From Haplodiscus bocki (lineage: Eukaryota): a DNA stretch of 64,000 nucleotides. The translations under genes and the position numbers were made by a program. Shown one piece after another: positions 1-64,000 of the stretch. The stretch covers positions 61,256,001 through 61,320,000 of the forward strand of contig OZ296648.1 of the NCBI GenBank assembly GCA_965655095.1. The letters run 5' to 3'. The stretch's first letter is position 1, and each line of letters starts with the position of its first letter. A model generated the notes under the pieces. It made no database searches and was not told where the DNA came from. It was given only the letters and a program-made list of their open reading frames with translations.

Positions 1-2263
1 AAATCTTTTACATTACGACCCGACTGTGTCCAACTCGATAACTTGGAATAAAAATTTCTGCAACAAGTCACACTTTTTCTGTCCTTCTACACAGAAGACA
101 GCATTGTGGAATCAGTTTTTCAAACTTGTCAGAAAATGTGAGCAGGAGCGAGTCGCGAGTTCCTGTATTCCAGTCCAAACCATGCCTCCAGACCAAATGT
201 CTTGCAACGCAAAGCTAGGTTTTTCTCTCGTCTTGACGAATAACTTGTCCGTTAGTGGCAGCTCCAAATTGAGTTCTCTCCTGGGAATTTTGTACGTACA
301 AATAGTTTTTGATAACGAACGGTTAATTTTTCTGTCTTAAAGCCTTCAAAGTCGATAGCAATAACTTCACTCAACAGCTTAGTTACTTCGAACAGCGTCG
401 ATGTATTAGTTTGAATTTCATAGCGAAAGAAGTTGGGTTGACGTGAACGAACATCGCTAGAAACGTGAATGAACATCGGTAAAAACGCGAACGCAATTGG
501 CTAACATCGGTTTGAAAACGCACCATTTGAATGGATGGTTTTCCCTAAGAATTTAGCATTCGGTGGAAATTATTAAACTAGTGGCCGATTTGATATTTTC
601 TCTGAGACATCTGAATTCTTCGGGTGTCAGCGGGATGACGACGATTTTCCTGGAAATATTACAACCAAGAAACTCGTACCTCCTCCTTAACACGGCAAAT
701 ACCTGTGTGTATGTCACATGTCGGGGGCACCGCCATTGGTTTAGACACGGGGGTAGCTGTAGGTTTTCAAGATCGTTTGCTTTGTAGACATTTTGCTGTC
801 TCTGTTTCATCAAGCAATTGTGCGAATCCTTTTTCCTCGAGCACAGATCAAAGTAGTGCTCAGATTGATTGTGGTTAGAGCAATTATTATTGATACAATG
901 CGAGAAATCTTTTACATTACGACCCGACTGTGTCCAACTCGATAACTTGGAATAAAAATTTCTGCAACAAGTTACACTTTTTCTGTCCTTCTACACAGAA
1001 GACAGCATTGTGGAATCAGTTTTTCAAACTTGTCAGAAAATGTGAGCTGGAGCGAGTCGCGAGTTCCTGTATTCCAGTCCAAACCATGCCTCCAGACCAA
1101 ATGTCTTGCAACGCAAAGCTAGGTTTTTCTCTCGTCTTGACGAATAACCTGTCCGTTAGTGGCAGCTCCAAATTGAGTTCTCTCCTGGGAATTTTGTACG
1201 TACAAATGGTTTTTGATAACGAACGGTTAATTTTTCTGTCTTAAAGCCTTCAAAGTCGATAGCAATAACTTCACTCAACAGCTTAGTTACTTCGAACAGC
1301 GTCGATGTATTAGTTTGAATTTCATAGCGAAAGAAGTTGGGTTGACGTGAACGAACATCGCTAAAACGTGAATGAACATCGGTAAAAACGCGAACGCAAT
1401 TGGCTAACATCGGTTTGAAAACGCACCATTTGAATGGATGATTTTCCCTAAGAATTTAGCATTCGGTGGAAATTATTAAACTAGTGGCTGATTTGATATT
1501 TTCTCTGAGACAGCTGAATTCTTCGGGTGTCAGCGGGATGACGACGATTTTCCTGGAAATATTACAACCAAGAAACTCGTACCTCCTCCTTAACACGGCA
1601 AATACCTGTGTGTATGTCACATGTCGGAGGCACCGCCATTGGTTTAGACACGGGGGTAGCTGTAGGTTTTCAAGATCGTTTGCTTTGTAGACATTTTCCT
1701 GTCTCTGTTTCATCAAGCAATTGTGCCAATCCTTTTTCCTCGAACACAGATCAAAGTAGCGCTCAGAGTGATTGTAGTTAGAGCAATTAATATTGATACA
1801 ATGCGAGAAATCTTTTACATTACGACCCGACTGTGTCCAACTCGATAACTTGGAATAAAAATTTCTGCAAGAAGTCACACTTTTTCTGTCCTTCTACACA
1901 GAAGACAGCATTGTGGAATCAGTTTTCCCAACTTGTCAGAAAATGTGAGCAGGAGCGAGTCGCGAGTTCCTGTATTCCAGTCCAAACCATGCCTCCAGAC
2001 CAAACGTCTTGCAACGCAAAGCTAGGTTTTTCTCTCGTCTTGAGGAATAACTTGTCCGTCAGTGGCAGCTCCAAATTGAGTTCCCTCCTGGGAATTTTGT
2101 ACGTACACATAGTCTTTGATAACGAACGGTTAATTTTTCTGTCTTAAAGCTTTCGAAGTCGATAGCAATAACTTCACTCAACAGCTTAGTTACTTCGAAC
2201 AACGTCGATGTAATAGTTTGAATTTCATAGCGAAAGAAGTTGGGTTGACGTGAACGAACATCG

Positions 2264-2617
2264 CTAGAAACGTGAATGAACATCGGTAAAAACGCGAACG
2301 CAATTGGCTAACATCGGTTTGAAAACGCACCATTTGAATGGATGGTTTTCCGTAAGAATTTCGATGATGGTGGAAATTATTAAACTAGTGACCGATTTGA
2401 TACTTTCTCTGAGACAGCTGAATTCTTCGGGTGTCAGCGGGATGACGACGATTCTCCTGGAAATATTACAACCAAGAAACTCGTACCTCCTCCTTAACAC
2501 TGCAAATACCTGTGTGTATGTCACATGTCGGGGGCACCGCCATTGGTTTAGACACGGGGGTAGCTGTAGGTTTTCAAGATCGTTTGCTTTGTAGACATTT
2601 TGCTGTCTCTGTTTCAT
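2264..2617 (-). CDS. 117-aa ORF of unknown function inside the array unit (MKQRQQNVYK...DVHSRF); representative open copy
   Basis: ATG at 2617-2615, stop at 2264-2266. Open in the copies with stops at 2264, 7687, 8591, 9495, 10396 and 13106; cut short (ISTEC*) in 8 other copies. No evidence of expression. Confidence 0.3.
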   Translation of the reverse strand: MKQRQQNVYKANDLENLQLPPCLNQWRCPRHVTYTQVFAVLRRRYEFLGCNISRRIVVIPLTPEEFSCLRESIKSVTSLIISTIIEILTENHPFKWCVFKPMLANCVRVFTDVHSRF

Positions 2618-5600
2618 CAAGCAATTGTGCGAATCCTTTTTCCTCGAGCACAGATCAAAGTAGTGCTCAGATTGATTGTGGTTAGAGCAATTATTATTGA
2701 TACAATGCGAGAAATCTTTTACATTACGACCCGACTGTGTCCAACTCGATAACTTGGAATAAAAATTTCTGCAACAAGTCACACTTTTTCTGTCCTTCTA
2801 CACAGAAGACAGCATTGTGGAATCAGTTTTTCAAACTTGTCAGAAAATGTGAGCAGGAGCGAGTCGCGAGTTCCTGTATTCCAGTCCAAACCATGCCTCC
2901 AGACCAAATGTCTTGCAACGCAAAGCTAGGTTTTTCTCTCGTCTTGACGAATAACTTGTCCGTTAGTGGCAGCTCCAAATTGAGTTCTCTCCTGGGAATT
3001 TTGTACGTACAAATAGTTTTTGATAACGAACGGTTAATTTTTCTGTCTTAAAGCCTTCAAAGTCGATAGCAATAACTTCACTCAACAGCTTAGTTACTTC
3101 GAACAGCGTCGATGTATTAGTTTGAATTTCATACCGAAAGAAGTTGGGTTGACGTGAACGAACATCGCTAGAAACGTGAATGAACATCGGTAAAAACGCG
3201 AACGCAATTGGCTAACATCGGTTTGAAAACGCACCATTTGAATGGATGGTTTTCCCTAAGAATTTAGCATTCGGTGGAAATTATTAAACTAGTGGCCGAT
3301 TTGATATTTTCTCTGAGACATCTGAATTCTTCGGGTGTCAGCGGGATGACGACGATTTTCCTGGAAATATTACAACCAAGAAACTCGTACCTCCTCCTTA
3401 ACACGGCAAATACCTGTGTGTATGTCACATGTCGGGGGCACCGCCATTGGTTTAGACACGGGGGTAGCTGTAGGTTTTCAAGATCGTTTGCTTTGTAGAC
3501 ATTTTGCTGTCTCTGTTTCATCAAGCAATTGTGCGAATCCTTTTTCCTCGAGCACAGATCAAAGTAGCGCTCAGAGTGATTGTGGTTAGAGCAATTATTA
3601 TTGATACAATGCGAGAAATCTTTTACATTACGACCCGACTGTGTCCAACTCGATAACTTGGAATAAAAATTTCTGCAACAAGTCACACTTTTTCTGTCCT
3701 TCTACACAGAAGACAGCATTGTGGAATCAGTTTTTCAAACTTGTCAGAAAATGTGAGCAGGAGCGAGTCGCGAGTTCCTGTATTCCAGTCCAAACCATGC
3801 CTCCAGACCAAATGTCTTGCAACGCAAAGCTAGGTTTTTCTCTCGTCTTGACGAATAACTTGTCCGTTAGTGGCAGCTCCAAATTGAGTTCTCTCCTGGG
3901 AATTTTGTACGTACAAATAGTTTTTGATAACGAACGGTTAATTTTTCTGTCTTAAAGCCTTCAAAGTCGATAGCAATAACTTCACTCAACAGCTTAGTTA
4001 CTTCGAACAGCGTCGATGTATTAGTTTGAATTTCATAGCGAAAGAAGTTGGGTTGACGTGAACGAACATCGCTAGAAACGTGAATGAACATCGGTAAAAA
4101 CGCGAACGCAATTGGCTAACATCGGTTTGAAAACGCACCATTTGAATGGATGGTTTTCCCTAAGAATTTAGCATTCGGTGGAAATTATTAAACTAGTGGC
4201 CGATTTGATATTTTCTCTGAGACATCTGAATTCTTCGGGTGTCAGCGGGATGACGACGATTTTCCTGGAAATATTACAACCAAGAAACTCGTACCTCCTC
4301 CTTAACACGGCAAATACCTGTGTGTATGTCACATGTCGGGGGCACCGCCATTGGTTTAGACACGGGGGTAGCTGTAGGTTTTCAAGATCGTTTGCTTTGT
4401 AGACATTTTGCTGTCTCTGTTTCATCAAGCAATTGTGCGAATCCTTTTTCCTCGAGCACAGATCAAAGTAGTGCTCAGATTGATTGTGGTTAGAGCAATT
4501 ATTATTGATACAATGCGAGAAATCTTTTACATTACGACCCGACTGTGTCCAACTCGATAACTTGGAATAAAAATTTCTGCAACAAGTTACACTTTTTCTG
4601 TCCTTCTACACAGAAGACAGCATTGTGGAATCAGTTTTTCAAACTTGTCAGAAAATGTGAGCAGGAGCGAGTCGCGAGTTCCTGTATTTCAGTCCAAACC
4701 ATGCCTCCAGACCAAATGTCTTGCAACGCAAAGCTAGGTTTTTCTCTCGTCTTGACGAATAACCTGTCCGTTAGTGGCAGCTCCAAATTGAGTTCTCTCC
4801 TGGGAATTTTGTACGTACAAATGGTTTTTGATAACGAACGGTTAATTTTTCTGTCTTAAAGCCTTCAAAGTCGATAGCAATAACTTCACTCAACAGCTTA
4901 GTTACTTCGAACAGCGTCGATGTATTAGTTTGAATTTCATAGCGAAAGAAGTTGGGTTGACGTGAACGAACATCGCTAGAAACGTGAATGAACATCGGTA
5001 AAAACGCGAACGCAATTGGCTAACATCGGTTTGAAAACGCACCATTTGAATGGATGGTTTTCCCTAAGAATTTAGCATTCGGTGGAAATTATTAAACTAG
5101 TGGCCGATTTGATATTTTCTCTGAGACATCTGAATTCTTCGGGTGTCAGCGGGATGACGACGATTTTCCTGGAAATATTACAACCAAGAAACTCGTACCT
5201 CCTCCTTAACACGGCAAATACCTGTGTGTATGTCACATGTCGGGGGCACCGCCATTGGTTTAGACACGGGGGTAGCTGTAGGTTTTCAAGATCGTTTGCT
5301 TTGTAGACATTTTGCTGTCTCTGTTTCATCAAGCAATTGTGCGAATCCTTTTTCCTCGAGCACAGATCAAAGTAGTGCTCAGATTGATTGTGGTTAGAGC
5401 AATTATTATTGATACAATGCGAGAAATCTTTTACATTACGACCCGACTGTGTCCAACTCGATAACTTGGAATAAAAATTTCTGCAACAAGTTACACTTTT
5501 TCTGTCCTTCTACACAGAAGACAGCATTGTGGAATCAGTTTTTCAAACTTGTCAGAAAATGTGAGCAGGAGCGAGTCGCGAGTTCCTGTATTTCAGTCCA

Positions 5601-8600
5601 AACCATGCCTCCAGACCAAATGTCTTGCAACGCAAAGCTAGGTTTTTCTCTCGTCTTGACGAATAACCTGTCCGTTAGTGGCAGCTCCAAATTGAGTTCT
5701 CTCCTGGGAATTTTGTACGTACAAATGGTTTTTGATAACGAACGGTTAATTTTTATGTCTTAAAGCCTTCAAAGTCGATAGCAATAACTTCACTCAACAG
5801 CTTAGTTACTTCGAACAGCGTCGATGTATTAGTTTGAATTTCATAGCGAAAGAAGTTGGGTTGACGTGAACGAACATCGCTAGAAACGTGAATGAACATC
5901 GGTAAAAACGCGAACGCAATTGGCTAACATCGGTTTGAAAACGCACCATTTGAATGGATGGTTTTCCCTAAGAATTTAGCATTCGGTGGAAATTATTAAA
6001 CTAGTGGCCGATTTGATATTTTCTCTGAGACATCTGAATTCTTCGGGTGTCAGCGGGATGACGACGATTTTCCTGGAAATATTACAACCAAGAAACTCGT
6101 ACCTCCTCCTTAACACGGCAAATACCTGTGTGTATGTCACATGTCGGGGGCACCGCCATTGGTTTAGACACGGGGGTAGCTGTAGGTTTTCAAGATCGTT
6201 TGCTTTGTAGACATTTTGCTGTCTCTGTTTCATCAAGCAATTGTGCGAATCCTTTTTCCTCGAGCACAGATCAAAGTAGTGCTCAGATTGATTGTGGTTA
6301 GAGCAATTATTATTGATACAATGCGAGAAATCTTTTACATTACGACCCGACTGTGTCCAACTCGATAACTTGGAATAAAAATTTCTGCAACAAGTTACAC
6401 TTTTTCTGTCCTTCTACACAGAAGACAGCATTGTGGAATCAGTTTTTCAAACTTGTCAGAAAATGTGAGCAGGAGCGAGTCGCGAGTTCCTGTATTTCAG
6501 TCCAAACCATGCCTCCAGACCAAATGTCTTGCAACGCAAAGCTAGGTTTTTCTCTCGTCTTGACGAATAACCTGTCCGTTAGTGGCAGCTCCAAATTGAG
6601 TTCTCTCCTGGGAATTTTGTACGTACAAATGGTTTTTGATAACGAACGGTTAATTTTTCTGTCTTAAAGCCTTCAAAGTCGATAGCAATAACTTCACTCA
6701 ACAGCTTAGTTACTTCGAACAGCGTCGATGTATTAGTTTGAATTTCATAGCGAAAGAAGTTGGGTTGACGTGAACGAACATCGCTAAAACGTGAATGAAC
6801 ATCGGTAAAAACGCGAACGCAATTGGCTAACATCGGTTTGAAAACGCACCATTTGAATGGATGGTTTTCCCTAAGAATTTAGCATTCGGTGGAAATTATT
6901 AAACTAGTGGCCGATTTGATATTTTCTCTGAGACAGCTGAATTCTTCGGGTGTCAGCGGGATGACGACGATTTTCCTGGAAATATTACAACCAAGAAACT
7001 CGTACCTCCTCCTTAACACGGCAAATACCTGTGTGTATGTCACATGTCGGAGGCACCGCCATTGGTTTAGACACGGGGGTAGCTGTAGGTTTTCAAGATC
7101 GTTTGCTTTGTAGACATTTTCCTGTCTCTGTTTCATCAAGCAATTGTGCGAATCCTTTTTCCTCGAACACAGATCAAAGTAGCGCTCAGAGTGATTGTAG
7201 TTAGAGCAATTAATATTGATACAATGCGAGAAATCTTTTACATTACGACCCGACTGTGTCCAACTCGATAACTTGGAATAAAAATTTCTGCAAGAAGTCA
7301 CACTTTTTCTGTCCTGCTACACAGAAGACAGCATTGTGGAATTAGTTTTCCCAACTTGTCAGAAAATGTGAGCAGGAGCGAGTCGCGAGTTCCTGTATTC
7401 CAGTCCAAACCATGCCTCCAGACCAAACGTCTTGCAACGCAAAGCTAGGTTTTTCTCTCGTCTTGAGGAATAACTTGTCCGTCAGTGGCAGCTCCAAATT
7501 GAGTTCTCTCCTGGGAATTTTGTACGTACACATAGTCTTTGATAACGAACGGTTAATTTTTCTGTCTTAAAGCTTTCGAAGTCGATAGCAATAACTTCAC
7601 TCAACAGCTTAGTTACTTCGAACAACGTCGATGTAATAGTTTGAATTTCATAGCGAAAGAAGTTGGGTTGACGTGAACGAACATCGCTAGAAACGTGAAT
7701 GAACATCGGTAAAAACGCGAACGCAATTGGCTAACATCGGTTTGAAAACGCACCATTTGAATGGATGGTTTTCCCTAAGAATTTCGAATTTGGTGGAACT
7801 TATTAAACTAGTGGCCGCTTTGATACTTTCTCTGAGACAGCTGAATTCTTCGGGTGTCAGCGGGATGACGACGATTTTCCTGGAAATATTACAACCAAGA
7901 AACTCGTACCTCCTCCTTAACACGGCAAATATCTGTGTGTATGTCACATGTCGGAGGCACCGCCATTGGTTTAGACACGGGGGTAGCTGTAGGTTGTCAA
8001 GATCGCTTGCTTTGTAGACATTTTCCTGTCTCTGTTTCATCAAGCAATTGTGCGAATCCTTTTTCCTCGAACACAGACCAAAGTAGCGCTCAGAGTGATT
8101 GTAGTTAGAGCAATTAATATTGATACAATGCGAGAAATCTTTTACTTTACGACCCGACTGTGTCCAACTCGATAAATTGGAATAAAAATTTCTGCAACAA
8201 GTCACACTTTTTCTGTCCTTCTACACAGAAGACAGCATTGTGGAATCAGTTTTTCAAACTTGTCAGAAAATGTGAGCAGGAGCGAGTCGCGAGTTCCTGT
8301 ATTCCAGTCCAAACCATGCCTCCGGACCAAATGTCTTGCAAAGCAAAGCTAGGTTTTTCTCTCGTCTTGAGGAATAACTTGTCCGTCAGTGGCAGCTCCA
8401 AATTGAGTTCTCTCCTGGGAATTTTGGACCTACACATAGTCTTTGATAACGAACGGTTAATTTTTCTGTCTTAAAGCTTTCGAAGTCGATAGCAGTAACT
8501 TCACTCAACAGCTTAGTTACTTCGAACAACGTCGATGTAATAGTTTGAATTTCATAGCGAAAGAAGTTGGGTTGACGTGAACGAACATCGCTAAAAACGT

Positions 8601-11600
8601 GAATGAACATCGGTAAAAACGCGAACGCAATTGGCTAACATCGGTTTGAAAACGCACCATTTGAATGGATGGTTTTCCCTAAAAATTTCGAATATGGTGG
8701 AAATTATTAAACTAGTGACCGATTTGATACTTTCTCTGAAACAGCTGAATTCTTTGGGTGTCAGCGGGATGACGACGATTCTCCTGGAAATATTACAACC
8801 AAGAAACTCGTACCTCCTCCTTAACACGGCAAATACCTGCTTGTATGTCACATGTCGGGGGCACCGCCTTTGGTTTAGACATGGGGGTAGCTGTAGGTTG
8901 TCAAGATCGCTTGCTTTGTAGACATTTTCCTGTCTCTGTTTCATCAAGCAATTGTGCGAATCCTTTTTCCTCGAACACAGACCAAAGTAGCGCTCAGAGT
9001 GATTGTAGTTAGAGCAATTAATATTGATACAATGCGAGAAATCTTTTACTTTACGACCCGACTGTGTCCAACTCGATAAATTGGAATAAAAATTTCTGCA
9101 ACAAGTCACACTTTTTCTGTCCTTCTACACAGAAGACAGCATTGTGGAATCAGTTTTTCAAACTTGTCAGAAAATGTGAGCAGGAGCGAGTCGCGAGTTC
9201 CTGTATTCCAGTCCAAACCATGCCTCCGGACCAAATGTCTTGCAAAGCAAAGCTAGGTTTTTCTCTCGTCTTGAGGAATAACTTGTCCGTCAGTGGCAGC
9301 TCCAAATTGAGTTCTCTCCTGGGAATTTTGGACCTACACATAGTCTTTGATAACGAACGGTTAATTTTTCTGTCTTAAAGCTTTCGAAGTCGATAGCAGT
9401 AACTTCACTCAACAGCTTAGTTACTTCGAACAACGTCGATGTAATAGTTTGAATTTCATAGCGAAAGAAGTTGGGTTGACGTGAACGAACATCGCTAAAA
9501 ACGTGAATGAACATCGGTAAAAACGCGAACGCAATTGGCTAACATCGGTTTGAAAACGCACCATTTGAATGGATGGTTTTCCCTAAAAATTTCGAATATG
9601 GTGGAAATTATTAAACTAGTGACCGATTTGATACTTTCTCTGAAACAGCTGAATTCTTTGGGTGTCAGCGGGATGACGACGATTCTCCTGGAAATATTAC
9701 AACCAAGAAACTCGTACCTCCTCCTTAACACGGCAAATACCTGCTTGTATGTCACATGTCGGGGGCACCGCCTTTGGTTTAGACATGGGGGTAGCTGTAG
9801 GTTTTCAAGCTCGTTTGCTTTGTAGACATTTTGCTGTGTCTGTTTCATCAAGCAATTGTGCGAATCCTTTTTCCTCGAGCACAGATCAAAGTGGCGCTCA
9901 GAGTGATTGTAGTTACAGCAATTATTATTGATACAATGCGAGAAATCTTTTACATTACGACCCGACTGTGTCCAACTCGATAACTTGGAATAAAAATTTC
10001 TGCAACGAGTCACACTTTTTCTGTCCTACACAGAAGACAGCATTGTGGAATCAGTTTTTCAAACTTGTCAGAAAATGCGAGCAGGAGCGAGTCGCGAGTT
10101 CCTGTATTCCAGTCCAAACCATGCCTCCAGACCAAATGTCTTGCAACGCAAAGCTAGGTTTTTCTCTCGTCTTGAGGAATAACTTGTCCGTCAGTGGCAG
10201 CTCCAAATTGAGTTCTCTCCTGGGAATTTTGTACGTACACATAGTCTTTGATAACGAACGGTTAATTTTTCTGTCTTAAAGCTTTCGAAGTCGATAGCAA
10301 TAACTTCACTCAACAGCTTAGTTACTTCGAACAACGTCGATGTAATAGTTTGAATTTCATAGCGAAAGAAGTTGGGTTGACGTGAACGAACATCGCTAGA
10401 AACGTGAATGAACATCGGTAAAAACGCGAACGCAATTGGCTAACATCGGTTTGAAAACGCACCATTTGAATGGATGGTTTTCCCTAAGAATTTCGAATTT
10501 GGTGGAACTTATTAAACTAGTGGCCGCTTTGATACTTTCTCTGAGACAGCTGAATTCTTCGGGTGTCAGCGGGATGACGACGATTTTCCTGGAAATATTA
10601 CAACCAAGAAACTCGTACCTCCTCCTTAACACGGCAAATATCTGTGTGTATGTCACATGTCGGAGGCACCGCCATTGGTTTAGACACGGGGGTAGCTGTA
10701 GGTTTTCAAGATCGTTTGCTTTGTAGACATTTTCCTGTCTCTGTTTCATCAAGCAATTGTGCGAATCCTTTTTCCTCGAACACAGACCAAAGTAGCGCTC
10801 AGAGTGATTGTAGTTAGAGCAATTAATATTGATACAATGCGAGAAATCTTTTACATTACGACCCGACTGTGTCCAACTCGATAACTTGGAATAAAAATTT
10901 CTGCAAGAAGTCACACTTTTTCTGTCCTTCTACACAGAAGACAGCATTGTGGAATCAGTTTTCCCAACTTGTCAGAAAATGTGAGCAGGAGCGAGTCGCG
11001 AGTTCCTGTATTCCAGTCCAAACCATGCCTCCAGACCAAATGTCTTGCAACGCAAAGCTAGGTTTTTCTCTCGTCTTGACGAATAACTTGTCCGTTAGTG
11101 GCAGCTCCAAATTGAGTTCTCTCCTGGGAATTTTGTACGTACACATAGTCTTTGATAACGAACGGTTAATTTTTCTGTCTTAAAGCTTTCGAAGTCGATA
11201 GCAATAACTTCACTCAACAGCTTAGTTACTTCGAACAGCGTCGATGTATTAGTTTGAATTTCATAGCGAAAGAAGTTGGGTTGAAGTGAACGAACATCGC
11301 TAAAACGTGAATGAACATCGGTAAAAACGCGAACGCAATTGGCTAACATCGGTTTGAAAACGCACCATTTGAATGGATGGTTTTCCCTAAGAATTTAGCA
11401 TTCGGTGGAAATTATTGAACTAGTGGCCGATTTGATATTTTCTCTGAGACAGCTGAATTCTTCGGGTGTCAGCGGGATGACGACGATTTTCCTGGAAATA
11501 TTACAACCAAGAAACTTGTACCTCCTCCTTAACACGGCAAATACCTGTGTGTATGTCACATGTCGGAGGCACCGCCATTGGTTTAGACACGGGGGTAGCT

Positions 11601-13429
11601 GTAGGTTTTCAAGATCGTTTGCTTTGTAGACATTTTCCTGTCTCTGTTTCATCAAGCAATTGTGCGAATCCTTTTTCCTCGAACACAGACCAAAGTAGCG
11701 CTCAGAGTGATTGTAGTTAGAGCAATTAATATTGATACAATGCGAGAAATCTTTTACATTACGACCCGACTGTGTCCAACTCGATAACTTGGAATAAAAA
11801 TTTCTGCAAGAAGTCACACTTTTTCTGTCCTTCTACACAGAAGACAGCATTGTGGAATCAGTTTTCCCAACTTGTCAGAAAATGTGAGCAGGAGCGAGTC
11901 GCGAGTTCCTGTATTCCAGTCCAAACCATGCCTCCAGACCAAATGTCTTGCAACGCAAAGCTAGGTTTTTCTCTCGTCTTGACGAATAACTTGTCCGTTA
12001 GTGGCAGCTCCAAATTGAGTTCTCTCCTGGGAATTTTGTACGTACACATAGTCTTTGATAACGAACGGTTAATTTTTCTGTCTTAAAGCTTTCGAAGTCG
12101 ATAGCAATAACTTCACTCAACAGCTTAGTTACTTCGAACAACGTCGATGTAATAGTTTGAATTTCATAGCGAAAGAAGTTGGGTTGACGTGAACGAACAT
12201 CGCTAGAAACGTGAATGAACATCGGTAAAACGCGAACGCAATTGGCTAACATCGGTTTGAAAACGCACCATTTGAATGGATGGTTTTCCCTAAGAATTTC
12301 GAATTTGGTGGAACTTATTAAACTAGTGGCCGCTTTGATACTTTCTCTGAGACAGCTGAATTCTTCGGGTGTCAGCGGGATGACGACGATTTTCCTGGAA
12401 ATATTACAACCAAGAAACTCGTACCTCCTCCTTAACACGGCAAATATCTGTGTGTATGTCACATGTCGGAGGCACCGCCATTGGTTTAGACACGGGGGTA
12501 GCTGTAGGTTGTCAAGATCGCTTGCTTTGTAGACATTTTCCTGTCTCTGTTTCATCAAGCAATTGTGCGAATCCTTTTTCCTCGAACACAGACCAAAGTA
12601 GCGCTCAGAGTGATTGTAGTTAGAGCAATTAATATTGATACAATGCGAGAAATCTTTTACTTTACGACCCGACTGTGTCCAACTCGATAAATTGGAATAA
12701 AAATTTCTGCAACAAGTCACACTTTTTCTGTCCTTCTACACAGAAGACAGCATTGTGGAATCAGTTTTTCAAACTTGTCAGAAAATGTGAGCAGGAGCGA
12801 GTCGCGAGTTCCTGTATTCCAGTCCAAACCATGCCTCCGGACCAAATGTCTTGCAAAGCAAAGCTAGGTTTTTCTCTCGTCTTGAGGAATAACTTGTCCG
12901 TCAGTGGCAGCTCCAAATTGAGTTCTCTCCTGGGAATTTTGGACCTACACATAGTCTTTGATAACGAACGGTTAATTTTTCTGTCTTAAAGCTTTCGAAG
13001 TCGATAGCAGTAACTTCACTCAACAGCTTAGTTACTTCGAACAACGTCGATGTAATAGTTTGAATTTCATAGCGAAAGAAGTTGGGTTGACGTGAACGAA
13101 CATCGCTAAAAACGTGAATGAACATCGGTAAAAACGCGAACGCAATTGGCTAACATCGGTTTGAAAACGCACCATTTGAATGGATGGTTTTCCCTAAAAA
13201 TTTCGAATATGGTGGAAATTATTAAACTAGTGACCGATTTGATACTTTCTCTGAAACAGCTGAATTCTTTGGGTGTCAGCGGGATGACGACGATTCTCCT
13301 GGAAATATTACAACCAAGAAACTCGTACCTCCTCCTTAACACGGCAAATACCTGCTTGTATGTCACATGTCGGGGGCACCGCCTTTGGTTTAGACATGGG
13401 GGTAGCTGTAGGTTTTCAAGCTCGTTTGC

Positions 13430-13925
13430 TTTGTAGACATTTTGCTGTGTCTGTTTCATCAAGCAATTGTGCGAATCCTTTTTCCTCGAGCACAGATCAA
13501 AGTGGCGCTCAGAGTGATTGTAGTTACAGCAATTATTATTGATACAATGCGAGAAATCTTTTACATTACGACCCGACTGTGTCCAACTCGATAACTTGGA
13601 ATAAAAATTTCTGCAACGAGTCACACTTTTTCTGTCCTACACAGAAGACAGCATTGTGGAATCAGTTTTTCAAACTTGTCAGAAAATGCGAGCAGGAGCG
13701 AGTCGCGAGTTCCTGTATTCCAGTCCAAACCATGCCTCCAGACCAAATGTCTTGCAACGCAAAGCTAGGTTTTTCTCTCGTCTTGAGGAATAACTTGTCC
13801 GTCAGTGGCAGCTCCAAATTGAGTTCTCTCCTGGGAATGTTGTACGTACACATAGTTTTTGATAACGAACGGTTAATTTTTCTGTCTTAAAGCCTTCAAA
13901 GTCGATAGCAACAACTTCACTCAAC
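13430..13925 (-). pseudogene. Frameshifted DEDD-exonuclease-like small gene of the type carried by Polinton/Maverick-like elements (last copy given; present in every full array unit)
   Basis: Manual - strand translation across frameshifts: (L/M)SEVVAIDFEGFKTEKL / PFVIK-LCVR... / ERKT*LCVARHLVWRHGLDWNTG / FLTSLKN*FHNAVFCVGQKKCDSLQKFLFQVIELDTVG / NVKDFSHCINNNCCNYNHSERHFDLCSRKK. This fits the recalled pattern IDFEGF...FIIKEL...HGLxWxxG...YVKGxEK...LDxLGCP...C..H...CAxxK. Confidence 0.6.
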
Positions 13926-13939
13926 AGCTTACTTACTTC

Positions 13940-14541
13940 GAAGAACGTCGATGTAATAGTTTGAATTTCATCGCGAAAGAGGTTGGGTCGAGGTCTTGCG
14001 AGTGACCACTGATAGTTTGCTCGCAATTATGTAGAAAAATTGTTTCTAGGAGACAAGCTAACCGGCAGACTCCGTTCTTGTGGAAAAACCAACTATTCAG
14101 AGTTTTGATTTTTCGGGAACTGTCTCTCGATAAACATCACTATCAATGAATAGAGATATTTCTTTACACAGACCTATGATGAAGCGAAATCAATCTTCTA
14201 CAGTTGCATAAAATAAGAAATTGTCCTTCGATGGTAGGAGATCGTTTGCAGGAAACTAATTGCAATTTCCCATCGGATATATAGAGGTTGTGTGAGTAAA
14301 GTGAAGAGAACTTTCATGGAAACCGTAATTACCGTTGGTAGTTTGATTTGAAAAATTCAAAAATTCTGCCGTGAGTAAAGCAGACTGATTCTTGTTTCTG
14401 TTCAAATTGCCTAAGTCCCTTTAATGTCTCAGTTATTTTCGTTGAATTGCCAAGTTCATCTAGAAGCAAAAGATTTCTCATTGCTGTACTTTGACGATTG
14501 TTATCAAATAACTCATCATTCTAGTAACTATTATTCGTCAT
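13940..14541 (-). pseudogene. Degenerate ORF directly upstream of the array's exonuclease-like gene (parent-locus flank)
   Basis: Reads MTNNSY*NDELFDNNRQSTAMRNLLLLDELG... and ends LETIFLHNCEQTISGHSQDLDPTSFAMKFKLLHRRSSK*. The tail PTSFAMKFKLLHRR is included in every array unit. Confidence 0.4.
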
Positions 14542-15599
14542 GGTTCTGAATCCGGTCTGTGACGGCTAAACAAATGGCCTGTAGTCGTTCGGTGTTTTAT
14601 ACTAATGATCATGAGTACTTTCGACTCTTTTGGATACTACTCTGTGGTGAAGCACCAGTAATCGCCTGACTTCCTGAATAGTACTAACCTATCGGTAAAG
14701 ATTGGAATTTTTGATACCAGGTGATTCGCAGAAGTTCCATCTTTTTTTCCCAAAATTTCGAAATGGCCCTTCTGTGTGTTTGTCTAGATTCTCCAGGCAG
14801 GTAGTTTCTGAAAGTCATACTATGGTCTTCTGTGTTTATTTTTCGACAACATAATGCTTTCATTTCCACTTTCCGTAAATCGAAGATGGACTTTTTTATC
14901 TTCTCTTCTCCCTCCAAGGATTGTGACCTGACTGATGGTTGACATTTTCGTGACACAGATATCAAATCCACAACATGTACTTTTCACATCTCACCCTGCC
15001 CAATTTCTCCGGGCTTTTGGATGCCCGGCCTCTGGCGTCAAGTGAAAAGAAAAATGTTTCTCCGTTCAAACAATAGCCGTCATAATTGACCGCGCTTTGC
15101 CTTCCATGATACTTTTTGTCAACGTCATCACTATCGGCCTAACCAAAACTGATGTGACAAACTATGAGTATGGAACAAAGTGGGAGAACCGTATTCATTG
15201 AAACGCAAATTTTACTCAACTGATTTTCATCCATCTAGTCAACGAAATGTTCTTCTCTGGTTAACTTTGTTTGAAAACTTCTGATGGCTTTATAGAAGTC
15301 CTTTTGTTTCTTCGTGTGGAAAACTGGTTCTTGCCGTGTTTGTGTCCATTTGATTTTTTCTAAGCTTTACTCAGGTTAGTTTAGGTATCAGCATTAATCA
15401 GAAAATTACGGTAGTGTTTCGGAAGTTAGACCAGCAGTGACGAAATAAAGTATTAGCGCGTAGTATCGAATTCCACTGTTTCTAGAAGTTTTGGTGTACG
15501 CAATCTCGGGGATTATTCCTCGTTAGGCGACTACCCCTTGGCAAGATTTCCTGTGGGCGGATATTGCAAGTGTTTACCTAATCCTAAACCTAGAGCCAC

Positions 15600-16174
15600 T
15601 TACGGCTGATAGCTTCTCTACTCAGGTGTACACCCTTCATCACATATCAAGCTTTTTAAATCAGCATATTTCATCTAAAGCACTTATTGAGTTGCACTTA
15701 ATGCATTGGGAATGGAATCAGGAGTCGATTTTCCTAGGTTTTTTCAGGATTTCAAGGCAGAGATCCACTAAATAACCAAGTAGAAAATAATCATGTGTTT
15801 TACAAACTGACTGTTACATCTGCACAAAGTATAAAGGAAAAGTACCCTGATGCTATTATGAAGTGTGATTATAGAGATTATAAGTTTTCACTGGCTTATG
15901 GAGAAATTAAATCATGTTTCAGACCTTTAACTAAATATGCTTCCTCACAATACTTAACACAAAACGATTTTAGATCTGAAATTAATATTTTTAATTTTTA
16001 TGTTTTCAGATACGTTATCAAAACTAATATAGTTCTCAACAACCTATAACAGTACCTTTTTAGTTTGTTGCAGATGAAGTAATTTCAGGCGGTATACTTG
16101 TATCCGCACTAGTCTTGATGAATTAAAAAATATCTGTTAGTACTGATGGACAAAGACATTATGATTTACTTTAA
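15600..16174 (+). pseudogene. C-terminal remnant of a Polinton/Maverick-like major capsid protein
   Basis: LGMESGVDFP...FYKLTVTSAQSIKEKYPDAIMKCDYRDYKFSLAYGEIKSCFRPLTK...YLTQNDFRS...FYVF...SALVLMN*KISVSTDGQRHYDLL*. Matches recalled Polinton capsid C-termini (VTSAQ...EKYPD...YGQIK...DFRS...ALVLTN...SSDGQRxFDL). Contains stops and frameshifts. Confidence 0.6.
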
Positions 16175-16443
16175 TTTCAATATTTCATTTGAAAACTAAT
16201 TTTTTGAGATGAAGCTTCCTCATCGTCTGAGTCTATTGGTATTGTTGATGAAGAGTTCGAAGAATGCAGAGATCCATTGTGTGGAAGTCAAACTAAGAGA
16301 AAATGGATTTTTTATATGTTCATTTTGTTACATTTCAATAACTTTAGCATGAAGTAAGAGAATATTTGTTGACGATGGTTTTGTTTGTGTTTTTGGTGAT
16401 TTTTCAGCTTTATAGAAAGTTGATTAGTTTTTTTATAAAAAAA

Positions 16444-19400
16444 TCAACTCCATGGATCGGTTTCGATTGCATTTAAATAGATTCTATCATCAAAGGAACT
16501 GAGGTCATTTATATCAAGTTTTTGCTAATATTCTTCGTGATTATCATTTTTAATCACAGAATTTTTGACATATTGTGTGTTTACTCGTCTTTTGAATAAA
16601 GTAATGGTTCTCGAATTTAATGACTAGCTGTTTTAGGTTTTTCTTTTACTTTGACTTCTTTTTATTCCTCGTTGCTACATTTTAATGCATAACCCTTGGC
16701 TCTTAGTGCACAGGCTTCATCTGTCCAGGAACTTTCAGGAGCTTCTAATTCAGATTTACGGATTACTTTTCTTCTCACTGTATATAAGTTTTTTTCAAAT
16801 TGAAATTACTAAAATCGTTTTTATTTTCTCTTTGGTTTAAATTGTTCATATAGTCGATCAGAGATCTCCATTAAAACTAACTATTAAAGAATCACAGTCC
16901 CTAGAATGTAGACACTTGTAGTTTTCTATGGTAAGTCTAATTCATATGACGTTCAGATTTTTCTCAAGTAGCATTCAAAATAAAAAGTTTTTTGAACTTT
17001 ATCTCTGTTTTATTAAATGAGAAAGCTCAGAAGTTTTCTTTCAAGTTTGATACGGTTGACCTAAATTCATTCTCCCTCTTCGATGTATTCTTTTAACCAT
17101 TTGAAGTTTTTACTCCCAATCTAGCACCTAATTTTTCATAGTTTTTCCATAAAATGCAATATTAAGAAGTTCCTAACTTTCCCCAGATATTTTTTTATAG
17201 TTGTTTCACTTTTTTTCCATCCATTTTTGCTTGACGCCACTGTTCTTCTTCAAAACTTACTGTTTTGTGGAATTTTGTTTCAAGCATTTTCTTCTTTCAA
17301 AAGTTTTCTCTGATGCACAAAATATTTCTTTTTTAATATGATCACACATGACTTTCATGTGTGGTCTATGGTTTTATGTTTCATATTCAACATATGCTTA
17401 CTGCATTTTTCAATATCTTTTTTTTCTGGTCAAACTGGTAAATTACGATTCTGCAGACTTCCTTATTTTGTGTATTGTGAATCTACTGCAACAGAAAATC
17501 CTGTTTTAGCATCATCGGGTGATGCTTCTCTATTAGTGTTTCGCACGTACCCTGCGCCTTTTACACCAGATATTCTACTTCTATTTCTTGCTTCAAATGA
17601 AAGAATTAGTTCTCTGTCGTGTATATTCTCAAGTACTACTTGCGGAAAATGCAAGATAGCATTCCATAATTATGCCGGTAACGATCCAAAATATAATCAC
17701 CTGATTTCATTTTCCTTAATACTCTCAAGTATGTCTGCCAATATTGTAACAAATGATTTTTTAATTTCTTTCGTTTCTTCTGTATTGAGATTCATTTTTT
17801 TATTTTGAAAGTTCTAGTTGCCACTTCCTGAATATTCATTTCCGTCCAAGGATGCGGAAAAAATCTTGTTCTGTCTGGGTAAGAAGTTGGTTATCTTCTG
17901 GTTTCTCAATTCCTCATAGATGTGCTACTTTTTTTAGTAAATAGTCAATTCAACACAAGTTGTTTTTCTTGAAAATTTTTGTTCGCTCTGCGCATAAGTA
18001 GCGAGATCGCTTCGGATAATCTTTGTCTGAAAATTTTACAAAATCTGCCAAGTTATCGACACTTTAGCTCCTGAGTCAAAAAGACTCTATAAGTTTTGAA
18101 CAACCATTCTCTACTGACATGTTTTTGTTCATTTGTGTTGGGAATAACTTTTATTTGGACTTTTTTGCTGAATGTTTCAAAGAACGATTGAGGGTCATGT
18201 TTACTACAGTCGTAAATTTTTACAGGAACGAATAAGGAATGCTATTTTTTTACCGTTTGAGTTACAGGCTCAGCACTTTCCTGTTAAACGACAATGGTGT
18301 CAGTTTTTTTCGGGATGAATTTGATTACATCCTTCTATAAAGTTCTTGTTGCATAACCAACGTTTTTAGCCACGTTGAACTTTTTTCTTGGCTTTTCTAG
18401 ACGTAATAATTTCCCTGTATTCCTGAAAAGTGACGCTTTTTTTCCAGTTTTTTCATATCTTTATCAAACCATTCTACTACTTGTTGTCCAAAATATTAAT
18501 GGTAGGTACTCCGATCTGGTATTGGGTTTATCTGTTTTTTAATGTCTCTGATTTTTCAAATTATCCATAAAAAACAGAAATTCGATTTTATTTTTTTCTT
18601 TCCCTTTTTATAGAATCAGGAGCATTCATAGTTTCGGAATCGGCATAAACTCCACCAGCAATAGGGTTTTTCTATTAATATTTCTTACAATGAAATTCTA
18701 TCTTTTGCGTTTTTCATAAGACATGATTCTTGCTCCGTACATAGTTTTTGGAGCTTTTTTGGAGTAATAATTCGACGAAAGTGAGCGAAACTATTTCAAT
18801 ATACATGCTCCCTACCACGATTTCCGGAACGCTTTGATCATTTATTTCTTCATTTTTCATCCAAAGTTTGAAAAATGAAGTTTCTCCTATCGGAGTTGCC
18901 GTTTGTGAAATTGATCTTTTTGGTAAAAATCCTTCAGATCTCCAACCATTACCTTTGTTTTTGAAGATTTTTGATTGCAATTCATAGTTCAGGTTCAATA
19001 TTTTTGCATTTGTTTTTTGCAGATCTTAGTAGTTGCGTTGTAAGTTTCTAACTAACATTTCATTGGGATTATCAGTGAAAGTATAAGGTTCAAACAGAAG
19101 CTTGAAAGATGTTGCATTTTGTTTGGTTGGTTGTTCGTTTCAGAATATGTTCTACGAATTGATGTACAAATAGGATTACCATCTCCCTCATGACGTTCCT
19201 TCTTTCCTTTCGTCCTCGACATGTATGGAGACTTTTGAATTAACATTTTCGTTTTCAGACGAATGTATTTTTTTGTAAATCTATCTTTAATAAAATTTGG
19301 ATCCGTTTCGTTGGAAGTAAATGGATATTTTATCATTTTATCCACTTCATTTTTTAAAATGTCTTGGATTTATCATGAGTGGTTTATGTCTTTTCGATCT

Positions 19401-19790
19401 ATAAGTTATAAGTATCATAATGTCTTTTCCCAAATCTGTTTGCTAACTCTTTTCAAATGATTTACAGTATGTTCTTGGGATGTATTTCAACTCTCAACAT
19501 ACAGCTCACATACTTTAGAAGACCTTCTACTGCCCTATGGGACGCTTTGGGATTTTCTTTTGATGAGATACTGGGTTTTCATTTCTTGACCCCAATTTTC
19601 TGTTCACAGTTTTTTTTAACATATATTAGATGTTAATTTGTTCCCGTTGAAACAATATTCAGATGGTATATGTGCTTCGGAAGCGACTTTTTTAAACTGT
19701 TTACATATGTGACATTTGGTTTTATCTCCTGTTTTAAGAAAATGCTATTTTGATCTTAATTGTTTATAGATACTGTAATATTCTAATGAT
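16444..19790 (-). pseudogene. Protein-primed family-B DNA polymerase (pPolB) relic of a Polinton/Maverick
   Basis: Ordered - strand motifs: N-terminal Cys/His fingers (~19500-19720), ExoI-like VYADSE (~18640), IKVIPNTNE..VS.ENGCSKLIES (~18090-18160), LENIHDRELILSFEARNRSRISGVKG (~17560-17640, RGGIS region), motif B LLNIAFYGKTM (~17135-17170), motif C LHSRDCDSL (~16885-16910), WTDEACALRAKGYALKC (~16680-16730), C-terminus LSSFDDRIYLNAIETDPWS* ending at 16444. Heavily disrupted. Confidence 0.85.
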
Positions 19791-19939
19791 CATTTTTTTA
19801 AATTAAATTCTACAATGCAGAAGAGCATGATCTGTTTTCAATATTTTTGGAACCGTTAAATCTTGGCGCTGTTAATTTTTTTGAAGTTTGAGAGACAATG
19901 AACCCTACCCTAATCGGAAATACTGATTTCCGGAGAAGT

Positions 19940-21760
19940 AGACAACCAATAAACCAGTGGACAGGAAAAAAATGTACAGTATCCACATGCAAATTAAAGG
20001 CCGAGAAGACAGATTGAAGAATAACTTTTTTTGAGTTGTAATTTCCGCAATATGACAGAAGTAGAGTGATTAAATGAAGCTGAAAATAAGAGATTTGAAG
20101 AAAGAGAATTCTGAATTGCTACTGAATAGTTGATTATTCTGGAAATTAATTCTTCAAATATTCAAAAGATTTTTCCTCACACCACGCGCTGAAGATAGCC
20201 ACTAAGGAATAAAGTAGAGTATTACAAATAAGAAAGGATCGAAACTTGAAGTCCATCAAAAAACAAACATAGCCCTTTTACAGATACTTTTTCTATGTAA
20301 AGTTGAAAAGCAATCGTCGCAATGACATCTTGAGCAGTCCCTGGGTTTAGTTGATCTCGCCATTTTTTTGATGAAGTACTATATAAAAAAATACTTATTC
20401 ATAAGGTTTTCGTATATATACGTTGAATTGTAGTTTGTCGAAATTTTAGAATTTTGGAAGTTGATATCTGGAAAACTCCTGTTTGGCTTGTGCTCATCCA
20501 GTGACCAGTCAAAAGGTTACTGTTGGCAGAAGCTCTTGAGAACTGGGAGGGAGCAATTTCATACGTTTTAGGCGCTACTTCTTGACTTATAGTTTCAGCT
20601 TTTGAAGTTTTCTACTTTCGCTTTTCCACTTTTTTCTCGAGGGCTACTGGTTTCATTCTGCTCGTCCAGTGTTCGTTCGAAAACCTTTTGTCCTAGGAAT
20701 CTATGGAGAACTGTGATATTTAACTTCATAACATCCTTGCAATAGTTCGCGACATGTAGTGTGAATTCCGAAGTTTGTACTACTTTCCGTGTTCTTTAAA
20801 GTTTTTTTCTCAATATACTACTAGTTGGATTGTGCTCATCGAGTGCTCGTTCTTGCCTATCGTATGTTCCACTGAAATTCCCTAACAAGCAATAACAGAA
20901 AGCACTAATAGATACTGGTGCCTGTGCAAATGCAATCAGTGAAAAAGATTACGAAGACATGAAATCATCATTTGGAACGACAGCAACCATCTCAAAACCT
21001 TCTGAGGTCAGTAATGTTAAATTAGCTTCAGGACAACTTATACCGGTGCGTGGCCAAACTCGAGTTTTCAATAGCAAAATAATATTTCAAACAATATTTT
21101 TTAGTAGTACTTCCTAACACGAATAGCATCATTTTGGGAAATCCATTTTTCAAAAACAATATTGAACTTTACCCAAGAGAGAACCTGATGAAGTTACCTG
21201 ACTTGTCGCTTCAGTTGATTGAAATATCAACGCAATCAGCTGAAATCGGAAATCTCCGATACACTATCAGAACACTTGACAAATGCGTCATCCCCCCAAC
21301 CAACAAACAACACTAAATTGCAATCTCCAAACGAAAAACAAACCATATGCTGATGTATGTGGTGTAGTCGAACCAAAAGTAAATTGGAAGAAAAAACTAG
21401 ATTGTGCAGCACCTCTTCCTTATCGCGAACTGACTCTGAAGCAAATTTGTAATTATCTGCCTGAAACCTCCAAAGCAATGAGATCACAATTCCCCGAAAT
21501 TCGGACTTCGCCTACTTCAATTTTCTTTCACCACACCAACCGGAAACGTTAATCTCGACATACCGCAATTACTAACATCGGCGGAATTCAAAAACCAGAG
21601 GACCTTGAGCATGAAATCAACCAGCTGATAATTGATGAAGAATTCATTGCAAACTCTCAACCACCTACACCAAAACCAGACAACAAAAAATTTCTGGTTC
21701 CCAACACCAGAAACATGCCTCAACCCATCAGCACTGAAAGATGTTGAAAAGGATATTCAC
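19940..21760 (+). repeat. Direct repeat copy 1 (~1.82 kb near-identical, preceded by a ~170-bp diverged leader from ~19770)
   Basis: Matches 30481-32301 at constant offset 10,541 (ORFs 21134/31675 and 21517/32058 are identical). Three substitutions noticed by eye: 20058/30599, 20518/31059, 20754/31295. Confidence 0.97.
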
Positions 21761-24050
21761 TGACTTCTGAAAACTACAAAAACTAAATAGTATAGACCCA
21801 CACATTAGTATTGATACCGTAACCAATTCTTGCAGAGATTCGAATGGAACGAATTTATACTGAAAGCGGACGAAAAATAACAAGTTGAGGAATTACTGGT
21901 TGAAATTTCGGATAGTTTCGCAAAAGGCAGATTTGATGTTGAATTTAATTCTAAAATCTCCATGAAATTAACGCCAGAGTACTACTAACCGGTCAACACT
22001 CAAAGCCACCCAACGCCGATTCACTTACGTGAAAACTTTGGGTAGAGCTCGATCTCCTGGAATATTTCGGAATCATCACAAGTCTCAACCATTCAAAATA
22101 CAATACAGCTGTCCATTCTTTGCACACCGCAAACCAAATGGTGAACCCAGAATTCTAGCGGACTTACGCCGAATCAATCACCTCTTGTTACATGACTATC
22201 ATAACAGTTTCTTGATTTCAACAATGGCAGACGCAACAGCAGAGTTTGCGGGAATATCAATCTTTTGTAAACTAGGTTGCTCTCAAGTGTACCACTGTGT
22301 ACAAATGGCTGACCCTCTTTCGGTACAACTACTTGCATTCAATTTTGCTTGCCGAGCTATGGCTTATCAGAGATTAGCTAGAAGTCTGAACAGATCTGTT
22401 GCAGGCTTCAGTGCCCTTGAGAATCCACTTAGAGCGATGTCTCTCAGCAAATGTTTGCACACAGTTCATGGATGATATTGGATGTGGAGTAGAATCAGTT
22501 GAAAAACTCATACCCAACTTCCGACTCATCCTAAAATGCTTACCAAGATCAGGACCGAAACTATCGCTAGAGAAATGTGTCTTTAGATCACAAAAAGTTA
22601 GTTTCCTTTGAAACGTCATAACAAAAGAAGGCCTACAACCTGAAGACTAAAATTGAAAACTTCCTGAAAACACTTGAAATAACAAAATCCTTGAAGCAAG
22701 TAAAACGACTAATCGGTTTCCTACAAATCTTTTGCAGTTTCATCCCGAATCTGAGCGAACACCTCATACTTTTCTACAAACTTTTGCGGGAAAATGTTTC
22801 ATTTGGAATTACAGATGAGATCAAAGTTGCTTTCGAAAAACTTAGAGACAAACTCGAAACTTCCACAACGCAAACACATAGACTTGCCAAACCAGGACTC
22901 GAATATGCCATTTTATGTGACGCTAGTTATCACTCGAGTGGATTTGTAATATTTATAGAAGACTATGTCCAAAACAAAGAAGAAACTGTTAAATTTTATG
23001 CAGCTGTGTCATTTGGATGTGAAGTTTTCAATACAACGCAACTAAGGACGTCAATATACTGCAAGGCGTTCCTATCCCTCTACTTTGCCTCGGACGCTTT
23101 CTCTCATTTGATATGGGGAGGTGAAAAACCAATACTCATACTGCCTGACAACAAAAGTTTAACCAGATTTCTCCAAGCCAAAACAATTCCTCCATCCCTT
23201 TGGATTTATGTGGATAGATTTACAGCATTTAGCATTGTGTTAAGTCACGTTCCAGGAAAAGCCAATGTTGCAGCAGATTTTTTATCTCGCTTGCGATCAA
23301 TCCTGAACGAAACATATGATTTGAAACTTACAGACAGAATCCCAATCAGAGAAATTGAAGTTGATGTACGAGCAAAGCTACCAGACAACACAAACAGTGA
23401 GTTCTTTGCAGACAATTTACCAGTTGACTCACTCCAAGTAGTCGATATAAACACACTGATAACCCTCAAACAATCTGGATTTTATGATCAGGCAGTGAGC
23501 CAACTAAAATTTCACACCGAACATGGAACTATTAGTGACGAAATGCAACAAGAAAATAAGAAATTAACGCCACTCCACACACCAACCCAATGAATGACTA
23601 TCCCGAATTGGAAACAACAATAGCTAATCTGAAAAAAGAACAAAATTCTGAGCCGTTGATAACAAAAGTGATCAAATGGTTGCGAACTGACTCTGCACCT
23701 ACAGCAAGCATCTACTCTACTGGAGAAGAACAGAAGTACCTGAAGCAGTTTCGACGATTGTTCGCTGGAAGTGGAATACTCTACAGAAGATACTTCGCAC
23801 ACAATGGCAAAATGTTTAACAAACAATTGTGCCTGCCAAAAACAGTGGTAAAAGGAGTCGTGTATACAATACATAACGCCCCAACTGGAGAACACTTGAG
23901 AGTAACGAGAACCATTGAGGAATTCAGAAAACGCTTCTATTGTCCGAACTATGTGGAATTAGTCAAAGATTTTTATCAGAAACTGTTCTACATGCTTCCA
24001 AATGAACCAAGTACAGCCCTCACGACTTAGACCACCACGACAAGAAGTGC
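20865..24050 (+). pseudogene. pol: Gypsy pol pseudogene (aspartic protease, reverse transcriptase, RNase H, integrase zinc finger; integrase core missing)
   Basis: Protease ALIDTGACANAIS (~20902-20940) and ILGNPFF. RT YSCPFFAHRKPNGEPRILADLRRINH...KLGCSQVYH...AYQRL...QFMDDIG (~22100-22480). RNase H ILCDASY...DNKSL...HVPGKANVAADFLSR (22900-23290). HHCC IHNAPTGEH...RFYCP...IRNCSTC (23870-23995). Many stops and frameshifts. Confidence 0.95.
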
Positions 24051-24221
24051 TAAACGAAGAAACCAAGGACAACGGTCGAAGCAAGAAACTCTGTCGATCT
24101 TCCTAATAATCGTCGCCAACAACGCCAGCAAATGCAATTCGTAAAAAGACCAGGAGCGAGACAAGAGGGATCATCTGAAAAACGAAGTAGAACCGATTTG
24201 AACCAAATCCAACTAGCTCAG

Positions 24222-24645
24222 AGTACCTCAAAAGTGACCATAGTGGCAGACGATCTTTTTGGAACTTCCTGCTGTATGGGACACTGTTTCTTCTGACTTT
24301 TTCATGAGAGCAGGTATCGCTAAGCGATTGGATCAACTCTACCCAAAAATCAAACAAAGCTTAGAGGACTAACACCAGGATCAGTGTTTGCATTCTACGA
24401 TAGATATTCACGAAGATGGATTTCGTAACCAAACCCAAATACTTTCAAACCCTTCTAGGACGAATTAAAAAACAGCCTCACCATGATCCGCAACCACGCC
24501 GACTCTCATGGATTGAAAAACATTCGACTACCGGAACTAGGATGTGGCTTAGACAAACTTCAACCATCAATAGTGCACAAACTTCTACGCAAAGTTTTCC
24601 AAAAGTCCCAAGTAGCGGTGACAATCTGTATAAGACGCCACTAGC
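24222..24645 (+). pseudogene. TARG1/OARD1 (Macro_Poa1p-like) macrodomain relic inside the Gypsy element
   Basis: Across ~4 frameshifts and 1 stop: KVTIVADDLFGTSCCMGHCF-SDFFMRAGIAKRLDQLYP...LTPGSVFAFYDRYSRRWI-VTKPKYF-KPF*DELKNSLTMIRNHADSHGLKNIRLPELGCGLDKLQPSIVHKLLRKVFQKSQVAVTICI. The hallmark motifs GDLF, HCxSxDxxMGAGIA, LVTK and PxIGCGLD are all present in order. Confidence 0.88.
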
Positions 24646-27600
24646 CGATAAAAGGAACGGCTAAACAGAAACTGAACTGAAAACCACTACCAAAGATAAC
24701 AATGAATTCGAACGGTAACTGAGAATCTTTCAAAAAATGAAAACTTCCAGGAGTCGATGAGCAAAAAACACTCCTGAAAACACGTGGAATGAAATTATTC
24801 TACACAGAACCATAAAGGACAGGCCTTTAGGCAATGGACCTTGGCAGAATTGTGACTGGAAACTGCTAAAGTTTCCAAAAGCGGCAGTTACAGACCTTGT
24901 GCCACTGCGAACCCCAAGACAACACTAGATAACTTTGCAAGCAGAATAGCTCAACACGCAGGTCGCAACCTCTGCTACACTATAGGATGTACAGGCAGAC
25001 ACTTACAGGCCTTCGTCAAACCACAATGCAACATCAACGGAAACACGTTTCCGAAGGACAACAATTGACCAATTTTTGACACTGCCAAGGTCACGAAAAC
25101 ACAAAAAGGTACGTTACGTACAAAACTATCTTCTACACTTCACCCGAAGTTACCAGTACATGATAGGGTATATTAGCATGACCTAGCGACGGTTAATCCC
25201 TCCTAAAACATACCAAGACTTAACACATACCTATAGTCCATAGATTTCAGATTGTGACACTACGAAGATTACAAAAACAACAGATTAGCCATACGATAGG
25301 ATCATTTTGAGATCCTCTCTCAGAGACATTTTGGCATTTAGATCTCATAGTAATGCGACCAAAAACCTATGATCCCACAAAAAAATTAGATGTCACGGAC
25401 AATTAACGTAAATCATTCCCATGCGACCTTAATTCAAATGCACCGCCTATTTTTAACGCCTATCCACAAAAACATGAATGTACGGAAAACTTGCGAAAAA
25501 AAAGTAACTAACCATTATCGAGCCGGACGGTGAATCTTTTCTTAGTCGCCCGAGATCGGTTGCCACGTTTCCTTTGGAGGATACGAAACTGTTGATCGTT
25601 ACACCGGTTAAGAGATTTTCCTGCCAATTCTACTGCCTGCTCTTCGGGTTACTTTTTGTTGTGGCTCAAAAGGCAATTCCAAGAATCGTGTGGAGTGACA
25701 CTTCGGAAAAGAAGCGTTGTGCGGGCAGGAAAACAAACAGTATAACTAGTTTCCTGAATGCAGAATAATGAATCTTATTAACGACCAAGAGCAAGGTCTT
25801 CCACGAATTGCTGCATATGACTGCTCTGGCCTCCGAATTAAGCAGCTGCCTCCGAATTAAGGCAGCTGCAGACTTTGAACCATGGGTGGCGAATAACCAG
25901 AGCTTGCGACCTCTTAACAGCGATGCGAAAATTTCAGCAGGCGGCTTATTGTCGAAATGCCAACCAGTATGACAATTTCTAGTAGCTAGCAGAAGACTGG
26001 CTCATGCACAATGCAGAGGAACAATAGCACTATGGAACCATTGATTAGGATTCTTTACATTCTTTTTCGTGGAACTAATGCAGTTAACACTTTTGTGTCA
26101 AAAGAACACTAACTCCGCCCCCCCCCCATTGTGAAATGTCGGCGTAGTACTGACAAACTAGTACTACTAAAGGCTAACTTTTGCAGTAACTTCACTTTGA
26201 AGGAACACGCAATACCACGCACAGCAGTGATAGCTTTAAACTTGGCAGCTTCTTTAATTGGAACTGCAACCACTGCGCGACAATGCATACGGCACAGATC
26301 CAATACTATTTTGAATTGCTCCATTGGCACTCTGAAAAGTAGCAACATTCAGTTAAATACCCATGGCTTACAAGAAACATACTCACAGAAGAAGGCACGT
26401 TCCGAGACTTACTTTTAAGGCTACTCAGTTGCAAAGTGAGTGAAATTAATTTCCATTTGCAAATTTGTTCAGAAACCACGAGATGAGTATTCAAGTTGAA
26501 TATCAGTTGAAATCAACTAACGCAATGTCTGCAATTCAAAAGGTAATAATCTAACTACAGAATTAAACTAAACTAAGCAATGAAGATGCCTGAACTGCAG
26601 TTAAAACTCTTGAGCCATTGGCCACAATTGTTTCTGGGACGACATTTCACCTCAGAGTCTGCGGTCATGGCTCCTCACGCTGTCTGTTCTTTCTTCTCTC
26701 CAAGCAGAACAACAGAATGCTGAAGAACAACAGGAATACGACTCCTAAAACGACAAACTTTCATACTTACGGAATTCATAACAAGTAGCCTTAGGTCTGT
26801 CAGAACTTGCAACCGGACACTGCGGATCGCGATGCGGAGGAAACTCAACCCTATGGAGCCCCGCCACATTGTTGTTCCATCATCGCAACATTCAAGGAAG
26901 GCGCCTCCGCACAAAGGAACATTCCATGATCTGAAAAACAATTTACTCGAAATTTATGTAACGACGGCGGCCCCGTACGGAAAGTCAACCAATATAAGAT
27001 GACAGCAAGCTCATACATTGAGCCAACAAACCAAATGAAGCTCATCTCCGCGTAAATGACATTAATTACATAACTTTAATAATGAGAAAGCAACTCATAA
27101 AGAAGCACACACAAAACTTGTAACGTCGCAGACCTTAATATCTGCTGAACAAACAAAAACCAGATCACTTATCGCGACCAGCGCGTCCAACGAAAGAAAC
27201 ACTTCTAAGAAAAACATACTCACCGTGCAAACGGGACCCATCAACAAGAAATAACACCGTAAAAATGGACGCATGTATACCACTACTCATCTTACAGCAC
27301 TGGATGTGTTATTTCAATTCATGGGAACCCTAGTTAATGAAACAGCTCGATGATTTTTACCGCTACCTTAACAAATACAAAACAATCGCCCTTCGATGTT
27401 TTCCGATTCCAAATTGACAGCCCTGACAAACATTTAATATCTGACCAAACACGTATATCCGGACCAACATTTGATATCCGTCGCAGTCCAGCCCACATCA
27501 ACTTTGATATCCGCCGAAACACCGATTGTGTATTCATTTTCATTCAAATTCATTCTCGAACTACCACATTCATTCGAGACCCTAACCGCCCAAACTACGG

Positions 27601-27877
27601 CATTCATTCGAGACCCTAACCTCCCAACAGTTAGGGATTCATTCTCCTTACCCGAGAACGCAGAACCTAAGAAAATGCTAACATTTTTGCATGACAAAAT
27701 ATCTATCCAAGAACGGCTGGAGCAGTTTGAAATTCAGTTGAACTTTTCTAGTTCGAACTGAAGAATTACTTGAAACCGTATTAGCGAACAGGTATGGAAA
27801 ATTTTTTTACAGTCCATTGGCAACTGATACCGTAAGAGCTACAATTCTAAGTAAGCCGACTATCGACACCACCCGGA

Positions 27878-28237
27878 ATGAAGGATCCAATATATATGAA
27901 GGCTATCCAACTACAGCAATTTGGATGTTGTCCCTTTATCAGAATGAAAGTCTTCAAAGCCCACAAAGAGCCCTACTACATTGTAATCGAAAGTGACAGT
28001 ATCGAATATGACAGTCTTTACGATGACCTGAATAAATATTTCAAATCGTTGAAGTCAGAGTCCATATTCAAAGACAAACTGGAAGAAATATTGGACCATT
28101 TGGACGATGATTTATCAATGGACCAAATTTGCAAGTTTATCCTCCCGATTATTTATATTTTAACTGGATTGGGAAAAAAAGAAATATTCAGTTCAACTTC
28201 CACTAGGTCTTTGGTTAAAAAAAGATCAGTCGACTAA
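27878..28237 (+). CDS. 119-aa open ORF of unknown function in the retroelement accessory region, just upstream of env
   Basis: ATG-initiated and uninterrupted (MKDPIYMKAIQLQQFGCCPFIRMKVFK...), ending 21 bp before the env-like ATG. May be the tail of a longer broken ORF. Confidence 0.3.
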   Translation: MKDPIYMKAIQLQQFGCCPFIRMKVFKAHKEPYYIVIESDSIEYDSLYDDLNKYFKSLKSESIFKDKLEEILDHLDDDLSMDQICKFILPIIYILTGLGKKEIFSSTSTRSLVKKRSVD

Positions 28238-28258
28238 AAATCTAAAAGACCTCCCACA

Positions 28259-30276
28259 ATGATCCTACCTTCCCTTTTTTACATACTAGTCGCAACAGAT
28301 GAGAAAGGAAGTCTTGAGCGAGGAGTATTTCTTCACGAAGACACAAAAATACTTTTGGCAGAAAAATTTGTAAATGACCAATTCTTAGTCCCAAAGTAGA
28401 TTGGCTTCTAAAAGAAACCGAAAAGGACATTTTGTTCACCGGCAAAGATTTGAACAAAATAAAACAAGAAGTATCCTTCTTTCTGAAGGGCAACAAAACC
28501 AAGGAAAAACATAGACTAGAAGAGCATTACCTGTTGCAGCCGCAGTAGCAGACGCCGTAGGGTTATTCGGAACAGGCATCATGTCCGGTGCATCAGATGA
28601 TTGTTGGCTTTTGGGTATTTTTAGCTCTTGCCAAGAAATGGCCCCAACAAATGCGAGAAACATTGAAATGTTAGGAGATTATACAATAGCCATTGGAGAC
28701 CACCTACAACAACTTGCGAGCGCAACCGATGAAAAAATTTTTCGCGTCTCAACAGATTTAACCCTCATTCACGAAATGCAAAACCAAATTATCGGACCCC
28801 AAAACGAGAATTGGCGAAAGATAGAGAAACAGTACCAAGTATTCCGAGAGAATGTCCACGACATGCGCTATTTTGATCAACTCCTACACACAACACAACA
28901 GGTGAACTTCAATTTCCATAGAATTTCTTCTCTGCTTTCGCTAATCTACAGCCACGTCAAAATCGAGCCGCTCTATTTGCATTCCAGATGAACATAATGA
29001 ACGCTTTTCCCTCTCTTTTTTCAGAATACGTTCCAGTGTGTCCCTACTACCTGAGGAGTCCTTGAAAAAAATTGAAAGTTATTGAAGACTCAAAAGAGAA
29101 GTCCCGTGACAGACATGCATTGGCCATTCCAAAGCAAGATGGCCTTCTGATGACACGGGCGATTCCATTGGCTTCTCGAGAAACAGCATTCACAGTCTAC
29201 AAAGCAATGGTGGTACCTCTACCCCAAAGCGACGATGACATGACAATTAAATGGAATGTCGAAGCAGAATACCTGGCAGTATTGGAAAACTTGATGGAAA
29301 CTTCTCTAGTAACCAGAGACCAACTCGACAAATATCTTGGTTCAAGCAATTATAGAATCTGTCATGAAACATTAGCGACAGTAATTAAAGACTCTTCATG
29401 TCTAGCAACGTTTTATATTGGAAACATTCTGGATGCGCTAGAAGAGTTTGTGATACAGTCCCAGTCCCACTACCACTGAAATATAAAGCAACAAATCTGG
29501 GATATTGAATGCATCTCCTAACTTCAGCACAGGCAAACTTCGTGTTCAAAGAAACCTATGTGGACGCTACAACCCTGGCAGGCTCAAAAACAGTCAAGGG
29601 ATGTAGAATCTGCCTAATAACACTAGAATGTGGTGAACAGTTAACTGCAAAAGTTCCACCAGTGAAATTGGATCTGGAACTGCCCAAACCGATGGCCAAT
29701 TTTTTCAGCCTACTTCCAACAGTGGATGAACTAAGTTGCTACAACAAGAAAGTGGAAGCTAATATGAAACTACTGAAGTATGTCAACTTCGAACTTCAAG
29801 CCCAACTACAATATAGCTGCAAAAGGAACATCCAACAAATAGCTGTACCCATCGCAAAGAAATTAACAATGCGTGAGCCCTCGTTTGAGAAGAAATTCAA
29901 TGAGTATATTTTGTGGAAAAGTCGTTTGGTTGTTAGAAATGCAGGATTCATCCTTAGTGCGCTACTGCACTTGGGACTAATGATTGCACTATATCGCTAC
30001 AGAAATCTTTGCAAATTCCAACCCTTCTCTCATAAGCTGGATGAACAGAAAATCCCTCCAACCGAATATGGTGGTAGAAGAACAACACTTGAATCGTGTG
30101 CAAAATTACATATTTTTCCAATGGCGCAATCAAAGTCTATTACTGCCCGAATCTCAACTGATGGAAAGAATAGTAGAATAAAGTGCACCTACATATGCAC
30201 ACCTCAACCGACAAATGCACCGAGTTTAAGAAAAGCTAACCTCCATGCAAGCATGGATAATAATTCAGACAACTGA
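28259..30276 (+). pseudogene. env: Envelope (env)-like fusion glycoprotein pseudogene
   Basis: Signal-like start MILPSLF.. at 28259. Basic cleavage-like TRR followed by the hydrophobic fusion-peptide-like ALPVAAAVADAVGLFGTGIMSG (~28515-28590). Heptad/helical region 28650-28990, Cys-rich ectodomain (ICHETLA, GCRICLITLECG) and C-terminal TM GFILSALLHLGLMIALY (~29945-29995). Broken by stops and frameshifts. Confidence 0.85.
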
Positions 30277-30480
30277 AAATTCAGCCGGAGAAGTAAACTT
30301 GAAGTCGGCTAGTGTATTGTTCTGATGATTATTTTATTATGACATAATTTCTACGATGCAGAGAAGCATGATCTAATTTCACTATCTTTGGAATCATTGA
30401 ATCTTGGCGCTGTTAAATTTCTTGAAGTTTGAAAGACAATGAACCCTTCCCTAATCAGAAATACTAATATGCGGAAAAAT

Positions 30481-32301
30481 AGACAACCAATAAACCAGTG
30501 GACAGGAAAAAAATGTACAGTATCCACATGCAAATTAAAGGCCGAGAAGACAGATTGAAGAATAACTTTTTTTGAGTTGTAATTTCCGCAATATGACAAA
30601 AGTAGAGTGATTAAATGAAGCTGAAAATAAGAGATTTGAAGAAAGAGAATTCTGAATTGCTACTGAATAGTTGATTATTCTGGAAATTAATTCTTCAAAT
30701 ATTCAAAAGATTTTTCCTCACACCACGCGCTGAAGATAGCCACTAAGGAATAAAGTAGAGTATTACAAATAAGAAAGGATCGAAACTTGAAGTCCATCAA
30801 AAAACAAACATAGCCCTTTTACAGATACTTTTTCTATGTAAAGTTGAAAAGCAATCGTCGCAATGACATCTTGAGCAGTCCCTGGGTTTAGTTGATCTCG
30901 CCATTTTTTTGATGAAGTACTATATAAAAAAATACTTATTCATAAGGTTTTCGTATATATACGTTGAATTGTAGTTTGTCGAAATTTTAGAATTTTGGAA
31001 GTTGATATCTGGAAAACTCCTGTTTGGCTTGTGCTCATCCAGTGACCAGTCAAAAGGTCACTGTTGGCAGAAGCTCTTGAGAACTGGGAGGGAGCAATTT
31101 CATACGTTTTAGGCGCTACTTCTTGACTTATAGTTTCAGCTTTTGAAGTTTTCTACTTTCGCTTTTCCACTTTTTTCTCGAGGGCTACTGGTTTCATTCT
31201 GCTCGTCCAGTGTTCGTTCGAAAACCTTTTGTCCTAGGAATCTATGGAGAACTGTGATATTTAACTTCATAACATCCTTGCAATAGTTCGCGACTTGTAG
31301 TGTGAATTCCGAAGTTTGTACTACTTTCCGTGTTCTTTAAAGTTTTTTTCTCAATATACTACTAGTTGGATTGTGCTCATCGAGTGCTCGTTCTTGCCTA
31401 TCGTATGTTCCACTGAAATTCCCTAACAAGCAATAACAGAAAGCACTAATAGATACTGGTGCCTGTGCAAATGCAATCAGTGAAAAAGATTACGAAGACA
31501 TGAAATCATCATTTGGAACGACAGCAACCATCTCAAAACCTTCTGAGGTCAGTAATGTTAAATTAGCTTCAGGACAACTTATACCGGTGCGTGGCCAAAC
31601 TCGAGTTTTCAATAGCAAAATAATATTTCAAACAATATTTTTTAGTAGTACTTCCTAACACGAATAGCATCATTTTGGGAAATCCATTTTTCAAAAACAA
31701 TATTGAACTTTACCCAAGAGAGAACCTGATGAAGTTACCTGACTTGTCGCTTCAGTTGATTGAAATATCAACGCAATCAGCTGAAATCGGAAATCTCCGA
31801 TACACTATCAGAACACTTGACAAATGCGTCATCCCCCCAACCAACAAACAACACTAAATTGCAATCTCCAAACGAAAAACAAACCATATGCTGATGTATG
31901 TGGTGTAGTCGAACCAAAAGTAAATTGGAAGAAAAAACTAGATTGTGCAGCACCTCTTCCTTATCGCGAACTGACTCTGAAGCAAATTTGTAATTATCTG
32001 CCTGAAACCTCCAAAGCAATGAGATCACAATTCCCCGAAATTCGGACTTCGCCTACTTCAATTTTCTTTCACCACACCAACCGGAAACGTTAATCTCGAC
32101 ATACCGCAATTACTAACATCGGCGGAATTCAAAAACCAGAGGACCTTGAGCATGAAATCAACCAGCTGATAATTGATGAAGAATTCATTGCAAACTCTCA
32201 ACCACCTACACCAAAACCAGACAACAAAAAATTTCTGGTTCCCAACACCAGAAACATGCCTCAACCCATCAGCACTGAAAGATGTTGAAAAGGATATTCA
32301 C
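30481..32301 (+). repeat. Direct repeat copy 2 (Polinton-A tail plus Gypsy protease region), truncated at ...ggatattcac
   Basis: Sequence identity to 19940-21760. The leader 30311-30480 aligns to ~19770-19939 but with many substitutions. Confidence 0.97.
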
Positions 32302-33056
32302 GAAATATAACTCTTCGAAATTTATAACTCTGCGTTTTTTTTCAAAGTTTCTTTTTTTGAAGATTACAAAATTATGGGCATTCTGTCCTCATTGAAAAGC
32401 GTAGATTTTGGAGAAGCTTTTGGGAACCCGGAAATGTGCCCTTTTTACCTTCCACGCGATATATGTCTTACCTTCCACGCGAGCTATGTATAACTTTAAT
32501 GTGAATTTCGAAAATTTAGTACTTTAACTCTTTTTGCAAATGTTTTCCCGACGTTTACTGATTGGATTGTGCTAATCCAGTGCTTGTTCGAAAGCCCGGA
32601 AAATGGCTTTTCTAAAAAAAAGAAGATATACCCGTTTTTTTGTTGGTTCCATATTTCTCACGTTAAATGTTCGGAATTAATTTTGCAGATTAAAAGTTTT
32701 TACTTCGTGTCTTTTGTCAGATTGATTTTTGTCGACGACTACTGGTTAGATTGCGGCCATCCATTGCTCATTTAATATCCCGCGACGTACGCAATCGGCG
32801 GTGGAGCCGGAAAGTTCTATTCCATACGGATGTATTTGAAAATTCCTATTCATTGGATTCTTTTTTTTCTGCAAATTTTTCATATTGAAAACAACGACAA
32901 TCAATTAAACTTTTCTTGTCGGCTGGGAATAAGACGATTCCCTTGCTCACTTTCGTTGCAAGTGTATGCGAAGCGCAGCTCTGCCTATTTTTCTTGATTT
33001 CTCGAAATGATTTTTTCTTCATCATGACGGTTGGTATCAATTTTTGTTTCTTGTAG

Positions 33057-33241
33057 CACCGAGTGACTTGAATTTGTTTGGAAGCAACAATGCGTTAGCT
33101 GCAACCAATCGCCAACCATCAAACCCCGAACTGGCTGCAACTGGGTTATCAGCATCAGACAATAGAAACAATTCTTCCCTGCTCAACGGAGGAGGATTTG
33201 GTTCAGCCAATGTTCCTGCTCCACGAATCTCCTCGATTCAA
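33057..33241 (+). CDS. Internal coding exon (low-complexity linker) of endophilin-A-like SH3 protein
   Basis: Acceptor tttttgtttcttgtag|, donor |gttagt. Open frame (x)PSDLNLFGSNNALAATNRQPSNPEL...PAPRISSIQ; ends phase 0, matching the next exon. Confidence 0.7.
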
Positions 33242-36200
33242 GTTAGTCAAAACCAGCCAATCGATTTGCATTTAATTTGTCAATATCCTGCATTGAGATT
33301 TGTCTTGAAACCGTGTTACATTAGTTTTCGTTGAACGTGCTTTTTCTGCACGTCTGCAGAAAATTTAGAACTTTGCCCAAATTGTTTTGAAATTATTTCA
33401 GGGAAATTGGCCGGTACTTTCGTTTTCGCGTTTCATAACGCGCAAGTTTTCCAAACAGATTGCGTTGCCTAAGAAGGTATGATTCACATTCAGTTAATTT
33501 AAGTGCTAGAGAATGTGACACGCGTACTTGTTTCAATTTGATTTTTTTCGAGCAAACTTTTGATCTGCAGTTGGTCTCGTTATAAAAGTTTCATATGCGA
33601 CTCAGATCATGATGTCAAATTTTGTTCAGGATCTATGAAGTCTTCTTCCAATCAATATTACTTCTTTTTGACAATAAATGTCATTCTTCGTTTAAGTTTT
33701 TTCTCTGTCAAAATGGATTGCGAAATACCGCTCCACCCCTGTTTTAGTACGTTGAGTTTCGTTGTTTGAGCCGCTTGTATTCGATGATTTTTATTGACAT
33801 TTTTGATTATTGGTCACTGCGTCACTACTGCTTTCAACTAAAAATCCTCATTTTTTATGCCCCAGTGGGTGGAACAAAAAGTTTGCTAGCCACAAGTTGC
33901 GGGTGCGAACCCCATGATTGGCCATATTTTTAGAGTACAAATGGGGGGTACCACACAGTATCGTACTCACTGCAAGATGGTAGTAGTTTAATATTGGAAT
34001 GACGAATGCTGAAGGTCTGCTGTTTCATCCTACGTGATTAGTACAGGTACGAGCGAACGCTCAGTTTCACTTCATGACAACTTTGACAGCTAGCCAAAGT
34101 TCACAAAACCTAATTTCAACTCGGATAATCGAGCACCTACATACGATTCCAGTTCTAAGTAAATATTGACCAAACATTATTGATGAAGAACCTAAGCTAG
34201 TGATGCAAAGGTTATTTAATGGCTCTCGACAGCCCCCGGTTCGAACCTAGGTGAACAAAAAAATGCATTTCTTCCGAAATTTTTCAACACCGAATTTCAT
34301 CAAAAGACTCACTAAACAATGCTGTGAAACCGACTGTATGTCTCTAAGGTTCAACGATAGTTTCAGTCCCAAGTCGACTGCAGGAGGGCGGAGCTTTCTG
34401 AGCACACCTAGCGTTGACGTAGGAAAGTTCCGATGAATCAATAGAAACTTCTATTTTTCGATAAATTCAAAGATAACCATTCTACAAATTTACATTTATA
34501 GACCAATGTGTTTTTACTGACCATGTAATTTTGAAATCGGTTGGTCACTGTCCCACAATAAACGCAAATGACTAGTGATCAGAGAATTACCGCAGAGCTA
34601 TTGGCTGATTTTGTTCTACACAGATGAAATCACAACACTAGAGAAGAAAAACGTCTCCATTGACTGTGCGCAAAGTAATGACTGACCTGAAGCCTCCCAG
34701 TTTGTCCAATGCACTAAAGATTCTAGTGTGTTCTGAGAATGCTCAGTTTATCAGCAGACATTCCTTGCGTAAGCAAGGAAAACTATAAACTTTGTGAGAC
34801 ATGTGTTGCACGGTGTCATCGAATCATCATCATAATCTGGTTTTTATACCTCAGAGCATGCGAGCAGAATCTGTTGAAGCCAACCACTGCCCTGGTTCTG
34901 TCGAACAAACAGAATGCTCATGTTAAACCGTTGACTGCTTCATATCTGGAGAGCTTTTAAAATCTGAGGTTAAGCGTAAGGCAGTCCCCGTTAGATAAGA
35001 AAATATGCAATCTCATCAATCAGAAAACATCAGAAGGGTTGAGTTGCCAATTCAATACTACTTGGGAGTTCCGAAGGCACAACTCGAGGGAACATGCATT
35101 GATAAAGACGAAGTATTGTGCGCCCTCCAGCGGCTCTTGCGACGGGACAAATGAGACGCGCCTTTCAAGATACAATATATCATATACTGACATTTTACAA
35201 AAAGAATTTGGGTGGCCATTTTTTTCTGGACGTAGTCGCACGTTGGATATTGCTTTGGGTGTCCGCAATGCAAAGTGCAGGTGTTTCGACTGCATGATTC
35301 TGCATCTTTAACCTACGGAAGCAACATCTGAAGAGCCTACACTTCAAAACTCTTCTCAGTTAACGATGAAGACACAATTGTTGACCCATTGTTCCTGGAC
35401 AAGTTTTCTTGCATCATTTCTGCAAAAGTTTTGTTGTAAATCAGATGCTTCTTTCTCAGGAGAAGTTCAATTTTTAAGTTCCCAATTGTTTTCGTCGAAC
35501 GCTATTTGTGAAAACTGTCTAAAAACTACCTATTGCTTTCCAAAGAATGATTCAACTAAAATTGACTTCCTTACCGTTGTTTATGTAGACGTAACTATTG
35601 ATTTGCGCGAACTGAATTTCCAGGCGCCTTTAAAAAGAAGAATTAGAGCGGGCCTCCATATTTCCTCGAGTTTCCAATAAGTTTTCGCATGGATGCACTT
35701 TTTCATGAAGCCTATGGTCATATGAGAACCGCCAATACTTTTGCACCTGGCTGCGTTTACACAATGACCTGTCGCAAACCTTTCAAAAACAGCATTTTAC
35801 TTTTCCCTTTCCCTGGATTGTTTTTCTGTAGTTTCGTTAAAGTTTTCAACACTTCAAATTCTTTCGAAGTTTCCCGTTCTGACCATTCCAATTTGGCTAG
35901 TTCCGAAGAATCTATCGCTGGTGCCTTGTAATTCGCTTTATTCACATTGTTAGCCAAGACTGACAAGGAACCGAGTTCATCAAGTCGATACTATAGTGAT
36001 GTTAAATTGGATCAACAACGACAGTCAGATCAAGTGGACTCAGCAGACCTCGCAGTGTAAGGTAATTTTTATAATTTTTGACAATATAAATCAACCGACG
36101 CCGCCATTCAGATCCAGTTTCCGCTGCTACGAGCACTCTCGACTAGATAGATCTCTCGCTTTGATTATAATACATATTACAATTGTTATGATTGCGGTGG

Positions 36201-36305
36201 TTTTTCGCACAATTTTCCTGACACTTTGTGAGACAGGGAGTTTACTTCTGGTGTACTCGCTTAACTGTCAAGTTCTTTGGGTTAACTCTTAACCGCTCCA
36301 AAACA

Positions 36306-36970
36306 ATGACCCAGCGAATCGGTACGCAACCACCTTGCTTCGTTTAGGTTTGGGGCCCGAGACTAATTGGTCGAATGATTATCAATCAGGAGAAAATCTT
36401 CTCACCTCACTTTGATTCAATCCTATTTTTTATAAACACTACCAGCGTCCTTGTGGGACTTTTTTATACGAATTTAACAAATATGTTGAAGTTAGTTTTT
36501 TCGAGCTTTAGATTGGAATGCAATGGAGAAGGCAGAAGACGACAAGAAACGAAACTTTTTGACCGATGACTTATACACAGAAGCTTTGGAAATGAAGAAT
36601 TCTAGGACTAGTCGTTACCTATCGACAATGCATTCCACACCCGATTACTTTGCGACTTTTCCGAAAGACGAAAAGTTCCAAACCGCTTGATTTCAGTGTC
36701 ACCGCGACAAAATTTCTTACGATCGGAGACGTTCAGTACAATTTGGCGTTTTGAGCCGTTAATTGGGCGAGTGTTACCTCACAAAAGAAGCAAATGAACG
36801 AGACAAACAAGCTTTTTGGTCCATTGATAATTGATCTAGGCGTGGCAAACGGTGAGGCGTTAAGATACTTTTCAAAATGCTCCGGTGACGAGCCCTTTGT
36901 AAGTCTGCACAACAGATCAATTCAGCCTACACATAGATAATGAGGTACAAAAATTCAATACAGTTGACTT
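36306..36970 (+). pseudogene. A32/FtsK-HerA-like packaging ATPase relic (Walker A core deleted)
   Basis: MTQRIGTQPPCFV*VWGP^RLIGRMIINQEKIFSPHFDSILFF-KHYQ...SKPLDFSVT...SVQFGVLSR*LGE...FGPLIIDLGVANGEALRYFSKCSGDEP. Confidence 0.65.
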
Positions 36971-37890
36971 CTACTTGATATTCTCCTTATTGCTCAAAAA
37001 TTGTTTCCTTCTTGATGTTTCAGAAGAAGTGAATAGGCTACTTTGTGACTGCATCTTCCATTTGATTGAAGGAAGCGTCAAATTGGACGGGAAAATGCAA
37101 TTTGAAATTGCGACTTTGTGTCGAGAGAGGTGCACTTTATAGTTGATCTGTGCAAAAAGAAACGTTTCTGTGGAACGAAAATGTCAGTTACTTGCGTCAC
37201 GTTGGGGGCTGCGTTTCCTGAAACTAACCTTATCAACGGCATTGTTTCATTTGAGATCTCGCCATGATAAAAAACGAATCTGTTAGAGTATTTTTTTGCA
37301 ACTAATATGATGAATACTCTTTTTCAAAACAGCAGCAGCATCATTAACAATTTCAAAAGAAAAATCTAGATTCCCTCTCAATTTCGTGCGATATCACATG
37401 CGAGACTTTAGAATTAATTATTCGACAAATAACAAGCTCTTCGACAAAGAACAAGCATTGCTTTCACAGATCAACCTAAACTCCAGGTTGCAGGAACAGA
37501 AGGAGCCACCATCGCAATCTACTTCAGCGCAAGAGAAGGTTGATCTCAAACAATAGTGCATACGGCTTAATTCTACGCTTTCTACTATCAGGAATAACTG
37601 GCGCTTCCGTCAAATCCTGATATCAATCCAGCAGAACGAGCGTGTTTGTAACTTCATTGCTGTAATGGACTTTTTACACCGTTACAATTGAATGCCAAAC
37701 AACTACCGGAGCAATTTCCTTAACTTGGTGGAAGTACTTCAACTGCCTGAGCTTCTGCTAGCAAGCACATACGCGATACTAACTAGTTCTGAGAATCATA
37801 ATCAGTCAGCGTTGAGAGGCACCCATGAAGAGATGGGAACTTGACACGTATCCTGCTATAGATTGGCTCACTACGTAGATTCATACCAAC

Positions 37891-39020
37891 ATGGCACCCA
37901 AACTGTGGTGTTGTGGATCTTGTCAAAAGCCGTTTGGCCGAGAATCAAATTTGTGTCCATCGGTGTGGCGTCTTGTACGTGGATGGTTTGACTTTAATTG
38001 ATCAGGTATGAACAACGAAGGAGAGAACATTCACAACTCTCTCTGCTTAAAGTGTTCCGAGAGTCGAGTTTTCATCGCCAAAGGCGATCCCAACGCACTT
38101 GACTTCAGAAAATTTCATCACGCTTACGTGAACAAGAAACCGCTGTTGGTAGGAAGATTTATTTTCCACTGAACCTAGTGCTCGCCTAGGCATCTTGAAT
38201 TGTGTCTGAAATCGAGTGAGACTCACACAAAATTCCGATTGACCTGAAAGAATTTCTGAAAACTGAAAGTTGTTAGTAGTCCATTCAGTCAAATATGGTC
38301 ATTTGACTTAGTTTACATGCAGCAAGTCTTGCAATAAAATTCAGCTTTCCGATGCTTGTGCCAGTTGATATTTTGAGTCCTTTTCAATGGGTTGTCAGTA
38401 TCATATCAAAAGCCTCCAAGGCTTGTGCTGATACTCTGAGAGAGATAATTGCGGACAAGAAGGAGAATAGTAACGCCGCTAAGATTTGCGCATACAGACG
38501 ATTTTGACCCAAGAAAATATGGCGGACCAAGAAAGGGAATTTACAGATGCCTTTGCAAGCCCGTGTCGAGGGTGATGCAAGTAAATTTATACCAAAAAAG
38601 CGAAACAAAATCAGCTGTGACCGAGAGAGATACATCAGAACCCTGAAATCCATCTGCAGTTTTCGTAATAAGCTTGACACCAATGCTTTAGTTCCTCGGA
38701 GAATTTTTTGCGATCGTCAGCAGAAGCAGTCTCTTGACAAAGTTGGTTCCAGCTGCACTGTCCCGAAGAAACGTTCCATGCTTGGTTTCCTTCTGCCACA
38801 CTGTCCCATCTCAGAGACCAAAATTGAGAGTCGGTGACCATGTTCTTGTTCGGATGAAAATAGAGACAATTCATCGGGGCTACAAAATAATTCCATGGAG
38901 GGACTGTTGAAGATTGTGCTCATACCTACAACAAACCCTCCTACATATATTTCGAAGGACGGAAACAACGAAGATATGCAAGGTAAATTTAACGAACGTG
39001 AACTGTCAAAGTTCATGCCA
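37891..39020 (+). pseudogene. Polinton retroviral-like (rve) integrase relic with an N-terminal PHD-like finger
   Basis: SETHTKFRLT*KNF*KLKVVSSPFSQIWSFDLVYMQ...VDILSPFQWVVSIISKASKACADTL...ADQEREF...ERYIRTLKSI...IETIHRGYK...IPTTNPPTYISKDGNNEDMQGKFNERELSKF. The C-terminal NPPTY...GKFYExEL motif is typical of Polinton integrases. Confidence 0.85.
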
Positions 39021-39101
39021 GTACCACAACTTCAAGCAGCAGATTGCTGTATCAGCGAATATTAATCGATGTTATCCATCATCGTCATCATTCGGCGATA
39101 G

Positions 39102-40110
39102 CATGACCAATAGTGGCGAGTTTACTTTTAATTTCATTCCAATTGCATCGATCGAAAGATTCCCCCAGAACGAGTTGCCGTGCTCCTCAACCCTCCTTCC
39201 GACAACTTTGACGTTCGCAGATGATTGGCCGGTTGCCATGCTTAAAATATCATGCCTGCTTTGCTGGGGAATGTTGCAAAGAGTTATTCAACTGTTTCAA
39301 GTAATATACCATTACATGAATCAGTGACAAGTGTTGATGATGCTGATGATGACCGTTACATTGTCAGAAAACGTGGAACAGTGTCAATGTGGATGCCTCG
39401 GCAGTTTAGCGCTAGCCTTAACCAACAAATTTTTATTCACTACCGAGATGCGTGTTGAAAAACGTGGTCGTTCTTTAACAATTGACTCAATCATGGAAGA
39501 AATCGTCAGGTACGTTCAGCAGGAGACTCAAATTCAAAAACTTCCGTCAACAGAAAACTGCAACAGTGAAGCAGAAGGATCACCAATGCCGCTGCCCACC
39601 CTTTCATGGCAAGGACACGGCAACATTAGAGCTTCTTCGCTAACTGATGACGATGTGTTTCAAGTATTGGGAATAAGCACAATCACAGACTCTGAAAATG
39701 GAACGGAAAAGATGATGTCTGCTAAAAAAAAGTCGCTCTGATGGCGCTGCTCATCAAACTGAAAATTTTGCAGTGAAAAAGTACAATCAATGGCCTCTGG
39801 ACTCGAATGATGGGAGCCATACATTGTTTGTGTATTACGATCGCGTTCAGATGGAGACTCTCGGTGACGTAGGAACTGGACTGTTGCAATCAACTCTTCT
39901 GAATAGTTACTTCTCTACCTCCTACCGTATCCATCAAGGTCTTCAGCAAGTGAACCAGCGAAGTTTTGGTAATTTGCAGTGGAGGCATATTTACAAATCA
40001 CAATCTCAATCTATCACACTATCTCTGGCGAACAAAATAGGAGGGAAAGTACCTTTCGAGCTCTGGTCGTACAAGGATCACATTGTCACCGAGGCCAAAA
40101 CCTCGATAGC
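39102..40110 (+). pseudogene. Polinton minor capsid (penton-like) relic
   Basis: N-terminal MTNSGEFTFNFIPIASIERFPQNELPCSSTLLPTTLTFADDWPVAMLKIS and C-terminal PLDSNDGSHTLFVYYDRVQMETLGDVGTGLLQ...QWRHIYKSQSQSITLSLANKIGGKVPF match the recalled FP.N...F.T.LP...W.VAL.EI and YCD.V....GD....LLR motifs. Confidence 0.75.
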
Positions 40111-40279
40111 TAGCCAAACATCATCATCCTAAAGTTGCGGTCTTAAACAGTCTGTTGTTGCTGTTTCTGTTATGTTTTTCTTCAATGACTAAAACAGCTG
40201 TGGCCCTACTGCAGAGCTCCCCGCTCACTCGCAAAGCACCATATTTCACGACGACCACCACCACCATTGTGGACGCCCA

Positions 40280-40700
40280 CTGCGAGTCATTTATTTCAAG
40301 CCCTCATGAGTGCGGCGGAGTACATGCTCAAACACTTAGTGGTCCAGCATGAAAAATGGGAATAGGGTGACTTGGGTGCGTTTGCTGTTCGAATGGGAAA
40401 GTTGACATTTTCCGTTGTTCACAAGTGTATAATGCCTCGAGCCAAAGAGGTCAGCAAAAATCTATTTGATGCAATAATACCAGAAATTATTTACATTCTG
40501 GCCGAAAGAAAACAACCTAGTTGCAAACTGCCCACGAACATTGCTCCGCCCTCATTGTTGCAGAGCCCAAAAATTCTCCGACACCACCACCATAACACCA
40601 AAGTGCGGACGGAGCACCGCGGTTGTTGATAGCTGCGTGTACGGGGGGCGCTTGACCAACCGGCGCGCAAGCGGGGAGCTCGATGGATTGAACAAAAAGT
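40280..40700 (+). pseudogene. Small basic Polinton core/cement-like ORF relic
   Basis: ...HMLKHLVVQH / GDLGAFAVRMGKLTFSVVHKCIMPRAKEVSKNL..., positioned between the minor and major capsid genes. Confidence 0.4.
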
Positions 40701-40869
40701 ACACCTGCCGCCAGTCACAGCAAACGCAAAAGAAGTTCAAAGTCGTCAAAGAAATTCGTGATTTCACAAACACCGCAAAGAACAGTTTGTCTGAAATTCA
40801 TTTTTCTGCAGCTGATAGAGACAATAATCATCAGGACTAGTGACAATCTAGCTACAACGACGACATTTT

Positions 40870-41340
40870 CAGGAAGTGTAATTGAGATTGCGAGACCAGT
40901 TACCCACTGAGCTTTGACTTTTTTTTGAAAAACCCAACGTTCTCATCATCTACAGAGGCTCCTACTATTGGGAAGTTTTTCCACATGCTGGTTGTCGATA
41001 TCCGCAATTAGACTCCTTCCTGTCACCGGAAGCAAAAAATAACTCGACTGATTTTAGTCGTGTTCTTTTAGGTTTCAAAGTTGGTGTGTACGAAGAAGAT
41101 GGCAAAACTCGTTTGAAAGTTAATGATAAAAACGTAGTTTTGTCGAACAACACGCTTTACACTTTGTTTTCACACGTTGGATAGTATCTGCTTGGCAATC
41201 TCTTTTCACACAGCAACAACTGCTATGTTCATTCAGCCTTCATTGAAGTTGAACCGACACTGCGTTTGAGGCGACTTGAGCAAAATGTCAGATAATTAGG
41301 TACTTGGCTAAAACCGGTGGTAACACTAAAGCAACGCTAT
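40870..41340 (+). pseudogene. 5' fragment of Polinton major capsid protein
   Basis: PVTH*AL-FFEKPNVLIIYRGSYYWEVFPHAGCRYPQLDSF...STDFSRVLL...VLSNNTLYTLFSHVG*YLLGNLFSHSNNCYVHSAFIE; matches recalled Polinton MCP N-termini (L..F..P, NN.LHSLFS..., Y...A.IE). Confidence 0.8.
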
Positions 41341-44128
41341 ATTAAATGAATTAATTAATTTAATTTAAATAAACAAAATTCATATGCTTTTGCACACCAT
41401 TGGAACTGTTATCTCGTACGTTTTTTTCAGCAATCTTCATAATCAATTTATCTACAAATTTCTTTGATACCTGGAATTCCAATAATTTTTTGACGCAATA
41501 TGTCTTTTTCGCCTGACGAAACATTGTAGAGGATAATTTTCAATCAACCTTCTTAAAATCTTCGAGATACTAATAATTTTTTTATTCAGTGATCTTTTTT
41601 GTGCTGTAATGAAATTAAGGCAACTCTGGGGTATTGGTTTTAACCGGTTGATTGGTTTTACCCGGGTGGCCAGAAATCTATTAGGACTAACGTGTAGTTG
41701 AGATTTTGTAGACCTTTTTTCATTTCGCTGGTCGGAAAAGTAGAATGGTCGATTTCAGTTGTCGTTAAAATAGAATTGTCAATTTCGATCGTTGTAAGAA
41801 ATAAAACCGGTCAGGTCTAGCTCAAAACCTCTTACTTTGAAAATCAGGAGAAGCGCGTTATAATTTCTTTGATATCGGGTGTTTTCATGAAGAGCGGTGC
41901 TTTCATGCTGAGCAGAATGTTCCTGAATGAATATCAGGAACAATTTTTCTATAGAAGCAAAATAATCAATTTCTGCGGGTCAAATGCGTTCAAGCGTGTC
42001 ATATAGTTCAATAGCAAGTTGTTTTAGCTAGAGCAAAAGAGAACACTTTCATCTAAGTGACATTTTTCGTCCGCTGGTTGATGTAGAAGCGAAATCTTGG
42101 CATCGCTTTTTGACTAGCTCTCAAAGTTGTCTTTGAAGCTAAACTGAGCAACCACAGTGTACTAATAACTTGACTTCAAACAGCTGATGTTTAATAGTTC
42201 AGCAAATAACAGTCCGCAATAGAAAATCATGAAACTGTTTTTGGTATAGTTTCCAATCAAAAAGTGTATACTCACATAGGGGTGGTTCACCGCACGGTTT
42301 CGTGGTTACTGCAATAGAATAGCACTTTACAGTCCACAAAGGAAAATCATCATTTTGTTGCAGTGACCACGAAACTGTGCAGTGAAACACCCTCCATGTC
42401 TACTACTGACATTTTCTTAGTGGAAACTATGCCAAAAATCCTCCTTCATGCGAAAAAAAATAAGACCTTCGGTTCAAGTGTTTTCGTGATTCCATCGCTA
42501 ATGAAATCTAACGAATTGACAGGCAACGGGTTCTACTTACAGCATATGCTGATCGCCTACATTTTATACCAAAAGTTATAACAGAATGCAATTCTTATCA
42601 ACTATGAAAATCAACTCTCCGTCCTTTGAGTTTTTTCAATCATACGGGACTTTGGCCGTTCCAGGCTTGTTTTTTACTTTTTTTGTGGAAAATTGATTTA
42701 GTATCTCGAACTTCCATCGCGATTAATAATAGTTCAAAACAAGAAGGCCTGCCGGAGTTGGCCTAAACCCCCCCCCCCCCCCCCGCCGTCCCATATCTTG
42801 TGAAGATACCTAATAACTCGAAATAAAATCGGTAATAGTACATATAAATCAGTGTCACAAAAATAGCTTAAAAAATCCTTCAGAACATTGGCGCGAAGTG
42901 CTTTGCGCAGGGCTCACCAAGGGTAATAAGCAGCTATACAATGAAGACAGTACCTACTAAACTCTCGACTTTAAATTTTATGCCTTTATATGCGGATCTG
43001 AAATATGGATTGGATAATTCAAGAAGTCTGAATGACCAATTTCTTCTGAGAGATTCGTTGCATCTTACGTAACCTCCACAAATTTTACATACCCCAGCAG
43101 TTGCATGTCTATCCCCAGAAGTCAACCTAAAAATTTATATAGCAGTCATAAGGCACTTAGTGCGGTAAAATGCAATGTGTAAAACAAGAATAACGGGAAA
43201 AAATAGTTTTGGGACATTTTTTTGCATATATCTTTTTAGACATGACCTTGAATGGGTAGCATAAATCCGATATTGCATTGCCAATCTTCTTCATGGTCCT
43301 TCCGATGCTGAGTGCGTTCAAGTTGTGTATGCAAACCATGTCTGAAAAATTAGTGGTTATCGTAAAAATTTCGATTTTTCGAGAATTTTCATTATCGGCT
43401 AAAATTTTGCCAAAAAATCGTAAAAACTCCCTAGAATACCCTCTATAATCTTGAATCGGTCCCTGCCACTTATGTTTTAAACGAAACAAGGTTTTTGTTG
43501 GCCGTATAACCGGTGCTTTTTCTCGATTTTTTCGCAAAACTTCTGCCAAAATTGCTGAAAAAAGTTGGAAACGTTGACTTTCTGGGGCAGGAAAAAGCGG
43601 TGTTTTTTACAGCGATTTTACTAATATACATATGCGTCATAGATATATGGTACTGATGCCAAATGAAATATAACGGTTTCATGGAAATTTTTGGAGTTTT
43701 CATTTTGTTTTCGCTGTTAACTTTTTGCGAAAAATTTCCAGACGCCGAAAATTTTGGATATGGTCAGTTGCGACCTTGCCGTTCATTTTTTCAAAAAAGT
43801 AGAATGCTTCCACCAATACGCTCACAGATATAAGACCTCAAGGTGAAGAAAGGCAGGGGATATCACAATTTTAGGATTGGACGATATAAACAGGCAATGA
43901 GGTGTTTGGCTAGCGCAACGCTCGCTGGGAGATATGGTCAAATTTTTCATCAACATTGGGCCTAAGAAAAGCTTTGGAATAAGCAATTGTGAGCTTCTTT
44001 CAGATGATCAGTTACTAAATGTTGCAAAACTCAGGTCGGCACTTTGGCAACTTTGTGACCCCAAAGTTTGAAACCCATGAAAAATTGATCAGAAATCTCG
44101 AAATAGTTATTCTTATGCTGTTTTCTAG

Positions 44129-44415
44129 GATCCCTGGGAATTGCCGCTTTCATCTTCTTCCTCTTTCCAAAATGGTTCTTCTTCAACAGATGCTGCAGTC
44201 ACAAACAACAGGGCCCCGCCTCCTGTACCCGCAATGCGCCAAAACAACCCACCTTCTGTTGGGGGAGGGGGTTTGTATCCATCTTTGAGTCTTGTAAATT
44301 CAACCGTTAGCAGCAGTAGTAGTGGTAGCGCCCAAGGTTCTCCGCCTCCAGTGTTACCCAAACCTCCTAATTTGGGATCTGCTAATTCAGCCAATTTCCC
44401 TTCTATTCCCAAACG
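44129..44415 (+). CDS. Internal coding exon (Pro/Ser-rich linker, starts DPW) of endophilin-A-like SH3 protein
   Basis: Acceptor ctgttttctag|, donor |gtcagt. Encodes DPWELPLSSSSS...RAPPPVPAMR...GLYPSL...SPPPVLPKPP...PSIPK-R; ends phase 2, matching the SH3 exon. Confidence 0.8.
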
Positions 44416-44845
44416 GTCAGTTTGAATTTTTTAACATTGTTTTTGTTGTTGAAGTCAACAATAATTTTTGGTAGTATAAGTAGGAAAATCGTGGTTTTTA
44501 CGCTGATCTTTTACCATAAGTTATTTTATTTTTACAAGTATTTAAAAAGTAAAATTTGCCCATAATGGTTGATTAAGAAAAAATTGAAAGCTGAAAATGG
44601 CGAAAATCCCAAGATTGTCATTTCCTCGCTTTTAATTTAGCTGTTTTCCTCCGGTGTGTACTTGAAAAATTTTTCGTGGAGCATTTTTGAAACTTGTTTC
44701 AACAAAACTAAATTGTGCATCAAAAGATAGCTTAAAGCCTATTGCTTTCTTTTTTCATGTTCCGCCATGTTTATATTATGAAAGAAAAATCAACTCAAAG
44801 CGAACGTTTCTTAGCGCTTACTTGCCAGTTGATAATGTCCGAAGT

Positions 44846-44895
44846 GAAAGTGTCCGATGTTCGAGGGTTCGAAAGTGTCCGATGTTCGAGGGTTC
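44846..44895. repeat. Perfect 25-bp tandem duplication (gaaagtgtccgatgttcgagggttc x2)
   Basis: Read directly: 44846-44870 = 44871-44895. Confidence 0.95.
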
Positions 44896-45499
44896 TGACC
44901 GTGAAAGTTTTTGATCACAGAATTATAGCAAATTTGCCGTACGATGAGACTGAAATAGTAGAATTTCTCAAAACGTACGAAATTTGGGTGTTTATGAAAA
45001 AAACCGAAGGAAAAATACTTGAATTATTTCAAGTTCGCCTTAAAAATGGTGAATTTGCTGTAGAATGAGTATCAAATGATAATATTTCAGAAAACATGTC
45101 TTTTTTCCACCTCAATTGAAGGTTTTTTGCAGAAATCAGAATTTGTCAAAATTTGCTGGAGATAGTATTTATTTTGAATAAAGAAAACTCAAAGCTAGAG
45201 GGCAGAAAATATGCCGGTGATGGCCGGCCGTCTTGTTCGGGCTTAATCTCAAACGGAACCTAAAACCACTGAATGACGATTGAAAGCAGAGAAGAGGACG
45301 AAAACTGAAATTAGGAGAGGAACTTTTCTATGCGTACTTTTTGGGTATGGTTCAGTTCTAATTCTGCTGTGAAAGTGAATGTCTATTTCATGTTATTCAA
45401 TTTTGAGTGGATCAAGAGTAGTTGCATATTTATTCAGTTGGCATCAAAGTATTTGCTGATTCCTTCATTTTTTCAGATATCTCACCTTTACTTGATATT

Positions 45500-48400
45500 T
45501 TTTGTTTACTGGTGTGACTAGCAAGTGTTATGGAATAGGATTGTCAACCACTTTTTTCCCGATCGGTTAAAAACTCACATCGGCTGTTCATCTGTTCTCT
45601 AATACGCAAGCGGGATTTCGGTGGGATTGCTCAGCTTCCTCCAGTGGTGGTGGATGAGAAATTTTAAAAAAGTAAGCACTCAATAGCCAAATGCGTCTAA
45701 TTGTATCATTTTACGAGATTTGATGATATTTGGCTGTAAAATCTTTTTGAACTTTCTTCTGAACGATATTTCTTCGTAGTGTAAACATCGACCGACTGTT
45801 CACTCAGAAACCCGCAATAATGAGAATTCGCAGAGTACCGGGGATGTCCAATTTTGAACTTTTCACCCGAATTGTTTTTTGAAATTCGAAAACTTTTGAT
45901 TGCCTCTTTTTCGAACTTGTTTTTGTTCAAATCTGTTGTTGGGATCCTGGCCTTGCGGTGCTATTTCAAGAAACTTCACTCAGGTGAATCTTTCAGTAAG
46001 CATGGATATCTTGTTCCAATTGTTTTGCGCTACCCATGTTGATTTATAGTTTGGAATTGTAGTTTTCTCTTGGGTATTTTATAAATATATCCATCGAAGG
46101 CTTCTTCTTTGGTAGCGACCATCCAGTGTTCATTGGAATGCCTGCATTAAGGCAAATCTCCGGAGTATCAGGGATGTTTTGTTTCAAACCTTCAACATCG
46201 CAACTTGTAGTTGCATTTTTTACTTACGTCTTTTTTCAAACTTTTTTCGCCCGGAGAATACTGAATGGATTGTATTCATCCAGTCTTCCTTCAAAAACCT
46301 GCAATTTGCGAAGTTTCTGGAGAGCCATTTGTTACCTTCCGCGCAATATTTCGTGACTGGTTCTTAAATTTCTGAAATTTGATACTTTTTTCAGAGTTTG
46401 GTACTGTTTTTGACGTTTGGATTGTTTCCATCCACTGCTCATTCAAAGGCCTTCTGTATGGGAATTTGTGGAGACCCAGGTATATGCAGTTTCATAGCCT
46501 ACTTCTTGTTTTTTTGTAACTTGTGGTTTGAACTCCTGAAACTTTTTTCGTAGCGATCTTCAAAGTTGTTTTTTTTTGGAGACTACCAATCGGATTGCGG
46601 CCATCCAGTGCTCCTTGGTAAACTTGATATATGGAACTTCCCCGGAGTTATCATTTGTATATTAGGTATTGTTCTCAGATATGAAAAAATCTATCCAATA
46701 AAATTTGCTTCTTCATGGAAGTTCTCACACATCTCTGACGAAAAAAAATGCAGTCTTCAACACTAATCCCAGATTTGACTTTTTCGACAGTCTGGCATAT
46801 TTCAATTTTTTTGCTGATCTAAAATTTCGTTTCCATAAACTCGCAAGTCTTTCATTGTTTTGGACAGCTTTTCCATTGTGTCTATGGTTACACTTGCGAT
46901 GCGAGCGGGGAAGTGTATCACGGGCGACGGAAAAATGTTACCTTTTTCTTCAGTCGTACTCTTCCGAGATTCTGACTTACTCTCAGAAGCTTTTTGATTT
47001 CGTATGGGGGTCAAACCAATGATTTCCTGTAACTCCAGAGTTACGATCAAGCGATTGCGTCATCTACTTTTGCGATGTTATTGCTATTAATCGCATAAAT
47101 ATGCAAACTTTGCAGCTGCGCTCTCGCGAATTTACCGAACAATTTTGTTTACGTATAATATAAGCTGCTTTTTGTTGACTGTCGACTGGATTGCAAACTT
47201 GTTGGTGTTTTTGTATATTGATCTTCGGGGAAATTTGTTCAGTTACAGCTAAAGGGTTTGTCATGATTTTTCGGCTAAAAAATCTTCAGTTGTTATTGGA
47301 AGTTCAATAATGTTAATACTTGTTTTTCTCAGAGACTAGTAATCGTAGTGTTTTATTTTGCATTGATTCAACTAATCAATGTCTCGAGAGTCAGAGGAGC
47401 AGCCTTGGTGGTTCATCTTGTGATTTGTTGCAACTCGGAGATGTTGTTCCTTGAGTTAATCCTTGAATGTTTTTCTCTCTAACTAGTGGCCCGGCTAAGT
47501 TCATTGGAAATTGATTCAACTAGCCGTGGCCTGGTGATTCTCTGGAGTACTTTGGATGGTCTTTTTTCTAGTCATAATGCGAAAAATGTTTACTCGTTGA
47601 TGAAAATTGAAGATGTTTTATTTCCGCTGTTCATAATTATTGTTTTTCTCAGTAAGAAGTGAGTTGGAAATGGTTTTTGGTCTAATCTAGTGGTCCCTGT
47701 CTCGAACTTACTTACGTAATGCACGATGATCCTCTTGCACTTTTTTGAGAGAAATCGATGTTAAATTGAAAAGTAAAAGATATTTTTTTATGACGTCGAT
47801 CGCTTGATGGGTTATTATTGACGACCACTTGTTCGATAACGTCCCTTCGGTGTTACTTCGCCCGTTCATTGCTCGCAAGATCTGCCAGGTTGCAGTGGCA
47901 GTTGGTTTTGCACTTTTTTGCCTAATTTTGTTTTTCAAATGTAAAATATAAGTTGTATCGTGCGTCTTTCTTCTAAAGCTTGTTTCTCGGTAACCATTGG
48001 TCAGACTGCGAATGTTTGGCGCTAAATCGACGACCAGTTGCCCCTCGAATTGCTGCAGTATGTGAGAGTGCGTGCTATATGTATTTTTTCCGACTAATCA
48101 TTTTTAATTTTCTGCGCCGTTTAGTACAGGAGTGCACGCAGTGCCAGATTGACTGAATTCAGAACGCCGTTCCAATCCGCTCTGCGCAATTGATATTCCG
48201 CAACAGCATGTTTTTTTATCGGAGAAAACTGTTATGCTTTCGACCGTGGTGGTGTATTCTGAAGAGTGTGGCTCGGCAAAATTCTCCTTCTAGATTGTTT
48301 TCTTAGTACTTCAAGATCTTTTTTCGAGAAATTAGTTTCGCCAAAGTTTGCGAAGCACAGCTTCGCCGCTGTGGTAGCTGTTGTTGACTTTCCAAAGCTA
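45500..48400 (-). pseudogene. Highly decayed repeat-protein gene relic related to 20460-20860 and 32300-33030
   Basis: - strand motif E[HQD]WMxxI recurs at ~46120, 46275, 46430 and 46600 (EHWMVA, EDWMNTI, EQWMETI, EHWMAAI). gattgcggccatcca is shared with ~32750. Boundaries uncertain. Confidence 0.4.
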
Positions 48401-50499
48401 TAGCGGTAAATACTGTATTTTGCAATTGTGACTAAAAGTTTTTGGTAGTTTGTATTTCAAGTTTCTCACACAGACGATCAACCGGACTGATACTGGTTTC
48501 TCATTTGGGGTCTGTTGTGTTTTCAGGCAATTTGTTTCGAAATTGAAATGTCTCCTTTTTATTCAACTTTCGGGCCGAGATTCTCAATTGCTGCCGAAGA
48601 AATAATGTGGCTCTTTCAATTTTAGCCTAAAATTTTTAGTCTTCCAATAATCTATCTGAAAATTCATCGGAGTTTTCGCTGTTATCACAGATTGGTTTTT
48701 TCAAGCGTTTTAAGGTAGGTTAAAAGTTTTTCGGAATCTTATTTTCCATATTTACTTTCTCTCTGCTATTCACTACTACCACAACGAAAAATCTCAAATG
48801 CAGATATACTCAGTGGCGTTTTCTTTTTCTCCTCGTCTTTCCTTTTTCAGATCTTTCTTCGGTGTAAATGGTGTTTTTGATGTTATAAAGTAGGCCAGAA
48901 GTTGCTAATATCGATTTTCCCGAAGTTTTTTGCTGTCTGCTTTCAATGTCAAGTTGCTAGTTAGTAGTTCAAACTAATACGATACAGAAAAACATCTGTA
49001 GCTCAATACAGTATTAATTTCCACATTTGTTCATTATTGAGGGTTTCAAAACACGAAATAGCTATTTCTTCGAGTTTTGGTGAATTTCCGCTCTTTTGCT
49101 ACCTAGTTCTGACTTTTTGATGTCAATTCGTGTGAAACCCAATATAGAGGACATATTCTGTGATGATTGAAAAAATGCTCAGTTTTTCGCTAGAAAATTG
49201 TCCTTATACTGTTATCTTAGTTGGCAAAAACTTGCAATTGTGAGATCATTGCTTATTTCTGACACTTTTACCTTCCGAAGCAACTTTGTGACTCAATTTC
49301 TAAAAGTTCGCCTCAAACGATACGTTTGTTGCTTCAGAGTTTGTCTCAGACGGCTAACTTTATCAATTTTTCTGCTCACCTTTTTTTGCTCCAGGTCAGC
49401 CTGTTTGCCATTATTGCATCAGATAGGGTTACTTACTTACGTGCTGCTGCTCTGAAGAAGTTCAAGTTTCATTTTTGTACGGTGATCTACTCTCTGACCC
49501 CTGAACTAGCCTCCTCGCACCCGAGGCTGCCTACCTTTGGTGAAATTTTTAAACATGAGCCAAAAACTTCATTTGTAACAGATATTTTTTTCCTTTCCTC
49601 TCGTGGAGATTCTCATATTTATATCCGCAGTCAATAAAACTGTGCTGTTTGTCGCAAAAATCCAAGAAGTAATCTTTTTAAAAAAGACTGGAAAACTTCA
49701 GTTTGTGTAATGAGTTAGAACTTCGTTTCGATAATTTGATAAAATTTCATTTCCAGTCTGTAAAGGGTTCAAAGACTTCGAAGATGAAATTCTGTTGACT
49801 GACAGGAGTAGTGTTTCTTGTATTTCTTCCGGATTGATTATAATTGGGAATGGGAAAAATATGCAGGCGTCTAAAAAGGTCTTCCTCCAAGATTTTTCCG
49901 TCGAACAAAAATCGAAAAGAAAATTTTCATTTCAGTAGTCGGAGATTTTTTTCCTGAAACTGCCCATGACGCGTAGACTTATTTGCACGCATATTGCAAA
50001 ACTGTTGGTGCCTTGAATAGTACATATGAGTAGTGTGTTTTGCTATATTGGAATTGAGTAAATTACATATGTATGAAACTTATTATGATACACTCATATC
50101 CGTTGGCGTCACTGGGGTTAGGAAGACAGAGAAGGCGGTTTTCAATCCGCTGTTGGCCATATTTTTCACCTATTTTTAGATACTCGTCGCTTATTTTTTT
50201 TAAAACCAAAAAAAAAACAGTTTTTTGACAAATTTTAAGAGTTTTTTTATAAGCGGGCTCTATTGTTCTCGAAAATTATCAATTTTTCGACGTGATTGAA
50301 GCAAATCGACATTTATCGATAATTTTCAAAAAATTGGGATAAACTTCCATTTTCCAAAAAAGCCGAGAAAAGAACAGTTTATGAATCAGCTAAAAAACTT
50401 AAAGATGTAAATAATTGGATTTTTTTCAGTTTTGGGGTATCATTTTTTCGACTACGCTAGTTTCTCCGGGGTCAAGAAACATTTTACTCCGAAAATGGA

Positions 50500-52600
50500 A
50501 CATGTTCTGTGATCCCCAGATTGAGGGAATACCAAAAAGCGCAATTAGTATTGAATTTTATTTTTGTTGCATTTCTTTTTTCTCCGAAATACAAAGCTCA
50601 ATTATTTCATCTAGGTGTCACTCTGAAACCATGCAAATATGCCAGTGTACTCCACCAAAAAATTTGTGGTTTTGTTCCTTGCGTCATAATCCTGGTTGTC
50701 CAAAATTTCCTAAAAGTGCTATCATTGTTGATAAATCTCGACATTCAAACTTTTTCTCCAAATACTCGTTTGATTTCTTCCATCAGGGCCTGAATCCAAG
50801 TTTTGAAACTTATAGGGGAGCTTTTCTTTCGAAAACTTTTCGTTTTGATCCCGGAATGAATTTCCTGATCGTCCGGATTTTCCGAAAAAGGCTAGTAAGT
50901 TAGATTTATGTCGATTTTCAAACTCTAGTTTCGCCGAAACTGCAGCTATGATTACATCTATCAAGGCCTCGATCGAAAGCCTTGCTTTTGTTGAAGAGCA
51001 TTCAATTAACAAGTCATGGATTCTGATCCTTGCACCAAAAAAATAACTATCCGAAAATTCCAAAAAGTGCTAATAACGTTTCATCGCGAAATTCGAATTC
51101 ATGTTTCTCCATAAGTACAGGTTTGATGTCTGTCATCGAGGTCTCAATGGAAGACCTTACACTTATATAGGAGCATCTGATGAAAAAGTCATTGATTTTT
51201 ATCCTTGCATCAAAATCCTTGTAGTCCGAAAATTCTGAAAAGTTCTATTGGTAATGATATCTCGATATTCATACCCATTTTTCTCGGTGACTAACGGCTT
51301 GATTTCCTCCACCAAAGTCTCAATCCAGAAATCTACTTTTTGAACATAAGATATATTTGAAAAATCATTCATTTTGTTCTTTGCATCAAAATCCCGATAG
51401 TCCCAAAAATTGAAAGGTGTTATTGTATTGATTTATCTCGGTATTCGAAATACAATTCTCCGTAACTACAAGCTTGATTTCTAACATCTAGACTTTAATC
51501 GAACATTTTATTATTCTTGCAGGAGAGTTCGATTGACTTGTCATTCATTGTGTTCCTTGAATTTGAATTCTAATAATCCGAATCTTCCGAAATGAGCCAT
51601 GAGTTTTGATTCATCAAGAGGTACGAATTCTTTTTTCCCCGAAACTTTCTGCATAGTTTCTTTCATCAAGGTCTCAATAGACAGACCATTAGTTGCATAG
51701 TTTATTCAGTGTCGATAAACATGGATTTCGTCATTTACGGTGGAATTTTGATACTTCGAAAAAGCCAATGAACTGCTGTCAACGACGTTTTTCCGATATT
51801 TCAACTTGTAGTTCTCTATAACCGCTGACTTGATTTTGATTCAAGGTCTCAATCTGAAGCTTTCCCTCTTTGCTTGACTATTCGATTTAAACTTTTTCGA
51901 TTTTGTTCCTTGGGTCGGACTCCTGATAGTCCGAGAATGCCAAAATGCTCTCAATTTTGATCAGTCTGTAGATTTAAACTTATTTCTCCATAACTACTGA
52001 CTTGCTTTATGCGACCACGGTAGAATTCGGAATGCCTCTGCTTTTTGAGGAGTTTTGGGCTGAAAAACTATCAATAGCGCTCCTGCATTGGAATCGTGGT
52101 GTTCCAAAAACCAGAAGTTCTTATAATTTGAACCTATCTCGATTTTCAAGATCGTTTTTCTCCGAAAAATACTTAATTGAGTTTTTTCATCGAAGTCTCA
52201 ACCTAAAGTTTTCTACTTTTGTTGGAATATGCAATTAATAATCTTTAATTTTTTTCCATGCAGTGGAGTCTTGGAGGACCGGAAATGCCAGAAAGTGCTG
52301 TTAGTTTTGACATGCTTCGTTATTCACACTCATATCTTTTAGCCGTCCCTGCTTCATTTTTCCGTGAAAATGTCAATTGATAGCTTTTTACTTTAGGCTG
52401 ACTATTCGTTTCTTAATATTTGTCCTTAAAGAGTTTGTCCTCTACATCGGAAATAGAATCCTGATTGACCAAACTTGGCAAAGTGCTATTAGTATTGAGA
52501 TTTCCCGGTATTCCAACTTGTCCTTCTCAAAAATTACACATTTGAAATTTCTATCAAGGTCTGAATTGACGGTGATATAGTTTCAAATGTCTGATAGACT
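50500..52600. repeat. Old, degenerate tandem repeat, period ~176 bp, ~12 copies
   Basis: A ccgaaaattccaaaaagtgctat...gatatctcgatattc-like anchor recurs near 50525, 50700, 50872, 51051, 51226, 51402, 51578, 51755, 51931, 52104, 52279 and 52469. Confidence 0.8.
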
Positions 52601-55364
52601 AATCAGTGATTTTCTTCATTGCATTACAATAATTGTCGATTTTCAGACGCATCAATATTTGAAGCTATCGGCTTGAATTTTTCCGCTGAGGTCTCTATCG
52701 AGGTGTTCTTTTGTCAATTTTTGGTTACTTTTAAATGTGATTTGCTGTATGTTCGCTCAATCTTCTCTGCGCCACATTGGCGGAATATATCGCAGTGCGA
52801 CTGCACCTCTTGTTTATTTAATTGCCTTCAAGTTTTGCTCTTCTTCGAATTTGTTGACCGGTTATCAGATATACATCTGGTTTATTGATAGGGCATTTTG
52901 CCAGACAGAAAAGTAGCTGAAAAGTAACAACTCGAGTCTCTATGCGCTTTTGCGTTGCTTTTCACCTTTCTCGCTCAAACTTTTGCTTAGTGCAGCTTCT
53001 GATCTTCATAAAACTTTGCGATCCACTCTGAGCTGAACTCATTCTAATACGCTCGACCCAGTGAAAGTATGAAGATGTGAAGTATAGCAGCTCATTGTGC
53101 TACACCAATTTGTGAAAAATTTTTAATACTTGATTTTCTACACCAGACCCTCTTCTTCGAACACGAAAATTGATGTGCCATAGTTTTATTTTGACTTCAT
53201 TTTCAGAATTAACTACTTCACTCTTATTTTATTTCAATTTACAACCAGTTCTTACACTTCGGAGTCAAAATTTTTCTTGATCACCTTCTTCATTCGAATC
53301 ACTCAAATCTGCGTTGATTTCTAAACTGGCAGTATTTTGCAAATCATTATTTCATTTTGTTGTGATGCAGTGCTGTGACAAGGTATGAGTTTTGTTGTTG
53401 TATCATTCCAAAATGAATGTATTGTGGATGCAAACCCATCTGTTGAAACATACTCGAATTGCCATTTGTGAACTGGATATTTTAACCTTGTTCTAACATC
53501 ATTTGAAGCTGAGAAAAACTCCTAAGAGTCATTGGAAGTAAAAAAAAATCGAACCTAATTTAGTATAATATGACCATTTGGTGCCAGTGTATTATGCGGT
53601 CTACATTTCACTTTGTGTTCCGATATGCGATCTAAATTTCACGAATGTGTGGAGTTTATCTGACAAAAAAGCTCTCGGTCATCAGTATTTGAGAAAACTG
53701 CACTTCGGAGCTCCAGAAGGAAAGCGTCGATTTCAACTGTAGATGGAAATTTTTTTGTAGATCGCATACTAGACTAGCACCTAACATTTTATTATGGAAA
53801 CTCAGAATATTTCCTCTCAGCAAATTGATTTTGTTTAACTCGTGATAATAGTTGTGCAGAGAGATCGATTTTCATTCATACTTCGAGATTTAATTGTAAT
53901 CATTTTATGCTTTTGCTGATGTTTTTTAAGTTGGTCGGTGAAAAAAAATTGGTCGGATTTTCTGCTTTGACCCGGTGGTCACAGATTGGTGAAAGGTAAC
54001 GGTGTCGATATCTACCGATTTTATGAAGATTCTGTATCCGTGCTTGCTCATTTAATCCATTAATCATCAATCTGTTTAACTCTTCTGAGAGCTTTTCGTC
54101 TATTAGACCAGAAGAAACATTATTTTGGCCTGTTTCGGGTCGGGAAAAATGTTGTTGAATGATGCTGAAATTTCAAAACATGTATTAATAGTGGTTAAAT
54201 TTTCATTTCATTGCGGTCATCGTATTATTTTTTTTCATGCATTTGTGTTTACATTGACTTGCGTTTTTCAAAACGACTGACCTTACCTTCGAAAAAAAAA
54301 CATTTCTCAACACTGAGAATGATAATCTAATTAGACCGACTTTTTGCAAGCAGAAGTTCAATAAGCAGACCGTTCAGACAGCAGAATAAACTGTGCGAGT
54401 ATAGCAATTCAATTTCAGCAGAGAGTTCATCCGAGTGAACCAATGGCCAATCAGATTAAAGTATTCATCCGTATTCTGCGTTTTCAAATACTTTTTGGTT
54501 TTCTGTTTATTGACTTGTCTACCTGTTGAACGCACTCCTGACTTTTTGCCACTTCTTAAATTCGAGCCAAAGCGGAGGTATTAGCTATTATAGGGATATG
54601 CCTTACTTTTTTTGCGACGTCGAATTCTAAATTCCATTGTAAAGCTCCCGTGTAGCACTTTTAACGTTGCTGAAATACAATCTGTATTCAGTTACATGTA
54701 ATCTTCGTGCTCAGTTATCGGTCAAGGCTCAAAGGCGTCATAAATGGCCGGGAGCTGATTTTGTAGCTCATGAACAAACCGCCAAAATTGCATATGCGCC
54801 AGTATTTGTTTGAATATCGTTGCAAAAATATCTGTAATGCAAGTTCCGCGCTATGCAAAGGTTCTTTGAAAATGACAGAAAAAAACTTAGGCTGACTGTA
54901 TAGATTAATTTTCCGAAGCAATTTCACGCAACAACTACTAATTCGATCTTGTTCACCCAGCCCTTAATCAAATGATGCCTATCTCTATAAAGGATCTACT
55001 ATAACATTTCATTTCGGAAACCAAATTGGTGGAAAGAATAAGAATTATATTGTTTCGATAGTTTAGCCCCAAACGCGGGCCTATTTTAAAATATGTTCCG
55101 AAAACCAAGCTGTAAAACAGACTGTTTTTGAAAACTCCCGTGAATCAAAATTCAATGCTTAAAGTTCATGCATTTTACCACAGATTTTAGTCAACCACTG
55201 GAGAATTTCCGTTCGAAATGTCCTTGAATTGAACTTAAATGTTCACATATAACGCTTTAGTACGGATGTTTTACTCCACCTCTGGGGGGCAATTTTGTCC
55301 AGAAAAGCTTTTCAATTGACTTTTCATATCGGCCTACTGATTATTTTTGGCTTACATGTCATTT

Positions 55365-56195
55365 CATCCTATGCCATTTCAACCGTTCACACTCTCAACC
55401 GCTTGCGAATTCAACCGCCGCAAATTCGACCTGTTTAATTAAGTTCAAGGTTATTCAATCAAGACGTTCGGAAACAATTCAAGTAAGTAAAGAATCAATT
55501 GAACGTCATCAATCGGAAAGTCTCACGTAACTTTCAAAGATCATATTGGACTAACTACCAAATGTACCAAACTGTAAAATGATATTCCCGAACTCCAGAA
55601 TGTTTCGTTGGCAATCGCCACAGTTGGTGTCGAATATCGGGCTCTTCTTTTAATTTGATTCACTACTTGTTTCGCTTTTTATTCGCTGGTATCGCAGTCA
55701 TGATTAAGAGTACCTTTTGTTTCAATGACTGTTTCGTTTTTAGTTTTCAAGATTGCGGGACATTTCAACTTGTAATATTTTGTGCAACGCCAATGGATAC
55801 AGTTTATAGTTGTTTGTTTTTGGTTATATGAGTGGCCGTCGTGCACTGCAATTTTTCGCTTCGGTTTGATTCTATAATTTGAACTTGCACTTTGGAACGT
55901 CTGATAGGTGCTGCTACTGTAATACTGAATGGCTGGAGATTTTTACCCAATTTCAATTAGGAGTAGGTGCGAATTGTGTTAGTTTCCTATTATCGATGTG
56001 TTAATTGCTGTTTCCGGTAACTAGACGCTTTTATCATCAAACCGTATTTTGAATATTACGTTTAAAAAGGGTTAATTTTAATTACCTTAATTACTGTAAT
56101 TAATTGATTACTCGATAATTGAATCGCTTGAATTTGCGGCGGTTGAAATGGCACGCGGTCGAAAAGGCAAGCGGTTGAAATGGCATGGGAAGAAT
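55365..56195. mobile_element. Non-autonomous TIR element (MITE/foldback), ~830 bp
   Basis: Left end tcctatgccatttcaaccg...ttcaaccgccgcaaattcg (~55367-55430) is the imperfect reverse complement of the right end tgaatttgcggcggttgaaatggc...cggttgaaatggcatggga (~56130-56190), with internal tcaaccg sub-repeats. No clear TSD. Confidence 0.7.
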
Positions 56196-56263
56196 TTCCT
56201 GAGACCTATTTTTGTGTCCTATATTGACTTATGAACTTGTTGTTTTTGAGAGTTTTGTTCCAG

Positions 56264-56447
56264 GCCACAGTGTGTAGCCAAATTCGACTTTGAGGCAGAG
56301 TCTGAGCAGGAACTGGGTTTCAAACAGGGCCAAAAGATTATGCTCACTTCTAAGATCGACGATAACTGGTTTGAAGGCCGATTGGACGGAACTGCCAAAA
56401 CAGGAATGTTCCCTTCAAGCTACGTCCAAGTTGTGGTACCTTTATAG
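56264..56447 (+). CDS. Terminal coding exon: C-terminal SH3 domain, endophilin-A (SH3GL)-like
   Basis: Acceptor ttttgttccag|, phase 2. RPQCVAKFDFEAESEQELGFKQGQKIMLTSKIDDNWFEGRLDGTAKTGMFPSSYVQVVVPL* carries the SH3 signature (AxFDF, ELxF, NW, GxFPxxYV). The ELGFK, IDxNW and VVPL-stop features resemble endophilin A. Not in the supplied ORF track. Confidence 0.9.
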
Positions 56448-56577
56448 ACAACACTGGATCGATGGCATACTTACCCTGATTTCCATATTATACGTCATGG
56501 CTTTCGTTTGAAAATTACACCACCCGACGCTCGATCATCTAGAACAATTGCAGGGTATCAAATCATTTAACTTGCAG

Positions 56578-56583
56578 AATAAA
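56578..56583 (+). promoter_or_regulatory. Candidate polyadenylation signal (AATAAA); a second one at 56742-56747
   Basis: Canonical hexamer ~130 nt after the SH3 exon stop codon. Confidence 0.4.
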
Positions 56584-58799
56584 GGTTTCAACCACAGCCG
56601 AAATAAGTCGTCATACGGGAAGAAGGTCATCACTTAATGCAGAACAAAGTGTGACGTATATTAGCGAAAACACGGCAGATACCGGATGTCCTTCCTGCTA
56701 TCAACTACTAGTTCTTTCATGCAATTACATGAATTTATGCGAATAAATTGACATGCATACTGGATAGAAAGTTGAAAACAGTCGAAACCAGAATATTTTA
56801 GTTGCAAAAAGTTTTGGAACTTGTCGGTCCATGGGTTCAAATATTTTCATCGTTTGATCGATTAAATTTGGGAATAGTTAGAAATTGACAAGTCTTGCTC
56901 GTTTTCAATCAATTCGATTTTTTGATGAGATGTTTGAGTAATTCTATACCAGTAATATCCATAGGGTATTGTAAAGTTATGTTAATCATGATGATGATTA
57001 TGAGGTCTGTTTATTTGCTCAAAAACATAAAGATTGTTAAATTTGGCCAAAACGAAGTTCTCAAAAAAACAGCTAATTTTTCAAAGTTTCGAGATTAATA
57101 TCTTGAAAGCTTACATAGTAGAAAAATGTGCATATTCCACTTATTTCAACAAAAAAGTGAGAATACAAAAAAGATCCCGTTTATAACATCAGAACTTAGG
57201 TTTTTCCCAAAATTAATCGACACAAAGTACTGCCAAAAATATAATTTTGTTGCTGGCGAAATTTGGAAATATTAACGGGCGTTCCATGTACTGATTTAAG
57301 CAGCTTGAGTTGCTAATGTTTACATTAGAAAGAGATGTAGCTGTGATTGTGATGTTCGAAGTAAAATGAATAGAACTGAAGTTGAAGAGGAATCCTATGT
57401 GCCAATATTTCATATGCTTTAATGTGTTTGTTCCTGAGCCCACACAAAGAAATTCCCAAAAGAAATCGCGCTTCAGCTTTTTGTTTTTGATGTTTATGCA
57501 ACGGAAGCGAAATATCGCACGTAATTAAGATTGCACCAAAACTACTACATTCTTGTTGGCGTGCTCGAAACAATCGCGTCTCATTATTTGCTCACCATTT
57601 CGCAGATTTTTTTGATTTTCATTAATTGAACGTTGAAGTTTTCGGGTTTTAATGAAATCGGTCAAGTTAATCGAAGATTCGTCTCAAAATTCTGTTTCAG
57701 TTTTTGAACTTCAAAACTTTGATTCAATCATAATTGTTGATCAATTTTGCTGGCGCATACTCCGATGCTCCGACAGAACAAGATGACCCAAAACTCCTCT
57801 TTCCAGTAAAATATTCTGGAATCTATAATAAAGGAGTTTTCCTATATAAAGGGGGTTCAAATTAACGGATGAGTGCCAAATTGTCTTGTTAACCTGGCTG
57901 CAAAAAGTTAAAAGTTGAATCTTGGGAAATTTTTTCATCCAACCGCACATACAGAAACTAAAATTTCAGGGTGAGTTTCTCCTTAACGGAAAGAAAATTG
58001 AAAACATTCTGCAATAGCATCCTTCGAGTTCCAATACTTATCGAAGCAGCAGGTGCGAAAATTTTCGCGTTGTACGGGGCCAGTGGGGAAATGTTGCAAA
58101 ATTTTTATTGAGTATTCAATACACCATGTCGGCTCTTAGTGCGCAGTTATCCTCGAGTTGTTAAATGAATTTCCGAAATATTGGCCTATATTAAGTTGAG
58201 AAATTGATATCACTGAAGATGTTTTTTCGTAGTGTTAAAGTCTCTGATAAACGCAAATTGGGGTCCATTAGTATCTGCGCAGCCAAATGATATTCTTTTT
58301 TTAATCGCATTTGTCAGAGCAGTGACTTGAAAAAAAAAGAATTTGATTGCTGTAAAATTAGGTGTCATGGGGTGCTCGGTAGATAAATAAACTTTTGAGT
58401 CTTATTAACAAAGATCGGTTTACGCGATTTGTTTTCATATTAAAATGATTAATTCATTGAAAGTCACCTGCTCTGTGTATTGCTATCTACTTAATCAGCC
58501 GATCCAAATTCATTTTCTTCCTCGTCAAACAAGCAAATAAACCCTGTTTCCTTTTTGTGCTAAATAATATTTAAGATCAAAGTTTTATTCATTCGTGTGT
58601 ACAATTTGTTTTAGAAAAAATTATCATCCTTAGTATTAGTAGATGAAGAATAAGACGGCCGGTTAGCACCGGCATATTTTTCGCCCGATTACAGATATTT
58701 TGACCAACATTTGCAAACAGTTAAAAACGAGACTACTGTTTAAAATCTAGTTTTCGAAGGTTTTCTACAAACATCAATTCCACCAGTGATTTCTATATT

Positions 58800-59040
58800 T
58801 TATGAAAAAGAGGGGGTATCACGACTTTTCAAAATTTTTGTCTGCTGGTGCCGAAAAAATTCCTTGAGGAACTCTTCTGTGCTGTGTTTCAGAAAATTTC
58901 CGGTAGCGAAACAGTTTATGGATAAGAGGGGGGGAGGAGGGGGGAGTCCGTCGAAAATTTTTTGTCTCACAGTGCCGAAAATTTTCGTAGCGGAACCCTT
59001 TAGTGTTTCACTAATTTCGGGTGTCGAAAAATGTTAGAGC
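58800..59040. repeat. Short degenerate repeat (two ~120-bp units, aaaatttttgtct...gtgccgaaaa...gaac...gtgtttca)
   Basis: Unit anchors at ~58831-58900 and ~58955-59030. Confidence 0.55.
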
Positions 59041-59044
59041 TAAA

Positions 59045-59130
59045 TCGTGAAAAATTTTGGCAGGGCAGTGATTCGAACCCCGAACCTACCGCTTTAGAGC
59101 CCTGTTGTCCTAACCCTACTGCTGTCATTT
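59045..59130 (-). mobile_element. tRNA-derived SINE-like head
   Basis: - strand tgacagcagtagggttaggacaacagggctctaaagcggtaggttcggggttcgaatcactgccctgcc has a B-box (GGTTCGAATC) but no convincing cloverleaf. More decayed look-alikes occur at ~33860-33930 (+) and ~50100-50170 (+). Confidence 0.5.
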
Positions 59131-59648
59131 ATTTTTGAATAAAAAGAGTTGGCAATTTTGGTCTGAAAAAAAAGACAAACGACCCTACTGAATGAATAAT
59201 TTTTCTTGCATAATACATATGGGGCGAAAAATAAAAATACTATTCAATGTGTCATTGAAATCTCAATTTTCAAAGTATGTAGGAAACAGGGTATTTTCGT
59301 TCATATAAAACACAATTACAATGGGATCTCGATTATCTGAACTCCTGGGAATGGGATTTTAAAAATTTTGTCAGTTTTGATGTATTCGAAAAAAATCTCA
59401 ATAGCACGCGACCTAAGAGGAGGACTTTTGACAATTTGGTTGTTCTTTGGAAAATTTTTAACGAAATCAATTTAATGTAATGTTCGAATAGTCCATGAAA
59501 AGATTGTTCAGATAATTGGGAGTTAGAATGCCGGAGACTCAATTTATGGAGCTCTAAAATTTATCATCATTATTCTTAATCAACTCTCAATATTATTTTT
59601 GCCATGGAATTGAATTTCTCTCAACTCAATCAAAGCAAGGTTACTTCC

Positions 59649-59848
59649 NNNNNNNNNNNNNNNNNNNNNNNNNNNNNNNNNNNNNNNNNNNNNNNNNNNN
59701 NNNNNNNNNNNNNNNNNNNNNNNNNNNNNNNNNNNNNNNNNNNNNNNNNNNNNNNNNNNNNNNNNNNNNNNNNNNNNNNNNNNNNNNNNNNNNNNNNNNN
59801 NNNNNNNNNNNNNNNNNNNNNNNNNNNNNNNNNNNNNNNNNNNNNNNN
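59649..59848. other. Assembly gap (200 N)
   Basis: Run of N; the round size suggests a placeholder scaffold join. Confidence 1.
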
Positions 59849-62800
59849 AGTATTTTCATCAGTGTAATCATCAATGTACTTGTGAAGAACTTCCTAGAAG
59901 AGAAAACTTTATGCTATTCTCTTGTTGCGAATCCCAGCAGCCAAATAGGTCAAGAAAACTGATAATGAAAAAAGATATCCGTTCCCAATATCATGTTTTT
60001 TCAAAACCACCAGGTTAACTGTTTGCTGCAAGGCCTCGACCCTGCACCAAGTAGCTTGCTATTCAAAGTAAATTGAACGATTGTATTCCTTTCGTTTTAT
60101 TCTTAAAAAAGCAAATTTGCAAAAGTGTATTTAAATATGACACATCTCTTTATTGAACTTCTTGTTTCCCTTCATCTATTGGCTTGTAAGTTTCTATCAA
60201 GGTCGCAAACATCCATTTTTTTCTGGAGGATTACGGCAAAAACTACTATCTTTTCTTGTCCTGTTGGATTCCTAAAACTATGAAAACGCCAAACAGCGCT
60301 CCTATAAAAAACTCATCTCGATAATCAAATCGTAAATCTTCAACTTTAACTGTATCACTCCCCTTGCAAAGGCCTGAATTAACAATTTTTGAGCGGAAAA
60401 GTGTTTTTTAAAGTTTTATCGTTTTTGTCGAGCATAATGAAATGAAACGACGCCTCATCAGACATCCATACTGGAATGTTCACAATCATTTTTTTCCCCG
60501 TCAACTCAAGACTTTATGCTCCTTGCCCACTATTTTTCTACCGGTGTTACGTTTTTCTGCTGAATTCTGCGGAAACGTACGGAAAAGCTCTAAAAAAGTA
60601 CTTTTTAGTTGTGGTTCGATAACATTCGGATAGTTTTCTTTGCGAAAATGATACGAAAAATTGAGCGAAAATGGGTCACGTCGAAAAAAGTTAACCTATA
60701 TTGGGTATTTTTTTTCCGCATGTAGGGCTCCAGCTTGACTGATTTTTGCACTGAAGTAATCAGAAGACGCTGTTCTATCACATAGTAGATTTTGCTTGCA
60801 ATCCAACTTTTTTCGATACGTATTTACGAAGGAGATATTAACGTTAAGCTGATTTTAACCTCCTTAACAGAAAATGTCATGGTATAAACTGTTGATTTCT
60901 TTATGCAAGGCACCGACTGACCGGATTTCTGCACCTAAGTCTTTACGGACTCTTTTTTTTGTTGCGAATTGTCTTTTTCTGATAGTTTTTTTCCGGAAGG
61001 TTTTTGATGGTCGAGGTAATTTCAACTGCTTTGACAACTTTCGTAAATTTCAATGGCGTTCATGTCGTCACCTACGGCTCCAAACTGACCGATTTTCAAA
61101 CAGGGCTTCAAAGATTTTTTTTCACTTGCTAAACTTTATTAGCTGTCTAACATTTTCTCATCTGTTTTGCTGCTAAAGAGGTTTTTTCTGCAAAAAACGA
61201 GTTTTTCTCGGTATTGATAGTCACAAGATTGCCGCACAAATAAAAATGTTGGTCATATTACATGAATTTCAAATTTACTTCAATTTTGAAAGTTATAGCC
61301 GAAAAACTCAACTCTATCATATAGTTGTTATTAGTTGAAGCGACAAAAATTTTTAATAGGTTTTTTTCTCAAAGGAGTTTTGAAAATCGAACATTTTTGA
61401 TGTCTTTGTCAATTTGATGTCTCAAAAACCAGTAGCAAATCCAGAAATAACTTTAAGTGTGCTGAAGTATAAAGAAAAACCTTAGGAGATTATCTCCTTT
61501 GGTTTTGTTGCTGTCACAAATTAGGGAACTTTTCGATAGTTTTTTTTGTTAAAAAGGGATTACTTAGGCAATTATGAACTATCTCGTTTTTTTTCTGAAT
61601 ATTTGTCTGAAAATTTTGGCCTAAAATTGTCCCGGATCCTCCACTGGCATAGCAAGGAGACTCCATGCTCCCATCTAAAAACATGTCATTGAAGTGACAA
61701 TTTTTTTTCCGCTACGTTTTTAGGTGAGAGAACGTGATAAACGAGCGCATTCTGACTTTTCTACTTTTTGCCAATTATCGTTGCATGGGGCAGTTGGAAC
61801 AAAAAACGACCAAAAGTAAAAAGGAGCTCCCAGTTCTTCAACTAGGTTTTCATTCGCGATCAGGAGGTTTTTCATTTTGAACGAAAAAAATTTCAAGGTG
61901 GAGGTTTGATAGCTATTTGAAACTCGTGTGAACATCTGGCCCGAAAAACAACAGGCAAAGACGGGAAGAAAGGCAGACTTGGAAAGGCAACAACAAAGAC
62001 ACTCGAAATGTAATGTACATTATATTTGATGGCAGTGAAATCTTTTTGATGGGTTTTCTAAGGAAAAAAAATAAGAACGATCTACATTGAACACATTTTG
62101 AAAGCGTAAATCCATTTCATTTTCGTGAAGCTTCAGCGTTTTCTCTAAGAGGCGATGGCAAAAAATTTTTTTGAGAAGTTTTTGCTGCGATCCTAACATT
62201 GAGCATTGGTTGCGTGGTAAATTTTGCTGCTGATTCGTGGTCGTGCGAAAGTGCCGGAAATAATATCAAAACATACAATTACGTTTTCGAGTTCCTGATT
62301 TTCCACAACTGTGAGCTTGATTCCGTTCACCAAAAACTCAGGCAACACCGCTGTTTCGGACGACATTTTTCGCTACCTTGACGGAATATATCAAAATCTA
62401 GGTCCTTCATTTTCCCATTTAGAGCTCCATGTTGCCATTTTTTTAACTCAACACTTTGAAAGAATTTTTTCCATCATAAACTATAAGTATGTTGCAGTTT
62501 GACATTTTTTCGATGTTTTTTCCTTCGAAAAGTTCTTTGAAACGAAGTGTTCCATGGTTTTTGTAAGATTTCTGCGATTTTCAAATCTCTCATTTTGACA
62601 CCTAGCTCATCAATTTACTTTAATGTTAATTAACCATAACACAAAATCTCAACTCTATGAGATACGTTTTTGTTTTTGCGATGACTAACTTTTTGGATAG
62701 ATTTTTTGGAACAGATATTGAAAACTGAGTTTTTTCAAATTCTTTTCGTCAAATTTAGCCTTACGTAAAGCCGGGAAAAAACTGCAGCTTGCAATTTCGC

Positions 62801-64000
62801 AGGAGAAATTAGCGAATCATTTTTCTACTATATTTCGATTGCTGGCACATTTTTCGCTGAGTTTTTATGCGAGAGAATCCTGAAAATCGGATCCGTTTGG
62901 TGTTTCCAAATAGTTTGTCAGTTTGGAGTGTTTTATTTTGACAACTAGGCCTCTATTTTCCCTAATCTTTATATAGCTTTAATCAAACAATCCCAATCAT
63001 GTGATTGTAGCTTTTCGTTGGTGTCAATGTACAGCGCTAGAATTCTTCAAACTAACGCTGGGTTTCTATTTGCGATAAGTTTTGAGAAAGGAGTTCTTTT
63101 GATTTTTTTTTGTCAATTTGAGAACATATCTTCTTGAAACATGCCCAGGAACAATTCACACTTTGCGAAGGAGTGATGGAAGACTAGTTGGTTGTCTTTT
63201 AACGTATGCCTGCGGTAACCAATTACAGACTTTTTCGACAGGTTCTTTGGCGAAGAGAAATACAAAAAGAAATACTTTCAGCTACATTGATTTTTTTGTC
63301 AGTTTCAGTACCATGTTTTGAAAGATAGGCCGAAAAATGGCACAAATTTTCTAATGGCGCAACAAGGGGATTTCGGTGTTCTACTTGTTGGTTTGTGGTT
63401 GAGGTCAGAATCATTCTTGGTATGTTTCTGGTCGGCAGAAAGTGATGACTGAGCTGTTTATGTTATTTTAATTTATTTTTCAAGTTTTTTTTGTCAAGAT
63501 GCAGATATCTCTGAAAACCAGCAAAATTGTCAACTATTGGATCAAGAAGGCTCCGTTTATTTACCAATTCTTTTCGTGTCCATTTTTTTTTCAAATTTTA
63601 CGAAACAAATTCCAGATCAGGATAATTTGGCCCTTTGAAAGTTTTGTGAGAAATTATTTTTTTATCCTGGGAGCGAAGAACGAAGAAGAGGCCGGTTTGG
63701 CATTGCCTTATCAAAAATATTTCATTTGCTTTTTCAAAAACGTTTTAGTTGCACAGAGAGTTTTTTGATTGCTTTACTCAGGAAAAATATTTTTACCCTA
63801 TCTCGAATGCTTTTTGAAAGCTTAAATCTATTCCATATCCTTGAAGTTTTTAAGGCCCATTTTGGATGTGACCGCGCATTTTTTTTGTTTCTTTTTCAGA
63901 AACGCTTACAGTGAACCTAACACTGAGCCTTGAGAGCGCAAATCTTTTTGTTGCTGATTCGTGACCAACCGAAAGTGCCAGAAATGTTTTCAAAAGGTAC

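Follow-up and report, generated by a model that had tools for sequence, protein, structure and literature searches.

The 64 000-nucleotide stretch of the Haplodiscus bocki genome analysed here (the window) opens inside a tandem array of roughly 0.9 kb units, which raises the question of where such an array came from and whether its source can still be recognized beside it. Self-BLAST gives a period of 901–904 bp at 95.5–97.7% identity over window positions 1–13994 and reveals no comparable array in the rest of the 64 kb. The units run head to tail; 15 are full (901–904 bp, starting at positions 1, 905, 1808, 2712, 3616, 4520, 5424, 6328, 7231, 8135, 9039, 9943, 10844, 11747 and 12650) and the last is partial (13554–13994, 441 bp), in agreement with the at least 15.5 highly similar units of a preliminary description of this DNA. 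The array is open at the left edge of the window, and its left end, left junction and full length fall outside. The G+C content of the array is 41.6%, compared with 31.7% in the polymerase relic described below and 36.9% in the near flank. A 22 bp sub-repeat is present at the unit junction (13086–13165; period 22, with 36 of 58 positions matching). A 50 bp segment of this junction (13110–13159) recurs on other contigs with different flanks and is thus part of a dispersed repeat; the loose ends of the contig matches lie at 13110/13159 and 10398/10449.

Comparison of the 15 full units in pairs gives 0–45 differences per 904 positions, with a mean of 26. Two pairs are identical (units 1 and 5 and units 11 and 15), and a regular higher-order repeat was not found among these units. 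The units contain 72 variable sites, 54 of which have two alleles, are common to at least two units and occur in blocks. All four allele combinations are present for 333 of the 1431 site pairs, which thereby fail the four-gamete test, and the proportion failing grows with distance, from 8% of pairs less than 150 bp apart to 56% of those separated by more than 750 bp. Such a mosaic of variants common to the units would reflect repeated unequal exchange or gene conversion. The head-to-tail order and high similarity of the units are those of a satellite, as is the concerted evolution by non-reciprocal exchange that is visible in the distance-dependent four-gamete failure and the mosaic units.

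One gene can be recognized in each unit, a broken Polinton gene on the minus strand (13480–13951 in the last copy) of a small DEDD/Maelstrom-like family. An IDFE.F motif is found in all 16 copies, as is an HGLD.NTG motif, which lies in another frame and has an internal stop in three of them. In a frameshift-tolerant alignment to a profile of the family, the last copy scores 56.1 bits over columns 1–159 of 174 (13951 to 13489; maximum of 100 shuffles, 20.6), and the 15 copies scored all fall between 39.8 and 56.1 bits, compared with 15 ± 2 bits (maximum 20.2) for 240 other stretches of the window and a maximum of 25.5 for 300 shuffles. Since the relatives that make up the profile had been retrieved with motifs from the window itself, the scoring was repeated with the 11 corresponding columns set to zero. 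The score is then 30.7 bits against a maximum of 23.3 in 300 shuffles, with three of the 15 copies reaching only 21.8 bits, below this null maximum. The assignment of the unit gene to the Polinton family, judged by its sequence, stands after removal of the motifs.

In the last copy, the reading frame shifts at around 13870, somewhere from about 13850 to 13710 and again at around 13580; it also contains one stop. Each of the 15 alignment paths requires three or four frame changes, which fall in the same regions throughout, and the only indel that distinguishes full units within the gene is an in-frame one of three bases in unit 12. Thus, the breaks are common to the copies and predate the array, and both the shared frameshifts and the death of the gene before amplification, as originally proposed, are borne out. 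The polymerase relic in the flank provides a contrast in the extent of decay, its alignment path requiring 15 frame changes and nine stops, while the units are at most 5% apart.

The preliminary description had counted three genes per unit, adding the tail of an 'ORF-A' and a whole 117-residue open frame to the gene described above; neither addition matches anything, and the portion of the unit upstream of the match to the family profile is only about 45 bases long (13951–13994). The 117-residue frame (minus strand, 13106–13459 in the last copy) is probably not a working gene. It is full length in only six of the 15 units, rather than whole in every one as had been supposed; it runs on in one and has a stop at codon 86 in eight. 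It lies in the frame used by the final portion of the Maelstrom-like gene, with no intervening stop, and ends within the 22 bp sub-repeat, the core of which is the dispersed piece common to other contigs. Its variants (six synonymous and 25 nonsynonymous) resemble those in the other two frames, and on this count the frame appears to show no sign of selection. Sequence, Pfam and profile searches found no homologues of the frame, and a structure model of it has a pLDDT of 43.8. A presumed PC4-like resemblance is not supported, as a narrow profile of four phage PC4 proteins gives 10–12 bits, the level expected by chance. The 'ORF-A' zone corresponds to flanking DNA (13995–15740) of single-copy depth with short matches to contigs of the same genome; 42 profiles run on both strands gave no score that stood out in 84 tests, and identification of 'ORF-A' as a packaging ATPase is likewise not supported.

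Direct searches with the decayed window sequence were mostly fruitless as a consequence of that decay: homologue searches returned the sequence itself or nothing, the Atlas search gave nothing usable, Pfam searches of 18, 78 and 18 window pieces recovered only the domains of an LTR element, and scans of viral contigs with window pieces found no relative, the sole locus returned being an unrelated phage. A scan of metagenome and viral contigs with a DNA pattern of the two motifs instead produced 129 loci. Both motifs occur in one frame in 23 rows of these fetched loci, 17 of which form one family of proteins mostly 150–190 residues long; the other six were chance matches and were dropped. The family alignment (A1) contains 14 of the 17 members, with L075, L083 and L100 omitted as near-duplicate, short or containing X. 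The neighbours of these genes encode a double-jelly-roll (DJR) capsid protein, an rve integrase with a chromodomain, an A32-type ATPase, a PLA2-like protein and a DNA_pol_B_2 polymerase, and the family gene lies directly downstream of the DJR capsid gene in six of the seven family loci longer than 5 kb. Two further Polinton loci, fetched by their ATPase alone, also carry the family gene (E = 7 × 10−41 and 5 × 10−30). Intact homologues thus exist in Polinton loci with capsid, integrase, ATPase and polymerase, as the preliminary description had anticipated, but the A–B–C gene order that it expected was not found in these relatives. A search of representative sequences added a fragmentary relative (P0005, E = 6 × 10−5); its other match was a chance repeat protein. 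P0005 is a 213-residue database protein in which a fragment of the family gene occurs three times in tandem; it appears that this gene has been amplified independently elsewhere. Two Polinton-like contigs (L075, 794–2952, and L041, 2–1782) each carry a pair of divergent Maelstrom-like paralogues, one on either side of a probable protease gene and oriented towards it.

The gene in the window is known by its sequence only, and its fold is approached through an intact relative, whose model (pLDDT 90) has a predicted DEDD/DnaQ (RNase H) fold. The best Foldseek TM-scores of this model are to Maelstrom (0.63–0.66). In a wider structure search, DnaQ (PDB entry 1j53_A; Z = 13.1, r.m.s.d. 2.9, 140 aligned residues) and Maelstrom (9nhc_F; Z = 12.1, r.m.s.d. 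3.2, 155 aligned) are about tied as matches to the modelled fold, and among the BFVD viral models ichnovirus ORFs rank at the top of the named matches, together with a Drosophila adintovirus protein (TM-score 0.84). At E = 0.1, the Pfam models for Maelstrom and for exonucleases are matched by none of the 14 relatives, and a sequence search of the PDB gave no match below E = 0.66. In the alignment columns of the 14 relatives, as distinct from positions on the MAEL structure, a Glu and a His are invariant and a C-terminal Cys/His/Cys is present in most; the signature given for the MAEL domain in the accessible part of PMC2628886 is EHHCHC. For the DEDHD catalytic set, the comparison covered the first two positions: the initial Asp is invariant in these 14 proteins, and a Gln stands at the acidic position that follows. 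If active at all, the family is predicted from the model to be a small RNA/DNA-binding or nuclease-like domain. The relatives in Polinton loci, the modelled DEDD fold and the window score that survives removal of the motifs agree with the earlier suggestion of a DEDD-like family in Polintons.

The parent element itself was sought in the flank with profiles built from the neighbour genes of the relatives, which are independent of the window sequence and mostly insect-like. The C-terminal part of a DJR major capsid relic lies on the plus strand at 15747–16034 (32.9 bits over columns 268–366 of 407, 96 codons, no frame change; maximum of 40 shuffles, 23.3); this modest score is the weakest of the three flank assignments, and members of the profile match the Pfam DJR-like_dom. 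A protein-primed polymerase relic occupies the minus strand at 16432–18571 (82.0 bits over columns 73–818 of 824; maximum of 15 shuffles, 26.9), its profile members matching Pfam DNA_pol_B_2. A Polinton-type (rve) integrase relic is found on the plus strand at 38215–39011 (86.6 bits over columns 16–272 of 313, with six frame changes and two stops; maximum of 40 shuffles, 22.7), and tblastn with an intact Polinton integrase finds the same relic at E = 8 × 10−6. The polymerase, rve integrase and capsid that characterize a Polinton are therefore all represented by relics beside the array, which gives substance to the earlier statement that the parent context is still attached, although none of the three had been named.

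The attached element is incomplete and altered. No clear profile score was obtained for a packaging ATPase, an Ulp1-type protease or a minor capsid protein between 12.6 and 64 kb of the window; these genes may have decayed, be too distant from the mostly insect-like profiles or lie to the left of the window. Neither the unit nor the flank gave a long inverted match to the remainder of the window, outside which one of the two ends would fall, and the element bounded by terminal inverted repeats that had been envisaged was thus not recovered. The capsid relic and the Maelstrom-like gene point apart, whereas the two genes are in tandem in six relatives; the gene order of the parent therefore differs from theirs. 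The integrase lies 19 kb from the polymerase, beyond an LTR element and a further 6 kb of DNA, and so may belong to a second element. On the right-hand side of the LTR element, the polymerase profile gave no clear continuation (26.0 bits, compared with a maximum of 23.7 in five shuffles). A polymerase stretch (17131–17163) is present in 7–9 other contigs per sequencing run and a capsid stretch (16131) in two; by eye, the differing flanks of these contigs continue the same genes. Thus, with short stretches of both relics on other contigs, sister Polintons exist in the genome.

The LTR element between the polymerase and integrase relics (plus strand, 19774–32300) is a decayed Gypsy-type retroelement with 2 kb LTRs that are 98.3% identical (31 substitutions in 1988 columns, or 1.6% apart). 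It contains Pfam RT_RNaseH and Integrase_H2C2 domains, and further frames at 28.5–30.3 kb, which have no Pfam match, may represent an envelope-like gene. Inspection by eye found no clear target-site duplication. Other features of the window include a 200 bp imperfect palindrome at 42238–42438 (73%), perhaps a MITE, a short inverted pair (55363–55441 and 56116–56194), a diverged repeat of 178 bp period at 50872–51481 and an assembly gap of 200 N at about 59650–59850; a tRNA search of the window found none.

Four public short-read runs contain this stretch; they represent two samples of a single study, and the assembly itself may have been built from them. In three of the four, a single 6.1 kb contig extends from 13882, within the last unit, to 19968, and the right junction of the array thus exists as assembled. 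Collapsed unit contigs have depths of 574.6, 180.6, 845.3 and 426.5 in the four runs, compared with flank depths of 47.5, 8.47, 42 and about 55, corresponding to ratios of about 12, 21, 20 and 8. As variants split 31-mers, the 15.5 units of the window would be expected to give a ratio of about 9.5. The observed ratios of 8–21 therefore suggest a genome total of very roughly 13–35 units, although a contig depth is not itself a copy number. Read depth, which had been put forward as a means of confirming the copy number, suggests in this way that the array is not single copy, but what it supports amounts to tens of units; this suggests a single small array with neither one copy nor thousands.

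Taken together, the results describe a small, young array that derives from a Polinton and still has its parent beside it. It was very probably formed when a slice of a decayed Polinton containing a broken gene was amplified in tandem, giving a neutral, exchange-driven, incipient satellite at a single locus. A Polinton, an endogenous DNA virus of the adintovirus type, would have integrated long ago and then decayed, leaving the four gene relics seen here. Much later, a 904 bp slice comprising the already broken Maelstrom-like gene and downstream DNA would have been duplicated in tandem; where two units meet, the short sub-repeat and the dispersed piece may have been the point of exchange. The mosaic of variants suggests that the initial pair would then have grown to some tens of copies through unequal crossing-over and gene conversion. 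With units at most 5% apart and LTRs 1.6% apart, growth of the array and insertion of the LTR element would have taken place on a similar timescale, much shorter than that of the decay. The likely order of events is thus integration, long decay, and then array growth and LTR insertion. No working protein is made from the array, which is most likely neutral.

The alternative that the array is under selection, either because it supplies small RNAs (piRNA or siRNA) directed against related Polintons or because it acts as a seed for chromatin or a centromere, is unlikely. The related Polintons that such RNAs would act upon are present, as indicated by the polymerase stretch at 17131–17163 in 7–9 contigs per run and the capsid stretch at 16131, and the gene that was amplified is similar to a protein of the piRNA pathway; however, where the unit matches other contigs at 90% identity or above, the matches are short, the variants look neutral and the copy number is low. 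A particular form of this idea, which we consider very unlikely, is that the dead Maelstrom-like gene, of a kind that may mimic or antagonize the piRNA pathway, was amplified by the host and that small RNAs from the array silence it in related Polintons of the genome.

We give almost no weight to the explanation that the assembly expanded a short duplication or haplotypes that had been collapsed. The two identical pairs of units could be read in this way, the array is spanned by no contig, and the runs that attest to it may be those from which the assembly was made. Against this, an artefact of that kind would have to account for 72 variable sites, 54 of them common to at least two units in blocks, and for a short-read contig depth 8–21 times that of the flank. 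Scarcely credible at all is a host origin of the unit, from a DEDD nuclease or Maelstrom gene whose retrogene or pseudogene lies beside a Polinton by chance, for although the family fold is about equally close to cellular DnaQ-type nucleases and Maelstrom (Z = 13.1 and 12.1), its sequence relatives are compact genes within Polintons, the Pfam Maelstrom and exonuclease models match none of the 14 at E = 0.1, and the capsid and polymerase relics lie only 1.8 and 2.5 kb, respectively, from the unit gene.

The origin of the array in a decayed Polinton can be compared with what is described for these elements in the accessible parts of PMC8502044 and PMC11161782. The protein-primed polymerase, rve integrase and DJR capsid relics resemble the genes of Polinton/Maverick elements (adintoviruses), and the small accessory gene of the family stands beside the capsid gene in intact elements; here, in contrast, all of the genes are broken, the ATPase, protease, minor capsid protein and terminal repeats are undetected, the capsid and Maelstrom-like genes diverge, and one slice has been amplified in tandem. 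Supplementary Fig. S2 of PMC8502044 carries the gene label 'MAEL' beside 'Hexon', and the position and fold of the present family suggest that it is the gene so labelled in that figure. The fold of the intact-relative model resembles those of Maelstrom (the MAEL domain) and DnaQ/DEDDh proteins, from which the family differs in consisting of stand-alone viral proteins of 150–190 residues with 8–17% identity and no Pfam match, and the copies in the window are, in addition, dead.

Two satellites of comparable derivation are reported in the portions of the literature accessible to us: LmiSat34-299 of the locust, which matches Polinton coding sequence (PMC4935994), and the 1656 bp CgiSat52 of the oyster, which is listed as DNA/Polinton (PMC8268682). 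They share with the present array tandem units that match a Polinton. As presented in those portions, they are library matches derived from read clustering, whereas here the unit is in place and joined to its parent, the gene within it can be named and the order of events is readable. The exchange suggested by the variant mosaic corresponds to the standard model of satellite homogenization by unequal exchange, as outlined in the accessible part of PMC12692304. No tandem array in place within a Polinton relic was described in the literature covered, which is weak evidence since subscription journals lie outside this coverage. The description of the locus as an unusually legible satellite origin therefore holds in that unit, parent and event order are found at one locus, but Polinton-related satellites as such had already been published for the locust and oyster, as far as the accessible parts of those reports go.

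Satellites derived from mobile elements, Polintons included, were thus already known, mostly as library matches. In this window, insertion, decay, tandem duplication and the reshuffling of variants are all legible at a single locus, which offers a clean test of how satellites with kilobase units are born. As a side result, the model of the intact relative lends structural support to a predicted DEDD fold near that of Maelstrom in the small gene that accompanies the capsid gene in many Polintons, one of a family that Pfam misses. The locus is a tidy example of a known route by which repeats arise, unusually well placed beside its parent relic.

What the first reader, a model, noticed from the sequence alone, without database searches (positions are those of the whole stretch)
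24222..24645. Gypsy retroelement carrying a TARG1/OARD1-type macrodomain (ADP-ribose eraser)
Invisible in the ORF track because of frameshifts, but all hallmark motifs are present in order (DDLF, HCxSDxxMRAGIA, VTKPKY, LPELGCGLDKL). Established: TARG1/OARD1 and the related DarG macrodomain reverse protein or DNA ADP-ribosylation, and many RNA viruses use macrodomains against PARP-based defence. Inference: this env-bearing LTR lineage encodes a counter-defence or integration-repair module downstream of integrase. It is co-oriented and as decayed as pol and env, consistent with being native cargo. I cannot tell from here how widely this has already been described.
Basis: partly seen in the sequence, partly recalled or inferred. 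Interest (0 to 1): 0.8.

Follow-up and report, generated by a model that had tools for sequence, protein, structure and literature searches.

The report
Retrotransposon Pol ending in ADP-ribose eraser
This is a dead copy of an animal jumping gene whose family carries an ADP-ribose-removing enzyme domain on the tail of its integrase, which suggests these elements undo or read a host chemical mark when they insert.

Summary
Confirmed. Window 24222-24644 (+) is a broken TARG1/OARD1-type macrodomain (4 frame changes, 1 stop). Its unbroken half matches human TARG1 (E 4e-7); an intact relative matches at E 1e-22 and folds onto TARG1 at 1.3 A. Both catalytic residues survive.

It is native cargo, but not a separate gene: it is the last domain of Pol. 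Of 62 long Pol relatives, 10 end in it, in frame behind integrase and a long linker, where chromoviruses carry a chromodomain. All 10 fall with the window in one clade (100/99); none of 21 Pols outside has it. Six keep the catalytic pair; three have lost it. This copy has lost about 500 aa of integrase and its gag. Env is inferred from anatomy only. A weak antisense JmjC-like remnant lies between macro and env.

Macrodomains in retroelements are not unheard of (fish ERVs; other layouts among my hits). I found no paper on this Pol-terminal form in 10 searches. Function is untested; an eraser travelling with integrase is most likely, a targeting reader is the rival. Host not identified.

The parts
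19774..19938 (+). Start of the 5' LTR-like repeat (begins TGT; its end was not determined)
   Evidence: Repeats at 30313; 31 mismatch or indel columns in the first 168 nt, then 3 in 1822 nt
20857..21066 (+). Pol aspartic protease (broken). No gag seen between the LTR start and here
   Evidence: Pfam gag-asp_proteas E 0.016; tblastn of full Pols
21059..21551 (+). Region between protease and RT; dUTPase-like in relatives (inferred for the window)
   Evidence: Matches Pols; Pfam dUTPase in P0143 E 2e-4 and P0157 E 0.03; window pieces alone give no hit
21692..22644 (+). Reverse transcriptase region (broken)
   Evidence: 45-78% identity to RT-bearing Pols
22643..23386 (+). RNase H (unbroken frame)
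   Evidence: PF17917 E 5e-7, PF17919 E 2e-6
23563..24049 (+). Integrase N-terminal part with zinc finger
   Evidence: PF17921 E 7.5e-7; Pol matches end at 24049
24050..24071 (+). Approximate junction of a deletion that removed the integrase core, its C-terminal part and most of the linker (about 500 aa)
   Evidence: Gap of 543-632 aa in 5 full Pols against 57 aa in the window
24072..24221 (+). Remnant of the Pol tail linker, in frame with the start of the macrodomain
   Evidence: Aligns to P0001 58-107 and P0153 889-954
24222..24644 (+). TARG1/OARD1-type macrodomain, last domain of Pol, broken. Catalytic Lys codon at 24431, catalytic Asp codon at 24552
24645..24942 (+). Sequence behind the macrodomain that other copies share; function unassigned
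   Evidence: P0008, P0089 and P0002 match here; no Pfam family
25652..26001 (-). JmjC-like remnant, antisense to pol; possible second cargo (weak)
   Evidence: Pfam JmjC E 0.021, under the cut-off; Atlas JmjC clusters 0.90-0.92; no PDB hit; downstream piece no hit
27851..30276 (+). Env-like gene in pieces (inferred): hydrophobic stretch at 28527 after basic residues, NLGY motif at 29494, cysteine-rich part, transmembrane-like stretch at 29938. 5' limit uncertain
   Evidence: no significant Pfam or PDB match
30310..32301 (+). 3' LTR-like repeat followed by a near-identical duplicate of the element's first 2 kb, cut off at 32301
   Evidence: 1992 nt, 98.3% identical to 19771-21760

Best explanation
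A Ty3/Gypsy lineage captured a TARG1-type macrodomain once and fixed it as the last domain of Pol, behind integrase and a 200-285 aa low-complexity linker (shown). In working elements it is made with Pol and so is packaged in the particle; it probably stays on integrase and goes with the cDNA into the nucleus (inferred from position). Most lineages keep the Lys/Asp pair, so it is probably an active terminal ADP-ribose hydrolase (inferred from conservation). Its likely job is to strip ADP-ribose that host PARPs put on the element's RNA, cDNA or proteins, or on the nicked target DNA, so that reverse transcription and integration go through (inferred from TARG1 and DarG chemistry). It is an accessory, not a core part. 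The window copy is dead.
For: Fusion: 10 of 62 long Pol relatives end in the domain; six whole ones score 99-120 bits. The six stand for 10-121 member sequences each and have RNase H, zinc finger and rve. The window's nearest Pol, P0153 (77% over 181 RNase H columns), runs from the integrase tail into the macro, 66-75% identical to the window's first macro pieces. One origin: all 10 plus the window sit in one 37-row clade (100/99); 9 of 9 members with a full tail carry it, 0 of 5 outside Pols with tails of 300 aa or more do. The 17 non-degenerate family macros form one group (SH-aLRT 96) with the same subgroups as the RNase H tree. Constraint: between subfamilies macro identity is 34-39% against 17-23% for the linker; Lys and Asp are each kept in 18 of 21 family domains and in 6 of 6 non-degenerate full Pols. 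Fold: model pLDDT above 85 over residues 111-250; top 8 hits all TARG1, rmsd 1.3 A to 4j5q, then DarG. Chemistry: TARG1 acts on protein, nucleic-acid-end and base-linked ADP-ribose (PMC7050489 passages; bioRxiv 10.64898/2026.03.31.715305 abstract).
Against: No activity or substrate was tested. P0131, P0141 and P0157 are full open Pols (1, 12 and 41 members) whose macro has lost the Asp, and in two cases the Lys, and has drifted to linker-level identity (15-30%). Sister Pols without the domain exist. The macro is much less conserved than RNase H or integrase core (65-84% for the same pairs). Whether the protease cuts the domain off was not tested. No host PARP acting on these elements is known to me.
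Confidence: 0.55

Rival explanations
1. The domain is mainly a reader that tethers integrase to ADP-ribosylated chromatin (for example DNA-damage sites), as a chromodomain does for chromoviruses.
For: It sits where the chromodomain sits, C-terminal to integrase (PMC13524379 passages), on a long flexible linker. The ALC1-like class holds both readers and erasers. Three lineages keep the domain in frame after losing catalytic residues; P0141 still hits TARG1 at E 1.7e-11.
Against: The catalytic pair is kept in 6 of 6 non-degenerate Pols. The degenerate forms have also lost the GCGLD loop, which by TARG1 structure should cost them ADP-ribose binding too (inference). No insertion-site data were available.
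Confidence: 0.25
2. The enzyme serves housekeeping in the particle or host cell (clearing O-acetyl-ADP-ribose or capped RNA ends, or dampening sirtuin/PARP silencing of the element), not integration.
For: TARG1 also hydrolyses O-acyl-ADP-ribose and ADP-ribose on nucleic-acid ends. SIRT6 ADP-ribosylation helps silence L1 (PMC4695847 passages). TARG1-type domains also occur next to gag, protease, RNase H and in an ORF1-like protein, so integrase attachment is not required. A possible JmjC cargo would fit anti-silencing.
Against: Pol is made in low amounts (general knowledge), which suits a local job. The JmjC evidence is weak.
Confidence: 0.12
3. A passenger: captured once, harmless at the end of Pol, and slowly decaying.
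For: Three lineages have degenerate forms; the domain is far less conserved than the core enzymes.
Against: Catalytic and binding motifs persist across subfamilies only 32-39% identical in the domain, while the adjacent linker has drifted to about 20%.
Confidence: 0.06
4. A one-off host TARG1 retrocopy or insertion into this copy.
For: None, beyond the close likeness to TARG1.
Against: In-frame fusion in 10 Pols and matching trees.
Confidence: 0.01

Closest known systems
TARG1/OARD1/C6orf130 (ALC1-like macrodomain class)
   Same: Fold (rmsd 1.3-1.7 A for the best hits, about 36% identity), motifs and the Lys84/Asp125 pair.
   Different: TARG1 is a free cellular protein; here the domain ends an 1800-aa Pol. 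Activity is untested.
DarG macrodomain
   Same: Next-best fold hit (E 8e-11); weak NCBIfam match (E 4e-10).
   Different: 39.5 bits against a cut-off of 250; 23% identity; no DarG C-terminal part or DarT partner.
Macro domain ORFs of fish epsilon-like ERVs (Basta et al. 2009, seen only as cited in PMC4977317)
   Same: A macro domain carried by an env-bearing LTR retroelement.
   Different: Those are vertebrate retroviruses and are described as additional ORFs. Their macro class and position could not be checked (paper not held).
Chromoviruses and chromodomain-bearing errantiviruses
   Same: An extra host-derived domain at the C-terminus of integrase in Ty3/Gypsy Pol.
   Different: The domain here is an ADP-ribose hydrolase type, not a methyl-lysine reader.
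Tor3b/4b elements of Oikopleura and F-type errantiviruses
   Same: Gap between pol and env; an N-L-G motif next to aromatic residues, cysteines and a C-terminal transmembrane stretch (PMC4402516 passages).
   Different: No macro is mentioned for Tor (0 occurrences). F-x-G and a furin consensus are not met exactly in this decayed copy. No Tor sequence was compared.
Other retroelement-linked TARG1-type domains among my hits
   Same: Same domain class with the catalytic pair: P0012 (RT-RNase H-macro x2-integrase finger), P0051 (gag-macro), P0052 (macro-integrase finger), P0068 and P0075 (protease-macro), P0048 (PHD-macro-GDSL).
   Different: Other positions and other branches of the macro tree; a single origin for all is only marginally rejected (AU p 0.037, groups named after a first tree was seen).

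Membership tests
TARG1/OARD1-type macrodomain | Best sequence match is TARG1 | tested here: met
   Window piece E 4e-7; P0001 E 1e-22
TARG1/OARD1-type macrodomain | Minimal macro fold closest to TARG1 | tested here: met
   On intact relative P0001 (74% identical to the window domain), not on the window copy:
TARG1/OARD1-type macrodomain | Lys84 and Asp125 catalytic pair | tested here: met
   Window S/T/K/D all present; paired with TARG1 through the alignment; human numbering from PMC8120803, chain offset counted by me
TARG1/OARD1-type macrodomain | ADP-ribose hydrolase activity | not testable with these tools
   Needs an assay
DarG antitoxin | NF048014 above cut-off, DarT neighbour | tested here: not met
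   39.5 of 250 bits; no DarT-like Pfam hit in 24645-30300
Ty3/Gypsy (Metaviridae-type) LTR retrotransposon | Pol order protease-RT-RNase H-integrase | tested here: met
Ty3/Gypsy (Metaviridae-type) LTR retrotransposon | RT closest to Ty3 type | tested here: met
   Clade member P0141: best PDB hit Ty3 Gag-Pol E 3e-49, foamy virus next at E 3e-23. No tree with named Gypsy references was built
Ty3/Gypsy (Metaviridae-type) LTR retrotransposon | Flanking LTRs, PBS, PPT, target-site duplication | tested here: inconclusive
   TGT-starting direct repeats at 19774 and 30313; LTR end, PBS and TSD not found
Ty3/Gypsy (Metaviridae-type) LTR retrotransposon | gag gene and integrase DDE core | tested here: not met
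   Both missing in this copy; rve is present in full relatives; gag of relatives not examined
Env-bearing Gypsy (errantivirus / Tor-like) | Fusion glycoprotein gene before the 3' LTR | tested here: inconclusive
   Anatomy fits; no significant library match
Chromovirus | Chromodomain at the end of integrase | tested here: not met
   No chromodomain in 25 Pols scanned
JmjC dioxygenase (second cargo) | Profile match and HxD...H metal triad | tested here: inconclusive
   HFD motif seen, Pfam E 0.021, Atlas 0.90-0.92; distal His not seen; no PDB hit

The most novel reading that the evidence does not exclude
An undescribed clade of env-bearing Ty3/Gypsy elements has an active TARG1-type eraser bolted to integrase, which reveals a PARP-based defence against retrotransposons in invertebrates (or ADP-ribose-guided target choice). 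Repeated independent captures of the same domain class by other retroelements, plus an antisense JmjC cargo in this family, would make it a general, overlooked arms race over ADP-ribose and chromatin marks.
Probability: 0.3. Interest if true: 0.8.

Novelty: new variant of a known kind. Interest (0 to 1): 0.55.

Why it matters
RNA viruses use macrodomains against PARP defences, but whether ADP-ribosylation restricts retrotransposons in invertebrates is, to my knowledge, open. A hydrolase-type domain kept on integrase across subfamilies makes that testable with single small proteins, and the clade supplies natural controls: catalytic, degenerate and macro-less Pols. The domain is easy to miss: the precomputed Pfam lists show no Macro on any of the 62 Pols, and my scan found it in 1 of 25, under the cut-off.

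Tried and rejected
Direct searches for long fused proteins with the macro piece and with P0013 found none; the fusion appeared only through the RNase H query. A single-sequence fold of P0001 was poor (pLDDT 41) and was not used. No family was found for 24645-25650 or 26000-27850 in six frames. Env pieces gave only chance PDB rows (E 0.19 or worse). No Rfam or tRNA hits in the window. The group label 'acoelLike' came from my recall and no call supports it. Phage TARG1-like proteins exist (16 records; the 10 listed are 29-35% identical) and are no closer than TARG1, so a phage donor is not indicated. The Asp column printed was one residue off and was corrected. P0003 and P0004 are repeat-inflated hits and were ignored. 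P0028, P0100, P0102 and P0109 were grouped as retro-linked without Pfam support and are not counted. P0126 lacks the macro but is a 99% identical, truncated copy of P0151. Viral and metagenome contigs stayed unchecked, so DNA-level linkage of macro, JmjC and env in other copies is open.

Full report
Observation. The stretch 24222-24644 on the + strand holds the four motifs in the stated order, spread over three frames. Against the intact relative P0001 it falls into five frame pieces with one in-frame stop. The unbroken C-terminal 61 aa match human TARG1 at E 4e-7 and Pfam Macro only weakly (E 0.024). Read with X at the breaks, the domain scores 88.2 bits on a TARG1-like profile; the best of 1000 shuffles scores 5.9. 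P0001 is 74% identical over 129 columns, matches TARG1 at E 1e-22, passes the Pfam Macro cut-off, and its model superposes on TARG1 at 1.3 A, ahead of DarG, Poa1p and viral macrodomains. The residues that pair with TARG1 Lys84 and Asp125 are present in the window.

The element. A TGT-starting repeat at 19774 recurs at 30313. The first 168 nt differ in 31 columns and the next 1822 nt in 3. I read this as an old LTR pair plus a recent tandem duplication with its break inside the LTR, cut off at 32301 (inference). No gag is seen. Protease, RT, RNase H and the integrase zinc finger follow in Gypsy order from 20857 to 24049. There the match to full Pols stops: five Pols have 543-632 aa between that point and their macro, the window has 57. 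So the integrase core is deleted in this copy. Breaks run at 21 in 3.2 kb of pol and 4-5 in 0.41 kb of macro. An env-like gene in pieces lies at about 27851-30276. It has a hydrophobic stretch after basic residues, an NLGY motif, cysteines and a transmembrane-like stretch, which recalls Tor3b/4b env (PMC4402516), but no library confirms it and F-x-G and a furin consensus are not met exactly.

Native and fused. A search with the window's RNase H frame returned 62 proteins of 567-2000 aa. Ten end in the macrodomain: six whole and strong (P0134, P0143, P0146, P0148, P0151, P0152), three degenerate (P0131, P0141, P0157) and one partial (P0153, the window's nearest Pol). An RNase H tree of 57 of the 62 plus the window (five had too short a match) puts all ten and the window in one 37-row clade, 100/99. 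Of the 36 proteins in it, 20 end before the integrase tail and 6 within it, so they say nothing; all 9 with a full tail carry the domain. None of the 21 outside does, including 5 with tails of 310-491 aa. In the macro tree (89 of 100 domains, 11 short ones dropped) the 20 family domains form one side of a branch at SH-aLRT 84; without the three degenerate rows and one other long branch the 17 left reach 96. Two of these (P0037, P0101) were assigned to the family by likeness alone. Subgroups match the RNase H tree. This indicates one capture and descent with pol.

Constraint. Between subfamilies the macro is 34-39% identical, the linker before it 17-23%, RNase H and integrase core 66-76%. Lys and Asp are each kept in 18 of 21 family domains, against 77 and 75 of 79 other domains. 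All six strong Pols keep both. The three degenerate ones have lost the Asp and the GCGLD loop although their Pol frames are open with RT and integrase motifs. The domain is therefore selected in most lineages and dispensable, or repurposed, in some.

Mechanism. Shown: class, fold, catalytic residues, fusion, shared descent. Inferred: the domain is packaged with Pol, stays on integrase and removes ADP-ribose from the element's nucleic acid or proteins or from the target site (0.55). TARG1 acts on acidic-residue and nucleic-acid-end ADP-ribose (PMC7050489) and, in a 2026 preprint, on base-linked RNA marks. The rival is a reader that tethers integrase, by analogy with chromodomains at the same place (0.25; PMC13524379). 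Anti-silencing or housekeeping (0.12) and passenger (0.06) follow.

Prior knowledge. A review states that fish epsilon-like ERVs sometimes carry macro domain ORFs, citing Basta et al. 2009; that paper is not held, so its macro class is unchecked. Among my 122 hits, five outside this family join a TARG1-type domain to Pfam retroelement domains in other layouts, and one to a PHD-GDSL protein that I recall as a LINE ORF1 type. A single origin of all of these is marginally rejected (AU p 0.037). Ten literature searches showed no description of a Pol-terminal TARG1 domain in Gypsy. The 2026 survey of env-bearing Gypsy elements has no 'macro' in its main text; its seven held supplements have 10 'macro' strings, the 4 shown being species names, and no OARD1 or TARG1. 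Subscription papers, Repbase and CDD were not searchable, so prior notice is possible.

What I saw of each paper: passages of PMC4977317, PMC7050489, PMC8120803, PMC4695847, PMC8672886, PMC6431247 and bioRxiv 2021.11.30.470311; passages and section 7 of PMC4402516; passages and a term search of supplements of PMC13524379; the abstract and outline of bioRxiv 10.64898/2026.03.31.715305; nothing of Basta et al. 2009. Supplements of the two preprints were not seen; that of the chromatin preprint lists TE-domain fusions and may bear on novelty.

Verdict. A real, native feature. New variant of a known kind: an accessory macrodomain in a retroelement, here of the TARG1 class and fused to the end of integrase across a clade, with natural catalytic-dead forms. 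Function is inferred, the host is unidentified, and DNA-level linkage with env in other copies is unchecked. Interest 0.55.

Noticed in passing
window 25652-26001 (-): JmjC-like remnant antisense to pol, between macro and env (HFD and GRKLW motifs; Pfam E 0.021; Atlas 0.90-0.92). If it is in other copies it would be a second chromatin-type cargo; one paper search showed no such case.
   Followed up: partly
window 24645-25650 and 26000-27850: About 2.8 kb more between pol and env with pol-like A-rich skew and ORF fragments, no family match; the first 300 nt are shared with other copies.
   Followed up: partly
window 1-14000: Tandem array with a period of about 904 nt (about 15 copies), no Rfam or tRNA match.
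   Followed up: no
window 19771-21760 and 30310-32301: Recent tandem duplication with its break about 170 nt into the LTR; the second copy ends abruptly at 32301.
   Followed up: partly
window 20627-20851, 31168-31392, 32538-32772, 46084-47858, 50658-52646: Diverged repeats with about 174-176 nt spacing, some inside the region where gag should be.
   Followed up: no
proteins P0131, P0141, P0157: Full open Pols ending in a catalytically degenerate macrodomain.
   Followed up: partly
proteins P0143, P0157: dUTPase-like domain between protease and RT in this clade.
   Followed up: no
proteins P0012, P0048, P0051, P0052, P0068, P0075: TARG1-type macrodomains at other positions in other retroelements, including a tandem pair between RNase H and integrase.
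   Followed up: partly
proteins P0016, P0020, P0054, P0084, P0095, P0099, P0118: TARG1-type macrodomain fused to a ligase-3-type BRCT domain, one branch of the tree.
   Followed up: no
phage records H1-H10: TARG1-like proteins in Fusobacterium, Lactobacillus, Microbacterium and other phages.
   Followed up: no
window 55363-55441 and 56116-56194: 79-nt inverted repeat pair, 78% complementary, 674 nt apart; possibly a small DNA transposon.
   Followed up: no
window 59649-59848: 200-nt assembly gap (N).
   Followed up: no
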